This document shows positions 1-64,000 of a stretch of 64,000 bases of DNA, piece by piece (the stretch's first letter is position 1; every line of letters begins with the position of its first letter). This DNA is from Cyanophora paradoxa CCMP329. Taxonomy: Eukaryota; Plantae; Glaucophyta. The notes under the pieces were generated by a model, which did not search any database, had not been told where the DNA came from, and saw only the letters and a program-made list of their open reading frames with translations. Location of the stretch: the NCBI GenBank assembly GCA_004431415.1, contig QPMI01000531.1:119844-183843 (forward strand), read 5' to 3'. The position numbers were made by a program, and so were the translations under genes.

Positions 1-1006
1 CCAGCCTTTGAGGCCGTGAAGCCGCTCTCGGATGATCATGAAGATAACCTGGCGCCGGCGAAGCGCGCACTGGATGCGCGGCTAGCGCTGGGCCTTGGCC
101 CTGAACCCGTGCGCCCGGCCCCCGCGCCCGGCGGCCCGCCCGGCCCGCGCGCGCGCGCGCGACGCCCGCTCACTCGGCCGCAGAAGCTATCGTCCGACGG
201 ATATCGATCGATATCGCGGGACGATCAGGCGGATCATCCTGGCGGAGCACGCGCGCCAGCGGAAGTTTCACCGACTCAGTGAACAATTTGAGCAAGATCG
301 TATACGACTTAGTTGTTTATGTTTCACTGAACAATTTGAGCAAGATCGCACACGAACGTGCGTAGCTAGCTAGCGCGCGCCTTAGGGAAGAGAAAAAGAG
401 GGGCGTACATGGGGTACCCCCCCTCAAGCATTTGACAAATATTTGACCTAGCCGAGGGGCCAAGCATTTGAGCCGGCCGGCTGGGGTGCTTGGCTTGGCT
501 TGACTCCGGAAGGCCAAAATTTGGCTTGGCTTGGCTTGAAGCCGGGGGGGGTCAAGCATCAGGCCTACCGCGCCGGCGCCGGCCCGGCGGGCGGTGAAGG
601 GGGTTTCGGAGCACCTGGTTTCGGAGCACCTGGTTTCGGAGCTCGCCTGGGGGTATCGATGATCGCGCACTTCCGCGCGCGGGTCCCCGCGAGCAAGGAC
701 TTGCCAAGGAGATGGAGGATCATGGAGCACGAAAGTGCAGGCACGTGGGGCGTGTCTCGTGCGGAGTCGCGATCGTGCCGCGAGTCGTGCGCCAGCGCCG
801 GCCCAGCCGCCCACGCCCACGTGCCGCCAAGGCGGCCCAGCCCGCCCCAGCCTCGCTCGACTATCTTCTAATGCGAATTTCAACAATAAAACACCTGCTC
901 CGGTCCCGAGCGAGCGGGACAACGAAGCAACGAAGGGGCGGGGGAACACGGGCCGCGGGCGCTGCGGCCTGCGGCCTGCGGCGCCGGGTGCTATTTACAG
1001 GGGCGC

Positions 1007-3040
1007 TCAGTCGAGAAGCGAGTGCGGGGGCTGCTGCGGGGCGGCGGGGGCGGTGGCCGGCGGGGGTCCCGGCGCGTAGTACGGGGGCGGGGCAGGGTAG
1101 TAGGCCGGGGGCGGGGCCGGGAAGTGCGCCCACCCGGCGGCGTGGGGGGCGGCGGCAGGCCCACGCCGGCGCCCGGGGCGGGGCGGCATGCGCGGGTACA
1201 TGGGCGGGAAGTGGGCCTGGGCCGGGGGCGGGGCGGGGCCGGGACGGCGACGGCGGGGCGGGGCGCGGCGGCAGCGGCGGCGCCGGCGGCAGCGCCGGCG
1301 GCGGCAGCGACGGAGACGACCTGGGAGAGGGGGGCGGGCTCGGGGGCGGGGGCGGGGCGGGCCTCCTCGGCGAGGAGCGGGGCGCGCTGGCCGGCCTCGA
1401 CGGAGCCGGCGCTGTCGGCGCGGACGAGGCTGTAGTTGTGGCGCTGCAGCAGCCGCCGCACCGTCTCCCCGAGCTGCACGCTCGGCACCTCCCAGCGGAA
1501 GGCGGGGAGGGCGAGGTCGCGCCGGGCCCGCACGCGGCGGACGCAGCAGCACGCCAGCCGCGCCAGGCCCACCAGCAGCAGCACGCTCACCACCCCCGCC
1601 ACGAACCCGTGCTTCTGCTCGCCCCGTCAGCCGTGCGCGGGGCGGGGGGCGGGGGCGACGGGGGAGCGCACGGCGCCCATGCCGAAGAAGCGGTGCGCCA
1701 TGCGGCGGCGCTGCTCCATGCGGGCGTGGAGCATGCGCCCGAAGGCGTCCAGCCGCATCTCGAAGGTGCGCACGGCGCCCAGCAGGCACGCCACGCGCTC
1801 GTCGCCGGCCTGCGTGCGCGGCGGTGAGCGGGGCGGCGCGGGGCCGGGCCGGGCGGGGGCGGGGCTGGGCGGGCGGCGCACGAGGGCGCGGCACTTGTCG
1901 AGCTCGGAGGGGGCTGGCGGGGCGCGGGGACGGGCCCGGGCGGGCTCCGGGAGCGGGGCGGGTCGGCGGCGGGGACGAAGGCGACCCAGGCCTCCACCAC
2001 GACCCGGTGCTCCGAGACCGGCTCCGCAGGGGACCCCGACGAGTGCCACGCCGGCAGCGGCGGCCCCGGCGGCATCTCCCCGCGCGGCGGCGGCGGAGGC
2101 ATCTCGCCGCGCGGCGGCGGCGGAGGCATCTCGCCGCGCGGCGGCGGTGGCATCTCGCCGCGCATCTTCTTGCCGGCCGGCTCGTCGTGGCCGTGCTCGG
2201 CGCGGGTCGCCATGCGCTCGGGTATCGCCATGCGGTGCTCACCGCCCTTGAAGCCGGGGCCCATCGCCCCGCGCGGGCCCTCCGGGCCGCCGGGGCCCGC
2301 GCGGCCCCAGCGCTCCATGCGCATGCGGATCCAGTTGCGGACGGTCTGTTCGAGCTGATCGAAGTCCTCCACGAGGCACTTGCCCTTCTCGTCGCCCTGC
2401 GAGGCCCCGTGAGCCCGCGCGACGCTTCTCGAAGGTTCGAGCCGGACCTGCAGCGCGTCGCACTTGCGCGCGTCCGGGATCTCGGGCATCGGGGGCATCG
2501 GGCCCTCCTCGTGCCCGTGGCAAAGGAGCGAGCGGCCGCCGTGGCCGTGAGGGCCGCCGTTCGCGCCCGGGCCGCCGTGGGGCCCGCCGCGGCCGTGCCA
2601 TTCGCGCATGCGCTGCATCGTCATACGAAGGAAGTCCTCCAGGGCCGCGATGGTCTTCATCGCGCAGACAGAGAGCGCCTCCCCCTTCTCAGACTGACAC
2701 TTGTCCACGTTCGCGGGGCCGCCGGGGCGGATCAGCTGTGGCGGCACGCCGAGTCAGCGTTCGGAGGGGCGCGGGCGAAAAGGAGCCGGCGGACCTCCTC
2801 GAACTCCTCCAGGGGCCCTCCGTGCGGCCCAGGAGGGCCGTGTGGCCCCGGTCCCGGGCCCCAAGCGCCGCGGGGGCCATCGCCCCGCGGGCCGTGACCC
2901 TCGTCGTGGTCCCGGTGACGAAGTTTGGCGTGGTCGCCGTGCTTATCCCCATCCTTCTTCTCGTGCTCCTTGTGTCCGTGGGCCGCAACGATCGCCGCAC
3001 CCGCGACCAGCAGGAGGACGAAGAGCGCCCCGCGGCGCAT
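1007..3040 (-). CDS. Spliced type-I membrane protein: signal peptide, His/Gly/Pro-rich linkers, three CX10C helical modules, TM helix, Pro/Tyr-rich cytoplasmic tail
   Basis: MRRGALFVLLLVAGAAIVAA signal at 3040; modules DKCQSEKGEALSVC, RKCDALQ/GDEKGKC, DKCRAL/AGDERVAC; TM FVAGVVSVLLLVGLARLACCC; tail YYPAPPPYYAP; short introns join the ORF pieces. Confidence 0.7.
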
Positions 3041-3209
3041 GATGCTGTGGATGCTGCTGTAGCGGCTCGTGAATGCTGCTGCGGCTGCTGGTAATGCTAG
3101 TGACTTCTTGTGGAAGCCGAGGAGGAACTTTCTGCCGCGCCCGAAGCGCGTGCGAAATGATGCCGAAATCTCGAGCTCCGACGTCGACGAAGGCACCACG
3201 TAAGACTGC

Positions 3210-3245
<36 letters not shown>

Positions 3246-3574
3246 TTCGGTAACCCTCCCGGCCGGCGTCGAACCCGTGCCTTGGCGTTTGCTCGTGGTG
3301 GAGCGGCGCGTTTCTCCAGTGATCGGCAGGAGCGGCGCAGCGCGTCGGGAAGCAACGGGGGACCTGAGCCGACGAGTCGCGTCGAACGCACCATCGATCT
3401 GACCGGACCGCCTGTGCGGCAGCAGCAGGTGCGCCTGCGGCAGGTTTCGCGGTTCGATAGGCCGCGCTATTCGATAGAGTTCGGTTACGGCGCCGCGCCC
3501 AGTCGTCCCGCGCCGGCTGACGCGATGCCGGTGCGCGAAGGTTGTGCAAGGGCCGGTCCCCATCGCTGGTTGCA

Positions 3575-6500
3575 ATGGCAGACCGCCACGACAGACCCGG
3601 GGCGAAGAAAGCAAGGGAGGCGGCGGGCCCTTACTATGACTCCAGGGGCCAGCAAGCGACGACTTCGGCCCAGCAAGCTTCTGCAGCTGAGACCATGGAA
3701 CTTAACCAGCGTACGCGCGTCATCGAGGATGTTTTTCTGCTGCTGACTCCGTGCAGGCCCTTCGGTTGACGGTTTGATTGAGATCAGTGCGCGCCCCCGC
3801 CGGCCGCACGCGAGATCGCAAGCGGAACTGACGGATCCCGGAACTGCGCGCAGAGGCGGACATACTCTTCAAGGGAGAGGAGCTTGGGAAAGGGTGCGTC
3901 TGGGAGGGCAGCGGGTGGCGGCCCGGGGCCGACTTTGACTGGGGGCCGCAGGGCGTGCGCGACGGTCTACAAGGGGAAGTATATGCTCGACGACGTGGCC
4001 ATCAAGGAGTTCAGCGACTACTACGACCCCAGCTTCGCTTCCGAGGCGCGCGCGCCCCGTCCTCGGCGCCGCGCGCCGCCCCCGCGCCCACCCCTGACCG
4101 CGCGCGCAGTTCAGAATCCAGCTTATGACGACGCACAGCCACGTGGTAAAAATCATCGGAGCGCAGACGAAGCAGCCGCCCCTTCGCATCGTCATGGTCC
4201 GCAGCGCCGGCCGGCCCGCCCGCCCGCCGCCGGCCCGGGCGTCGAGCGCGGGGGCGCAGGAGCTGATGGGCGGCAATCTGCGCTCGGTCGTGCTGGAAGA
4301 CCTTGGGGTTGAGCTGAGCCTGGCCGACCGTCTCCGCCTCATGCGCCAGGCCCGCCGGCCGGCCCCCGCGCGCTCGCCGCCCACCCGACGCGGCCTTGAC
4401 GCCGCCCCGGGGCAGGTCTGCCTGGGCCTCTGCGCCCTGCACAGCAAGAGCCCTCACATCGTGCACGGCGACCTCAAGGCCCGCCCGCCCCGCCCGCGCC
4501 GCCGCTCGCCGGGGTCTCACGGGGGCGGGGCGCATCGCGCAGAGCCTGAACGTGCTGGTGAAGAAGACGGGGGGCCCGGAGCGCTTCGAGTGCAAGCTCT
4601 CGGACTTCGGCCTGGCGAAGATCATGGAGGCGACGAAGACCTCCATGCTCGCCCGGCAGCCCCAGCAGGCCGCCCCCACCGACTCCGCCCCGCACGGCGG
4701 CGCCGGCTCCTTCCCCTGGATGGGTGCGCCCCGCCCCGCCCCGCCCCGCCCGCCCCGCCCCGGCTGGACGTGACGCGGCGGGGCGGCGGGGCAGCGCCGG
4801 AGGTGATGGGCGGGCAGCAGGCGACGCGGAGCAGCGACGTGTACAGCTTCGCGACCGTCTGCTGGGAGATCCTCACGCGGCGGGCGCCCCACGCCGGCCT
4901 CACCCCTCAAAACGTGCCGTCGCTCCCGGGCGTGCGCCGGCCCCAGCGGGCGCTGAGCGGCGCGCAGATCGTGTCGCTGATCGGGCGGCGGGGATCGGAG
5001 GCGGACGCGATGCTCGACGATGGTCGTGATCGCGAGAGGTTCCTGCCCCACGCGCTCCCGCCCGACTGCCCGGAGCCCCTCCGCAGGGTCCGCCGGCCCC
5101 TCGCCCCGCTGCGCCGCCCTGGGCCTCTGACGGGGCCGGCAGCTGCTGGTGCGCTGCTGGAGCGTCGACCGGGCGGCGCGGCCGACGGCGCTCGAGGCCC
5201 TCGACGAGCTCACCCGCCTCGAGGCCGAGGCGACGCAGCACGCCAGTGCGCCCGCCCCCCTCCTCCCTACCCCCAGTGCCTCCACCGCCTCACCGCCGCC
5301 GGCCGCAGCGGCGCTCGTCGCGGCGCACGTCGACGCGTACATGGGGGAGCACGGCGGCAGCGAGCAGAACCGCGACGCCCGCCTCGAACTCCGCCTCTGC
5401 AAGGTCCCCCGCCCCCTCCCCCGCCCCGCCCCGCCCCGCCCCGCCCCGCCCCGCCCCGCCCTGCCCGCCCTTTGGCGAGCGGGGGGCGCAGCTGGTGAAA
5501 GAGTACGAGCGGTCGCCGCGCGCCGCGGAGCTCCTCTCCGCCTTTGCCGCCGAAGTGCAGAGCCGGCGCGCCCCGCCCCGCGCCGCCCCGCGCCGCCCCG
5601 CGCCGCCCAGAGCGAACGGGGGCGCAGATTCTCCCCCGACGCGATCCGAGTGGACGAGAAGCTGGGGCGCGAGATGCGCGTCGTCGGGATGCTGCCCGAG
5701 ATATGCAAGCTGTGGGCGCGCTTCTTGGCGACCCAGAGCTTCGTGGGGGCCGACGGGCGCGCCTACTGGAGGCGGGCGGCGCTGGCGGACATCACGAGGG
5801 CCGAGTTCAACTTCGTCTCGCTCGGCGAACCCCAGTTCCGCGAGATCCTCGCCATCGGTGCCCGCCGCCCCCGCCCCCGCCAGGCCCGCGCGGGGCCGAC
5901 TCGGGGCGTGCAGCGCTGCCGGAGCGGCGGGAGCACGTGGCGCAGGAGACGTACACGGAGGACGAGGTGCGCGAGTTCTGCTACTGGCTCCACCCCGTCG
6001 CCATCACCCACCGCAGCGTGCGCGCCGCCCCCCGCCCCCCGCCGCCCGCCCCCCGCCCTCATCCCAGCCGGGGCGCAGCTTGAGAGGCTCTTCGTGGGCG
6101 GCGCCCGCGTCGGCGACGCCTTCCTCACCCTCGAGGTGACCCCCGCCCCGGGGGCGGGGGCGGGGCCCCTGCGCGGCCGCCCGAGCCGGGCCCGGGGGCG
6201 CGCAGGCGGCGGAGCAGAAGATAACGGCGGAGGCGGCCGACACGTACCTGCTGCGCCTCACGAAGCGCAAGTGGCCCGAAGAGTACGCAGGCGCCGCCAC
6301 CGCCACCTACAAGACCGTGCGCCCCCGCCCCCCGCCCCTCGCCGCCCCGGCCGCCCCGCCGAGCGCCCCCCCCCCCCCCCTCCGCGCGCAGAACGGGCAG
6401 GTGCTCCACCGGCGCATACCCCCGACCCTCGACTCCGCGGACGCGGTTCGGGTTCGCACGCCTTCCCCCTCCTCGCCTTCCCTCGCCCCCCCCCCCCCCC

Positions 6501-6647
6501 CCCCCCCCCCCCTCCCCCCGCCCACGCCCCCTGCGCCAGGCGTACCTGCTGGAGCTTCCCGACCTCGGGAAGCTGCCCTCGTACTTCCAGCGCCGGCCCG
6601 ACAACTACGTCACCGACGCGCGCCCGCACGTCCCCTCGCTGCTCTGA
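3575..6647 (+). CDS. Tyrosine-kinase-like (TKL) protein kinase with C-terminal SH2-like domain, multi-exon
   Basis: Spliced motifs LGKG/ACATVYKG, VAIK, HGDLK/SLN, KLSDFGLAK, GSFPWM/APE, SDVYSFATVCWEILT, CWSVDRAARPT; C-terminal DTYLLRLTKRKWPEEYAGAATATYK..QVLHRRIP; start codon (3575 or 3695) uncertain. Confidence 0.85.
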
Positions 6648-7229
6648 CGCCCGGCACGGACGAAACCAGTTGATCACGAGTAGCAGCAGTAACAGTCGCC
6701 TCGGCGACGAGTACTATTGCTAGCAGTATTGCATGATCGGGGGCGGGTTCGGCGGGTTAAGCCTTGAAGGAGCCTGGAGGAGGCCTAGGTATACGGGTAT
6801 ACGTAGGACGGCCGCGGGGGGTACCCGGTGTACATGTCCCTGACACTTGCACGCTCTGACTTGAGTCGGCCGCTAGAATGCAGCGGGGTAGGGTAGGCGC
6901 AGGCTGCCGCGCGCGCAGCCGCCAGCTCGTGATCAGCAGGTACCCATATGCATGGCCACCTCCGCCGCGGAGCCGCTAGCGCTTAGCCCCGGGCCCGAGG
7001 CAGATCCGATGATCCCTTACCTCTAGTACATAAGCTTGCAGTTGCTGTCGCGATGCCCATGATCTGATTGCAAGCCTTCAAGCCTAAGAAAATCTCCCTT
7101 CCCCCAATTGCAACCTTGAACTGGGCCACCGGGCCACCCATCATGGCCATGGCATGGCCATGACCAGCTGAGTCGACGTTCGACCCTCGTGCACCGTGGG
7201 CACGCGCGGCCGCCGGGCATGTTCGAGTG

Positions 7230-7343
7230 TACATGTCGACGTCGGGTTATAAATTAGTGCTATATATATATATGGATTCTGCCTCTAGCTGCGAGCTGTA
7301 TACGTAATTCTACTGCCTCCGAGGCTCTAACTATAATCGATAT
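7230..7343 (+). repeat. Left copy of ~114-bp direct repeat X flanking the YR element
   Basis: tacatgtcgacgtcggg...ctataatcgatat; matches 13191-13306 except one TA unit. Confidence 0.95.
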
Positions 7344-7504
7344 TCGAACCTATGTGAGCGTCAGCGTAGCATAGGGCAGTGTATGGCTGCCAAATAAAGG
7401 CAGCCTTGCTTACGCACATATGTACAAGGGGCGCACTTACAAGTTATAAGTGCGCCCCTGGGGTACAAGCCTCAGTCTTGCTTCGCAGCCAAGGCCTCTA
7501 AGCT
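7344..7504 (+). repeat. Split direct repeat A1
   Basis: tcgaacctatgtgagc...ggcctctaagct recurs at 9386-9545. Confidence 0.95.
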
Positions 7505-7510
7505 GAGGTC

Positions 7511-8592
7511 ATGGCTCGCTCGCGGAGGAGCCCATCGTGGGCCCCTCTGTTCGTAGTCGTCTTGACCATCATTCTGCTCGTCGCCTGTGCCGAGGCGGCG
7601 CAGAAACGCAAGTCAACGGCCACTGGTGCGCGCAAGTCGGCCAAACCCAAGACGGCGACGACCCCGCGCCCCAGGCCCGGAGGTCGTCATCTCGTCTTCA
7701 AGCTCCGGCCAACGACAGTGCGGAGGAGGAGCAGCCTGCACCTCCGCCGACGCGATCTCGCAAAGGCAAGGAGAAAGCCGTGTCGCCGGATCCGGACCAG
7801 CAGCAGTCCGACCCAGAAGATGAACCTGAGGACGACGTTGCCGTTAGACTGGCACAGCGTGAGCAGTTCGGTGGCGCCTACGACGAGGAAGAGCAAGTGG
7901 CTGCGCGCAACTTTCCGAACTTGGCGCAAGTGGATCCGGGCGCGGCTGGCCCGTCAACCGGCTTCACCCGTCACCTTCAAGGCCCTTATGCTGTACCCGC
8001 TGCAACTCGACTGCCCCAACGTCGACCAAACCGGCAGCGGGTGCGCTTCCGCCAGCGTGGGCTGAGCTACTTCAGCGTGGGATAGATAGCGCGGTCATCA
8101 AGCTTCAAGAGCAGCAGCAGCAGCAGCTCGGCGAGCAGCAGAAAGACAACCATGAGGCTATGCAGCTCAAAAACCCGTGGCTTCGTGAGCTTGCCCTGCA
8201 GCTATCGCAGCTTAAGTTTCAGCTCAAGAGATGCTCTTCGTGCACTGCGTGCTACGATCACGTAAAGCAGAGCCTCAAAATCCTCGACGAGCTCCGGAAG
8301 CGGATCGACATTCGCGACAAGGCGGCGACAAGCTTGCCGAGCGGCTGGCAGGTGTGCCAGAGGAGTATCGGGGCACGGCTGCGGCGCTGGCGCACGCGCT
8401 CAACATTGCTGCCCGGAGGCCGCCGGCGGCGCCCGTATGTGCAGCACGCCAACCCGCGGCCCCAGCACCAGGGCCGCGATCGCCCGCCGTCGCAGCGCAA
8501 CAGCGGGATGTGTTTCCGCTGCAACAAGCCCGGCATGTCGTGAAGGATTGCCCGAACGAGCCGCGCCCCGGCTGGCGCGACCCCCCAAGTAG
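7511..8592 (+). CDS. gag: Gag-like ORF of YR retrotransposon (frameshifted)
   Basis: ATG 6 nt after repeat A; C-terminal knuckle CFRCNKPG(H)VVKDC at ~8510-8555 across a 1-nt frameshift. Confidence 0.75.
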
Positions 8593-9324
8593 ACGTGCGC
8601 GCCCTTGTGTGGACGCGCAGTTTTCGTTTCGCATTTCGCTAGATACTAGTGTTTCGGTGTGTTCTTGCAAGCATAAGTATTGCTAGCATATGCAAGTGCA
8701 GTCTTCAGAAGATCTAGAGTGTGCGTGTATGCTTCCCTAAACATGCAATACATGTATTATGCTTCCATTTCATGTGATGGTGTACATGTGGCCGGGTGCG
8801 GCATTGTGGCCGGGTGCGGCATAGTCATTACCAGCCGTGGTGGCGCCGGCGTGCTGTGGCTTTATGCATTGGTCCTGTGTGCATTTGCATGTGTTAACAC
8901 TGTGAAGTGTGACTGTGATTGTAGTCTACTTTTCTTTTCAATGCTAGTGGCATATATTGCCCTCTGGATGACTCCAACCTGGCAGAGCCCCAGCTGACTC
9001 CCGGCAACTGACCTGTTTCCAGCACAGGTCAGGAGTGCTGCTGGCTGTCGAGCTCCTGGCCCCCTCCGGCCTTCCCGTGTGTCGCTATCGCATACTGGGC
9101 GCTCTGAAATTAACCTAGTGCATTTTGCAGGTGAGGAGTACACAAGGGTACGAAGATTCCATGATGCCAACTGTTCCCGCTGATATCGCAGGTTGGCGCA
9201 TTCATCCAGAAAGTCCATGCCTGTGCAAATGTGTTGTGGCACTGTGGGTGCATTGTGGCACTGTGTGTGCATGTGAGCTCAAGACTTGAACCAACAAGCA
9301 CATTGACACGCTCACTCTTATATT

Positions 9325-9545
9325 CTTCATGACAAGACATGTTGTGCTTAGCTTGCTGTAAGCAAGGCTGCCGTGGCAGCCATACTCGAACCTATGTGAG
9401 CGTCAGCGTAGCATAGGGCAGTGTATGGCTGCCAAATAAAGGCAGCCTTGCTTACGCACATATGTACAAGGGGCGCACTTACAAGTTATAAGTGCGCCCT
9501 GGGGTACAAGCCTCAGTCTTGCTTCGCAGCCAAGGCCTCTAAGCT
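9325..9545 (+). repeat. Internal B1-A2 junction (template for the circle junction)
   Basis: B (9325-9385) identical to 13133-13193, directly fused to A (9386-9545). Confidence 0.95.
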
Positions 9546-9613
9546 TCTTCCCGTTCGCGTGTCACCATCTTCAAGCCAGCGGCTGCATGGACCATCAGCT
9601 GTAGCAGTGCTAG

Positions 9614-11571
9614 ATGGGCACCGCGATAATTGGGCATGTCTGCCAATGCAAGGCCTCACCTCACTTTGCAGGAGGCTTTGTTGCATCCTGCATTCAAGCT
9701 GCAGTCCAACAGTGGAGAGCGATTGGAGCCAATGATGTCGTGCTCAACTGGATCTTGCGTGGTTTCCCTTTGTCAGGAGCGAGGCGGCTGCCAGCAGAGC
9801 GCCGGGCCAACCACAAGTCTGCGGCTGTGGACCATCAGGACTTTGTGAGAACCGAAATTCAGAAGCTTTTGCGCACGGGAGCGATCAGAGAAGTTGAAGA
9901 AGCTCAAGTGAACATTGTCTGCTCACTGTCCGTGGTGCCCAAGAAGACTGGATCCAAGTTGCGGCTCATCTGGGATGGCCGGCCTACCAATAAAGGCCTT
10001 CCGGACATCCCTTCAAGTATGAGACTCTTGAGCATGTTGCAGCCATGCTGCGCCAAGGCTGGTACATGTTCACTATTGACCTTGAATCTGGATACCACCA
10101 CGTGCCAGTCTCACCGCAAGACTGGCGGAACATGGGCTTTGAGTTTGACAGCAAATTCTATGTGTACACAGTTTTGCCCTTCGGCCTCAAGCACTCACCG
10201 TTTGCATTCGTCAAGATCATGCGACAAGTGGTCAACTACTTCCGCCGCTTTGGCATCTTCGTGGTGAACTATGTTGACGACTGGTGGTTTGCTGCTCCAA
10301 CCTACGAGAAGGCCTGTGAATTGCGGGATTTCGTCCTCAAAACATTTGCTGCCTCAAGCTTGTGGTCAACAGCAAATCTGAGCTCACCCCAGCACAGTCG
10401 GTGGCTTTCTTGGGCTTCATAGTGGACTCCGCCCGCATGTTGTTTGAAGTACCCAAGACAAGCTTGGTCGTCTGCTTGCTTTGATCAAAGGGCTTCTGAA
10501 GAAAAAGAAATCAGCATCTGCACGTGAAATGGCCAAGGTCGCCGGCACCCTTGTGTCCATGGCACGGGCTTGGCTCCAGCTCGCATCAAGACCAGGTCCC
10601 TCTTTCGATACATCAATGTCGTGGCAAGAGAATGGCATTGGAATCATCCAGTGGAGCTCACCAATGAGACTCGTCGGAACTTGAGTGGTGGCTGGCCAAC
10701 ATCCACCGATACAATGGCCGCTGCCCTATTCGGCCTGAAAGGCTCCTTGTGTTGACTACGGATGCAAGCCATGTTGGTGCAGGAGCCTGGATCACTACCC
10801 GAATTGGTGATGCTCAACCTGTGGCTTGGGAGCTTGAGCCTGCCCATTCCAGTGCCTGTGGAACCAAGAAGAAGCTCAGCAAATTTCGTCGTGGCGCGAG
10901 TTAATGGCAGTGCTTCGCGCTATGCAGCACTATCAAGGTTTATTGCGCAATCAGAACATCTTAGTTCGCTCGGACAACACAGTGACTGTGGCCTACATCA
11001 ACAATGGTGGCGGAAGACATGAATACCTTTGCCGAGTTGCAGCAGCAATTTGGGATATTGCTCTGCTCAATTGCATCAGCATTGAAGCAGAACACATTCC
11101 TGGTGTTGACAATGAGTGGTCCGATGCTTTGAGTCGCTACTTTTACCCGCCGACTACTCTTTGAAACCTGGGTATTTTGCCATGGTCAGTCGGACATTTG
11201 GACCTTTTGATATTGATCGTATGGCCTCATCAGCCAACACTCACCTAAATCGATACTTTTCCATTGATTTGAATGATCGACATGCTGAAGGATATGATTG
11301 CTTTACAGCAACCTGGCGTGGTGCTCGTAATTACGTCTTTCCGGACCCAAATGTCCTCTTGCACCTTGTGTCACATGTCCGCCAGTGTAGGGCCTCGGCA
11401 GTTTTTATTGTCCCTCAGTGGCCCTCAGCTCCATGGTGGCCACAGTTGCAGCTTGCCTTGCGTGCACCTGCAATGGTGCTTGGCCCAGCATATGACGTGT
11501 GCTATCGCGGGCCTCGCTCGGCACAGTTACCTTCCTGGATTCTTGTTGCTCTTTATGTGTCGTGGGAGTAG
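9614..11571 (+). CDS. pol: Pol: reverse transcriptase, RNase H and N6-adenine methyltransferase-like domain (frameshifted)
   Basis: VVPKK..KLRLIWD, IDLESGYHH, LPFGL, NYVDD; TDAS, RSDNTVTVAYIN, HIPGVDNEWSDALSR; GPFDIDRMASSAN..YVFPDP..VPQWPSAPWW. Confidence 0.92.
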
Positions 11572-11727
11572 ATTGAAGGCTCTTGCTGCAGAATTCAACT
11601 CCTGCTCATCTCTGCTCAGCTTACTTTGTCCAGCAACAGGGATAGAAAGCTTGAGTGGGGGGCTTTAAAAAGAAGAAGAAGAAATGTAGTCTGACATACC
11701 CTTGACTCTGGTGATGCAGGTGCTCGT

Positions 11728-12827
11728 ATGGCTGATCTGCTCAACCGGGTCACTTTCTACAGAACAAACTCTGTGAGCGAGCGAACCCAAAGCCTCTACG
11801 CCCGCTGGGTCGTCCTCTATGAAGGCCATTGCGCGGTTCACTGCATTCCAGCCTGGCCACCAACAGCTTCTGGCGTCGCAACACTGCTGGTGGCTCTTGC
11901 TGATGAAGAGTACGGTCTCTCAGCAATTGACCAGTGTCACTCTGCTCTGCTACATCAGACAAGGCAGAGGATGTTGCCTACTACTGCATTTGCTCACCCC
12001 TTGTGCTGCAAACATTGCAAGGAATCGCCCGACTTTGTGGAAAACCAGCAAAGCAATCTGCATTGGTCACGTCCGTCCACCTGGAGGCGATTGCTCGTAC
12101 CTACGCTCGTTCCCCTCAAACAAGCTCCTTCGCGCCCTTGTGATGTTGCTTACCGGTTTCTTTGGCCTGTTGCGGCGTGGCGAAATCGTGGCACTCCGCG
12201 GCAAGATGTGTCCATCCGCGCGGATCGCGTCGTGCTCTTCATTGCCGGTTCCAAGACCGATCGTCGTCGCCAAGGCGCGCAAGTTGTCTTGGGCGCCGTC
12301 CAGAGTCGGTCATCTGTCCGGTGTTCTGGTTTCGAACCTACTTGCGGACTCTAGCGCTCGCGGATCCGGGCGCACCTCTTTTTGGGCAGCTTCGGGACGC
12401 AGCTCGTTCTCTGTCAGCTCAGACCGTGGCCTATGTTCTCCGGTTCGCATTTGACGCGGCGGGCTTGGACGCCACTGGTATCACACCTCATGGCTTGCGT
12501 CGCGGTGGAGCTACTGCTCTGGCTGCTGCGGGCGTGCCTGAAGAGCTTGTTCAAGCGGTTGGTCGCTGGTCTTTGTTGTCAGCGGTCTACCGACGCTATA
12601 TCGATTCTGCTGAGCGCCCGCCCTTGGCTGCGCTCATGGCTAGGCCTGGTGCTCGTTACGCTGGCCGTCAGCTTCGCTGCAGTCATGTCGGCAGCAAGTC
12701 GCGCGTACTCGGCGCAGTAGTTGATTGTCTCGTCTTAGAGTCTTGCTTCGCAGTTGTGCGCCTTTGCTGTGCTGTCGGCGCTTGTCTCCCTCGCTCACAA
12801 GCGAGGGCAAGCTGTGTAACTTGCTGA
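11728..12827 (+). CDS. Tyrosine recombinase (frameshifted)
   Basis: GLLRRGEI, SKTD, HGLRRGGATA, GRWS...YRRYI catalytic pattern. Confidence 0.92.
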
Positions 12828-13132
12828 GCGGCTTGTTCCCTAGCCGCTCGAGCGGCTTTGCTTAGCCGCTTTCAATGTGTGTTAGCAATGCCCATTGTTT
12901 ACTATGCCTTCAGTCATCTTTAAGCCATTGTTAGTGCCAACCATTGATATCTTTTGATGAATAATTGATCAACAATTGATCACTAATGTTCAATCATTCT
13001 ACGTCCGCAAGACTCACTCTGCAGCGTGCGCTAGCTGATGTCCTCGAGCGCAGTTGCAGCTTGCCCTTCTTGTGAGCGAGCGAGTCATGATCTTAGCTTC
13101 GCGGCTTTGGCAAGCGCGAATCTAGACCTTCA

Positions 13133-13193
13133 CTTCATGACAAGACATGTTGTGCTTAGCTTGCTGTAAGCAAGGCTGCCGTGGCAGCCATAC
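13133..13193 (+). repeat. Split direct repeat B2
   Basis: 61-bp exact copy of 9325-9385. Confidence 0.95.
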
Positions 13194-13306
13194 ATGTCGA
13201 CGTCGGGTTATAAATTAGTGCTATATATATATATATGGATTCTGCCTCTAGCTGCGAGCTGTATACGTAATTCTACTGCCTCCGAGGCTCTAACTATAAT
13301 CGATAT
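13191..13306 (+). repeat. Right copy of flanking direct repeat X
   Basis: Matches 7230-7343. Confidence 0.95.
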
Positions 13307-13621
13307 CCTGTATATAATCTAATTATAAATTATAATGGTGGATCTCGATCTTATCTAATTATCATAGTATAATGGTGGACTCGATCTGGACTCTGCAAAT
13401 CAATTGCAAAGCTGCCATGGCCAGGCTGGCATATTCAATGATATGACAACTTTGAAAATGCAAAGCCCGCCATACGTACTAAGCAGGCGCCGAATATTAA
13501 TGAAAGCCGCGAAGCTGCAAGATATGTGACGTACGGGTTTCTATGATACGTATACATGCACATGTATACGTACACTGAAAATTACAGGGTAAATGTAAAT
13601 AGATCTTGGCGCGAGCAGGAC

Positions 13622-16600
13622 CTAGCTGACGCGCGCGGGCGGCAAGTCATGATCAGCTGCACTGCAGCTGGCCCTTTTAGAAGGCTCAGGCCGACCGGGC
13701 GAACCGAGCCCTGACAGATCTAGAGTCTGCCATGATCTGGATCTAGAGGCTGCAAGGAGGCGCCCTGGCCCCGCGGGGCAGGACTGCGGGACTGGAGTGG
13801 ATCCAGGGCGGCTAGGCCTAGGCCTCCTCGGGGGTGAGCAGGTGGTTGCCCTCGGCGCCGGCGCCGGCGGCGGAGCGGCGGCGGCGGCGCTGCTCGAGGG
13901 CGTGCACGACGCTCTCCGCGAGGCCGGCCACCGCCGAGACCGCCCGCTGCCCCGCCGCCCCGCCCGGCCCCCTCGGCGACCCCGCGCGGGCGAGGGCGAC
14001 CGCGAGCCCTCCAGCAGGTGCGGCCGCCCGGCGGCGGCGCGGGGCGAGGGCGAGGGCCGGCGGTCACGGGGCTCGCGAGCGAACCCGCGCCCGAGTCGCG
14101 GCGGCCGCGGGGCCGGCCCGCGGGGGGCTCGGCCACGCCTCCCGCTCGTCTCCGGCGGCGCGGGCGAGGGTCGGCGAGGAGACGGCGGCCGGCCCCGGCG
14201 CCGGCTCCCGGGGCTCTTGGAGGGCGCGCTGGCGGCGGGGCGGGGGCGGGGCGGGCGGCGAGGCGGGCCCGCGGCGCCGCCGCGGGGCGCGTCTCGCGGC
14301 GCCAGTGGGCGAGGTTCGAGGCGGCGTGGTCCACGAGTGGCTGCGCCGCGGGGAAGCGCGACGCCCACGCCGCGAACCTGCGGCGGCTCAGGGGCCCGGC
14401 CCGGCGGGGAGGAGGGTGCGGGGCGGGGGCCTACAGGGGCGCGGCGAGGAAGGAGACGAAGCCGGCGGTGGCGGTGGAGGGGACGCAGGCGGCGCGGTCG
14501 CAGAAGGGGCTGACGGGGAGGCCGAGGCGCCGCTCCTCGTCGCCCTGCTGGAAGAACTCCTCCGTCACCCGCCCGCTCCACTCCTGCCCCGCGCCGCCCC
14601 GTCACGCCCGCCGCGCCCCGCCGCGCCCCGCCCCCGGGAGCCGGGGCCCCGCACCGTGTGCTGGTAGTAGGGCCGCCCCGCGTTGGAGATGTCGGCGACC
14701 TGGGCGCGGAAGGGGCGTGGGCGCCGCGCCGGCCAGGGGCGGGGCGCGGGGCGGGGCCGGGAGGGGGGGTCACCTTGAGGGCCATCGAGATGAAGAGGGG
14801 CCGGTCGGCGTCGGAGAAGGGGCGCGGGGCAGCGGTCGGGCTCGCCCGCCGCCGCCGCCGCCAGCGCCAGGGCCGTCGCGGCCCCGTACGAGAGCTGCCG
14901 GGGCACACCCTCCGCCTTCGCGCCGGCCCCGGGCCCCTCCTGCCCCTGCTGCCGCCGCTCCCCCTCCTCCAGCGCCAGCGCGATCACGCGCGACTGCGGG
15001 GCGCTCGGCGGGGGCGTGGGCTCGAGAGGGGGAGGGGGGCACGCGTCCACCTTGAACTCGGAGAGCTTCGCGAAGTGGTGCGCCATGTCCGTCGCCAGCT
15101 GCCGGGCCGCCCCGCTCGGCCACAGGCGGGGGGCTGGAGGGCCCGGGGCGGGGCGGGGCGCACGACGGCGGCGACGACGGTGCGGCGGAAGTCGGCGCGG
15201 CGCTCGCGGGAGATGCCGGTGAGGAAGTCCATCGCGGGGTCCCGCAGCAGCGCGAAGGCCCGCGCCAGGCTGTGGTTCTCCTGCGCGCGCCCCCCGCCGT
15301 CACCGGGGCTGCGGGGGGGTGCACGTGGCCCGGGCCGGGCGCAGGGTACCAGGACGGACTGGTCGTTGTAGAGCAGGGCGACCTCCGACTGCGTCGCGAT
15401 CTCGAAGTGGCTGCCCCCGCCTCAGCGAGCGGCCGGCGCGCGCGCTTCTGGGGGGCGGGGGGCGCGGGGGCGCGGGGCGCACTTGTTGCGGCCGCAGTGG
15501 CAGACGTCGTGGATCACAGCGGCGACCTGCGCGCGGCCCCCGGGGTGACCTCCCGGGCGAGGGGAGGGCGGGCGGGGCCCGGGGCGGCGCACGAGGGCGG
15601 CGAGGGCGTCGAGGGAGCGGATGTGGGCCGGAGGCCGCCGGCGTGGACGAGGAAGTGCATCGCCTGCACCACGTCCGCCGCGTGGCTCGACGAGTGGTAC
15701 GGCTGTCGGCGCCCCGCCCCGCCTCAGCCGGGGGCGGGGGCGGGGGCGGGGGGCGAGGGCGGGCGCGCACGACGGCGCGGTACTCGGCCTCGATGGCGGC
15801 GGCGAAGGCGCGGAAGTTGGCGAGGTCGGCCTGGATGGGCTCCAGCAGCCCCGCCCGCCGCGCCAGCTCCGTCCTGCCCGCCCCGCCCCGCTCAGAGAGG
15901 GCCGGGAGGGCGGGGCGGGGGCCCTGGAGCGGACGCGAGGATCTCGAGGGGGCGGCCGCGGGCGGCGCGCTCGAGCTGGATCCCGTCGAAGGCGTCCCAC
16001 TGCGCCCCGCCCGTCGTGAGGGCGCGGGGCGCGGGGCGCGGGCGCGGGGCCGGGGCGGGCCTGCTCGGAGGCGGCGCGCTCGACGGCGTCAGCGAGCTCG
16101 CCGCTGAGGGCCTCCGCCAGCGCCCGCGGCACCGGCCCCGCCCCGCCCCCGCGACTATCGCGCTCGCCCGCGTCCTCGCCCCCAGCCCCGCAAGCCTGCG
16201 GGGGGGGGACTCAGACGGCGGCCGCGCTGGGCGGGGCGGGCCAGGGGCGCGCACCCGCCGGCGAAGCTGGCGGAGCGTCCGTAGGCGGCGGAGGGGTCGG
16301 TGGCCTCGTCGGGGCGACCTGCCCGAGGCACGCTCGGACGAGGGAGGTGCGGCCGGCGCCGGGGCGGGCGGGCCGGGGGCGGGCCCCCGGGCACCTGGAA
16401 GCGGATCCAGTCGCGGAGGAGGGAGGCCTCGTCGGGGTCCTGCTGGAGCTCCCGCTGGAGGCGCGCCCCGAGGGCCTCCAGGCCAGCCCCGGGGCCCGCC
16501 CCTGCGGCCGCGCGCTCGCCGTCCCCAGCAGGTGCCGCACCGCCGTCGCCACCCCCCGCGCGTGCTCCACGCTCCCGTCTGCCGCCGCCGCGCGCGCGAT

Positions 16601-18498
16601 CAGCGGGGCCGGGGCGGGGCCCGGGGGCGGGGGCGGCACCGCGGAGGAGGCCCTCGAAGGTGTCTGAGAGGAGGGCGACGGCGGAGGCGACGGGGGAGGA
16701 GACGTCCAGGGCCGCCACCAGCAGCCGGAACGACTGGCCCCGCCCGAGTCACCGCCGGCGAGGGCTCGGGCCCGGGAGCGCGAGCGCCGGGGTGGCACCT
16801 CGATCTCGGAGGCGAGGTGGGAGTAGGAGGCCCGCACGGAGCGGACCTGCGCCTCCCGCTCCCGCTCCTTCCGGAAGGCCTGCCGCCCCCGCCCCCCCCC
16901 GGCGCTGAGCCCGAGGGGGCGGGGGCCGGCGGGGCGGCGGGGCGGGGCGGACGACGCGGGCGAGGATCTCGTCCTTGGCGGCGGCGGCGGTGGCGAAGAG
17001 GACCGCCGAGAAGCACGCCGGCACCGACGTCGCTGCGCAGCGCTCATGATCAGGCGGGGGCGAGGGCCGGGGCGGCGGGGCGGTGCGGGGGGCGCACCGG
17101 TGGACCAGGCGAGCTGGCGGTGGCCGGCGGCGTGGAAGGCGAGAGCCAGGGCGAGGCAGAGGGCGGCGCCCGTCCCGTTCGCCGCGAGCACGCCGGCCCA
17201 GTGCAGGCCCAGCACCGAGGAGGAGAGCAGCGAGCCGAAGAGGACCCCCACCAGCAGGCTCGTCGCCGAGGCCTGCACCTGCGCGCCCGCGGGTCCCGCC
17301 CGGTCAACGCTTCGACGCGCCGGCTCGCAGCGAGGGGCCGGCGGGGCGGCGCCGGCGGACCCTGCCGCTGGCGAAAGAGGAGGCGTAGATGATCATCATG
17401 GCGAGAGTCGCCGAGACCTGCGGGGGTGGGGCGATCGGCGCTGGAGCGGGCCCTGGGGGAAACGCGGGGCCGGGGCCGGGGCCGGGGGCGGGGGCGGGCG
17501 GGCCTGCCAGTGCCTGCGGAGGAGGGAGCGGGCGGAGGAGGCGAGGCCGAGGGCGAGTGCGACGCAGGCGACGAGGGCGGCGGCGGACGTCGCCCCGACC
17601 TCCGGCCTGCTCTGCGAGAAGGCCGCCTCCACCGTGAAGGCCCCCCGCGAGACCCCCACCCCGTAGATCCCCGCTGCCCCCCGCCCCCGCCCCGCGTGAG
17701 GCCCGGCGAGAAGGGCGGGGGAGGAGGGGGGGGGGGGAGGGGGGGGGGAGGGGGGGGGTTGGGATCAAACCGGAGAAGAGGACGGGTACGAGGCAGAAGA
17801 TGACCGCGAGCCTGCAGGGCATCAGGGGCCGGGGGATGGGGGGGGGGGGGGAGAGAGAGAGAGAGGGGAGAGGGAGAAGGAGGATTGGGGGGCCGGGGGA
17901 AGGGGGTATGGATGGAAGGGGGGCGGACCTGGCGCGGGGAATGCGTCTGAGGAGAGGGGGGCCGAAGTCGAAGTTAGAGGAAGGGAATCAAACTGCGAAT
18001 CGCGGGGGGGAGGGCCGGCGGCCGCTCGGACCTCCTGCGCCAGTCGTCGATGAAGGCGCGTTCGGTGCCCTCGTCCGCGAACTTCTGAGGGACGAGCCTC
18101 CGGACTCGCCAGACCGAGCCCCGCCGGCCCCGCGAGCTCGCGGCCGCGTCCGCGTGCGGATTCGAGGCGCTGCTCCGCTGCGAGGGGGCGCGGGGGCCGG
18201 CCTCCGGATCCCGCTCGCCCGCGCCGAGCGAGGCGCGCTGCGCATGCCCGCGGGCGCTGGCGCCGCGGGGCCACGCGAACGGCCAGCGCCACCTCCTCCG
18301 AGAGCCGCGGCGGCCGCGTTCCTCGGCCAGCGACCCGTCGGCGCTCGGGCAGACGCGGTTGAGGGAGATGGACGAGTGCCGGGAGGAGTCGGCGCTGGAT
18401 GAGACCCCCGCCGCCCCCGAGAACTTGAGAGTGCTGTCCCGGACGACGGCACGCGCCATCGCCAGCTCCACGTGCACGTCGTCTCGCGCCGACTCCAT
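13622..18498 (-). CDS. Class I 3',5'-cyclic nucleotide phosphodiesterase with N-terminal multi-pass membrane region, multi-exon
   Basis: PYHSSSHAADVVQ, AAVIHDVCHCGRN, LYNDQSVL/ENHS, LATDMAHH, ADISN, EEFFQQGDEER; hydrophobic segments at ~17100-17820; both ends approximate. Confidence 0.88.
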
Positions 18499-20439
18499 CG
18501 GCCGCGGATGTGCACGCGACGACCGACGATCGGCTGCAGCTGCAAGATGTTGATCACACACGCGCACGCCGCGCCGCGCTGGACGTGCACGTGCTGCGAT
18601 GCCGCTGGGTGCCCCGGGCCCGGCTCGCTGCGGCGCTGCGCGCGAGGCTGCTCAGCGGCTGCGGCTGCCGCGCGCGGGAATCCGGAACCGTACAACGTTA
18701 ACGAGTACGTATACAGGGCGCACAGGTACGTGCGGCGAGAGCGGCTCCGGGAGTCCGGGGGGCTCGAGGATCTGCTCCGCGGATTGCTGTTCTCAAAGCT
18801 TGGGTCGCCACGCGCCGTGCACGTGAACTTCGAATTCGAGCTTCGTCGTGGAGTCGAGGAAGGCAAGAAGGTCGCCACGCGCGGTGCGCGAAGTCGAGCT
18901 AGTCGCACCGCGCACCGCGGTAGCTCGTGAAAGCGAACGGAAGCAAATCGCTGCTTATGGATATGATGAAGGCCTTACCGGTAGGGCCCCGGGGCCGGCG
19001 GCGCGGGCGCGCTACCGTGTAACACTAAATTAACAGCCCGTTAATTAACAGGTTATAAAATCTGGCCCTCCCTTAATTAGGCGAAATAACAGAGTCCCAA
19101 ATTAACAGATCGTGCAAATTTAGGCTTGTATGAGGCCGTAATTTTGGGGGGTAGATAGCATGAGACGACTGAGAGCAGTGAATTAGCAGAGCTCCAAATT
19201 AACAGACCATGTCAAAATTAACAGAAATCAACAGTCATGAGTCATGCATGACTGATGAATAATGACGCAGGCGCCGGCGAGTCGGAGGCAGTCATTAATG
19301 AGTAATGATGACGCAGGCGAGTCGGGCCTCGACTCGGCGACTTTTGGGCTGGCCCAGCCCCCCGATTTGTCGGCCAGCCGGGCCAGCCCTTTTCGGCTTC
19401 GTTCGGCGGCCAGCTGCAGCTGGTCGGCGACGCTGGCTGGGGGTCTGGCTCGGGGCTAGAAGTGGGGCTTGAGGTCGTGGCTTGATAAGATCAACTGAGA
19501 ACAATCTTAACAACACAAATAAAACAGTTATAAAAGCGTCTCTAAGACACCGATTTCATCTAACAACGTGGGCTCTGCGGCTGGTCGGCTGGCCAGCTGG
19601 CCGGCCAAGTTTTCAGCTCCTAGCTGGAGGCTGGCCGCCAGCTGGCCGGCCAACTTTTGGCTGGAAGCTGGCGGCCAGCCCCGGGCCGCTGGCTGGGCTT
19701 CGGCGGCTTGGGCTGGCCCGCTGGCCGAAGGGAGGGCAGACTGGCCAGTGCCCTACGTTCTCCGGCCAGTGCCCTACGCCGCCCCCCGGGCGCCGGCGGC
19801 CCGCCGGCGCCGGGCCGGCGCCGGCGCCGGCCCGGCCGGCGGCCGCCCGCCGCGGCGCCGCCGCGCCTCGCGCCGCCAGTGATGCTAAACTTTCACTTTC
19901 CAAACTTTCAACTTGAAAATTTTCATGTAAATTTTCAGTAAATTTTCACCTCCAAAATGAGCAATGACAAGATCCGTGCTCCTGCGGAGCACTAAGTACG
20001 GCGAAGCCTCGCGGACGCTCTCGCGGCTGTCACAGTAGGCCTTGGCAGCCTAGGCCTAGCGCACTGGCCAGCGCGCTGCCCGGCCAAATGGCTGGCTGGA
20101 ATTCGAAGCTGGCGGCCGGGCCATATATATGCATGCTGGCTCGCTAGCTATATATATAGCCAGAGGGCTGGGGGACGAACCTGGCTGGCCAGAGAGGAAT
20201 GTAATGATCGAGGAGCTAGAGGGAATTTATAATTAGGGGAGGAGTTGGACGTACTGGCTTGCTTTTAACTGGTGGAGCATATTGAGAGGAGATTTTATGT
20301 ATTGGCTTGTGCACGTGGGGGGGGTGGGAGCCCGAGGATCCGGAGGGGCGAGGTTCTTGCAGCCAGGCGCATGCGCAGAGCTTGCCAATCGCTTAAAAAG
20401 AATCTCGCATGCATATAGTACCAATGTGCAGGGTTGCGG

Positions 20440-21500
20440 AGGCGAGGGCGCGAGGAAAGACGTGCAGGTCCATGCAGGATCGAATTTTCAGGGTCGGCTG
20501 GATTCTCGCGCCCTGTCGCGTTGTCGGGGGTCGCAAAAAGCTTAACGAAGATGTCAAATTACTATTGTAGCGATGCGCACGCGCGAGGATGCGAGGGCGC
20601 GCGGAAAGGTCTGCAGGTCTGTAGAGGATCGAATTTTCGGGGTGGGCTGGGTCCTCGCGGCCCGGCGCAGCTATAAAGCGTGCGGAAGGCTTCTTCTACA
20701 TCTCAAATGCTTATGCTATTGTTCCGCGCATGCGCCGCGGCATGAGTGCGCGGAAAGATGTCCAGGCCGGTGCAGGATCAAATTTTTGCCGTCGGGTACC
20801 TTCGTGCGCTGTTCGGCATCCGAAAAGCGGATTTCGTGGGTGCGCAGGCCCTGCTATGTCTATGCGCGCCAGTGCGCATCGATTGCGCGCGTCGCGGGAC
20901 CGGGTGGGACCGGCCGGATCAAATTTTCGGCCGACTCTTCGCACTGGAGCGTCGACGGCGCCCGAAATCGAGCTTGCGGCGATGCGCTCGCCCTCGCGCG
21001 TCATTCTGTATCGGTCTGGGGCGTCCCTGGCGCGGTTTCGTCGCGGGACCGCGGAAAGGTCTGCAGGTCTGTAGAGGATCGAATTTTCGGGTCGGCTAGG
21101 TCCTCGCGGCCTGGTGCATTTATAAAGCGTGCGGAAGTCTTCTTGTACATCTTAAATGCTTATGCTATCGTTCCGCGCGTGCGCCGCGGCGCGGGCGCGC
21201 GGAAAGATGTCCGGGCCTGTGCAGGATCGAATTTTTGCTGTCGGGTACCTTCCTGCGCTGTTCGGCCTCTGAAAAGCGGATTTCGGGGGTGCGCAGGCCC
21301 TGCTATTTCTATGCGCGCTCGTACGCATCGTTTGTGCGCTTCGCGGGACCGGCCGGAACCGGCCGGATCAAATTTTCGGGCGACTGTTCGCACTGGAGCG
21401 TCGAGGGCGCCCGAAATCGAGCTTGCGGCGATGCGCTCGCCCTCGCGCGTCATTCTGTATCGCTCTGGGGCGTCCCTGGCGCGATTTCGTCGCGGGACCG
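20440..21500. repeat. Tandem array of ~150-bp monomers forming a ~450-bp higher-order repeat
   Basis: GGATC(G/A)AATTTT anchors at 20477, 20626, 20775, 20916, 21076, 21224, 21365; 20601-21050 closely matches 21051-21500. Confidence 0.9.
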
Positions 21501-22107
21501 GGCGGGACCGGGTCCCACCTTCTGACTCGGACTGCATTTGTCGGAGGTTAAGTACCGGAATTGATCCAGAGGGAAATTCGATTTTCGCGGGACGCCCACG
21601 GGGGAGCGGTCGTCTTAGGGGAGCCAGGACGCTAAAAATGGATCTAGAGAGGTCTGTGGGGGTTCGGGTGGGTGTGTGACTAGCGGCAATCGCGTCCGTG
21701 TCGAGGCAGAATTAATAATTCTGGCTCGAGGGAGTGCGACACGGAAATTATTTAGCAGGGGGGATCTCGAGTGGAAAAAAAGGTTAAAAAAGGAATTTAG
21801 ATCGTCGGTTTTTGGGTTTGAGAAAGAGGCTTCGCCTGAAAACTTTCAATAAATTTGCAAGGGGGGTACCCTTGAAGAGGCCATTCTGGGGGCGTTTCAC
21901 GCCATAAACGAGGGTCAAATCCGTCGAAATACGAGACTATGGAGGCCTGGACACATTCTGGCGGTCTCTGCTGGTGTCAAGAGACCAGAGTATGCATTTC
22001 TCAGGAACCGTACCCCCCTCCTCAACGTGAAAAGAACGGCAAAGATACATCTGCACCTCGTGCACTTGTAATACAAAGGTCGTCAATGACATCCTAACGC
22101 ATATCGC

Positions 22108-22536
22108 TGTTGTGGTCGCTTTGAAGCGCTAGCTTCGTGATCGTGATCGAACTCATGATCAGGGCGTGACTCATTGTAATACAGAATCATGTACCCTTAG
22201 CAAGCGCAGGATCATGTACCCCTAGACAGGGCGGCTAGGGCTAGATGTTCGAGAAGCTTCTAGGGCTAGTTATTCGTGAATATTCCGAGGCTAGCCGCAG
22301 TCGGCCAGCCCCTCGAGAAGCTTCCTAGCCTAGCCTATATAAGCCCTCTTGCAGCCATGTACACGAGTCAGCGTGTGCCTACGAGCCAGGCGTCTGTGCC
22401 TCGGGCTCCTGTGTCTGGGAATCCGACTGTCCAGGTCTGTATCTCTGCGTGTGAGGGCTGGGGCTCAGTCACCAGGGTTCTAGAGTGCTCTAGAGGCTGA
22501 ATATGCCTGGGGGAGAGCCTCATTTAAGATCGAACA
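22108..22536 (+). repeat. 5' LTR
   Basis: tgttgtggtcg...gatcgaaca; contains TATATAA. Confidence 0.97.
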
Positions 22537-22554
22537 TGGGGATCTGCGCGGTTC
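22537..22554 (+). promoter_or_regulatory. Putative primer binding site
   Basis: TGGGGATCTGCGCGGTTC immediately after the 5' LTR; TGG complements tRNA CCA; cognate tRNA not identified. Confidence 0.55.
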
Positions 22555-22603
22555 TGGAACCTTCGCCTGCTTCCAGACGAACCCGGCTCTTGCTCGACCC
22601 CGT

Positions 22604-23520
22604 GTGGCTGACCTTGAGCCATTGTTGCGCATGTACTTGGCGTTCGCCACCCCGTCCTTGCTTCGTACGGCATCTGCGTTCATGGTCCGTCGCCGTACGA
22701 CCCGACCCATGCCCGACCGCGGGGGGGCGCGCCTAGAACGGCCAAACACAAAGATAAGCATCCCACGCATTCTAGAAAGCACGTCGACGTACGCTGGGCT
22801 GCGCGCGTGTCGACGGAGACGCGATAGAATCGTCTCGAACCTGCGAGAACCTGCGCGCGCGCACCTAGAGCGGAACCTGACCACGTCGTCGCGGCGTCGC
22901 GCAGTGTCCAGACCCAGCGTCTGAGCGAGAACACTGCGTTGACCCTCGTGCCCGAGACGCGCATCGAGACCCGCACCGAGACGCGCACCTACGGTCTTTA
23001 CCTCTTCACGCGCGACGGTCCCGGCGCTCCCTTCCAGCCGGCGACCGTCGACGTCAACATCGCGGAGAACATCGGCCCGGCTGTTGCGCACGCCGCCGAC
23101 CAGGTGGCCGCGGCTGCGCAGGAGGAAGCCCGCGTCGAGGAGGACGCGCCCGGCTTCAGCCTCGACCAGCCGTCGCCGGAGCAGCTGAACGGCACTCCGC
23201 ACCCGGCAGCGAACCTCGTTTCCGGGCCTGGCGGCCGCGACCCGCACTCGGCGCCAGCCAGCCCGTACGGCGAGCCCATTCAGGAGGCAGCTCCGACGTT
23301 CCAGCCCGCAGCCGGACCGTCGAAGCCTCACGAGCAGCTGAAGTACGAGCTTTTCGGCACGCCGTCCTCGCAAGCGAGCGAGCACTCGGTCGTGGACCTC
23401 GTCTCGCCAGAGCTCCAGTCAGAACCGCGTTCCCCGGACGCGGACGAGATCGTTGCTTCCTGGAGACAGGAGCAGGCCGCTGAGAAGGAGCGGCGCCAGG
23501 CTAAGCGCCGCCGAGACTAG
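22604..23520 (+). CDS. Extra ORF(s) upstream of gag (ORF0), unknown function
   Basis: Two adjoining open frames (22604-22924, 22939-23520), the second acidic and Pro-rich; possibly one ORF with an indel. Confidence 0.45.
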
Positions 23521-23636
23521 ATAAGACGCAGCTCCGTAGCGGGCGCACTTTCGTGCCCCTCTTTTCGAGCCTCGGCTCGAGCTCGCAGTCAGTTCCAGTT
23601 TCCGATTCAGATATCGATTTAGTTTTTTCTGCAGTC

Positions 23637-25079
23637 ATGGCAGAGTCGGCCCTAGCCCAGGTTTTCGCGGATTTCGCGCAGGAGCAGCAATTCAATCGCT
23701 GCCCGCCTCCTGTACTTCAGTCTTCAGATGTAGCCGTGTGGCTAGAGCGTTTTGACACTTGGGCCAAGTGTCTAGATAAAAAGCCGCATGCCTCTAAGCA
23801 GAAGGCAGTGGCACTGCTTATGTCATTAGACAAATCAAATCACATAACTGCATCGGGCCTGCGAGACTCTATTCTGAGTGTTGGAATTGAGACGGACAAG
23901 TACGAGGCGATAATCGATCATATTGTGCTACAGATCTCCGAGAGCCAGCGGCTGGAGGCCCTGCTCACTCGGTTGATCTTGGAGAAGGGCCGCGAGCTCT
24001 GCGAGTGCGAGCGCCCGTCAGTCATGGAGGCGACGGCGTTCATACGCGTGTGCATGGCGTACCGCAAGCTCCTCAAGATGGAACAAGATGTCCCCGACAG
24101 CTCGATGATCAACAAGATGATCGACGCTCTGAAGAGCCGGACTGAGCTGGTGCGGCGGGCACTGAAGGCGCAGACCACGCACAAGAGGGACTTGGCGCAG
24201 TGGAGCCAGGAGTTCTTGAAGCACGTCAAGACTGACTTCGCGTACCACAACGAAGCGAACAGACTGACGGCCGCTGTGAATCGGATCGGCCTGGACGACG
24301 ACGACGACCTGCAGCTCACATCAGGGCGCAAGTCGGCGGCGACGTACCCCAACGACGTACCCGTCCGGCCAGCTGCAGCTTCGGGAGGCGAGCTCCGGGA
24401 GGCGATCAGCAACCTGGAGAACAAGTTCAACAGCCTCATCGCAAGCTTGCAGTCGGTACAAGCGGACCAGGCGGGTATCAAGCAGTTCGTGGACGAGGCC
24501 CGCGAGAAGGGGGTCAAAGTCCTCGTGAAGGGGGGTACAGCGTTATCCCAAGGGGGGTACGCCGATCACTCGCGATTCCAGGGGATGCACCCCTCCCGCA
24601 TCGCGGAGGTGACGGAGCGAGTCGATGCCCAGGCGGGGTACGATGACGCTCAGGGGGGGTACAGCAATTTTGTCTGCTGGAATTGCGATCAGCCTGGGCA
24701 CCGGTCTTTCGAATGCCAGCAGCCCAAGCGAAACACACCTGGCCCTCGCAGGCCTCGGCAGCAGCAAGGCAGCCCGAATCGCCGCGTAGTTATCATGAAG
24801 CCGCAGCGAGGGGGGTACGCCTCTGCGCCGCAAGGCGGTAAGGGCGGGTACAACAAGCGCCGCTATGAGGAGCGCGACGAGCAGGAGGAGCGCACGGACA
24901 GGAGCGCCAAGCGGAAGTCCGTGCACTGCAACTACTGCGGACGCGATGGTCATGCGGAGAAGCAATGCAAGGTCAAGGAGGCGGACGACCTACGGAAGGA
25001 GCTCAAGTCGGCGCTCCAAGACATGAAGGAGCTGAAGGAGTCCTTTCGGGGCCAGCGCCGCCGTGAGCAAGACGAGTGA
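23637..25079 (+). CDS. gag: Gag with two CCHC zinc knuckles
   Basis: CWNCDQPGHRSFEC and CNYCGRDGHAEKQC; first ATG at 23637. Confidence 0.9.
   Translation: MAESALAQVFADFAQEQQFNRCPPPVLQSSDVAVWLERFDTWAKCLDKKPHASKQKAVALLMSLDKSNHITASGLRDSILSVGIETDKYEAIIDHIVLQISESQRLEALLTRLILEKGRELCECERPSVMEATAFIRVCMAYRKLLKMEQDVPDSSMINKMIDALKSRTELVRRALKAQTTHKRDLAQWSQEFLKHVKTDFAYHNEANRLTAAVNRIGLDDDDDLQLTSGRKSAATYPNDVPVRPAAASGGELREAISNLENKFNSLIASLQSVQADQAGIKQFVDEAREKGVKVLVKGGTALSQGGYADHSRFQGMHPSRIAEVTERVDAQAGYDDAQGGYSNFVCWNCDQPGHRSFECQQPKRNTPGPRRPRQQQGSPNRRVVIMKPQRGGYASAPQGGKGGYNKRRYEERDEQEERTDRSAKRKSVHCNYCGRDGHAEKQCKVKEADDLRKELKSALQDMKELKESFRGQRRREQDE
25041..25049 (+). promoter_or_regulatory. Predicted +1 ribosomal frameshift site UCC_UUU_CGG
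   Basis: In gag frame inside the 44-nt gag/pol overlap (25036-25079); slip UUU to UUC enters the pol frame. Confidence 0.7.
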
Positions 25080-28000
25080 ACGAGCGGCGGACGGGGCGCG
25101 ACGACGCCAGCAGCCGTCTCCGCCCGTCAGCATCGGAGCTGCGCGTAGTGTAAATACTAGCAATCGATTTTCGGTTTTGGCGAACCTTGATTCAGATTCG
25201 GAGTCGGAAGCAGACTCGGATTTAGTGTCGGAAAGCGACAGCGAGCACTGCAGCGAGTGCAGCAAATCGATCTGTTTCGTGCAAGATCATGAGGATGCAT
25301 GGTACGGGATGGAGATGCCCGCACCTGTAGCGAGTATTGCAGCATATGTATCGGGCCTTATGATGCGTGAGACGGAGCTCGGTGAATCTGAGCGTCCGCG
25401 AGTGTTAGATCCGGATCGGAAGCAGAGTGAAGTGAATGGCGGACTCGATGCAGTCGAGTCGTGCGTGAAGAATAGCCGGCAGCTCGGTGAATCTGAGCGT
25501 CGTGATGTTAGGCGCAGTGAATCTGCGGCCAAAGAGCGAGCGGACCGGTCCAGTGGAGCTGGGCGCGGTCAGAAGCGTGCCCACTCGGTGAATCTGAGCG
25601 AGGGCGTACACTCGGTGAATCTGAGTGCGAGAGCAGTGGCGTGCGACTCGGAGAAGAGGGCGCACGGCCAGGCCAGCCCGGGGCCGCACAAGGCGGGCGC
25701 AGGCTCAGCGTTGTCGCCGCGTCCGGGGGGCATAGGAGCCAGAGAGGGGACTTCCAGGAGGCGCCCTGCGGATGGAGCTGCCAAGGGGACGCCCGGAAGC
25801 AGTGTTCGGCCCTCGGAGCCGACTGGAGGTGCTCCTGGTCCGTCGTCGAAGGAGAGAGCCACCCCAGCGGAGAACGATCCCCCGTCGACTCCGCCTGGCG
25901 GGCCAGCTCGGCAAGGAGGCTACGTGCCTGAGGAGTACGTGGTCAAGCAACGGAAACGTCCGGAGAGACGTCTTGCCGACGACCCGATCGACAATGCACG
26001 GACCGAACAAGGTGTCAAGGGCCGGAGGGGCCTACTCGAACGTGACTTGCAGCGCGCTGGTACAGATCCACGCGTTGCCCCAGCGAACGCAGCCTCGACC
26101 CAGCTGAAGAAGACCGTCAAGACTGCACGCAAGTCGTTAGTCTTCCTCGGCAAGGTCGGAGCTGTGCACATGCCGCCCGTCGCGGTGGACGACAGGGGCG
26201 TGGCCGCCTACCTCGAACGACTCAGGGAGACGGCCGCCGCCATCCGCAACGTCCACCTCCGACGTGGTGTGCACGCCAACGTGACGGTGCGAGTCAACGA
26301 CGCGGCCGAGTCCATCATGGCGTTGGTGGACACGGGCGCTGCGTTCTCCATCGTCTCAGAGAAGGTCATCAAGAAATACGGATTGGAGTCCAAGATTAAC
26401 AAGACCTTCACGGCCTCGTTCGCAACCGCGGACGGGTCGCCAGTCAGATGTTTGGGGATGATCGACCTGAACATCAAGCTCGGCAGCCTGTTACACGTGA
26501 ATCAGCCGTTTTTCGTGTGGAAGACTCTTCCCACGAACCTGATTCTAGGCGCCGACTTCATCAAGGCGAATCGCTGGGTAGTAGATCTCGTAGATGGGGT
26601 CCTGCAGCACAAGGACAAGCTCGATCAGCACGTCAAGATCGAGTTGGACGGCAGCTCGGCACCAGCAATGACGGTGGCCGCAGATTGTAAAGTGCCGCCA
26701 ATGTCCGAGAAGAATGTTCAGGTAGTGCTGCGAGATAGTATCAGACAGCCGAAGGACGGCACAGCAGGATTGATAGAAAGAGACGAGCTTTTTCATACTC
26801 GGCATCGTATATATCTTTCGAATACGATAGGAAAGTTCGATGAGGGCGTCTGCACTGTACGCGTGCTGAACCCCTCCAGCAAGACCGTAATGCTGCGAAA
26901 GGATACGTTAGTTGGTTATTGGACCGATGCATCGAAAGTAGAAATTCACACGATTTTAGAAAACGGCGTCGGAGGAGATGCCAGACGCAAAGGACGTGGC
27001 CCGATCGTTGCAGCCTTGGCCCAGGCTGTGAAGCAGAAGCAATTAGATATTCCAGTATGTTGGTGTGGAAAGTGCAGCGAGTGTACAGAACGTGAAAACG
27101 ATCCGGAGTGGAAGGAGCTTAAGCAGAAGCTCGATGTAGGAACAGATAGCTTGCCGGACGAGGTCCGGAGGCAAGTGTATGCAGTTCTATATCATTTCCG
27201 AGATATATTCTCGTCGACTTTAGACCCCAACAAAACGATGCCCAAGGAGTTCGCGCACCGGATCGATACAGGCAATCATCGACCGATCCGCGTACCTCCT
27301 CGGCATGTCGACCCTGTGCGGCGGGAGGAGATTCGTAAGAAGGTGCAGGAGATGCTCGATCAAGGGCTCATCCAACCTTCGAAGTCTCAATGGGCCTTTC
27401 CTGTCGTCTTGGCCAAGAAGAAGGACGGCACGTGGAGGTTCTGCGTTGACTATCGACAACTGAATGCGATAACAAAACGAGACTCGTACCCTCTCCCACG
27501 GGTAGACGACATCCTGGACACGTTGCAAGGCGCCGTGATCTTCTCGACGATCGATCTCCTGTCGGGATTTCATCAGCTCGAGCTGCATGAAGACGACAGA
27601 GAGAAGACAGCCTTTGTCACACCTGACGGCTTGCATGAGTGGCTCAGAATGCCGATGGGCCTCTGCGGAGCGCCGCAGAGCTTCGAAAGAGCGATGGATT
27701 TGCTGTTATCCGACCTGAAATGGAGTGTATGTTGTATATACATCGATGATGTAGTGATTTTTGCAAAGGACGTCGAGGAGCACGCAGCGGACCTTGTCGA
27801 GGTGTTCAGTCGCCTTCGCAAGGCGAACGTCAAGGTGAAGCCGTCGAAATGTCACTTCGCGAAGCCGGAGGTGGAGCTGCTAGGCCACATTGTCAACGCG
27901 GAGGGCGTGAAAGTGGATCCGAAAAAGGTGGCCGTACTCCACGACTGGCCGCGGCCGCGGAACGTGCGCCAGCTTCGGGGGTTTATCGGTTTCGCGTCGT

Positions 28001-29115
28001 ACTATCGGCGGTTCATCAAGGGCTTCAGCAACACGGCAGCCCCGCTGACATCTCTCTTGAAGGCTCGCACACCTTGGGCCTGGGGGGACGCTCAGCAGGC
28101 AGCGTTCGAGGCGTTGAAGAAAGCTCTCACCTCGGCGCCCGTGTTGCGGTACCCCGACTTTACTCGTCCGTTCATACTTCAGACCGACGCCAGTGTCGAC
28201 GGATTCGGCGCGGTCCTGAAGCAGAAGGACATTCGCGGTTTGGAGTACCTTGTCAGTTGCGCGAGTCGAGCGACAAGGGACTCGGAACGCAATTATTCAG
28301 TGACAGACCTGGAAGCAGCTGCAGTGGTGTGGGCCGTCACTGAGCAGTATCGGCCGTATCTGGAGCTGGGGCGCTTTACCCTGCGCACAGATCACAAGGC
28401 GTTGCTGACGGTATTGCGGCCGACGTACCAACTCAGTGGTGCAGTCGCGAATCGTCACGCCAAGTGGGCCGAACGACTCATGCGGTTCATGCCGTTTGAC
28501 ATTGAGTACGTGAAGGGCACGAAGAACATCGAGCCCGATGTCCTGTCGCGACTTTATGAGAAGTACACGAAAGTGGATAAGGCGACGGAGACGGACCCTG
28601 ATCCATTTTTCGGTGCTAGGACGAACGAAGCTTGCGGTGCTAGGACGAACGAGCCAGCAGCTGCAGCTGTCGTCTCGTCCGTCGCAGCTTCGGCACCAGC
28701 CGCTGGTCACGTCGACGTGGGCTACACCCAGGCTGCGGTCGATTGCGACTTGGTCAGCGCATTGCAGGAGGCAATCGCTACTAAGCGCGTCGGGCCCAGC
28801 CCCCCGTCACTCCAGCAGCTGGCCGGCGAAGCTCTAGTCGCTCTCTTGGCTAGCAAGGGCGATCGTCTGGCTATCTCGGAGTTCCTTCGCAAGCGGGAGG
28901 TGGCGCACCGGCTCAAGGACAAGACGGAGGCGCCGCGAGTCGCGTCAGTGCAGGAGAGCACTGCGCGGTTCGGCCGCCCGCTGGGACTCGGAGCTGGAAA
29001 AAGAACTTGGTGTCGCTCCCTCTCACGGACGACGACGTCAAGCGTCTGCATCTGCGGACGGCAACGCCAGACATCGCTACTCAGCCAGGGAAGCGACCAA
29101 GGGCAGGACAAGTAA
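25045..29115 (+). CDS. pol: Pol: long N-terminal extension, aspartic protease, reverse transcriptase, RNase H
   Basis: LVDTGA; KKDGTWRFCVDYRQLN, MPMGL, YIDD; LQTDAS, LRTDHKAL, DVLSR. Confidence 0.96.
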   Translation, partial: FGASAAVSKTSERAADGARRRQQPSPPVSIGAARSVNTSNRFSVLANLDSDSESEADSDLVSESDSEHCSECSKSICFVQDHEDAWYGMEMPAPVASIAAYVSGLMMRETELGESERPRVLDPDRKQSEVNGGLDAVESCVKNSRQLGESERRDVRRSESAAKERADRSSGAGRGQKRAHSVNLSEGVHSVNLSARAVACDSEKRAHGQASPGPHKAGAGSALSPRPGGIGAREGTSRRRPADGAAKGTPGSSVRPSEPTGGAPGPSSKERATPAENDPPSTPPGGPARQGGYVPEEYVVKQRKRPERRLADDPIDNARTEQGVKGRRGLLERDLQRAGTDPRVAPANAASTQLKKTVKTARKSLVFLGKVGAVHMPPVAVDDRGVAAYLERLRETAAAIRNVHLRRGVHANVTVRVNDAAESIMALVDTGAAFSIVSEKVIKKYGLESKINKTFTASFATADGSPVRCLGMIDLNIKLGSLLHVNQPFFVWKTLPTNLILGADFIKANRWVVDLVDGVLQHKDKLDQHVKIELDGSSAPAMTVAADCKVPPMSEKNVQVVLRDSIRQPKDGTAGLIERDELFHTRHRIYLSNTIGKFDEGVCTVRVLNPSSKTVMLRKDTLVGYWTDASKVEIHTILENGVGGDARRKGRGPIVAALAQAVKQKQLDIPVCWCGKCSECTERENDPEWKELKQKLDVGTDSLPDEVRRQVYAVLYHFRDIFSSTLDPNKTMPKEFAHRIDTGNHRPIRVPPRHVDPVRREEIRKKVQEMLDQGLIQPSKSQWAFPVVLAKKKDGTWRFCVDYRQLNAITKRDSYPLPRVDDILDTLQGAVIFSTIDLLSGFHQLELHEDDREKTAFVTPDGLHEWLRMPMGLCGAPQSFERAMDLLLSDLKWSVCCIYIDDVVIFAKDVEEHAADLVEVFSRLRKANVKVKPSKCHFAKPEVELLGHIVNAEGVKVDPKKVAVLHDWPRPRNVRQLRGFIGFASYYRRFIKGFSNTAAPLTSLLKARTPWAWGDAQQAAFEALKKALTSAPVLRYPDFTRPFILQTDASVDGFGAVLKQKDIRGLEYLVSCASRATRDSERNYSVTDLEAAAVVWAVTEQYRPYLELGRFTLRTDHKALLTVLRPTYQLSGAVANRHAKWAERLMRFMPFDIEYVKGTKNIEPDVLSRLYEKYTKVDKATETDPDPFFGARTNEACGARTNEPAAAAVVSSVAASAPAAGHVDVGYTQAAVDCDLVSALQEAIATKRVGPSPPSLQQLAGEALVALLASKGDRLAISEFLRKREVAHRLKDKTEAPRVASVQESTARFGRPLGLGAGKRTWCRSLSRTTTSSVCICGRQRQTSLLSQGSDQGQDK

Positions 29116-31051
29116 CGTGCCTGGGATTCCGAGCGACCTTGCGCGCAGCAGTTCAGGCCGTGGCCGGGGAGTCCGCGCCTGCGCCTGGCTGGCTCGTGCG
29201 ACGAGTTCGCGCCGTAGTTGATGCCTGCTCGCTCTGTGCTGGCCGGCGCTTGGCGAAGCGACGGTTCCAGCCGGCGGCAGCTCCTGCGGTCGCCAACGTA
29301 AGCGAACAGCCGACGAGCTTGCCTAGCTCTAGGTTGCGCGACGCTCAGCGGGCAGACCGGACGCTAGCGCCGCTCATCGCTTGGTTGGCAGGGGAGAAGT
29401 CGATCTCGAAGCTCCCTGCGAAAACGCGATCGGATCTCGCACAACGTGCTCAAGATTACAAACTCGGACCTGGAGGTCTCCTCCTCCACGTCTCGCGGCT
29501 GCAAGACAAGGAGTTGACGCGCATCGTGGTCCCGACGGCCCTGCGATCCGAAATCGTTCGTGAGGCGCACAGCGGTTACGGCGCGGGTCACGGCGGCTAC
29601 CATGCGACAGTCAAACGAGTGAACATGAAGTTTTACTGGCCTCGGATGCGGGAGAGCATTCGCAAGTTCGTGTCGACCTGCGAACCATGCCGGAATCAGA
29701 AATTTGATCGAGCGACGGAGGCGAAGCCGACGCCTAGATTTGCATCTCGACCGATGCAGCGGTGGCAGATCGATGAGGTTAAGTTTGCTGGACAAGATGC
29801 TAAGTCGCTGATCACGCTAGAGGACGTGTTTTCGAAGTGGATGATGGCGCATGTCAAGCCGGTGGCCAATAGTCGCACCGTGATCGAGGCTCTTGAGGCG
29901 GAGTTCAAGGAGCATGGCTTGCCTCTGGAGATCGAGTGCGATCAAGGCACTGCGTTCATTAGCAAGGACGTGCAAGCGTACCTAGCTGAGAAGGGCGTGC
30001 GGCTGGTCATCATGCCAGCGTACGCGCCTCAGACGAAAGGAGCCCTGGAGCGCGGACATCAGACGTTGGAGGCTAAGATTCGTACGCTCACGGAGGAGCA
30101 CCGCGGGACCAGCTGGACGAAGTGGGTGGACGCGGCGCTTCACGCGATGCGGACGACTCAGCACTCGGCGACGGGATTCACTCCGTTCCGACTGCACAAG
30201 GGCTACGATCCCTTCACATCGCTGGATCTCAAGTTCTCGTCGCTGGCGACTCTGGGATCGGGCGCGGCGCAGTTGGCCCTTCGCCATCTGCGCTGGCGTT
30301 CGGTCCGGGCAAGACGGCGGCGGAGAACGATAAGGAGGACTCACACACGATCTGGCGATGGGATGGGACTTGCTGGTCTGAGTGCTCGATGGTGACAAGC
30401 AAGCGACGGCAACCATTGCATTGTCGCTGGCGGATCGCAGCACCCGCGGCGGCAGTACTGATTGCCAAGCTTGACAAGTTGCAGTTCGACGCTCCGGGAG
30501 CGCACTGGACGACGCCGTCCACGCGTGCTCATCCAAGGGACAGAGCTCGCGCGGCGGAGTCAACGGCGGCGCAGCCGACTAAGGCGAAAGCTCCTAGCTT
30601 CGTTCCACTGTTCAGCGAACGAGTCGGGCCGGTCGCTACTGAGGCCGACCGACTGCGATCGCTGAGCAAGGAGGGCTACAGTACGTTGGTGACGGAATTG
30701 CGTACCCGTCAGAAATTTGATCGGGAGCAAGCTTTTCTGAACATGTTTCGGCAAGGACTTCGCATGCGGCATACGCATGTCAATATCAATCGAGGTCGCA
30801 AGCGACAGTTTATGGCTGGACAGCCCGTGGATCTTTTCGTGCCGACCGATCGTTCAAAGAAGCCTGGACTTCCGAACGCTTCGGGTTGGAGCGGCCCCTA
30901 TTTTGTGCAAGAAGTCATTTCGAGATCTAGAGTGAGGGTAACGTCGTTTGCGGACGATGTGCGTGTACATCATAGACCAGGAGAGTCTTTTGTAGTGCAT
31001 GTGACGCGTTTGCGTGGGCGTCCTGTTGAGTTATCTATGCCTATGGCTTAG
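29007..31051 (+). CDS. Integrase (HHCC, DDE core, GPY/F motif), out of frame with pol and split by another frameshift
   Basis: AHSGYGAGHGG..CEPC; WQIDEV, CDQGTAF, LERGHQTL; WSGPYFV in the 30122-31051 frame. Confidence 0.92.
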
Positions 31052-31113
31052 TGCTAGGCCCGTATGTTGTGGTCGTTTTCGTGACGAGGACGTCACGTTG
31101 GTGCTAGGACGAA

Positions 31114-31542
31114 TGTTGTGGTCGCTTTGAAGCGCTAGCTTCGTGATCGTGATCGAACTCATGATCAGGGCGTGACTCATTGTAATACAGAATCATGTAC
31201 CCTTAGCAAGCGCAGGATCATGTACCCCTAGACAGGGCGGCTAGGGCTAGATGTTCGAGAAGCTTCTAGGGCTAGTTATTCGTGAATATTCCGAGGCTAG
31301 CCGCAGTCGGCCAGCCCCTCGAGAAGCTTCCTAGCCTAGCCTATATAAGCCCTCTTGCAGCCATGTACACGAGTCAGCGTGTGCCTACGAGCCAGGCGTC
31401 TGTGCCTCGGGCTCCTGTGTCTGGGAATCCGACTGTCCAGGTCTGTATCTCTGCGTGTGAGGGCTGGGGCTCAGTCACCAGGGTTCTAGAGTGCTCTAGA
31501 GGCTGAATATGCCTGGGGGAGAGCCTCATTTAAGATCGAACA
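31114..31542 (+). repeat. 3' LTR
   Basis: Matches the 5' LTR; followed by TSD TCGC. Confidence 0.97.
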
Positions 31543-32307
31543 TCGCTCGTGTCTGGAGGCTTCTCTGCAGAGAAACGTGTCACTTTCGCTGTGCAAGTAA
31601 ACTTTGTATGGGTGAAAATATTTGCTGAAAGTTTTCGAAAGTTTACTGAAAATTTACAGGGCATTTTGGGATAATAAAATTTCAGCAACACTGCTCGCCG
31701 CCGAGTCGCCGGCCGCGGCTGGCTCGGAGAACTCGCGGAGTCGCGGTGCTAGTAGCCTGCTACCGGGTACTAGCGGGTACAGTCGCGTCGCCAACTTGCA
31801 TGGTCCATCAGGTTCATGAATGATCATGAATCAAGGTGATGAATGTTGGCGTCACTGTTGGCGTCACTGTTGGCGTTGCAACTAATATAACAAGTGGCTT
31901 GATTGAAAATAATGGCAGGTGGGTACATGCTGCGGCATTTGTGTACCAGCCAGCTTCGAACCTGCGTCTCGCGCACTGTCAGGTGACATACATCGCGGCG
32001 CCGGCGGCGGGCGCTCAAACACGGCGGAGAGCACCGGGAGACCTGTAGTGCTGTAACCGATTGAACGGAAGCAGTAGGAAAACAGTAGCAGTGCCGGACC
32101 CGTCCGGTGCGTGCGTCTGCATATGCATGCATGGGGCAGGCCTGGAAGCGAACTCAATCAGCCAGCGCGTCGCGATGAGATCATGATCAGCCCAAGACTC
32201 AAGCGCGCGTTAGCGCGCGTTGTAATTAACGCGCCTGACTCAACATGTACAGGTGTGGGGCTCTACGTGACAGTTCTGCGGGCACATCGGCGATCTTATA
32301 CGTAGCA

Positions 32308-34739
32308 ATGCAGCGCTATGGCGCGTGTCGCCATCCTGGCTGCTCCTGCGCGGGTCTGCGCATGCAGCAGCAGCAACAGACGGGCAGCCGGCCGAGACCG
32401 TGCGCACGCGACGGCTGCAAGCACATGCCGGCTTTCCACGAGGAGCTCGTTCGCTCTCTCGAGTTCTTTTTCGCTGGGACCTCGACAGCGCCCGACCGAG
32501 CATCCGCAGGGCGCGCAGGTGGCCTCGAGCTCGCGTGCGAGCGCGGTGCAGCGGATCCGGGGCCCCAGCGGAGAGTACGAGCTCGGCTGGCCCCTCGGTG
32601 CGTCCCGAGGGCCCTGCTGTCTTTCCGTCCGCGTCCCCGAATCTGAGTCGCAGCGCGAAGGTCTGGGTGGTTTTTCGGAGTGCGCTCAGCGGCTGCTCTC
32701 TCGAAGATGCATGCATGTGCTGCGCGGCCGCCCCTAGCCTCACGCCCTTGTCCTAAGGGTCTTCGACGGCGTGGAGACGCGCACGGGGGCGCGGGTGGCG
32801 GTCAAGCGCGTGAACCTGGCGCACCTGGACGCGCGGGACGAGTTGAACCTGCGCCGGGAGGTCGACAACATGAGGCGGCTCAGGCACGACTGCGTCGTCC
32901 GCCTCCTCGACGACTTCCGCGAGGCTGACGACCACTACATCGTCATGGAGCGCGTCGACGGTGAAGCGCACCCCTCCCCATCGATATCGCACCCCCCGGC
33001 TGCTGATTTTGTACCCCCAGGAATGGAGCTGTACGAAAAGGTACCCCGGAGGAACGGCCTGCGAGGCGGGGGGGGGAGGCGGGGAGGCGTGTGTGGAGGG
33101 GGGGCCGCCGGACGCGGTCGGCGCTGACGCAGCGGGGCCGCAGTGCTGCAGCCCGCGGCTCTGCCTCACCCTCGCGCTGGGTGACCCGGAGGGCGGCTAC
33201 AAGCCGGATTTCGCCGGCCGCCTCCGGCAAGCCGTCGCCGCCGCCCTGCGCGTGCGCCGACCCCCGTCCCGCCCCGGCCCCACGGTCCTCCTGAGCCCGG
33301 CGGCGGGCGCCGGGCAGGTCAGCCCGCAGCGCGTCGACGTGCCCGTCGCCCTCGGGGCCGCCCGCGACCGCGTCCAGATTCAGGTGTACCCCCCGACCGA
33401 CCTCACCGCGCACCCCGGAGCCGGCGTGCGTCCCCGGCTCCGGATCCGGTCCCCCCCCGCCGACGCCCGGGCCCGGCAGGGCGCCTGCAACGTCGACGAC
33501 CGCGTCAAATACCTGGAGGCGGTGCGCAGCGCCGGGCCCCGCCGGCCCCGCCCCGCGGGCCCCGTCGTCGCACCGCGCGCCAACACGCGACGCGCGGGCA
33601 GCTGCGGGCCGCCGCGCGGGCGGAGCTCGCCTCGAACCTCGCCCTCGAGGGGCGCGCCTGGTCGCCGACGAGATCGGTGCGCCCGGGCCCGCCCGCCCGC
33701 CCGCGGCGGCCCGGCGGGGGCCGACGGGCGGCGCACAGACCAGACGTACCGTCTGGAGGAGGAGGCGGCGCGGCAGAGCTTCGCCCAGGTCGTCCAGGGT
33801 ACGCTTCAGATTCCCGAGGCGCAGGGCGGGGCGGGGCGGGGCGGGGCGGGGCCTCACCCCCGCCCCCGCAGCGGTGCGGTACATGCACGAGCAGGGCGTC
33901 GTGCACAGGCGAGCAGAGGGGGCGGACCGGGGCGGGGGCGGGGCCGGGGCGCGACGCGGGGCGGGGGGGCAGGGACCTAAAGCTGGACAACGTGATGACG
34001 GACCCCGCCACCGGCTCCGTCAAGCTCATCGGTGCCCCCGCACCCGCACCCGCACCCCCGCCCCCGCTCCAGGGACCGACGCCGCGGCCGCGGCCGCCAG
34101 ACTTCGGCTTCAGCCGCTCCGTGGAGAGCGCCCTCGCCAGCCACGTCGGCACCCGCCCGTGCGCCCCGCCCCGCCTCGCCGTCCGCCGCCGGCCCCGGGT
34201 CCCCTGACGCCCGTACCCCCAGCTACATGGCCCCCGAGGTCATGAGTGTCCCCCTGACCGGGTACGATGGCCGGGTCCGTGCCCCACCCCCCTCCCCCCT
34301 CCTCGCCCCCATCCCCCCGCCCCCCCTCGTCCTCCCCATGGCTGTACCCCCGCCGAGGGGACCGGGGCCCCGCAGGCGATCGACGTGTGGTCGCTGGGCG
34401 TCATCCTCTTCCTTATGCTCGCCGGCGGCTACCCCTTCGACTCGGCCGGCCACTTCCTCGTGTACCCGTGCGCCTCCTGCGCCCCCCGCCCTCCCCCGGG
34501 CAGCCTCGGTGTGCGAGCGGGGGCGGGGCGGCAGGGAGGACATGCGGGAGATCTTCGTGGGGGCGGGGGCGGCGGTCCCCGCGGGGGCCCGGGACCTGCT
34601 GCTGGCGATCTTCCAGCGCGACCCCGCCCTCCGCATCACCGTCCCCGGCATCCTCGCCCACCCCTGGCTCCAGCCCGCCCTCCGCCACGGCTCCCCCGCC
34701 GGCCCTTCCGCCGGCCCCTCTGCGGAGCCCAGCTCCTAG
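32308..34739 (+). CDS. CAMK-group Ser/Thr protein kinase with ~100-aa insert, multi-exon
   Basis: Spliced motifs LGLGGFSEV, VAVK, IVMERVDG, VVH/RDLKLDN, DFGFS, GT/PSYMAPE, DVWSLGVILF, HPWL. Confidence 0.88.
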
Positions 34740-35066
34740 GGGGTCGGAGACGCCCCCTCGGGGGCGCCGGCGGGGCCTTCGACGCACGCAGCTCTCTCAG
34801 ATGTCAGCTCTCCGCGTAGGCTCATTGACGTTCGGCACTGGAATCGATATGTGCTTGATTTACGATTGCTTGAATTTTGATTGTTTTGTTTATGCTTGAT
34901 TTCAATTAATGTCCGCTGTGTGCTTGGGGCCTGTGCGGGAAGGGAGGAGGCGGGGCTACGGCTGTGCCGACGGCACGTCGCCTCCTGGTGCCACGCTGCT
35001 GCTGATTGGACTGCGCTGTTGACTCGATTCGGATTCGAATTCGCATCTGCGGGGCCGTCCCCGCCC

Positions 35067-37730
35067 CTATATCGAGATGTACTCGCCGTTGCTCGCACGG
35101 GGCTGCGGAAAGATGGAGCGCTGCAGCACGTCGGACTTGGACTGGATGAAGTCCTGCGGGGCGGAAGGTGGGCCGGGGGGCCGTGGCGGAGCGGCGCGGG
35201 GGGCGAGCGGACCCGGACAGCGTCGGAGGTGGAGAGCGTCGCGGGGACGCGCGTGTTGAGCAGCTGCCCGTCGTGCTGCGCCCCCCGCTCGGCCCCTCCG
35301 CAGCGCACCGCGCCCCGGTGCCCGGCGGCACGGCGCTGCGCGGCGCGTACCCGCTTGTAGGTGATGGTGACGGCGCCGGCGGCCTCGTCGGGCCACGCCT
35401 GCGAGGAGAGGCGCAGCACGAAGGCCCCGGGCTCCTGCCCCGCCATCCGCCCCTGCGCCGCCTGCCCGCCCCGCCACTCGGCCCGCCGCGCGCGGCGGCA
35501 ACCACGGGCCGCCGGGGCGGGGCGGACGCGGCGCGTGAGCGCTGGCAGCGGGGCGGGGCGGGCGGGGTGGCCCGGGGTACCCCTGACGAAGGCCCTGGAG
35601 CGGGGGCCGGGCTGCTGTCGGGCTCGGGGCGCTGCTGCGCCTCGCGCGCGCCGCGAGAGGTGAGCGCGGGCAGCGGGGCGGGGCGGGTGGGGTGGGGGTA
35701 CCGGATCGACCCGGGGTACCCCTGACGAAGGCCCTGGAGCGGGGGCCGGGCTGCTGTCGGGCTCGGGGCGCTGCTGCGCCTCGCGCGCGCCGCGAGAGGT
35801 GAGCGCGGGCAGCGGGGCGGGGCGGGCGGGGCGGGGGTACCGGATCGACCCGGGGTACCCCTGACGAAGGCCCTGGAGCGGGGGCCGGGCGGCTGTCGGG
35901 CTCGGGGCGCTGCTGCGCCTCGCGCGCGGCGCGTGAGGTGAGCGCGGGCAGCGGGGCGGGGCGGGTGGGGTGGGGGTACCGGATCGACCCGGGGTACCCC
36001 TGACGAAGGCCCTGGAGCGGGGGCCGGGCGGCTGTCGGGCTCGGGGCGCTGCTGCGCCTCGCGCGCGGCGCGTGAGGTGAGCGCGGGCAGCGGGGCGGGG
36101 CGGGCGGGGTGGCCCGGGGTACCCCTGACGAAGGCCCTGGAGCGGGGGCGGGGCGGCCGTCGGGCTTGCGGCCGGGCTCGCGGCCCTGCTGCGCCTCGCA
36201 CGCGGCGCGTGAGCGCTGGCAGCGGGGCGGGCGGGCGGGGTGGCCCAGGGTACCCCTGACGAAGGCCCTGGAGCGGGGGCCGGGCTGCTGTCGGGCTCGG
36301 GGCGCTGCTGCGCCTCGCGCGCGCCGCGTGAGGTGAGCGCGGGCAGCGGGGCGGGGCGGGTGGGGTGGGGGTACCGGATCGACCCGGGGTACCCCTGACG
36401 AAGGCCCTGGAGCGGGGGCCGGGCTGCTGTCGGGCTCGGGGCCCTGCTGCGCCTCGCGCGCGCCGCGTGAGGTGAGCGCGGGCAGCGGGGCGGGGCGGGC
36501 GGGCGGGGGTACCGGATCGACCCGGGGTACCCCTGACGAAGGCCCTGGAGCGGGGGCCGGGCGGCTGTCGGGCTCGGGGCGCTGCGCATGCTGCGCCTCG
36601 CGCGCGCCGCGTGAGGTGAGCGCGGGCAGCGGGGCGGGGCGGGTGGGGTGGGGTACCGGATCGACCCGGGGTACCCCTGACGAAGGCCCTGGAGCGGGGG
36701 CCGGGCGGCTGTCGGGCTCGCGGCCCTGCTGCGCCTCGCGCGCGCCGCGAGAGGTGAGCGCGGGCAGCGGGGCGGGCGGGCGGGGCGGGGTACCGGATCG
36801 ACCCGGGGTACCCCTGACGAAGGCCCTGGAGCGGGGGCCGGGCGGCTGTCGGGCTCGGGGCGCTGCTGTGCCTCGCGCGCGCCGCGTGAGGTGAGCGCGG
36901 GCAGCGGGGCGGGACGGGACGGGGCGAAGGGCGGCGAAGGGCAGGGAGGCGAGCTGCCGGGCGCACCCGCAGCGTCGCGTCGGCCTCCTCCTGCGGCGGC
37001 AGCCCGTCCTCATCGCCGCCGCCCGCGCCGCCCTCGCCGCCAGCGGACGCCCGACTCTGCGGGGAGGACGCGGCCAGCGAGCCTCGGAGAGGCCTAGGGA
37101 GGCCTAGGCGGGAGGCGTCGGTTGAGGCCGGGCGGGACGGGGCGGGGCGGGGCGGGGCAGCGCGAGCTGTCGGGCGCACATGCACAGGAAACGTCGCGTC
37201 AGGCTCCTCGTGCGGCGGCGGCCCGTCCTCCACAGCGGAACGTCGTTGTATGGCGCCCTATACGCTCAAGTTTAATTTTTCAAGTCGAGTCTATTAGAGG
37301 TTTTTATATATTCGAAACATATTCAACTTGAAAAATTAACCGGGGGGTTGAAGTCGGGTGCCGTTGGAAAAAAAGTCGTTCGAACTTCGCTCCAGAGCGA
37401 ATCGAAAACGGCCAGACCGAATCGCGCGCCGGCGCGCCATTGGCGTACCAATCAGCTGCTCTGCCATAGTTTTGCATGGTGGCGCTGGATTTTGCATTCT
37501 GAGCGACCTCGTTGCGCCGCGCGGCGCCGCGACCAAGTCCAAAAGGGGGGTACGTCATTGTTCAAGTCGAGTTCGCCCAGTTCTGCAGTAACGCGAACAC
37601 ACGATTTAAGTTAACGATATCGATTTACATAGAGGACTTTTTTCCTTCAGCGTAGTATAGGGCGCCATACAACGCCGTTCCGCTGTGCTCAGCCTCCTCG
37701 TGCAGCGGCGGCGCGGCCTCTGCGATCTGC
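35067..37730 (-). CDS. Protein with acidic/Pro-rich repeats and C-terminal SH2-like domain, interrupted by a MITE; 5' end uncertain
   Basis: GAFVLRLSSQAWPDEAAGAVTITYK..QLLNTRVP..DFIQSK; upstream exons PPLHEEAE/DGPPPHEEPDATFP. Confidence 0.7.
35535..36910 (-). repeat. Tandem array of 10 units of ~139 bp, each one exon plus one intron
   Basis: CCCTGACGAAGGCCCTGG anchor recurs 10 times at 125-144 bp spacing; minus strand shows GTACCC donor, CTCAC branch and AG acceptor in each unit. Confidence 0.88.
37231..37687. mobile_element. MITE, CACTA/EnSpm-like
   Basis: 33-bp TIR CACAGCGGAACG(T/G)CGTTGTATGGCGCCCTATAC with 1 mismatch; 3-bp TSD CTC. Confidence 0.92.
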
Positions 37731-38896
37731 AGTCTGCAGATCAGTAGCTGTCCACCCGCAGCCGGCGTGCCCGTCCGTGCGCATTTAGCTAGCCCAGCTG
37801 CCCAGGCTGCAGGAGCCCGCCCTGCTACATGCGTGGCTCGCCGCGGCGCTGCGCGTACGTATACTCAGTGACAGGCACTGACAGCTGGACTCCAAATTTA
37901 GACAAAATTGGATACCCTTCGCTCTTGCACCGTTGCAACGGTCCGGACTCCGGATCCACGTTAGCTGGACGTCGACTGTCGGACCGTCGACATCGGACCG
38001 TCACGATAAACAGACACCGATTTGACGGTCCGCGCGCGCGGGTTTTCATTCACACTGAAAGCTCCAAAACTCGAAATCGCCGCGCCGCCGACCGTCGCCG
38101 CGCCGCCGACCGTCAAAAAAAACGGGATGGCTTTGCCTGTACCCGTGCCGTCAACAGCTTTCAGCGGGAGCCGACGTCGACCGGCCGGCCAGCTAGTTGC
38201 CGGCCAGACTGTACAGCAGCTGACAACAACGTTATAACTTTCAACAAGCCAGGCTGCCAGCAGCCTGGCAGCAGGCTGTCAGAGCACCGCCGGCGCCAGG
38301 CTGCCAGCTGCCGGAGTCGGTCACTCACTGAGCCAGTCACTGCTGGCGCCACATCTACACGTGCACCGCCGCGGCGCGCGCGCGCGCACTGCGCAGACAC
38401 CTGCCTGCCAGCCTGGCAGACTCGCAGAGGCTCAGGCCAGCTGGGAGCCTGGGACAGCCTGGGAGCACTGAGATCTAGATCTAGAGTGCGCACGACGGCG
38501 CCGGCAGCGCTGACTTACGCTGGAACTCGCCGGTACCGGTAGTGAGCCTCGGAGTTGGATTTGGGAGCGGCCATCGGACAGCTTTGCAAGCACGTGCCGG
38601 CAGCGCCCAGCGCCACTGGTGCCACCGTGCACTGCACGCTTGCGGCGGAGAGACATCGACAGCTGGAGAGCCGCTGAGCGCTATCATTGTTTACTAGCGC
38701 TACGCAGACGCCGGCCGCTCCTTGCATCCGGCCCTTGCGACGGAATGCATATGGATCCGGAGCTGTGCCCAGCTCCAGCTGGACTTGGGGGCTGCTGATG
38801 GTTTAATCAGGTTCGTGCGTACGTATGCGCCGTCTGCGGACCTGCTCTAGATCGATAAATCCCCTAAGATCACGAATTAAAACTGCGCTCGGTGTC

Positions 38897-41800
38897 ATGA
38901 TCACAGTGCTCTTCCTGATCCTGTTCTACGTGCGCGTTGTTGATGGCCGTGCACAGGATCCTGGAGTGCACGTGCGCGTGGGAGCAATTATCGCGGCTGG
39001 CCGTCGCTCCAGCTAGCTGTATATAGCTCGTGCGGCCGCAAGCGGACCGACCGCGAGCCGCTGAGCGGAAGGATGCGGTCGCGGCTTTCGAATCGGAAGC
39101 GCTTCGTGATCAGCGGGCCCACGTGTGCCCTCGCGGTCGTGCTCAAGCTCTGCGCTCTGATGGCTGCATGGCCCTGGAGTTCTATGTACGTACAAGCTGC
39201 GCCCGGCGCGCCGGAGTGTCTTTCGCCCGGGAGCTTCTCCTATTGCGTCGGCAGCACCGCAGGCAGCGCGACAACTCAGAAAGGGGGTGCGCGCGCGTGG
39301 TCGGCTCCTGGTCATGATGGGCGGCTCCCATGGCCAGCTGACCCTCCCTCGAAAATTCTAACTTTCTTCGGCACGACCAGGGGCTGGATCGAACGCGCAA
39401 TTTTCCAGCGTCAAGAGCCTCCACTTTAGCGAAGCCGACGGTAAGTGGCGTTTGCAAATGCGGTTTTCGAGATTCCCGGCAAAGCCGCTTATGATTGCAC
39501 GTACATATGCGCCTCCGGCTGCTTCTTCGGAATCGATCGCAAAGGCTTCCTTTATTTTGTGTCGGCAAGAGCGCTGTGGCGGGTGAACGACTCCTGCGCG
39601 GCTGAGCTGGCTGCGGGGTCCCCGGCCAACAGTGCAGGTTGTGATATGTTGATTCATCTGCGCCCGCCGCGCGCGGCGCTCGCGACGGAACCCACTGATG
39701 CCCCCATGCATGCGCAGCTGTCACGAATGGCGTAGGAACGGTTGCGAGACTGAAGTGCGCTTTGCGGCATTCAGTATCGTCAACTTGAATTTTATTGCTT
39801 TTTTATTGACTTTCATCCGCGCTGCGCGCAGCACGCCGGTCGCCCTCACGAGTCGTGGTGGGTGTTTTCAACTGTTTTGTCTCGCGCAAATTTTTGCTAG
39901 CGACGCGAAGATCGTGAATACATACATACATTAAGTGCCGGCGGGCGACAGGGCAGGAGGGCATTCTGTACTTTGCAGACGGGTCCTCGAGCGCACAATT
40001 CACGATCCGCTCGTTCAACGTCACGAGTCTCAGCGTGCGGACGATTTTTCAAGGTCAGACCACACCGCCAAGCGCACGCGCTTGGCATGCCACTGAACGC
40101 TGACGTGTTTGGTTCTCCATAAGATACTTTTGGACAAGGAATCCGCGCGATGGTGTACTGCCCAGCGCCATTCGACCACCTGTACTACACAGTAGGAATG
40201 TCCAGCAGTCAGGGGCAGCTCCGACGAGCAAACGCAAATGGTGCGGACGTGTTCATATCAACAGTGGCAACTTAAGAGACCGCCGTAGCGCCCTACAACT
40301 GCCGCCCTGTCAAGCTGAACCTGCTCGCTGATATCAATTTCTTGCCTGCACACGCCTGCAGGCACGGCATCGGACGTCACAAGAATCTTGAGCTTGAGCT
40401 GGACCCCCGCCGATGACGGTCTAGCTGTTGACTGCGGCGACGGGTCGCAAAACGTGACGCTGTACGTGCGGAGCGCGGCCCTAACTCCAAGGAAGATATT
40501 CAAGGTGCGGGCGCCTCCTGCGAATGCTTGTCGCCGCGATTGCCTTCGTTCCCGGTTGCTCACAGGGGCGAACTGCTGTCAGGTTACCAGCAACGCCTCC
40601 TTGGGAGTGGACAGCGCAGTGCTCTCGGAATTCAGCGTTTTGATAGCGACGCAAACCGGAGGAGGGATTGATATTCTTCAAGATGCGAGGTGCGCATGCT
40701 TGCATCGATTACAGACCTTCGCCAAAAGGCCTCCAATCATTACATTCGTATATCAATCTTCGCATGCTTGATTCCGATTCTACATGCAGGAACGGTCTCT
40801 GGAGATTGTATTCACATGATGGAACATATCTTCGCGCCTTCGATTCAAACAACACCGAACAGACTATGGAAACGATCAAGCCATTTTACAGGCAAGCTGC
40901 GTACGCGGATGCCGTGTTGAGAAACCCTCAGCTCGCCGACGTCCTCTATATGTCTGATGCATACCGAATGTTCAATCGAAAATGTCTGACTTAGGATTCC
41001 GCGGATCGAACAGACCGAGCCAAGCAAACCTGGCGGTGGGGCAGTTTGGCATCGCTGCCGCGAGCACGTCCTACGCGCTCTACTCGGCGTGGGACACGAA
41101 CTTCATTTACGCGCACAAAGCAAACGTCAGTCTGCCCGGACCGAGCCCCGCGTCCTGCTCTTCAACGACGGAGACGCCGAGCCCGAGCCCGTCGCCGACG
41201 GAGACGCCGAGCCCGAGCCCGTCGCCCAGCCCGTCGCCGACGGAGACGCCGAGCCCGAGCCCGAGCCTGTCTCCCAGCCCTTCGCCGACGCAGACGCCGA
41301 GCCCGAGCCCAAGCCATTCGCCCAGCCTGTCGCCGACGGAGACGCCGAGCCCAAGCCCGAGCCCGTCGCCGACGGAGACGCCGAGCCCGTCGCCGACGCA
41401 GACGCCGAGCCCGTCGCCGACGGAGACGCCGAGCCCGAGCCCGTCGCCGACGGAGACGCCGAGCCCGAGCCCGTCGCCCAGCCCGTCGCCGACGGAGACG
41501 CCGAGCCCGAGCCCGTCGCCGACGGAGACGCCGAGCCCGAGCCCGAGCCTGTCTCCCAGCCCTTCGCCGACGCAGACGCCGAGCCCGAGCCCAAGCCATT
41601 CGCCCAGCCTGTCGCCGACGCGGACGCCGAGCCCAAGCCCGAGCCCGTCGCCGACGGAGACGCCGAGCCCGTCGCCGACGCAGACGCCGAGCCCGTCGCC
41701 GACGGACACGCCGAGTCTGAGCCTGGTGCCCAGCCCGTCGGAGACGCCAAGCCCGATCCCGTCGCCCAGCCCGTCTCCCATGGCCGCGAGCTCGTCGCCC

Positions 41801-43338
41801 AGCCCTTCAAGCAGTTCCGCTGTGCAGGTGCGCATGCTGTCGCGGAGCCTTCCAGCCTGCAGCTGTTCACATACAAAATTCCTGAATGAGGGAGTGTCAT
41901 TACTCATGTGCATGCCGAACTTGCAGAGCGACGGGCGCCCGGCCATTTCGTTTGCCAGCATACTGCTAGCGCTGGAAAAGATTCGAGGCGGTCAGGAGGT
42001 GACGGCCGTCGACGTAGACCGGGACAGCTCCGGGGCCGTGACGGTGGTCCTGACGCTCTCGACGCCTTTGGAGCTACTCAGCGGACCCCCGAAGGTCTGC
42101 AATGCTGCCGAGCGCATCCGGTTGTTTAATCGTTGAGGCTGCTGTCTGCAGGATCAACCACTCCATGGCCAGGCAGTCGATGGCAACGAGCAAGTGGCAC
42201 CGATCGCGAAGCACATATATTTGCCGATCGGGGGAATTCAGCAAGGCATGCCGCTATCTCTCGAGCTACGTGGAAACGAAACGAGTCTGCAACTGAACAA
42301 TCCCCTGCGCAGGCGTCGCGATCCGGGTGTATTTCTCGGACGCTTCCTTTTCGGTCGAAGCGCTCGATGCGTCCGTGTACTCTGACGAGTTCATCCGATT
42401 CCGTGCGCGCACGTGCCGCATTCATATCTGTACTGTGACAACAAGATTTAAGAATTGGGGAAAAGAAAGCAAATTAGAACCGAATGCCAGCTACGGTAAA
42501 GCCCAGCGGGTGCATCATCTGACGTCGTACTGTGCAGGTCCCCCGAATCTGTCATCGCTGCTTAACGGAATGAAGAGGGATCGTCTCCGCAAACTGCAGC
42601 AGACCAACGCGAACCCCAACGCGTTCGCGCTGCTGGCGATGGACGTACGAGTCGAGTTCCCTGCCAAGGAGCTGCCAAACTTGGTGGTGAAGGAGGTGCG
42701 TGATTCGACGACGGCCGCTCGCGGATCGCGCATCTCTTGCCTTGCGGACGGACGTTCAACCGACTCCGCGCGATTTCCGCAGGCGGTCCGCATCCCATTG
42801 GAGGTCGCCAGGGCGTGGAGCGAGGATTTCGTGTCTAGCTCAGTCGCGGCATGGAATGTGGGGACCGACCCCGCATCAAGCCACGGCCCGCCCTCGTCCA
42901 CGCGCGTCGACGTAAGTTCGAACTGTTCGCGGTCTGACGAAGAGGCCGTGCCGCTGACCGCGCCTGCTTTTGTAGGTCATCGTCGGCGCCTCGGTTGGCG
43001 TCGGGGGGGCTCTGTTCCTCGTTGTCGTCGCGGTCGTCTGGCGCCGCCTCGGCCGCTCGCGGTCTCCGTCGGCGCGCGGCGCCTCCCACCTGAGCAAAGC
43101 CGCAAGGGAGGATCGCCCCGACCAGAATCTCCCCGCGGTGGCCATCTTCTCAAACGTTGTACCCGCCAGCCCAGACCTGGAAGCGAGCGCACCACCGGAG
43201 CCCCTCACGGCGATGGCGATTCAGATACGACAACCGCCGCCGCCCGCGGCCAGGCACAGGATCCACGATCGGCATTCTAATTCTCTCTCTCGATCAGAAT
43301 CTCCAGCGGCCGACAGCCTCCTTTCAATCGTTCTATGA
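38897..43338 (+). CDS. Type-I membrane glycoprotein with Ser/Pro/Thr-rich stalk, multi-exon
   Basis: Hydrophobic N-terminus [11 protein letters not shown]; ([10 protein letters not shown])n; [26 protein letters not shown] from 42976; stop at 43338. Confidence 0.7.
41168..41810 (+). repeat. Coding TETP(SP)n repeat, extensin/mucin-like
   Basis: Repeated acggagacgccgagcccgagcccgtcgccg with a larger duplicated block. Confidence 0.92.
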
Positions 43339-43521
43339 TTGCGAGGCGTTGATTTCAATCCCTGAGTAATCGATGTAAACTCTATGTAAACTCAATCATC
43401 TATCTACGTATACGTATACGCCGTCCCGCCCCGGCCCCGCCGGAGCCGCCGCGCCGCCCGCCGAAGCCGACGTCGACGCGACGCCGGCGCCGGCGCGCGG
43501 TGCTGTCCGAACAAGTCGCAG

Positions 43522-44819
43522 GTCCGCCTGATGGCGCACTAGTACTCCAGCGGCGACGCGCTCCTCTGCGCGGCGCTCAGCGACGCGGCGGCGCCCGACG
43601 TCTTCCGCCGCGTCGCCGCCGACTTTCTCGACGCGCGCCGCTCTGTTCCTCTTCTCAACTGTTGTGTTTCCTGATCCTCGTGCAGGTGCCCATCGAGCGC
43701 GTGACCGACCAAGACCGCTCCCGCGCGAAGAAGGTGCTTTGCGGCACCCCTTTCCAACCTCAGATTTTAAGCTAACGCGCCGCAGCTCATTTACGCGATT
43801 CTGTACGGGAGCGGCGCCGAGGCCCTCGCCGCCGAGTGTGGCTGCCCCGTCGCTGAGGTGCGCCCGTTGAAGCGATTTCTTTTGGCAGTCTTCTGAGGCG
43901 GTACAGGCCCGCGCCTTTGCGAGCCGTTTCAAGGAAAAGTACAAAGGGTAGGCTGCCCCTCCTCCCCTCTGCAGATTCCTCCCTTCTGACTTCGTCGAAG
44001 AGTGTCCGGCTTCCTCACGGCGACTGTGGAGCGGTGCCGCCGCGACGGATTCGTGACCACCCTCTTCGGTGCGCCTTCAGAGATCAGTTCGAAGCGGCTT
44101 TCTGGTGCTCTGCAGGACGGCGTCGCTACCTGCCCGCAATCGCCTCCCGCGACCCGCAGCTCCGCCGCCAGGTCTCTCGCCCCTCGCGTCGCCGACCGAA
44201 GGGACGCTAATCGAAGACTTTGCGCGCAGGCGGAGCGGCAGGCGGTCAACACCGTGTGCCAGGTGGCCCATCCCCCACCCCACCCTTTAGCACTTTGTCC
44301 TGAAACGCTGCAGGGCTCGGCGGCGGACCTGGTCAAGCGTGCCATGGCGGGGGTCCACGCCCTGCTCTCCCGCGGGGACCATCCGCCCTCGCGCTTCGAT
44401 TTCCGCCGCGCTTCATCTGACTCGAGTATGCAGCGACGCCGGTCTCGATCCCGGTCACCCGCGCGGCATGCGCACCGGCCGATCGCGAAGAGCAGGGCGG
44501 GACCGAAGCCGCGGCCCCTCCCGAAGAGCTCCTCTTGTCAATCCGGTGCGCTTGGGCCTTGTTTGACTCTGCTTCGCTCTGCCAACCCGTCAGCGCACGC
44601 CGCGGATGCTGCTGCAGATGCACGACGAGCTCATCTTCGAAGTCCCGCGGCCCGCCCCCAGTCCCCTCCGCGTCCGCTTTTCTCCACTTCCCGTTCTCTT
44701 CTGCCCTGATGGCCGAGCAGGAGGCGGTGGAGGGTCTGATGGTGTCGGCGGCCGACCTGCGGGTGCCCCTGCGCGTGAAGGCGCAGGCGGGGCCGCGCTG
44801 GGGCTCGCTGGAGATCTAG
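43522..44819 (+). pseudogene. 5'-truncated family A DNA polymerase (theta/nu-like) fragment retaining introns
   Basis: RSRAKK/LIYAILYG, FVTTLF/GRRRYLP, AERQAVNTVCQ/GSAADLVK, LLQMHDELIFE, WGSL; motif A absent; in-frame TAG at 43540. Confidence 0.85.
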
Positions 44820-46154
44820 ACCCTCCCGCCCCTCCCGGCCCCGGCCCCCCTCGCCCTCGACCTCTCGAGCCAGGAGTAGCGCTTGCACGAAGTTGCACCG
44901 AGCACAGATCTAGACCATGTGAAGGAAGTTCGGAATTCTTAGATCTTTTCTTTTACTCACTACGGGGGGCGAACCCCACACGTAGGTAGTATCATTAGCG
45001 AAAGAAAGTACAAAAGTAACGCAGAGTGAGTTTACAGAAAGTTTTATTTAAGGCCGACTACGTCAAAGAGGCAGAGGCACAGGTGGAAGGGGGGGTCCGT
45101 TCTGGCGGACGGAACGGAGAGCAGAATCAGTTTTCTGCCTCTGTTCCGACGCGCAGAACGAAAACTTCGGACAGTCCGAAATCGATTAGGGCAGATCACA
45201 GCTAAGTGCCCGAATCTTCTGTTCCGGGGCATCCGAGATCTAGGTTCTGACGTGCCAGGACGGAAGAGCGTCCGAAGAGTGCGGTTCGCTCCGCCAGAAC
45301 TGCCCGCCGGAACCGCGCGCTAGGACCCGGGGAGTTCGGGCAGATGAGGGATGCAGGGCTGCAGGGCCATAGCTAAGCGATCTGCGCTCGGCACACGACG
45401 CCAAACGTTCCGGAACCACTCATTGTACTTGTGAGCACATACTGGACGTACATAGGCTGAAGCTGCGAGCCCCTAGCACCGCGCTCGACCTAGAACCGAC
45501 AGGCCGCGACCTGCCGGCTGGGTGCGGCGGTCTTCTGCGCTCCAAACGTTAGCTATGAGCGATCCGCGATGGTTCCGCGTGCACTGGCCTGCGTTCTTGC
45601 GCCACGAGCAAGGGTGATCCCGCGCCGCTCGCAGGCGTCGCCCGGGGGCACAAGCTGGCTCCAAATGATGATGCTGGAGGTTTGCGCGCTGTCTATGCTA
45701 AGGTGCGACGCGAGACGATGTGCTCTCGTGCATGCTGCAGGATGGTTGGCGAGCACACGTACGGGGGCGGAATCTTCCCCCCCTCTTCCCCCTGAACTGG
45801 CCAAGAAGTCGGACCGGACACCGATGCTCAGCCCCAGCAGCAAGCTAGCAAGTCGTTCGCCTCAGGCCGGGCGGCGGCGAGGCCGAGGCTGGCGGGCGCG
45901 TCACCCGCGGCCGCCTCGCATCGTGTCGCGGTAGACGCCTCGTCGCTGCCGGGAACGCGTGCGCCCCGCCGAGAGCTCCCCGCCGCGCCGGCGTCGTCCA
46001 CGTGCACCTCGTCCACCTCGTCGACCGCGAGGCGAGCGCGTGTGCTTCCCTTCACCCGCCGCGCCCCGCCCACAGCTTACGCGCCCTTTTCAGATCGCCG
46101 ATAAGGCGGAAGAACCTCCTCCCCCGCCCTCCGTCCTCCGCCCTCGGCCTTCGG

Positions 46155-47400
46155 GGCCCGGCGGGGGCGCGGCGGGCGGCGGCGCTTCTCGTCGGGCGGG
46201 GCGGAGGCGCGGCGGGCGGCGGCGTTGCTCACTGGACGGGGCCCGGCGGGTGCGCGGCGGGCGGCGGCGCGGCTGATTGGACGGGGCCCGACGGGGGCGC
46301 GGCGGGCGGCGGCGCGGCTCGTCGGGCGGGGCGGAGGCGCGGCGGGCGGCGGCGCGGCTCGCCGGACGGGGCCCGGCGGGGGCGCGGCGGGCGGCGGCGC
46401 GGCTCGCCGGACGGGGCCCGGCGGGGGCGCGGTGGGCGGCGGCGCGGCTCGCCGGACGGGGCCCGACGGGGGCGCGGCGGGCGGCGGCGCGGCTCGCCGG
46501 ACGGGGCCCGGCGGGGGCGCGGCGGGCGGCGGCGCGGCTCGCCGGACGGGGCCCGGCGGGGGCGCGGCGGGCGGCGGCGCGGCTCGCCGGACGGGGCCCG
46601 GCAGGGGCGCGGCGGGCGGCGGCGCGGCTCGCCGGACGGGCCCGGCGGGGGCGCGGCGGGCGGCGGCGCGGCTCGCCGGACGGGGCCCGGCGGGGCGCGG
46701 CGGGCGGCGGCGCGGCTCGTCGGGCGGGGCCCGGCAGGGGCGCGGCGAGCGACGGCGCGGCTCGCCGGACGGGGCCCGGCGGGGGCGCGGCGGGCGGCGG
46801 CGCGGCTCGTCGGGCGGGGCCCGGCGGGGGCGCGGCGAGCGACGGCGCGGCTCGCCGGACGGGGCCGGCGGCGGCGCGGCGGGCGGCGGCGCGGCTCGTC
46901 GGGCGGGGCCCGGCAGGGGCGCGGCGAGCGACGGCGCGGCTCGCCGGACGGGGCCCGGCGGGGGCGCGGCGGGCGGCGGCGTGGCTCGTCGGCCCGCGGG
47001 CGGGGCGGAGGCGCGGCGGGCAGCAGCGCGGCTCGTCGGGCGGGGCCCGGCAGGGGCGCGGCGGGCGGCGGCGCGGCTCGTCGGGCGGGGCCCGGCAGGG
47101 GCGCGGCGGGCGGCGGCGCGGCTCGTCGGGCGGGGCGGAGGCGCGGCGGGCGGCGGCGCGGCTCGCCGGACGGGGCCCGGCGGGTGCGCGGCGGGTGCGC
47201 AGCGGGCGGCGGCGCGACCCGCCGCACGGGCCCGGCGGGGGCGCGGCGGGCGGCGGCGTGGCTCATTGGACGGGGCGGAGGCTCGGCGGGCAGCGGCGCG
47301 GCGCCGGCTCGCCGGACGGGGACCGGCGCGGCAGAGGCCGGCCCGGCGGGGGCGCGTCGGGCGGTGGCGCGGCTCGCCGGACAGGGGGGGAGCTCGGCGG
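46155..47400. repeat. 45-bp extremely GC-rich minisatellite
   Basis: Unit ggcgggcggcggcgcggctcgccggacggggcccggcgggggcgc with 45-bp period (46360, 46405, 46450...), degenerate at both ends. Confidence 0.92.
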
Positions 47401-49807
47401 GCTCGCCGGCTCCGGGCGGGGCGGGCTCGCCGGCGGGCAGCCATCGGCTCGCGGGGCGCCGGCGCGCGGGCAGCCGTCGGCTCGCGGGGCGCCGGCGCAG
47501 GGGCGGCAGGGGGCGGGTGGCAGGGGGGCGGGCGTTTGAGGGGCCCCACCCCTGCCGGCCCGGCCCGACCGGCGCCTGCTGCCTTGTATAGCATTTGAAG
47601 CACTCAAATAGCTTTCGTTTGTCGCTTTCCCGACCCCAGCAGAGCCTGTGCCGCGCGCCTGGGTGCCGCGCCTTCGCCGGGGCCCCTTGGTTCATGGTCA
47701 CGCCGATCGATCGCGACGACAGAGCGAGCCAGCAGAGCTTCATTTCGATATAATGAGTGAGATTATTAAAGAATTATATCTTAAGAGTGTGTGCACCGAT
47801 TTTCGCGGCAAGCGCGAACGTTCCGGACGATGCACGTTATCATGAGTCTTTAGACCAAAGTACTAGACCTGACTTCTCTAAGTTCATCATCAATTCTATT
47901 TCAACATCGATCAGCGCTGCTCATTGTCCGGAACGTTCGGCGAAGCTTGGTATTTGAATACAAATGAAGTATTTAGACCACGTACATCTTGATCCCAAAG
48001 CGGGAAGTCGCTGGGAGTACTGCGTCTTTGATCATGAGCCAGGCGGGGCATGCTCGAGCCGCAGGCCTCCCGCGCGCGCGCGCGGGCCCGGCCCACTACG
48101 CTTGAGTGAAAAACCGGTGCTAGTGCGGGTTTACCTTCCGTCTGAGGCCTGAGAAAGGCCCGCGGCCCGACCGCCGCGGCGGTACGCCGTGATAACCGGA
48201 GGGCACCTAGGCGTACTAGTACTTCGCCGCGTGCCGCGGGTGGAGCTCTGAGCGGGGCGCGTCCTGAGGGCGCACATACGTCCTAAAGAAGGAAAACATG
48301 CGACTGCACGCGGCTAGAGCCTCGGGGAAGCCCAGCAGCTAAAGTCGCCTCGGCCGGGCCGGCGCCGCGGCGCGCGCGGCAGCACGCTGCGGCAGTGCGG
48401 CAGCACGCTGCGGCAGCGCGGCAGCGCGAGACTAGTACAGTACTGGGGTGCTTTCCGCTGCGGACCGCTGGCCAGGGGTATGGGGACCCTGGGGGGTACA
48501 AGACTGAAGCAGCAAACTGCCACCTGCGAGCGAGCGAGCCAGCGCGCCGCGCGCTAATCAGCGGCTATCCGCGGCCTCTAGAGCGTAGAGACAACTCGTT
48601 GGCATGGCGGGCGCTCCGATCGGCGCTGTTTCCGCGAGGTCACCGACCTCCAGGTTCGCACGCCTCGGTGCCGCAAGACCTTCCGTCTAGAGTACGCATG
48701 AGAGCTCTCATTCACGTTCTGCGCACCAGTTCTGTTCTCCGGGGAAGCCAGCAGAAGATCCTACGCACTTGGCTCTTCCACACTAAGGCATGAAGCAGTG
48801 CGCCCAGAGTTGTTTTAACACGCTAGTTGCGCTTCTGCAACGTCAAAGCATCGATCTGGAGCTTCGCTGCGCCTGGATCGTTGTGCCGGCTGACTTGCGC
48901 TTGGCTGCTCGTCAGACTTCTCGAGAAGGCTTCTCGTCAGGTGAAGGCGGCCCGGAAGCAGCCGCGGCGCTCTTCATGCTTGCTATGAGCTTCTCGCTCC
49001 TCGGCGCTACGCCCCGCGCTTTGCCTCGACCTCTCGCAGCCGAGCGCTGGGCTACTGGCTGCCCAATTCAGTACTAACTCGTCTCTCGAAGCTGCGGCTC
49101 GTCGCCTCACGTTCACGATCTACTTCACCGGTGCGCACTCCTCGCTCAAGCCCGCCCTCTCATGCTGCCACCGCTGCTCTCCCCGCCTTAGCTGACTTGC
49201 GGCGTGCGCAGGATGTCCGGATCGCGGAGCCTGCACGGCGAAAGCGTCCGAGAAGCGACGGCGGCCCTTTGCCCGCTTGGTGCGCGCCTCGCCGCCCTTC
49301 AGCGCCGCGCGCCGCGCGACGGGGGGAGCGCAGGAGCCCCGAATCCCGGCGCCTGCGCGGCGGAGGCGGCCGTGAGGCTGCGGCGGCCCTCCCTTCGCTT
49401 GGTGCGCGCCTCGCAGCCCTTCAGCGCCCTCCCCCTCCCCTCTAAAGCTAGACGCCAAGTGACGCCCGCTAGAGCTAGATGGCGGGGCTGCAGCCCCGGC
49501 GACGGCCCTCAGGTGCCGCCGCTGGTGCCTTGTCCCGCTGTCTTCTAGCCGCCCTATATATGTGGGCCTTTGTGAAGCGTTGAGCTCTCGAGCTTGCCCC
49601 TTCGCTGTCAATGCATTGTTAACCCTCGGAGGTTGCATGAGTCACGCGTCGCGGAGGTTTGGGTGTTATATTGCGATCAGGTACACGCTGCACTAACAGG
49701 GGGGCTAGCACTAACCGACGCGGGGAGTAACAGCCGGTGTACCCCTCGGGGGGCCTCCCGGCCTCTAACGATGCTCAGGCTCTAACTGAATGCTGTACCC
49801 CCCGCTG

Positions 49808-50546
49808 TTACTGCCCGAACCTTCCGAACTTGCGTAATTCGGCCTCGCCCTGTACCCAGTGGCTGGTGTCGTCCATCCATTCGCGTACCTCCCTCTGACG
49901 CTTGAGTGACTCACGCTGCTCGGGGGTAGGGGAGGGGGGCCTTCGAGGCGGGGTGGGGAAGGGGGTACGGTGGCAAAATTCAGCCACTCGGGGGTATGCC
50001 GAATTCGCCGTGAACGATCCTCTGCGGTGTGAAATACCGGTCGCTGCTCACGGCCAAGTGGAAGAACGCGCTCCTGAGCCCGGAGAGGAAGCGTGGTTGC
50101 ATGAATGGCTGCTGGAGGGACTCGTCGCGCCAGGGGGCTACGAAATCAATGATACGCTGCTGTACCTGCGCGGGCAGGGCAAGGATCTGGCTCTTGCGGT
50201 TCGCAAAGGCCGTCCACAGCGCTTGCAGGTCGGCCCAATCGCCGTTCAGATCCCTGCGTTCGCGCCTCAGGTACGATCTCGGGTTCTCTGTCATACCCAT
50301 CAAGCCCGCGGCCCTGATCATCTCCCTGTCCGGGAGCTCTCGCTCGTCGTGGAATTCGTCTCTAATCCAGCGCACAAGGTAGAGCACGCGCTCCATGAAG
50401 TTCTCCGCCGGCGAGCCGCCCCCTGAGGACGTGCGCCTCCCCTCCAGCACTGCGTTCGCATCCTCCAAGTCCACGTTCCGCTGTCGAATCTCCCCGTCCA
50501 GGTCGCCGTTGTTGTACAGCACGTCGGACTCGCGTGTTCGCGCCAT
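49808..50546 (-). CDS. Hypothetical protein, paralog of 50613-51274 (frameshifted near the 3' end)
   Basis: ORF 49980-50546 continues in another frame to ...REVREWMDDTSHWVQG..GQ*. Confidence 0.6.
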
Positions 50547-50612
50547 GCTCGCGGCTCGGTGAGAATTTATACCTGTACCCCTACTCGCGGTCGGGGTACC
50601 TGTCGCCGGGCA

Positions 50613-51274
50613 TCAGCCTCGCGCGCTTCCGCATCTCCGCCTCCCGGGTAGCCAGTTCTTCGGGTCGTTGCTCCACTCCTCCCATTCGCGTATGTCCCGT
50701 CTGACGTCACGCGGGGCGGGGGCGTTTATCGGTGGGCGGGCGGGGCTGGCAGGGCCTGGCGCGGGGGTTGAGGCCCTGTTCCACGAGTACTCGGGGTACT
50801 CTTCCCATCCCAGGGGTACCAGATTCATCGGAATTGGCTCAACTTCGAATTGGGGCTTTTTGACGTGATAATCATAGTTTGTGACATACGCCGTCACAGC
50901 CGAGCGCAAGCGCGAGAGGTCGCGCAAATTTACGTCGTCCCATTGCGAGTCCCTTGCCTTCGCGTACCACTCGAGGATTTGCATGCGAATGTGGTCCGGG
51001 AGGGTCGAGAGTATGCTGAGCTTGGAGCCCAGGGCGAACCAGATGCGCTTGAACTCGTCGATAATCCTGCCCTCGTCGTGGCTCCGAACGTAAAGGGCCC
51101 GCCAGAGTTGTAATGCGTGTCTAGCCACCCTGCCCGGGCCAGCTCTAGCACCGGCCAGGGTTGGCGCTGTCGATTCGGTCGCGAGGCCTGCTCTACCACC
51201 CAGCGTCTAAGGTCCTTGACCTGATCTATGAACTGTGCGATCACGTCCCTGGGCGCTTCCTCTGCATCCGACAT
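50613..51274 (-). CDS. Hypothetical protein, paralog of 49808-50546 (frameshifted)
   Basis: MSDAEEAPRDVIAQF.. joined to ORF 50613-51128. Confidence 0.6.
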
Positions 51275-51324
51275 TTGCAATTGCACACATCAAGAAATTC
51301 TAAACGCTACTGCGAGGCTACGCT

Positions 51325-52014
51325 ATGCATACCGATACAAATTGCGAGACTTTGCAACAGGGGAGCGCAGCGTGGCACGCGGCGCGCCGTGAAAAACTAA
51401 CTGCATCTAATTTTGCGGCTGCGTGCGGCATAAACCCCTGGAAATCCAGGGCCCGCCTGTGGGCGGAGCTAAGCGGGATAGCGGAGGAAAACAACTTTGA
51501 CAACCCTGCCCTAACCTATGGGCATGACTATGAGCCCCTCGCGGTCTCTATCTACAAGGCACTGAACGATAACGTTGACATTAAACATACTGGACTGCAC
51601 GAACATAAAGAAATGCCGTTCCTCGCCGGTAGCCCCGACGGACTTATAGGAAATGATAGAATTTTAGAGGTGAAATGCCCGTACAAGGGCGAACTTTATG
51701 ATAGAGTTCCTACTTATTACATGCCGCAGTTACAAGGACTTCTGGACATAACGGGCCGCGAGTGGGCCGAACTTTTTTGCTTCACTCCTCTGCGCGTGCA
51801 AACGTGGTACGTCAGGCGCGACGAGAGGTACATCGAGCTCATGAGGAAGTGCTTACATCTATTTTGGATGCACGTCAAGGAGGGCACGCCGCCCGAGCCC
51901 TACAGCGATCGAATGAAGTTAGAGAACCTCAGCGAGGAGCAGGCGGCGCTGCGCGAGTTTAAGTCGTACGCCCTCCTCTCAGAGTCTAGGCAGACTACTT
52001 CTGTCCCAGGCTAG
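51325..52014 (+). CDS. YqaJ/lambda-exonuclease-like viral recombinase nuclease
   Basis: QGSAAWHAARR..LTASNF, YGHDYEPLA, FLAGSPDG, LEVKCP, YYMPQLQGLL; intact and intronless. Confidence 0.95.
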   Translation: MHTDTNCETLQQGSAAWHAARREKLTASNFAAACGINPWKSRARLWAELSGIAEENNFDNPALTYGHDYEPLAVSIYKALNDNVDIKHTGLHEHKEMPFLAGSPDGLIGNDRILEVKCPYKGELYDRVPTYYMPQLQGLLDITGREWAELFCFTPLRVQTWYVRRDERYIELMRKCLHLFWMHVKEGTPPEPYSDRMKLENLSEEQAALREFKSYALLSESRQTTSVPG

Positions 52015-52523
52015 GTCTTTGGAATCTTAATATAAATTTTCCGGGGACCCGGGACAGGCCTTGTCGGACATGGCAATGTCAGAACCTTCCCGATCATCTA
52101 GATCTATAATGATTCTAGGGAGGGTCCAGACACATCTCTTGTGCGGACCACTTCTGTCCCAGGTCTTTGGAATCTTAATATAAATTTTCCAGGGACCCGG
52201 GACAGGCCTCGTCGAACAAACCTCTTCATGGGCCAAGATTTCGTGCATGCATCGGCCGCAGCTCATGCGAAAAATCATGTCTGATCCGATCCTGATCATG
52301 ACGTCCTGCAAATTGAAGAATCGTCTGACCGGGAGTGTCCCGGGTCCCTGGAAATTTTATATTAAGATTCCAGAGACCCGGGACAGATCTACCTAGAGGG
52401 AACATCCAAAATGCTGTACCCCTCCCACCCCGTGATCTTTCGAATTCAATCTGATGGGCCGACCTGAGTGACGGTGTCCTGGGTCCCGGAAAGTTTATAT
52501 TAAGATTCCAAGGACCTGGGACA
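52002..52523. repeat. Four copies of a 50-bp palindrome with AT-rich spacer (two forward, two reverse)
   Basis: TGTCCCAGGTCTTTGGAA-TCTTAATATAAATT-TTCCAGGGACCCGGGACA at 52002, 52155, 52336 (rc), 52475 (rc). Confidence 0.93.
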
Positions 52524-52589
52524 AGAGCAATGCATTTTCGCACGACGTTGACATAGCCTGATCACGAGAGAAAAATGTACCCCGATCTA

Positions 52590-55500
52590 TCAAATCCGCC
52601 GATGGAGCAGCGAGTAGCAGTCGCAGAACAGATCTTTCACCTCCAAGTAATCCGGCCCCACGCCAGCCCAGCGCTGCCTTGCTTGGCGCTCTGCAACATC
52701 TTCGAGAGTGTCTTCCTTGACCCACGTGATGCACTTGCGCTTGCGAGAGCCGGCGCCCTCCTGCCCTTCTCGGGTCCGTTTTTCCCCGGACCGGGCCCGT
52801 CTCACCCCCATGTACTTTTCGAGCAGGTACTGAATCACCCGCCACGACTGCTGCGCAAGCTTGGCCTTCTCATTGTCCGATGCATCGAGTTTAGGGGCCC
52901 GCTCGTCCAGACTCTGCAGCACCGCGTAAGCCTCCCGGCCCTCCGGTGATGCGAGCGCCGCGTAGGCTTCGTCCGACCAAAGCATACAGCTGTCGCCGGC
53001 CAGCTTCTCGTACCCCGGCCCAAAAAGTCGCTTGAAAAGCTCCGCAACCTTCGAGACCCTGTGGTACTCAGTAGACGAGGCGATCTCGGCCATGTCGCCG
53101 CCGCGCTTCAGCACAAGGATGATCCGCGACATCAGCGGGATCGAGTAGAATGACTTCCACAGCCAGGCCACGTCGCTCTCGGTCAGCGCGCTTGCGTCCT
53201 TGGCCAGGAACGCAGCGGTCGCTAGGCGCGCGAGTGCAGCAACCTTCTCCACGTCGACCTTAGCAAGCGAATCGCGCGAATGCCACCAGGAGTCCAGCAG
53301 CATGTACAGTTCGGTGATGTCCAGGGGCGGAGACTCGAGTACGTACTTGATCTCGCGCTGCCGCTGCTCCTTCTCCTCTTTCGGCCCTTGTTTCCCTGAT
53401 CCTCCGTGACCCGCACGTTCATCACGGCGCAGGTCGACAGCAGCCGCAGCCGCGCGGCCACGGCGAGGCGCCGCGTCGGCATGCCGGCCCGCCGACTCCC
53501 GTGATGGCTCGCCTTCAAGTCCAGATAGCGCTGCGTGTCTGCAGTGCTAGCTCTCTCATCATCGCTCTCACGCCAGTGCGCGGTCGCCTCGCCCACGCTG
53601 ACGGAGGGCGCGGACGCGCGGCTCTTGCGCACGGCGACGAGCAGGTGCTCTCCGCCGGGCGGCTCGCCGCGCCTGCGCAGCTTTCTCACTCGGAACAGCA
53701 GCTGCACGATGTCGTCGGCCTCTAGCTGCGCGGGTTCGGCCTGGAAAACGCCGTAGATCTTGTCAAAGTGCGCTTCCGGAAAGTCCACGCCGCCCCGAGC
53801 GCGGACGTCGCGATGAGCACGTCGCAGGCCTTGTACGCGCCCTCCTCCGAGACGTCGATCGACACTACGCGGACCGGGCCCTCGTTCGTGAAGCGCACGC
53901 TCTTCTCCTTCGCCTGCCCAACGATGAGCCCAATTGTGAACGGTGCGCCGCTGCCGTCCTCGGGCCCTGCCTCGAGCTGAGTCACGTACTGAGCGCCGCC
54001 AGGCTGAGCTGCTCCAGCGCCTGCTTCGAAATCTTGTCTGCTAGCTCATTCGCCTTGGCCGGCGTCTCCGCGATGATCATGGCCCGCGAGCGCCCAGGTC
54101 GGCACTGCACCATGATGTCCTTCTCGACGTGCGCCGGGCTGTCTGACACGCGCATCTTCCAGTCGCAGGTCCGGCGCGAGTTGTGCAGGAGCCCAAGGCG
54201 CGCCCCGCGCTCCAGCGCGGACTCCGCGAGGTACGCGAGATCGACCGGCCGGACGAAGCCGTCCATCGCCACGATGCGCGAGGCCTTCATCACGTTTCGC
54301 ATTAGCTGCACGCAGCGCGCGTTTCGGGGCATTGACCGCACGCCCATGTGCAGGCCGGCGGGTTCGAGGGTGCCGCTCGAAGTGAGGTGCTTCGTGAGGG
54401 AGGAGAGCTCGTCCAGCACGATCATCAGCGGCGCAGTCGACCAGCCCGCCCAGTCCTCAAGTACCTTGTGCAGCGAGTCGATCGTGATGACGACGCACCT
54501 GCACTTCGGATGGCGGTAGCCCCACTTGCCGTGCGTCCCATTTGAGCTCTCCGGCGGCTTCTGAATGTCCATGTACAGCACGGCGTCCTCAGGCAGGCCC
54601 ACGTCATCCAGGCGGCGCTTCAGGTCGCGGGAGAAGGCGCGGCGGCAGGTCAAGAGGATCACGCGCCAGCCCCCCTCGAGGGCTGGCTTCAGGTACGTCT
54701 CGATGAGGGCCTGCGTCTTCCCCGTGTTGAGGCCCGAGCAGATGACGTCGACCTGGGCGGCCCCCGGCTCCAGCGGACCGAACGTGGAGGTGAGCAGCCC
54801 TGGATCGCGCGTCAGGTAGTCCGTATCCACGACCTTCACGCAGTGCGGTGTCAGGCCCGTCGATTCGAGTGCGATCAGGAGCGACGGGAGGGCCACGTCG
54901 AGCGCCACGGGCTGGGACGGGTCCGTCACGTAAGACGCCGCCGTCTCGCTGCAGCTCCCGTCTCCAGCTCCCCCTCCTGCTCCACCTCGACACCGTGCGC
55001 CCGAATCGCGATTCTGAGGGCCGGCGATCCTGGCTGATCGCTCATCTTCAGGGTGATTGTTCCGTCGGGCTCGACTGCAATGTCTTGAACGCGGCGGGGG
55101 TCATTCAGGCTGATCTCAGTGCGCAACGCCGCCCCCGCCCGCCAGATCTCGTCCTCACCAGCTTGTTCTCGCGCAGGAGGCTCAGGAACCGATCGAAGTC
55201 CGGGAGCGGAGCCTGGGCGTCGCCCGTCAAGCTCAGCGGGGGTGGGGCGGCTCCTTGCGGGGAGGAGCTCCTGGCGCCGCAGTCCCGAGCAAGCCCCCGA
55301 GCTGCGGCGCCCTGCGGCCCCTGCGCCACCCCCTGCGCCGATCCCTGCGTCGGCCCTGCAGGACGTAGGCTCCTGTGTCGTCCCCCCCGAGCTCCAGGCC
55401 GCTAGATGTCCCCAGCAGCCAGGTCGCAAAGGCGCAGGCCTCCGGGCTCTGCAGGACGTAGGCAGCCTTGAGCCCGTTGTGCGATGTTCGAGAGAAAGTG

Positions 55501-55754
55501 AGGCCTCCGAAGCTCTCCGCGCATGCACGGGCGGCCGCGGTGCTCGTCTCGTCTTCCGCGTCGGAGAAGTGCTTGGACATGATGTGCGGCGGGTGAAAGA
55601 TACAGAAGACCATTCCGAGATCAGCGCTGCAGACCTTCTGGACGCAGACGAGGGGGAAGCGAGTGAAGAAAAGCTCTTCTTGCGGGCTCAGGTCCACGGG
55701 AGTTACCCCCGGCAGACGGGAGAGTAGACTGTCGGAGCACGTCGAGGTGGCCAT
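52590..55754 (-). CDS. Replication origin-binding protein-like SF2 helicase (UL9/OBP family), ~1050 aa across several frameshifts
   Basis: ICSGLNTGKT, LLTCRRAFS, TIDSLHK, IVLDELSS, AMDG, VLIATSALGAG(V)DFPEAHFD, QLLFRVR. Confidence 0.88.
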
Positions 55755-55933
55755 GCTCTCGGGTTAGGCCTGCTGTTTCGTGTTAGGCTTGGAAAATTTT
55801 CAGTGGCACCGGCCGGAAACTGCACACCTTGAGAACTCGAACTCGAACTCCAAGGCTCGGTGAATTGGCGCTAGCTGCACTGTCGACGTCGACTGTCGGA
55901 CCGTCGACGTCGGACTTCGGATGTCTCGTCTTC

Positions 55934-55983
55934 TGTCCCAGGTCTTTGGAATCTTAATATAAATTTTCCAGGGACCCGGGACA
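55934..55983. repeat. Fifth copy of the 50-bp palindrome, upstream of the helicase
   Basis: Identical to 52155-52204. Confidence 0.93.
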
Positions 55984-56368
55984 CTCTGGTCTGACGACGC
56001 TGCAGCTCGAAGCGCTCAACTGGGTCCGGTTGACGGCACACAGGCTATCAGGGTGCCAGGCCTAGCCTAGTACGTAGGCTGACCGTCGGACCAGTACTGG
56101 CGGTTCAGTTGAAGCCGAGTACTACTAGCGCTAGCTATAGCGCCAGCGCTAGCTGTAGGCTAGTACTAGTACTAGATCGAGAGACGGTACGGCGCGCCAC
56201 AGCTAGCGAGCTCGCGCTCGCTCGCCTTTGCGCTGAAGCTTAGAAAATTTTGGGCTCACGCGGTCGTTCCACGTGTTCTGTCCGGACAACCTGTACCCCA
56301 GCTGTCCAGCCAAGTAGTCAGAGCTCTCCAATCCTGCGGCGCTTGGGCCCGTGCTTCTCAGAGCACTT

Positions 56369-57978
56369 GATGGAGGCCAGCGTGTGCGTTCTGTGCTCTC
56401 GGGAGCCGCCGCTTCGTTCCCGCCGATGCAGAAGTGCGTCTCGGTCGGCGACCCCTCTCTCCGCGGAGCGGCTAGCTGGAGAGCTCTCCCGATGCCGCGC
56501 GCTTACACTGCGGTGCGCAGGCTCGGTTGCTGTGGCCGGCAACCTTCGAGAGCTCGATGGCACCCAAGCTGAACCACCTCGCCGCATCGCGGAGGTGCTG
56601 GCTCCCTCTTTCGCAGCTCTTTCGCTTACACTTACACTTTCGCTAGACCGTGCCGCACAGCCTCGCGCTCATTTCCCCACGTTCGCAGAACTTCGGCGTC
56701 GGCGCAGGTTCCGGGATCTGCGACCGCGCCTCCCGCAGCTCGAGCCGGCGTCTGCGGCGACCCGCGCATGCATCTAGATCCTATTCTGAAACCCGTGCGT
56801 CGATCCGGGGTCCCGGGCTCGCGTTCCTGCGCCTCCCGGACCCTCACACTGCTCCTGTTTGCATCCTAGCTAAGACCTTCCTCGCCCGCAGCCGGTCTCG
56901 TCCTCGGCACATTGTGAGCGGCATCAGTGGAGCTGGAGTTCCGCACTTTATGCAGGCCCGTGCGCCCTTTCCCGCCCCGCCCCGCCCAGCCCCGCCCCGC
57001 CTCGCGTGCGCTATAGCTAGCTAACCCTGTCGCGCGCGCCGCAGAGGGTTCGTAGCCGGAGGGCTCGCAGGCCGCGGCCCGGACACCTCCGCCGCCGTCG
57101 GCGCCGACATCGAGAACGGCCGGCTGGACGAGACCCTCGCCGGCTTCGGCTCCTGGTGCCGCCCCTACTCCTACAAGCTCGGCGGCGTCTGGCAGACCTA
57201 CATCCGCGGCATCGTCCCAAGGCCCCGCTCTCCCTCGGCGAGAGCCAGCCGGCGCTGGAGGCGATCGCGATCCCCGTCGCCCAGTTCAAGGACCCGGCGC
57301 CCGACGTCGGGCCCTTCCTCGTCAAGCCCCACACCAAGGGCAAGGGCAAGCGCACCCGCAACTCGGCGCCGGCCTTCCTCCCGCCCCAGCCCCCCGCCAC
57401 GGCCCCCAGCAGCGCCCCGGCCAGCAGCGCATCGACGAGATGCTGCCGCGCCAGGTCCGGCCCCGCGTACCCCCCGCCTTCCCTGTACCTCCCTCCCCCT
57501 CGCCCCGTTCCTGATCCAAGGGCAGGGTACCTCGGCCTCCCCCGCGAGCGCCGACGGCCCCAGCCCCGTCCCCGGCCCCGGCCACGTCCTCTCCGCGATC
57601 CAGGGCTTCGGGGCCCAGCAGGAGGCCGAGCGGCAGGCGCTGGCGGCGCGCCAGGCGCGCGAGGCGGAGGAGCGGCGCCAGGCCCTCTGGGCCCAGCGCC
57701 TCCAGCGCACCCTCGCCTTCCGCGCCGAGCTGGAGGCGGGATTCCGCGCCCGCCAGATCTCCGGTGCGGAGGCCTCGGAGACTTGGCGGGCGTTCGAGGC
57801 GGAGACGGCGGGGCTGGCGAAGACCCTCGCCCAGCCCTACCGGCGCGTGGCCGTCCCGCAGTCCTACGCGCGGCGGGCGACGCTGGAGGCCTCGCGGGCG
57901 GAGATCGACGCGGCGGAGGAGCAGGCGGAGCGCGAGGAGGCCGAGGACAACGCGCGCTTCCGGCACCTCCACCACTGA
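56369..57978 (+). CDS. Intron-containing hypothetical gene with C-terminal coiled coil
   Basis: Host-style introns (e.g. ~56956-57044 and ~57455-57526); exons ..RPYSYKLGGVWQTYIRG.. and ..QQEAERQALAARQAREAEERRQ..RHLHH*; 5' structure uncertain. Confidence 0.5.
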
Positions 57979-58026
57979 GGCCTCGAGGCGGTATTTTTTC
58001 TCAACCCCTTCCAATTCGGTCTCGCG

Positions 58027-58218
58027 ATGGCCCTCGCTGACAGCTATCCCCCGCATTACTCGCTAGGAGCCCTCGCCGCGACCCTCACCTGGCTCCTCGG
58101 CGGCACGCCCACGGCCTCGGCCGTCATCGGCGTGGGCTTCGGCTACGCCGCCAAGACCCTCTACGCCCCCGGCTCCGTCTCGATGGCGACGGCCGGCATG
58201 CGCCCCGCGGGGCGTTAA
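58027..58218 (+). CDS. Small hydrophobic protein
   Basis: 63 aa ORF with two hydrophobic stretches. Confidence 0.55.
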   Translation: MALADSYPPHYSLGALAATLTWLLGGTPTASAVIGVGFGYAAKTLYAPGSVSMATAGMRPAGR

Positions 58219-58325
58219 CTCTCCCTTTTCAAAGTTCCATTCCCCCCTTTCCCTTTTCAAAGTTGCGACGTCCTTTTGAGTCCGTTGGCATTTAAATTTT
58301 CTTCATCGTCTGTACACGTCTAAAC

Positions 58326-58822
58326 ATGCCCAACGCCGTAGAGAAGCTGTTGTGTACGGTGTTCAAATCGGACTCGCGCTGCAGCAAGATCGGCGAGGCT
58401 GCCAAGGGCGGGGGCGGGGCGAAGGCCGGCGGCGGGGCGGAGGGCCTAAGATAAGGGGCGCGGACCCGGCGCCGCCGGCGCTAAAGTCGATTAAGGCTGC
58501 GGGCAAGGGCCGCGGCGTCGGGCCCCTGCCCCTCGTGGCGATCGCCCCGGGCCAGCGCGAGGCGGCGCACGCGGCGACGGCGGCGCTGGCCTCGCAGCAG
58601 CAGAGGGAGGGGGCGCCGCGCCTGAGCGCCGGCCTCTGGTCGCAGCCTGCGCCCGCGCGCGAGTACGGCGTCAGCGCTTACTTCGACGGCGCGAACGAGC
58701 TGAGCCGCCAGGAGATCTGGGCCTGGGAGGCGCGGCGCGCGGTCGACGGGCACCTGCCGTTGCTCGTGGCGCTCGGCGGCTCGCTCCTCATGGTCTGGTA
58801 CCTGCGCGGCTTCGCGATTTAG
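58326..58822 (+). CDS. Small protein with C-terminal TM anchor (frameshifted)
   Basis: MPNAVEKLLC.. joined to the frame ending LPLLVALGGSLLMVWYLRGFAI. Confidence 0.6.
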
Positions 58823-58851
58823 ATAGATTTTCGAAGCGCTAGCTAGTAGAG

Positions 58852-59178
58852 ATGAGCTGGCTCGACGCGCTGCTCACCAAGACCTTTGGGCCCAAGGGCG
58901 CGCCGCGGCTGCAGTTCGGTGAGCTCAACGCCGCGATCGGCGCCACAGTCGAGATGAAGAACCGCGAGAACGTGCTGCGCGGCGACGGAGGCGCGTGGGC
59001 GGACATTGCGGCGGGCGCGCTGGGCTCCGCACTCACCGCACCGGGCAAGGCGGGCCGCGCGCTCACGGACGTGGCCGAGCGCTTCTGGCACTGGCTCAAG
59101 GTTGCCGTGGTCATCGCCGCAGCGGTTGTGGCGGGTCTCCTGGTGCTCGAGGCTCGCGCGCTATTTTCTAAACGCTAG
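58852..59178 (+). CDS. Small protein with C-terminal TM anchor
   Basis: 108 aa; WLKVAVVIAAAVVAGLLVL. Confidence 0.7.
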   Translation: MSWLDALLTKTFGPKGAPRLQFGELNAAIGATVEMKNRENVLRGDGGAWADIAAGALGSALTAPGKAGRALTDVAERFWHWLKVAVVIAAAVVAGLLVLEARALFSKR

Positions 59179-59193
59179 GTAAAGCGAGCGAAC

Positions 59194-59598
59194 CATGCCC
59201 CGCGGCGGCTCTTCCCCCGTGTCTCCTTCGCTGAGAACGAAGTCGCCGCTACCCCCCTGGAGCCCGGCGTCAAGCTGGAGCGCGCGAACGCAGTCTCCGT
59301 CAAGAAGGCCAAGCGCGCGCTGGTTCTAGAAGTCCCCAAGACCGCCTCGCAGTTCCTTCCCACGTCCGAGTACGACGGCACGGAAGATACGGAGAAGGTT
59401 GCATTCAACAAGCGCAAGACGTACAAGGCGATACGCGAGGGCCAGCTGCTGCCCACGGACGCGGTTCCCGGGCTGCCGGGCACCACGGCCGGCGAGCTGC
59501 TCGTGCGCAACCTGCGCCTGCAGTACGTCTCCCGCCTCCGCCGCTCCAAGGCCAAGAAGGCGCGCCTGGACTCGGGCGATAGCAGCTCTAGCTCGTAG
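59194..59598 (+). CDS. Small basic hypothetical protein (frameshift near start)
   Basis: Open frame ..KLERANAVSVKKAKR..RLRRSKAKKARLDSGDSSSSS*. Confidence 0.55.
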   Translation, partial: HAPRRLFPRVSFAENEVAATPLEPGVKLERANAVSVKKAKRALVLEVPKTASQFLPTSEYDGTEDTEKVAFNKRKTYKAIREGQLLPTDAVPGLPGTTAGELLVRNLRLQYVSRLRRSKAKKARLDSGDSSSSS

Positions 59599-59614
59599 GG
59601 CTCTGTACTCAATA

Positions 59615-59899
59615 CTACCAGTTCCTGTTCCTATCCCAGAGCACGACTCGGGTAAAGGGCACGGTCATAGCGAACATGAACTCGGCAAACTTGGAGAAGT
59701 TCATGAGGGTCCCTAGGCGCGGGTCCTCCCAGTAGATAGCTTCGCGCAGGGACTCGTAGATGCGCATGAGGGAGCGCTCGTTCTCGGTCGCGAAGGCGTC
59801 GGAGGGCTCGTCGGGATCCGGATCCGAGAGCTCCGAGTACTCGTCCGAGCTGCCAGCGCTCTCGACGCCTGCGGCCGGGTCGGGCGAGGGGTCAGCCAT
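59615..59899 (-). CDS. Small acidic hypothetical protein
   Basis: 94 aa ATG ORF tightly packed with neighbours. Confidence 0.65.
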   Translation of the reverse strand: MADPSPDPAAGVESAGSSDEYSELSDPDPDEPSDAFATENERSLMRIYESLREAIYWEDPRLGTLMNFSKFAEFMFAMTVPFTRVVLWDRNRNW

Positions 59900-59925
59900 T
59901 CTTTGCTGGTAGAAGGGCTAGAAAA

Positions 59926-60266
59926 TCACGGGCGCCGGTACTCCATCGAGTCGCCGCGCCAGTACTTGTTGCCGGAGGCGAGCAGCTTCATCGGCTCGCC
60001 CGTCGAGTCGTGCGTCCAGGCCTCGCCCGTCCAGACGGCCGTGCCGCCGTCCTCTAGCTTGAGGCGGTGGCCCGCCTCGAGCCGATCGCCGTTGAGCATG
60101 CGGCCGGCCATGAGCGCCAGGTCCCACTCGGTGAGGCCGCGCTGCTCTTCGGGGTGAGGCCGCGCTCGACGCGCTCGGGCTGGCGCGCCTCGCGCTCCAT
60201 GCGGCTGAGGCCCACCAGGAAGAAGATCGGCAGCGCAAAGGCCATGAGATCTAGCAGGGCCTCCAT
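59926..60266 (-). CDS. Small protein with N-terminal TM segment (frameshifted)
   Basis: MEALLDLMAFALPIFFLVGL.. joined to ..GTAVWTGEAWTHDSTG.. Confidence 0.6.
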
Positions 60267-60276
60267 TGGGCAAGAC

Positions 60277-60570
60277 TTAGAAAAGGTTCCGGGCCAGGCC
60301 CGAGAGCTGCGGGCCCAGGCGCCGGGCGGCGTAGTAGAGCGCGGCGGCCGCGGCGGCCAGGATCAGAAGGCGCGGCGGGCCGCGCGCGGGCTCCTCCAGG
60401 GTCAAGTCCACGGTCTCTGGCTCGCGGGCCGGCGTCGCCAGGATCTCGGGCTCGGAGCTAAGGGACTTGGGCCCGCGGCGGCGGCGCTGCTTGGGGGCGG
60501 AGGCGGCGGCGGCGGCGGAGAGAAGGTCCTCGGGCTCCTGCTTGATACCTGCGCAGTCAGTAAAGTCCAT
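60277..60570 (-). CDS. Small protein with C-terminal hydrophobic segment
   Basis: 97 aa; LLILAAAAAALYYAA. Confidence 0.6.
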   Translation of the reverse strand: MDFTDCAGIKQEPEDLLSAAAAASAPKQRRRRGPKSLSSEPEILATPAREPETVDLTLEEPARGPPRLLILAAAAAALYYAARRLGPQLSGLARNLF

Positions 60571-60634
60571 GCTTGCTGGGTACCTCGGAAAATTGTGGGA
60601 GGTGCCCGGCGGCTGCGAACGTAGGATGGGGGGA

Positions 60635-62070
60635 GAAGTGACGCGGACGCGAATACGTCATAGTCGAATACGTCATAGTCCAAAACCTGGACTCGGGACT
60701 CGGCCCGGGCCCTGGGGAGGGGGGTACATGTTATGTCCAAATGTCCAAATGTCCAAATGTCCAAATGTCCAATTGAAAGGTTGCGGAGGTTGCGGACGCG
60801 TCACAAATACGTCATAGTCGAATACGTCATAGTCCAAAACCTGGACTTGGGACCTGGGCCCAGACTCTCGCCAAGTTTCAAATAATAATACTGTACCCCT
60901 GTTATCTGCAAGCTTATCTTATCGTTATCGTGTCACCTATCCTATCCCGATCCTATCGCTATCCTTTCGCGATCGCTTGACTACACTATTGCATTCATTG
61001 CTTTTGAATGTAGTTAATGTCATAGCAACTTGAACATGATGTCATGATGATTTCAAGTTAAATACCGGGGTACGGTGTTTTTGTTCAAGTCTCTTTTTTT
61101 TACCGGCAGGGCCCGGGCCGAGTCCCGAGTCCAGGTTTTGGACTATGACGTATTCGACTATGACGTATTTGTGACGCGTCCGCAACCTCCGCAACCTTTC
61201 AGTTAATTAATTAAGCACTGGGCTAGCGCTAGGCTAGCTAGATATCGATACCAGCTAGCTAGCTCAGCTCTACCCTGCCCAAGTTGATGGTATCTAGCAG
61301 CGCCTGCTCCTCTAAGTCTGCACCGCCTCCTCCTAGCGCTAGCGCTAGCTCGATACCGCCTCCAGACTTGATCTCCTTGGCTTCAGCCACCGAAGGGGCT
61401 CAGGCCACCTCCTCCTGGTGAAGCCGGTATCGTTGCGCTTGTCCAGCTTGAGGTAGCGGTAGGGCGCCGGCGCCGGCCAGTCGGGCCTGTGGCTGCTGGC
61501 CTCCTTGGCTATGTCCTTGGGCCTACGCGGAAGCAGGTCGGCCTTGGCCTTGGCCTTCTGCAGAGGGCCCAGCGCCTTGAACTTCGGTGCCTTCGTCGCC
61601 GGCAGGGCCTTCGGCTGAGGCTTCGGTGCCTTCTGCGCCTTCGTCTTCGGCTGCGGCTGCGGCTTTAGCTGCTTCGATTTCGGCATACTTCTTGCTCATA
61701 AATGAGAAAAGCGCCTCGAAGTCGGCTTTTATCTCCTCCTTGGTCCAGGATGTCATCTGAGTCGGGTCACCTGAGAACGGCGCATCGAACGCCACGTGGA
61801 GCGATTTGCAGGCCTGAGCTATCATTGGCTCCGGCCAGGCCAGCTCGATCAGCTGAAGGTAGATACTGAGGGCCTTGTCGAGCTTGGCGCCCTGGGAGAC
61901 TAGCTGGGAGATGGCGGGCTCCATGGTACTGGATTAAGCAGCTAGCCGGGGTTCAGAAAATGGCGCCAAGTCCGAGCTTATTTTTTTACCGGCGGGGCCT
62001 GGCGAGTCCCGAGTCCAGGTTTTGGACTATGACGTATTCGACTATGACGTATTCGCGTCCGCGTCACTTC
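60635..62070. promoter_or_regulatory. Control region: four ~80-bp motif copies in inverted arrangement, (ATGTCCAA)5 and an AT-rich core
   Basis: Copies at 60635-60714 and 60774-60853 versus reverse complements at 61107-61201 and 61981-62070; 8-mer array at 60733-60772. Confidence 0.8.
61523..61924 (-). CDS. Hypothetical protein
   Basis: 133 aa ATG ORF; an overlapping Lys/Pro-rich frame (61345-61686) may be the true C-terminus. Confidence 0.55.
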   Translation of the reverse strand: MEPAISQLVSQGAKLDKALSIYLQLIELAWPEPMIAQACKSLHVAFDAPFSGDPTQMTSWTKEEIKADFEALFSFMSKKYAEIEAAKAAAAAEDEGAEGTEASAEGPAGDEGTEVQGAGPSAEGQGQGRPASA

Positions 62071-62174
62071 CCCCCCTCTTCAGGTGAGCGCTCACCTGAC
62101 CCTCACCTGAACGGCCTCAAAACCGCAGCCGCGCCGCGCCCTCGCTCACACTTCACAGCCAAGAAGAATCAAGA

Positions 62175-62422
62175 ATGTGCGCCCCAAGTACGAGACCTGC
62201 TGCCTGACCTTCGGCATCTTCGAGTACGAGGCCATGGACGAGGATCTCGACGAGAACGGCGAGATCTGCTTCAACTACTGCAGGCTGCTGCGCAACATCT
62301 CGCTGGAGTGCCGCAAAGGGCGACTGCTTCCAGCACATCATGCTCAATCCGCAAGAACGAGATCACCCTGTACGCCGTCGCCAGCCCCAGCGCCAGATTT
62401 AGACTCTCGAATATTCGCGTAG
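62175..62422 (+). CDS. Small Cys/acidic hypothetical protein (frameshifted)
   Basis: ..KYETCCLTFGIFEYEAMDEDLDENGEICFNYC..; end uncertain. Confidence 0.45.
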
Positions 62423-62577
62423 CCGTGATTGAGGCTCTCCCCCTCCCAGTGAGACGAATTGAACACGTGTTTTACCTGAATCACCTGAGCGCTCACCCGA
62501 GGTCAGCCTGAAGTCAGGTGGGGCGGCCTTAAATATTTTCTAGCGCTAGGCTGATCGCACACTAAGCTCAGACAACA

Positions 62578-63351
62578 ATGGCCACCGTCCGCAACGCCAC
62601 CGAGATCGACCCCGCCAAGCTCGCCTTCGAAATCGATGCCAACGCCGCATCAAGGCCAAGTACGACGGCCTGCAGGGCCTCATGATGTACGCGCCGCCCA
62701 TGGTCACGATCAACCCGTGCATCACACCGAGCAAGGCAAGGCGTGGAGCGACGAGAAGAAGGCCTTCGTCATGGAAGAAAACGGCGGATTTTACACGCTG
62801 GACCTCACCGATCTCAGCGCCGTCGACGGCCAGACGAACCAGCCGCGGACGAGTTCCTCAAGCTGCTGGAGGCCCTGGACGCGAAATTCTGCGAGTTCGT
62901 GCAGCAGAACCAGGCCAAGCTCAAGGTCTCGCCCGGGCGCGCCCTCTCCAAGGATCAGATCTCGGTGCTGCGACGCCCAGCGTGCGCATCAAGGTCGACA
63001 AGGAGTCGGGCCAGGCCTTCTACAAGTACCTCAACATGCGCATCCGCACGCAGACGATGGCGGGCAAGCGCAAGACGATCCCAGTCGTCGACATGTCCAA
63101 CTACCTCATCACGAGCGCGCCACATCGGCACCGGAGACCTGGTGGCGGCCCTCGTTAAAATCGACACCGCCTACGCCATCCCGAGGGCAAGTTCGGCCTC
63201 AAGTGGTCCTTCCTCGCCGTGCAGCAGTGCAAGGTCGGCGCCTTTCGCTTCGCCGGCCGCACGCCCGAGCTGCCTTCAAGCCCTACGACAACGAGGCCGA
63301 TTTCGAGCCCTACCTAAACCCCGAGTCTATGTACACCACCCCATGCAGTAG
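62578..63351 (+). CDS. Single-stranded DNA-binding protein, T7 gp2.5/NCLDV-like OB fold (frameshifted)
   Basis: EFLKLLEALDAKF, GDLVAALVKIDTAY..GKFGLKWSFLAVQ, acidic/aromatic tail; AATAAA at 63361. Confidence 0.7.
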
Positions 63352-63400
63352 TTTAGAACGAATAAATTGTAAATTCTCTGGTGCAATTGATTACAAGCGT

Positions 63401-64000
63401 TTACATCAGAGGCCGTTGAACTTGCCGCCACCGCCCTGGCTCCGCCGCCGTCGAGGCCGCCGCCTCCGTCACCTCCTTCATCATCTCCGGTTCGCGTTGG
63501 CCGCGTGCACCGCCAGCACCGTCTGCACCAGGGCCATCCCCAGGCGCGCTCGGCCCAGGGTCACCGTAGCGCGAGTACTTAATCACCAGCTCCTCTAAGA
63601 TCGGCTGCACCTGGTCCATGGAAGAGAGCGTCGCCTGCCCGAGCCCGTCTAACTTCAGGCGATCGGATCGTACGCTTTGTTAAGGTGCTCCAGCGAGTGC
63701 ATGCCGCGATCAGAAAGAGGCGCGCCGCCTCCAGCGAACCCCGCGTGCTCAGCTCGCGCTGAATTTCCTCGTACTCTTCCTTCAGCTCGTCCAGCGGCGT
63801 GGCGAGGCTCAGCTTCTTCGTGGACGTCAGCTCGCCCCCGAACGAGCGCCTGTACTGCGCGATCTGCCGCAGAACCTGCTTCTTCTCGTCCACGTCCACC
63901 TCGCCTCGTCGCGCGGCCTCTCCTGCAGGTCGATCCCACGCCTTTTTCACGCTCTGCTCCTTCTTCTTCGTCATTTCGATGTGCTCCTGCACGCTGAAGC
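63401..64000 (-). CDS. DUF5767-like conserved viral protein (5' part outside window, frameshifted)
   Basis: LDELKEEYEEI, LEHLNKAYDPI.LKLDGL, ILEELVIKY, RLGMALVQT resemble the NCLDV/PLV DUF5767 pattern. Confidence 0.7.

Follow-up and report, generated by a model that had tools for sequence, protein, structure and literature searches.

Left end of a many-copy element in the Cyanophora paradoxa genome, likely a provirus of a small mriyavirus-like virus

By one proposal, no living viruses stand nearer to the ancestor of the giant viruses than the mriyaviruses, and the paper defining them names amoeba and haptophyte hosts only. Traits of the class Mriyaviricetes also include a 35-45 kb genome with neither DNA nor RNA polymerase and a Nucleocytoviricota-type double jelly-roll MCP. 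The Mriyaviricetes table includes a PDDEXK nuclease, Mriya_48 (annotated there as an envelope protein), a T7-like ssb and a UL9-related SF2 helicase. In the 'Gamadviridae' (Pleurochrysis endemic viruses, NDDVs and Phaglo-G, the last being an integrated relative known in a haptophyte), the genes run in the order PDDEXK, PEV_27, ssb, ATPase, VLTF3, mCP, Mriya_51, Mriya_50, PEV_20 and Mriya_48, and in the Yaraviridae a subset carries UL9-related SF2 helicases. For C. paradoxa, unclassified giant virus endogenized elements (GEVEs) have been described as clustered genes with Nucleocytoviricota hits (PMC12344493); they come from the same host as the locus treated here, and the text specifies neither their gene content nor their size, copy number or family.

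The window, i.e., the whole 64,000-nucleotide stretch of C. paradoxa DNA that was analysed, contains the left end of a many-copy element, which is probably a provirus; the virus would be small and mriyavirus-like, would replicate in the nucleus and would belong to neither of the two named families. The features are as follows:

43990-44706: DNA_pol_A fragment, host side
49530..49562: left host–element junction (depth step, with contig ends or divergence)
~49,550 to window end: compact-ORF element, 14.5 kb visible, running past the window end
49980..50546, minus: ORF of 188 aa, no family, in a cluster of 2
50613..51274, minus: broken ORF, no family; extra base at ~51097 in full-depth short-read contigs
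51325..52014, plus: YqaJ / PDDEXK lambda-type exonuclease (PF09588, E 2e-28)
52002..52523: four copies of a 50-bp imperfect palindrome, two per orientation, with 18-bp arms and an AT-rich spacer
52590..55754, minus: SF2 helicase of UL9/OBP-CyRepA type, ~1,050 codons, N-terminal domain without an assigned fold
55934..55983: fifth copy of the 50-bp palindrome, upstream of the helicase
57046..57978, plus: broken ORF, no family, Pro/Ala-rich middle
58027..59598, plus: four small ORFs; predicted membrane helix at 58852-59178; cluster of 11 sequences
59615..59899, minus: acidic 94-aa ORF, weakly PEV_34-like (E 0.008, 1,516 window segments)
59926..60570, minus: small ORFs, the N-terminus of one being hydrophobic
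60629..62076: second repeat family, four copies of 75-105 bp, two per orientation, a 15-bp tandem in each
61523..61924, minus: ORF of 133 aa, no family
62578..63350, plus: T7 gp2.5-type SSB, homologue of gamadvirus PEV_26, 7 frame breaks
63406..64000, minus: DUF5767 = Mriya_48, several frame breaks, 5' end past the window

An earlier note, made from the letters of this DNA, had placed the element at 49808..64000, after an abrupt switch from intron-bearing host genes to compact ORFs. The switch holds and the element does reach the window end, but its start lies at ~49,530-49,562 and not at 49,808. The host gene to the left is single-copy and spliced, with five GT-AG introns (48649-49472) that RNA-like contigs skip; the RNA label of these contigs (X15, X17, X18 and X19) is a guess, and none of their listed holders is recorded as RNA. 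At the junction, the depth steps from 127-155 (host) to 2705-3522 (element) in run X1 and from 187-232 to 5113-6312 in run X2. A single-copy contig terminates at 49561, the RNA-like contigs diverge before 49550, 49553 and 49562, and in the contig comparison other loci part from the window sequence at the identical left end.

Other genomic copies, which the earlier note had suggested seeking, were found: of the named C. paradoxa contigs, 35 bear element proteins, and on 25 of these, the window's own contig not counted, the proteins share 90%-identity clusters with window proteins; neighbours stay together there under consecutive gene numbers (g153/154, g11935/11936, g778/779, g1179/1180), and many copies have a common left end. 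The element is multicopy and nuclear, not a contaminant, because its depth is ~19-28 times that of the flank in three short-read runs (X1 and X2 of 2024, X6 of 2012), although this summed depth is not a strict copy number. The chimeric join to a contaminant contig that the note had considered is contradicted by the agreement of the 2012 and 2024 ratios and by the near-identical proteins on other contigs. It is likewise highly improbable that a free or episomal virus of the culture was misassembled onto host DNA. Such an origin would suit the junction, where no short-read contig has at least 31 bases on both sides and record 3 of X1 enters the repeat by ~30 bases; however, the same genes lie on 35 contigs, the depth ratio is alike in one 2012 run and two 2024 runs, the 14 best DNA-like holders are all the same organism (65-68% of words), and at other loci, too, the divergence sets in at this left end. 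Many of the frameshifts fall on sites where short-read contigs show a full-depth indel (62643, 63437 and 63659), so that consensus errors, or variants confined to the window copy, are their probable cause.

The YqaJ nuclease, UL9/OBP-type helicase, T7-type SSB and DUF5767-like protein that the earlier note had recognised were all confirmed. Its replication module of helicase, nuclease and SSB stands as far as all three are present, but they do not form a single block: YqaJ lies next to the helicase, the two being convergent, and the SSB is ~7 kb away. The window YqaJ scores 170 bits on the gamadvirus YqaJ profile, is 97% identical to a C. paradoxa cluster (7 sequences, 13 accessions), and is the only one of 30 element segments matched by PHROGs; a direct scan of IMG/VR with it gave no relatives. 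In the FastTree tree of 137 rows, for which 25 gamadvirus rows were drawn randomly and 45 out of 212 further loci were put forward, the window copy does not join the main gamadvirus clade but sits on an unresolved fork together with gamadviruses, larger NCLDVs and proteins of plants.

Read through its frame breaks with X, the SSB was scored with two gamadvirus SSB profiles and reached 65 bits on one and 76 on the other (E 2e-22 at 76), compared with 0.8 bits for the best of 500 shuffles; a member of its family matches the T7 gp2.5 fold (Foldseek, E 1e-6), and when the ssb profile was run against PDB sequences, no match fell below E 0.2. DUF5767, read in the same way and equated with Mriya_48 through gene order, reaches 68 and 92 bits with DUF5767 profiles from gamadviruses, where the highest-scoring shuffle has 7.9. 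A direct Pfam comparison gives no more than E 0.02, for a single 32-aa piece, and the ESM Atlas returned nothing usable for the DUF5767 piece. In the Mriya_48 tree, which took 14 of 50 NCLDV sequences, the window copy stands outside the 14 gamadvirus rows with support 94/91. Pairwise Mriya_48 scores hardly separate a gamadvirus source (74 bits) from a phycodnavirus-like one (70 bits), which would fit an amplified fragment of a large GEVE insertion instead of a small virus; large NCLDVs too have YqaJ, T7-like SSB, DUF5767 and UL9-like helicases, and GEVEs are already on record for this host in the source cited above. That origin is nevertheless quite unlikely, since the Mriya_48 profiles favour gamadviruses over NCLDVs (92 vs 49 bits, the NCLDV set being narrow), the top viral contigs with a YqaJ belong to gamadviruses, many copies begin at one left end, and the 14.5 kb are densely packed with genes, metabolic and repeat-protein genes being absent.

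The helicase frame lies in at least 6 pieces, broken at at least 5 places in the assembly, and the short-read contigs across it show 2 and 6 gaps with 0 substitutions. PF02399 matches at 53985-55100 on the minus strand (E 7e-9; 34.8 bits, where the cut-off is 20), and the Cyanophora helicase profile has the HSV origin-binding protein as its top match in PDB (E 0.002). On P0236, the sole N-terminally complete copy scanned with both profiles, CyRepA1 (NF042913, cyanobacterial plasmid initiators) outscores Herpes_ori_bp by 57.6 to 22.5 bits (E 1e-15 for CyRepA1), and it gives 35 bits on the window helicase piece. Both best profiles are those of replication initiators. Although CyRepA1 gives the best profile score, the helicase remains far under the family cut-off of 200 bits and belongs to a eukaryotic viral context; tblastn yielded one weak match to a Nostoc plasmid CyRepA1 and none to phages. 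No sequence relatives outside C. paradoxa were found among 1.84 billion representatives, nor in IMG/VR scanned directly with the helicase alignment. Within the genome there are at least four helicase types (42-68% identical), three of which adjoin a near-constant YqaJ. The predicted model has a pLDDT of 39 overall and below 55 at the N-terminus; three fold searches with this low-confidence model gave generic P-loop and SF2 matches only, and the N-terminus had no Atlas or Pfam matches. By eye, the acidic catalytic motif of AEP primase is not evident, and a possible SxH motif is seen in one helicase type only. PF02399 did not match the one gamadvirus record searched, where the control was likewise silent.

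The gamadvirus contigs used for comparison encode MCP, A32 ATPase, VLTF3 and RuvC, their gene order equals the defining paper's table, and their MCP profile recovers Pleurochrysis endemic viruses; having been found via YqaJ similarity, the set is biased. Against the families conserved in it, three window genes match strongly and one weakly. In common with Mriyaviricetes, the element has a PDDEXK (YqaJ-like) nuclease, Mriya_48 and one helicase of the SF3/SF2 kinds forming the C-terminal part of a multidomain protein; with Gamadviridae it further shares the PEV_26 T7-type ssb, weakly PEV_34 (a family name taken from gene order), an algal host and the absence of a visible DNA polymerase. Unlike Gamadviridae, which have SF3 helicases (SF3_hel2), it has an SF2 helicase of UL9/CyRepA type, its proteins are only 30-40% identical to theirs, it is not nested among them in either the YqaJ or the Mriya_48 tree, and it exists in ~20 or more nuclear copies in a glaucophyte. 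Their gene order is not kept either, as YqaJ lies 10.5 kb from ssb and ssb abuts Mriya_48 tail to tail. The Yaraviridae SF2_hel subset, compared by description only, resembles the element in its UL9/R8/F1055L-related SF2 helicase, C-terminal in a multidomain protein, and in PDDEXK and Mriya_48, but all 8 of its 8 genomes lack the PEV_26 ssb and its helicase keeps an intact AEP primase. SF2 helicase and SSB occur together in 0 of 60 reference mriyaviruses.

The integrated small dsDNA virus related to Nucleocytoviricota that the earlier note had proposed is thus supported by the copies, the junction and the gamadvirus profile matches. Its 'undescribed lineage between PLVs and NCLDVs' needs rewording, for that space is already named: the element is probably a divergent, mosaic branch in the Mriyaviricetes space and not a new category. 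It is nonetheless new in kind, as its YqaJ and Mriya_48 branch outside Gamadviridae and none of the 60 reference mriyaviruses pairs an SF2 helicase with an SSB.

In line with the note, no capsid, ATPase, polymerase or integrase is visible in the element's part of the window. With 34 gamadvirus profiles, MCP, ATPase, VLTF3, RuvC, Mriya_1, Mriya_50 and Mriya_51 gave 0 matches in the 14.5 kb visible; by Pfam, neither HUH endonuclease nor VLTF2, pPolB or integrase (RVE, tyrosine recombinase) was found in 30 element segments, nor DNA or RNA polymerase in the visible part, where terminal inverted repeats were likewise not seen. Cyanophora is absent among the 120 listed of 442 MCP-profile matches. 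This lack of visible virion genes would also suit a PLV-sized, integrase-bearing mriyavirus relative of the Zoravirus, VC134 or VC218 type, or else a mobile derivative without a capsid, in which the replication genes and Mriya_48 would have been retained. Those groups encode Mriya48 along with RVE or tyrosine integrases, integration genes are absent from mriyaviruses, and a sharp left end and a copy number of ~20 or more suit an integrating element. Either form is unlikely, however: PDDEXK, T7-type ssb and PEV_34 belong to the genes of mriyaviruses or gamadviruses, the Zora-type groups are not credited with them in section 6 of the PLV framework paper ('YqaJ' being absent from its text), and 0 of 30 element segments match an integrase. 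Since the window stops short of the right end and of any capsid, ATPase, VLTF3 and HUH genes, we infer both the membership and the mechanism of the proposed provirus.

Five 50-bp AT-centred palindromes flank the helicase. Three of the four copies at 52002..52523 were folded (hairpin z -3.4 to -5.7), the arm motif is missing from the 49.5 kb host part, and a palindrome pattern search gave 0 matches. Their layout is like that of HSV oriS, with inverted boxes about an AT-rich spacer, and the copies at 52002..52523 are a candidate origin or bidirectional promoter; with its TATA-like and ATTTTC-like motifs, the palindrome may be a promoter. The ATTTTC-like motif, picked after these ORFs had been viewed, stands 18-43 nt upstream of 13 of 14 ORF starts and of 22 of 279 other ATGs. 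That the palindromes are the exact limits of a low-copy cassette is weakened, as low depth reaches ~56,960. In the second repeat family, the inner pair brackets a 245-bp stretch of 61% AT.

The functional parallel with herpesvirus UL9/UL12/ICP8 drawn in the earlier note may be regarded as a fair analogy, given the helicase's best PDB match, the inverted arms about an AT-rich spacer as in oriS, and the presence of an SSB and an exonuclease. The match to UL9, however, is confined to the helicase motifs and does not extend to the C-terminal origin-binding domain, the SSB has an OB fold of the T7 type and is not ICP8, and the visible part has no polymerase.

In the proposed mriyavirus-like provirus, the genes would be transcribed by host RNA polymerase II from a short AT-rich motif. 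The helicase would act as initiator, binding the inverted palindrome arms and melting the AT-rich spacer; the opened strand would be held by the SSB and copied by host polymerases. YqaJ would resect ends, leading to recombination-dependent replication and probably also to integration without an integrase, while Mriya_48 would act in assembling the virion membrane, together with the small hydrophobic proteins. Capsid and packaging genes are predicted rightward, and the helicase with its palindromes may be exchanged between copies as a cassette. A fuller reading is possible, though rather doubtful: a third family-level branch of Mriyaviricetes and the first in glaucophytes, with ~20 or more co-resident proviruses, herpes-like replication by an origin-binding helicase on oriS-like palindromes, swapping of helicase-origin cassettes and integrase-free integration by YqaJ-SSB. 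A cultured, sequenced alga with many near-intact copies would put a host in early-branching Archaeplastida and make C. paradoxa a system for direct tests of induction, integrase-free integration and origin recognition; the helicase-palindrome pair makes origin binding of the UL9 kind testable outside herpesviruses.

Some smaller observations may be added. Rfam gave 0 matches within 47,000-64,000. Of the several small membrane proteins claimed in the earlier note, 2 of 8 segments (58852 plus, 60266 minus) have a 19-residue hydropathy mean above 2 and the other six do not; for two of the eight the frame used was wrong. The idea that host splice donors are selected against on coding strands was rejected (17 observed vs 18.1 expected, P 0.43), and antisense donors numbered 27 against 20.1 expected (P 0.036), with two motifs tried and 1 of 23 segments out of frame. 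A second protein from spliced antisense RNA was likewise rejected, the longest frame being 272 codons spliced vs 305 unspliced. The ORF at 49980..50546 is a weak paralogue of that at 50613..51274 (pairwise E 2e-4), and a host-type intron seems, by eye, to precede the ORF at 57046..57978.

Near-identical proteins carry the Cyanophora paradoxa label in the protein collection. Element genes occur on 35 named contigs, and on 25 of the 35 they cluster with window proteins at 90% identity; neighbouring element genes keep consecutive gene numbers. The 14 best DNA-like runs all come from one organism and hold 65–68% of the words. The DNA up to about 49,530 is single-copy, with contig depths of 127–155 in X1 and 187–232 in X2 (short-read runs of 2024), and five GT-AG introns are skipped there in contigs that are RNA-like by our guess. 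Right of the junction the depth is 2705–3522 (X1) and 5113–6312 (X2), and in the 2012 run it is 34–46 versus 862; that is to say, the element/flank ratio is about 19–28 and stable across runs, a rough guide rather than a strict copy number. Other loci diverge before 49550–49562. The earlier note was right to draw a boundary but placed it at 49808, and by the depth step and this divergence the element begins about 250 bases further left. No contig bridges the junction under the 31-base rule; an episomal virus joined to host DNA by misassembly, to be weighed against the 35 contigs, the stable ratio, the single organism and the left end shared by other loci, is nevertheless very improbable.

On the host side lie part of a spliced family A DNA polymerase gene (43480–44820, +) and protein kinase pieces (4098–5495 and 32738–33124). 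At 9994–12824 (+), pieces of a reverse transcriptase, an RNase H-like protein, a Dam-like methyltransferase and a tyrosine recombinase stand in a row, the layout of a DIRS-type retrotransposon. A Ty3/gypsy-type LTR retrotransposon with gag zinc knuckle, protease, reverse transcriptase, RNase H and integrase occupies 23505–30392 (+).

Only two of the 30 segments, the first two below, exceed the Pfam cut-off:
51325–52014, + strand, YqaJ (PF09588, E 2e-28)
53985–55100, − strand, origin-binding-type helicase piece (PF02399, E 7e-9)
62578–63350, + strand, SSB, broken into 8 pieces, profile match when read through with X
63406–64000, − strand, DUF5767, broken into 7 pieces, profile match when read through with X
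All four had been named in the earlier note, the SSB as T7-type, and Pfam and viral-contig profile matches bear these calls out. Read through, SSB and DUF5767 reach 65 and 68 bits with profiles made from viral contigs, where the best of 500 shuffles gave 0.8 and 7.9; with larger profiles they reach 76 and 92 bits. One SSB family member has a T7 gp2.5-like fold (Foldseek E 1e-6). Since several SSB/DUF5767 frame breaks coincide with indels in short-read contigs at full depth, most element copies are probably intact there. Two neighbouring ORFs at 49980–51274 (−) are weak paralogues (E 2e-4); their common short segment resembles an F-box start, and Pfam gave no match for them.

Comparison with homologues shows the helicase to be a single gene (55754 to 52590, about 1,050 codons) that is split here into six or more frame pieces. 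This genome has at least four helicase types, 42–68% identical, and three of them (window, g778/g779 and g1179/g1180, the latter two being gene-model pairs) adjoin YqaJ of one 90% cluster, so the helicase varies and its neighbour stays put. The window's type has low depth (337–397 in X1 across 52175–56962), in agreement with its three gene models. Among 1.84 billion representatives searched, the four sequence relatives are all from C. paradoxa, with none outside it. The nearest profiles are Herpes_ori_bp and CyRepA1, a cyanobacterial plasmid initiator that is the stronger for P0236 (an N-terminally complete Cyanophora copy), and the HSV origin-binding protein is the top PDB match. CyRepA proteins are described, in the part of the source consulted, as active in replication and as containing a DEXDc domain (10.1101/2023.10.09.561360). 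Within the element, the stretch 55990–57045 is non-coding, host-like and low-copy. It closes with what looks like a host-type intron ahead of the 57046 ORF, and it may be host DNA that was captured and moves together with the window's helicase type.

The best YqaJ-bearing IMG/VR contigs encode Nucleocytoviricota MCP, A32 ATPase, VLTF3, RuvC and DUF5767, and their MCP profile recovers Pleurochrysis endemic viruses at 48–49% identity. Contig L245 agrees in both length and gene order with a 'Gamadviridae' representative tabled in the mriyavirus paper (PMC11253617), by which DUF5767 is Mriya_48, SSB is PEV_26 and the acidic family is PEV_34. From 60 gamadvirus-type loci 34 profiles were made; three of them match the element strongly (PDDEXK 170, ssb 76 and Mriya_48 92 bits) and the PEV_34 profile does so weakly (E 0.008), in a set that was reached via YqaJ, which counts against a mriyavirus-like reading; MCP, ATPase, VLTF3, RuvC, Mriya_1, Mriya_50 and Mriya_51 gave no match to the element part within the window. 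These missing matches would suit an integrase-bearing Zora-type or capsid-less element, which is unlikely, as no integrase is visible in that part either.

Judged by sequence, the element is not a gamadvirus, because its gene order differs, its proteins are 30–40% identical to those of gamadviruses, and the YqaJ and Mriya_48 trees place it apart. YqaJ is on a long branch at an unresolved fork, in a clade with the environmental proteins P0004 and P0005 (64% and 50% identical, contigs <2 kb); relatives of this lineage, free or endogenous, exist elsewhere. The Mriya_48 protein falls outside the 14 gamadvirus rows, and pairwise it scores 70 bits to a phycodnavirus-like set versus 74 to gamadviruses, again against a mriyavirus-like reading. 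This near-equality could fit a fragment of a large GEVE that became amplified, which, set beside the shared left end and the Mriya_48 profile scores, is somewhat less likely still than the Zora-type or capsid-less element. Four metagenome contigs (L161, L165, L167, L171) carry gamadvirus genes in rearranged order, lacking ssb, ATPase and VLTF3 beside YqaJ; L165 and L167 supply some of the best Mriya_48 matches. A UL9-related SF2 helicase is known in a subset of Yaraviridae, namely 8 of 60 tabled mriyavirus genomes, none of the eight with ssb (10.1101/2024.02.29.582850; PMC11253617), whereas the element pairs the two.

A mriyavirus-like provirus, with the mechanism that follows, is on the whole the probable reading. 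Gene content, copy state, junction and repeats were observed directly, and the mechanism is drawn from gene families. Replication would proceed in the nucleus by host polymerase, as proposed for mriyaviruses (10.1101/2024.02.29.582850, as far as consulted). The helicase would initiate at palindromes, SSB would hold the strand, and YqaJ would resect ends for recombination-dependent replication. End resection would probably serve integration too, because no integrase is visible and mriyaviruses are without one (10.64898/2026.06.19.733378, main text). Mriya_48 would be an envelope protein, as annotated (10.1101/2024.02.29.582850). The 50-bp imperfect palindrome has 18-bp arms, an AT-rich spacer and an invariant core, with four copies downstream of the helicase, one upstream and none in the window's host part; HSV oriS likewise has an AT-rich spacer between inverted UL9 boxes (PMC12543377, in part). 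A second origin candidate is a further repeat family:
60629–62076, four copies with 15-bp tandems, inverted around an AT-richer spacer
Small fragments of these repeats also turn up at the element's left end (~49625–49665). An ATTTTC-like motif, defined after the ORF starts were seen, lies 18–43 nt upstream of 13 of 14 ORF starts versus 22 of 279 other ATGs. The palindromes could also act as promoters of the antisense transcription described below.

We found no published description of this element in a literature search of incomplete coverage; DNA viruses integrated in the genomes of protists were surveyed in 2023, and that survey may include it. In the parts of the sources consulted, Phaeocystis is known to harbour an integrated NDDV that carries YqaJ, VLTF3 and RuvC (10.1101/2022.07.28.501842), GEVEs in C. 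paradoxa are reported with gene content and family not given (PMC12344493), a C. paradoxa PLV is mentioned once (PMC12220804), and the main text of a 2026 PLV framework, whose supplements may list the element, does not name Cyanophora (10.64898/2026.06.19.733378).

On the strand opposite the helicase (53641–55177, +), seven GT-AG introns are missing from RNA-like contigs, as is one opposite YqaJ (51789–51857, −), with host-type donors; these point to antisense transcripts of the element that the host splices. Some of these contigs stem from a diverged, more abundant helicase type. The spliced antisense RNA possibly feeds RNAi silencing, and exonic small RNAs are reported as abundant in this alga (PMC3700990, in part).

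What the first reader, a model, noticed from the sequence alone, without database searches (positions are those of the whole stretch)
52002..55983. oriS-like palindromes bracket the origin-binding helicase gene
Seen: five copies of a 50-bp element with 18-bp inverted arms (15/18 Watson-Crick pairs, two further G:T) around a 14-nt AT-rich spacer. Four lie between the convergent YqaJ and helicase genes (two forward, two reverse) and one lies ~180 bp upstream of the helicase; copies 2 and 5 are identical. Known: herpesvirus oriS is two inverted UL9 boxes flanking an AT-rich spacer. Inference: these are cognate binding/origin sites for this OBP, giving a candidate initiator-origin pair outside herpesviruses. 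The upstream copy could autoregulate the gene or delimit a mobile helicase cassette.
Basis: partly seen in the sequence, partly recalled or inferred. Interest (0 to 1): 0.85.

Follow-up and report, generated by a model that had tools for sequence, protein, structure and literature searches.

The report
Candidate origin palindromes in algal provirus
Five near-identical 50-base DNA palindromes surround a helicase gene inside a multi-copy virus-like element in a genome that is likely a freshwater alga's, and they are likely protein-binding sites that help start viral DNA replication, although a role in controlling transcription is nearly as likely and no binding has been shown.

Summary
In detail: five copies of a 50-bp imperfect palindrome (18-bp arms, 14-nt AT-rich spacer) lie where stated, far beyond chance. 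They sit in a multi-copy endogenous element that shares YqaJ, DUF5767 and an SSB-like gene with small NCLDV-like (mriyavirus-type) viruses. All detectable helicase relatives come from the Cyanophora paradoxa proteome. The repeat is not a scattered MITE: further copies show only a few flank types, and those that can be placed follow the YqaJ stop in sister elements. Only the SF2 helicase core is UL9-like; the RVKNL motif and herpes boxes are absent, and the C-terminal fold is unresolved. UL9-like helicases are already known in mriyaviruses, mimivirus and ASFV. Two additions: the GTCC-N3-GTC half-site recurs in a second origin-like inverted-repeat locus at 60.6-62.1 kb, and four of five palindromes enclose the element's own gene-upstream motif (ATTTTCTAA-like). 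Spliced antisense RNA crosses both convergent genes. Best reading: hr/oriS-like initiator sites (0.35). Rivals: transcription control (0.3), module-exchange sites (0.15), HUH nick hairpins (0.1), neutral duplicates (0.1).

The parts
52002..52056 (+). palindrome copy 1 (5-nt insertion in left arm); overlaps the YqaJ stop at 52012-52014
52077..52133 (+). second-type degenerate palindrome (TGTC...GACA ends); in sister elements a relative of it starts right behind the YqaJ stop
52155..52204 (+). palindrome copy 2; sister elements diverge from this copy a few bases behind it
52336..52385 (-). palindrome copy 3 (best paired, 17/18 Watson-Crick)
52475..52523 (-). palindrome copy 4 (most divergent; short-read contigs have one more base here than the window)
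55934..55983 (+). palindrome copy 5, identical to copy 2, 180 bp upstream of the helicase ATG and between two gene-upstream motifs on the minus strand
51325..52014 (+). YqaJ-like (PD-D/ExK) exonuclease gene, intact; 97% identical to a 7-member cluster of sister copies
52590..55754 (-). UL9-like SF2 helicase gene: motifs I (54734), Ia (54650), II (54416), III (54269), V (53811), VI (53704); unassigned N- and C-terminal domains; frame broken in the window, likely by long-read deletion errors
55788..55797 (-). gene-upstream motif (ATTTTCCAAG) 33 nt before the helicase ATG
56239..56248 (-). second-best gene-upstream motif match of the element, pointing through copy 5 towards the helicase
52534..52543 (+). 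gene-upstream motif match beside copy 4, pointing antisense into the helicase
60629..61204 (.). second repeat locus: 90-nt inverted arms (60771-60860 / 61115-61204) round a 254-nt AT-richer core, an extra copy at 60629-60702, five TGTCCAA iterons at 60734-60772; same GTCC-N3-GTC half-site plus paired TGACGT
62003..62076 (.). fourth copy of the second repeat family, between divergent genes upstream of the SSB-like gene
62578..63330 (+). SSB-like gene (frame broken in the window); matches a gene family of the small NCLDV-like relatives; SSB label inferred from resemblance to the published mriyavirus gene set, no library hit
   Evidence: E 1.3e-4; E 4e-6
63400..64000 (-). DUF5767 (PF19071) gene, cut by the window end
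49300..64000 (.). endogenous small NCLDV-like (mriyavirus-type) element; left end approximate, right end beyond the window

Best explanation
The five palindromes are conserved dyad sites in the YqaJ-helicase module of a multi-copy endogenous virus-like element, and they likely act as a clustered replication origin in which a virus-encoded initiator, most likely the UL9-like helicase, would bind the two inverted GTCC-N3-GTC boxes and melt the AT-rich spacer. Shown: the sites, their conservation, their limited distribution, the helicase motifs and the shared half-site at 60.6-62.1 kb. Inferred: mriyavirus-type affinity, binding by the helicase C-terminal domain, origin activity, and a possible second role as enhancer or operator, as in baculovirus hrs.
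For: Geometry matches inverted boxes round an AT spacer. Conservation stops near the unit's edges (54-bp identity of copies 2 and 5). Variation shows no compensatory pairs (0 of 18, only 4 distinct rows), which fits sequence-read half-sites at least as well as a folded RNA. The half-site pattern occurs 13 times in the element against 0.29 expected (max 3 in 100 shuffles; the pattern was derived from these sites, so this shows sharing between two repeat families, not independent enrichment). Four of the 13 lie in a second locus with inverted arms, iterons and an AT-richer core near the SSB-like gene. YqaJ and the helicase are neighbours by gene or accession number on 3 other contigs (g778/g779, g1179/g1180, P025120/P025121). 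Sister copies keep a near-identical palindrome, while the best relatives of this helicase's core are 51-78% identical in protein. Mriyaviruses lack a DNA polymerase and need a helicase, SF2 or SF3.
Against: No UL9-type DNA-binding domain was detected; the models were poor (mean pLDDT 36-37) and fold searches inconclusive. In mriyaviruses initiation is attributed to a HUH endonuclease, with SF2 and SF3 helicases interchangeable, so the helicase may have no sequence specificity. Four of five copies enclose the gene-upstream motif, and antisense RNA crosses both genes. No related virus with this helicase was found, so co-occurrence could not be tested outside this genome. The spacer is nearly invariant, more than an unwinding element needs.
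Confidence: 0.35

Rival explanations
1. Transcription control. Each unit would be a viral core-promoter motif wrapped in an operator dyad, or an oriented 3'-end signal. Copies 1-2 and 3-4 would drive antisense RNA into, or end the mRNAs of, the two convergent replication genes; copy 5 would gate helicase expression.
For: A motif ATTTTCTAA lies 9-33 nt before the ATG of 13 of 14 hand-picked element genes (score 187 against 112-134 in 20 random sets, which had fewer restarts). Copies 1, 2, 3 and 5 hold it in forward orientation (ranks 17-24 of 29,391 positions); copy 4 does not (rank 210), but a rank-16 match lies 10 nt beside it. Each mRNA first meets two forward-oriented copies. Runs X15 and X17 (RNA by guess) show plus-strand GT..AG skips inside the minus-strand helicase gene and a CT..AC skip inside YqaJ; DNA runs X1 and X12 do not. 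RNA-guess contigs of two studies begin inside copy 4 (52487 and 52516) where DNA contigs run on (weak hint only).
Against: An AT-rich spacer followed by the TTCC that pairing needs gives the motif partly by construction. Mimivirus-type polyadenylation hairpins are not conserved in sequence, these are. A targeted scan found no long AT-centred palindrome at other gene ends of the element. Contigs cannot give strand, ends or levels. An AT island in a GC-rich genome could attract host Pol II by accident.
Confidence: 0.3
2. Recombination or exchange sites. The units would be homology islands or site-specific recombination sites at which helicase modules are swapped, inverted (copies 3/4 with 5) or excised as a 3.8-kb circle (copies 2 and 5).
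For: Two arms round a near-invariant asymmetric spacer is the layout of recombinase sites (recalled). In runs X1 and X12 the stretch 52.05-56.95 kb has low summed contig depth (about 740-1760 in X1, apart from one bin with a close paralogue), while the flanks have about 6,000-24,000. Sister copies diverge just behind copy 2. Helicases are far more varied than YqaJ.
Against: The copy-specific stretch ends near 56,960, about 1 kb past copy 5. A 14-nt spacer is longer than the 6-8 nt of tyrosine-recombinase sites (recalled). No recombinase gene was found in the element part of the window.
Confidence: 0.15
3. Rolling-circle nick sites. The GC-rich stem with an invariant AT-rich loop would be the hairpin cut by a mriyavirus-type HUH endonuclease; the helicase would only unwind.
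For: All mriyaviruses encode a HUH endonuclease and their helicases are interchangeable. One relative, L219:16178-16987, has HUH-like motifs by eye (no Pfam hit). The stem-loop shape and part of the loop recall ssDNA-virus origins (recalled, untested).
Against: No HUH gene was seen in the window (profile of the relatives' gene gave no hit). Five nick sites within 4 kb would release sub-genomic circles. No comparable hairpin with arms of 16 bp or more was found in L219's 20 kb.
Confidence: 0.1
4. Neutral by-product: recent local duplication or gene conversion of one hairpin, or a MITE-like insertion, without function of the extra copies.
For: Copies 1 and 2 share flanks, as do 3 and 5, and sister elements seem to carry fewer copies. 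Copy 1 disrupts the YqaJ stop region.
Against: Only about five or six flank types among the loose ends, and roughly 15-fold single-locus depth in total, against what a genome-wide MITE would give (depth is a rough guide only). Similarity falls off near the unit's edges. The half-site is shared with a second repeat family.
Confidence: 0.1

Closest known systems
HSV-1 oriS and UL9 (OBP)
   Same: SF2 helicase core (the only PDB hits of P0001 were four UL9 sequences, E about 0.01); inverted boxes round an AT-rich spacer.
   Different: No RVKNL motif and no Box 1-3 sequences; extra N-terminal region; five copies within 4 kb; not a herpesvirus.
Mriyaviricetes (Yaraviridae, Gamadviridae); SF2_hel related to mimivirus R8 and ASFV pF1055L
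   Same: UL9-related SF2 helicase, PD-D/ExK nuclease and SSB are part of the published gene set. The element shares YqaJ, DUF5767 and an SSB-like gene with 10-36 kb viral contigs that carry an NCLDV-type capsid, A32 ATPase and VLTF3.
   Different: Published SF2_hel proteins have an intact N-terminal AEP primase; none was detected here. Capsid, ATPase, VLTF3 and HUH are not in the window. The paper's main text has no occurrence of 'hairpin' and the passages seen name no origin sequence.
Baculovirus homologous regions (hrs)
   Same: Clusters of imperfect palindromes at more than one locus, with CRE-like motifs, acting as origins and enhancers.
   Different: hrs have about 30-bp palindromes in about 70-bp units at 7-9 loci; the viral activator named there, IE1, is not known here; the second locus here shares only a half-site.
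Mimivirus hairpin-rule polyadenylation signals
   Same: Palindromes directly behind stop codons.
   Different: Those are not conserved in sequence and need a viral RNase III-like enzyme and poly(A) polymerase; these are sequence-conserved and confined to one module.
Cyanobacterial plasmid CyRepA1 replication proteins
   Same: Nearest look-alikes of the helicase by language-model features and weak tblastn hits over motifs V-VI (14 plasmids, best E 9e-3).
   Different: Similarity covers about 50-70 residues; CyRepA1 initiation is linked to small RNAs upstream of the gene.

Membership tests
Herpesvirus UL9/oriS | UL9-type SF2 helicase domain | tested here: met
   PF02399 E 4.5e-9 over profile positions 42-188; motifs I, Ia, II, III, V, VI located
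Herpesvirus UL9/oriS | RVKNL origin-recognition motif (alphaherpesviruses) | tested here: not met
   no RVKNL in the window pieces; a relaxed pattern over 5 relatives gave only RLRQL, in 2 of 5, upstream of the C-terminal domain
Herpesvirus UL9/oriS | [quoted passage not shown] | tested here: inconclusive
   models pLDDT 36-37; 9hgi_A at rank 50, Z 5.2, rmsd 11.9, 276 aligned
Herpesvirus UL9/oriS | Box 1-3 sequences in the arms | tested here: not met
   no match at up to 1 mismatch inside any of the 5 copies (boxes)
Herpesvirus UL9/oriS | inverted boxes flanking an AT-rich spacer | tested here: met
Herpesvirus UL9/oriS | origin activity and protein binding | not testable with these tools
   needs experiment
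Mriyaviricetes | NCLDV-type capsid, A32 ATPase, VLTF3 and HUH endonuclease in the element | tested here: inconclusive
   none in 47.7-64 kb; the element runs past the window end and no genome is held
Mriyaviricetes | shared accessory set (PD-D/ExK nuclease, SSB-like, DUF5767) with small NCLDV-like viruses | tested here: met
   3 of 47 profiles from relatives match true window genes; 3 more match opposite or unrelated frames
Mriyaviricetes SF2_hel | intact N-terminal AEP primase | tested here: inconclusive
   no Pfam hit in the N-terminal region of P0009; model there pLDDT under 40
Mimivirus hairpin rule | hairpin not conserved in sequence, present at most gene ends | tested here: not met
   43 of 55 alignment columns invariant; not found at other gene ends of the element
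MITE | many dispersed copies with unrelated flanks | tested here: not met
   5 copies in 64 kb, all in the module; few flank types in two DNA runs; contigs only, diverged copies under 80% not seen
Baculovirus hr | dispersed clusters of imperfect palindromes with origin and enhancer activity | tested here: inconclusive
   two loci share a half-site and one has TGACGT pairs; activity untested

The most novel reading that the evidence does not exclude
These are the first visible replication origins of a mriyavirus-type virus: a promoter-like AT core inside two GTCC boxes, read by a non-herpes UL9-like helicase or nicked by a HUH protein, with helicase and origin exchanged together as a module among endogenous copies in a glaucophyte alga.
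Probability: 0.3. Interest if true: 0.75.

Novelty: new variant of a known kind. Interest (0 to 1): 0.5.

Why it matters
Mriyaviruses are proposed to be the closest living relatives of the ancestor of giant viruses. Their replication mode is inferred from proteins only. A cultured alga with a dozen or more endogenous copies, divergent helicases and defined palindromes would make three questions testable: whether non-herpes UL9-like helicases recognise origins, whether helicase and origin vary together, and whether such viruses start by theta-like or rolling-circle initiation. If the sites are transcriptional instead, they show how an integrated virus may hold its replication genes down with antisense RNA.

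Tried and rejected
No whole genome is held, so there was no genome-wide scan. The 16-nt core in IMG/VR gave 55 single matches, none within 19 mismatches of the 50-mer: chance. No helicase relatives outside one proteome: 0 in viral contigs, 5 of 1.84 billion representatives, all from that proteome, 0 in phages. The 160 best YqaJ loci held no helicase hit and no palindrome match (best 21 mismatches); 1 of 160 also had DUF5767. The 10 DUF5767 loci gave only E 0.7 helicase hits and no repeated palindrome family; PF02399 was not found in the one record held. Two AlphaFold models were too poor for the C-terminal question; the Atlas gave no usable hit for that domain. No Rfam match in 49-64 kb. No RNA holder was on record as RNA; X15, X17 and X19 are RNA by guess and by their splice-like joints. 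The lack of RNA-guess cover at 52208-52479, and the depth fall across the palindrome in X19, were seen but are not used as evidence. Four look-ups of earlier findings returned nothing. Paper searches naming this feature found none: Polinton-like + endogenous + origin-binding + helicase, 0 papers; searches listed no paper that by title or abstract describes these palindromes. Supplements of the bioRxiv mriyavirus paper (closed) and of PMC12344493 (not opened) may bear on whether this element family is already listed.
Full report
OBSERVATION. The five copies are real and at the stated places: 52002-52056(+), 52155-52204(+), 52336-52385(-), 52475-52523(-), 55934-55983(+). Copy 2 reads TGTCCCAGGTCTTTGGAA-TCTTAATATAAATT-TTCCAGGGACCCGGGACA. 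The 16-nt core occurs five times in 64 kb, with 0 of 100 shuffles reaching five. Copies 2 and 5 are identical over 54 bp and 3,779 bp apart. Similarity falls off near the unit's edges, though copies 1/2 and 3/5 share short flanks. Among 4 distinct rows and 18 pairs, 94% of cells pair and none changes on both sides.

THE HOST AND THE ELEMENT. The window is GC-rich, with short GT..AG introns and an LTR retrotransposon. The helicase core finds 4 relatives among longer proteins and a whole-library search finds 5 clusters. Together they hold 15 proteins on 13 contigs, all labelled Cyanophora paradoxa by the source. That the window comes from this glaucophyte is my inference. GEVEs in this species are mentioned in PMC12344493 (passages seen). 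From about 49.3 kb to the window end the genes are compact and mostly intron-poor. They include YqaJ, a DUF5767 gene and an SSB-like gene. A DUF5767 protein from a metagenome contig that also has YqaJ (L060; 1 of 160 YqaJ loci) led to 10 IMG/VR contigs of 10-36 kb. Of four of these scanned (49 ORFs), three carry YqaJ, an A32 ATPase and VLTF3, and one an NCLDV-type capsid; the record of L222 also has the capsid. This is the gene set of mriyaviruses as described in bioRxiv 10.1101/2024.02.29.582850 (parts 1-3 of 6 and passages read). Membership is not shown, because capsid, ATPase, VLTF3 and HUH lie outside the window if they exist.

THE HELICASE. The gene runs 55754 to 52590 on the minus strand in several frames. 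Short-read contigs of this copy that bridge 52175-53652 and 54392-55950 have no other letters and differ only by gaps (table 8), so those breaks are likely long-read errors; the breaks between 53652 and 54392 were not resolved. All SF2 motifs looked for are present. The UL9 likeness is limited to the core: Pfam positions 42-188 and weak PDB hits at motifs I-Ia and V-VI. The origin-binding domain of UL9 is C-terminal and uses RVKNL (PMC12543377, introduction and passages). That motif is absent here, and the models could not decide the fold. UL9-related SF2 helicases are known in Yaraviridae, mimivirus R8 and ASFV pF1055L and in phages and plasmids (PMC5862659, passages). CyRepA1 plasmid proteins are among the nearest look-alikes. 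The name 'origin-binding' is thus a Pfam label, not a shown property.

DISTRIBUTION OF THE REPEAT. Contigs of public runs were laid on the window (depth is a rough guide, not a copy number). The flanks of the module have summed depths of about 6,000-24,000 in X1, and 52.05-56.95 kb mostly 740-1,760, so the helicase module is largely specific to this copy. YqaJ is 97% identical to a 7-member cluster and neighbours the helicase by number on three other contigs. At 80% likeness the palindrome positions add up to roughly 15 times single-locus depth in X1 and X11, but the loose ends show only about five or six flank types. In sister copies a second-type palindrome starts right behind the YqaJ stop, followed by a near-identical copy of this palindrome; this locus has about 100 extra bases holding copy 1 (joint 51979-52109). 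So the repeat belongs to the YqaJ/helicase junction of the element family and is not a scattered MITE. The copy-specific stretch ends about 1 kb beyond copy 5, which argues against copy 5 as a cassette end. No outside virus with this helicase was found, so linkage could not be tested independently.

TWO NEW FEATURES. (a) The arm half-site GTCC-N3-GTC also occurs in four copies of a second repeat at 60.6-62.1 kb. There, 90-nt inverted arms enclose a 254-nt AT-richer core, with five TGTCCAA iterons and paired TGACGT motifs. This locus looks at least as origin-like as the finding, and suggests one protein may read both. (b) A motif ATTTTCTAA lies 9-33 nt before the ATG of 13 of 14 element genes that I picked by eye (score 187 against 112-134 in 20 random sets). 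It recalls the TCTA late promoter of CroV and mavirus (PMC8547959, passages). Copies 1, 2, 3 and 5 contain it at the spacer/right-arm junction (ranks 17-24 of 29,391); copy 4 does not, but has a match 10 nt away. Part of this could follow from composition.

RNA. In X15 and X17 (RNA by guess; two studies) contigs skip 54995-55051 and 55119-55176, which are GT..AG on the plus strand, antisense to the helicase. They also skip 51790-51856, CT..AC, antisense to YqaJ. X1 and X12 show none of these joints. Contigs of X17 and X19 begin inside copy 4, and one of X15 stops fitting at the end of copy 5, but contigs cannot give strand or ends; this is a weak hint. Antisense RNA over both genes means the cluster either starts transcripts or does not stop them fully.

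MECHANISM. I commit to an hr/oriS-like origin cluster (0.35): an initiator dimer, most simply the helicase, binds the two boxes and opens the AT core, with the host polymerase, SSB and YqaJ acting downstream. Only the parts list and conservation are shown. Transcription control is close (0.3), and baculovirus hrs show both roles can coexist (PMC13513840, passages). The mimivirus hairpin rule fits position but not sequence conservation (PMC4402537, passages). Module exchange (0.15), HUH nicking (0.1) and neutral duplication (0.1) remain.

VERDICT. A real, element-specific cis-element family in an endogenous small NCLDV-like virus. It works plausibly like oriS or an hr, but is not a member of the UL9/oriS system on the features tested. 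The claim of a cognate initiator-origin pair is a testable hypothesis, not a result. Other papers opened: PMC12220804, bioRxiv 10.64898/2026.06.19.733378 and PMC10899382, passages only.

Noticed in passing
window 60629-61204 and 62003-62076: Second inverted-repeat family with 90-nt arms, AT-richer core, TGTCCAA iterons and paired TGACGT; shares the half-site with the finding and is itself a candidate origin or early enhancer.
   Followed up: partly
window 49300-64000: Conserved gene-upstream motif ATTTTCTAA before 13 of 14 picked genes; a candidate viral promoter or initiator element.
   Followed up: partly
window 51790-55176: Splice-like skips in RNA-guess runs run antisense to both the helicase and YqaJ; a 124-codon plus-strand ORF at 52575-52949 follows a motif match at 52534.
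   Followed up: partly
L217:11799-12002: A related virus contig has a nested palindrome (27- and 54-nt arms, short iterons, AT-rich centre) just upstream of a long ORF starting at 12036; a candidate origin in a relative.
   Followed up: partly
L219:16178-16987: ORF with HUH-endonuclease-like motifs by eye, in a contig with YqaJ, A32, VLTF3 and DUF5767; no Pfam hit.
   Followed up: partly
window 22108-31543: Ty3/gypsy-like LTR retrotransposon (gag zinc knuckle, protease, RT, RNase H, integrase) with identical 430-bp LTRs, so a very recent insertion; the subtype label is inferred from domain order.
   Followed up: partly
window 12162-12827: Tyrosine-recombinase (PF00589) fragment in a lower-GC stretch at 8-14 kb; possibly a DIRS-like element or another endogenous virus.
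   Followed up: no
window 43400-44820: Intron-rich host gene with a DNA polymerase A domain just left of the element.
   Followed up: no
window 46100-47350, 35400-37070, 41100-41800: Tandem arrays of 45-, 139- and 12-bp units; the 45-bp GC-rich array lies about 2 kb left of the element.
   Followed up: no
window 56000-56240 and 61220-61345: Non-coding stretches dense in short CTAG/TAGC/AGTACT palindromes, one between the strong minus-strand motif at 56248 and copy 5.
   Followed up: no
window 56960-57045: Host-style intron-like sequence at the right end of the copy-specific module, where multi-copy depth resumes.
   Followed up: no
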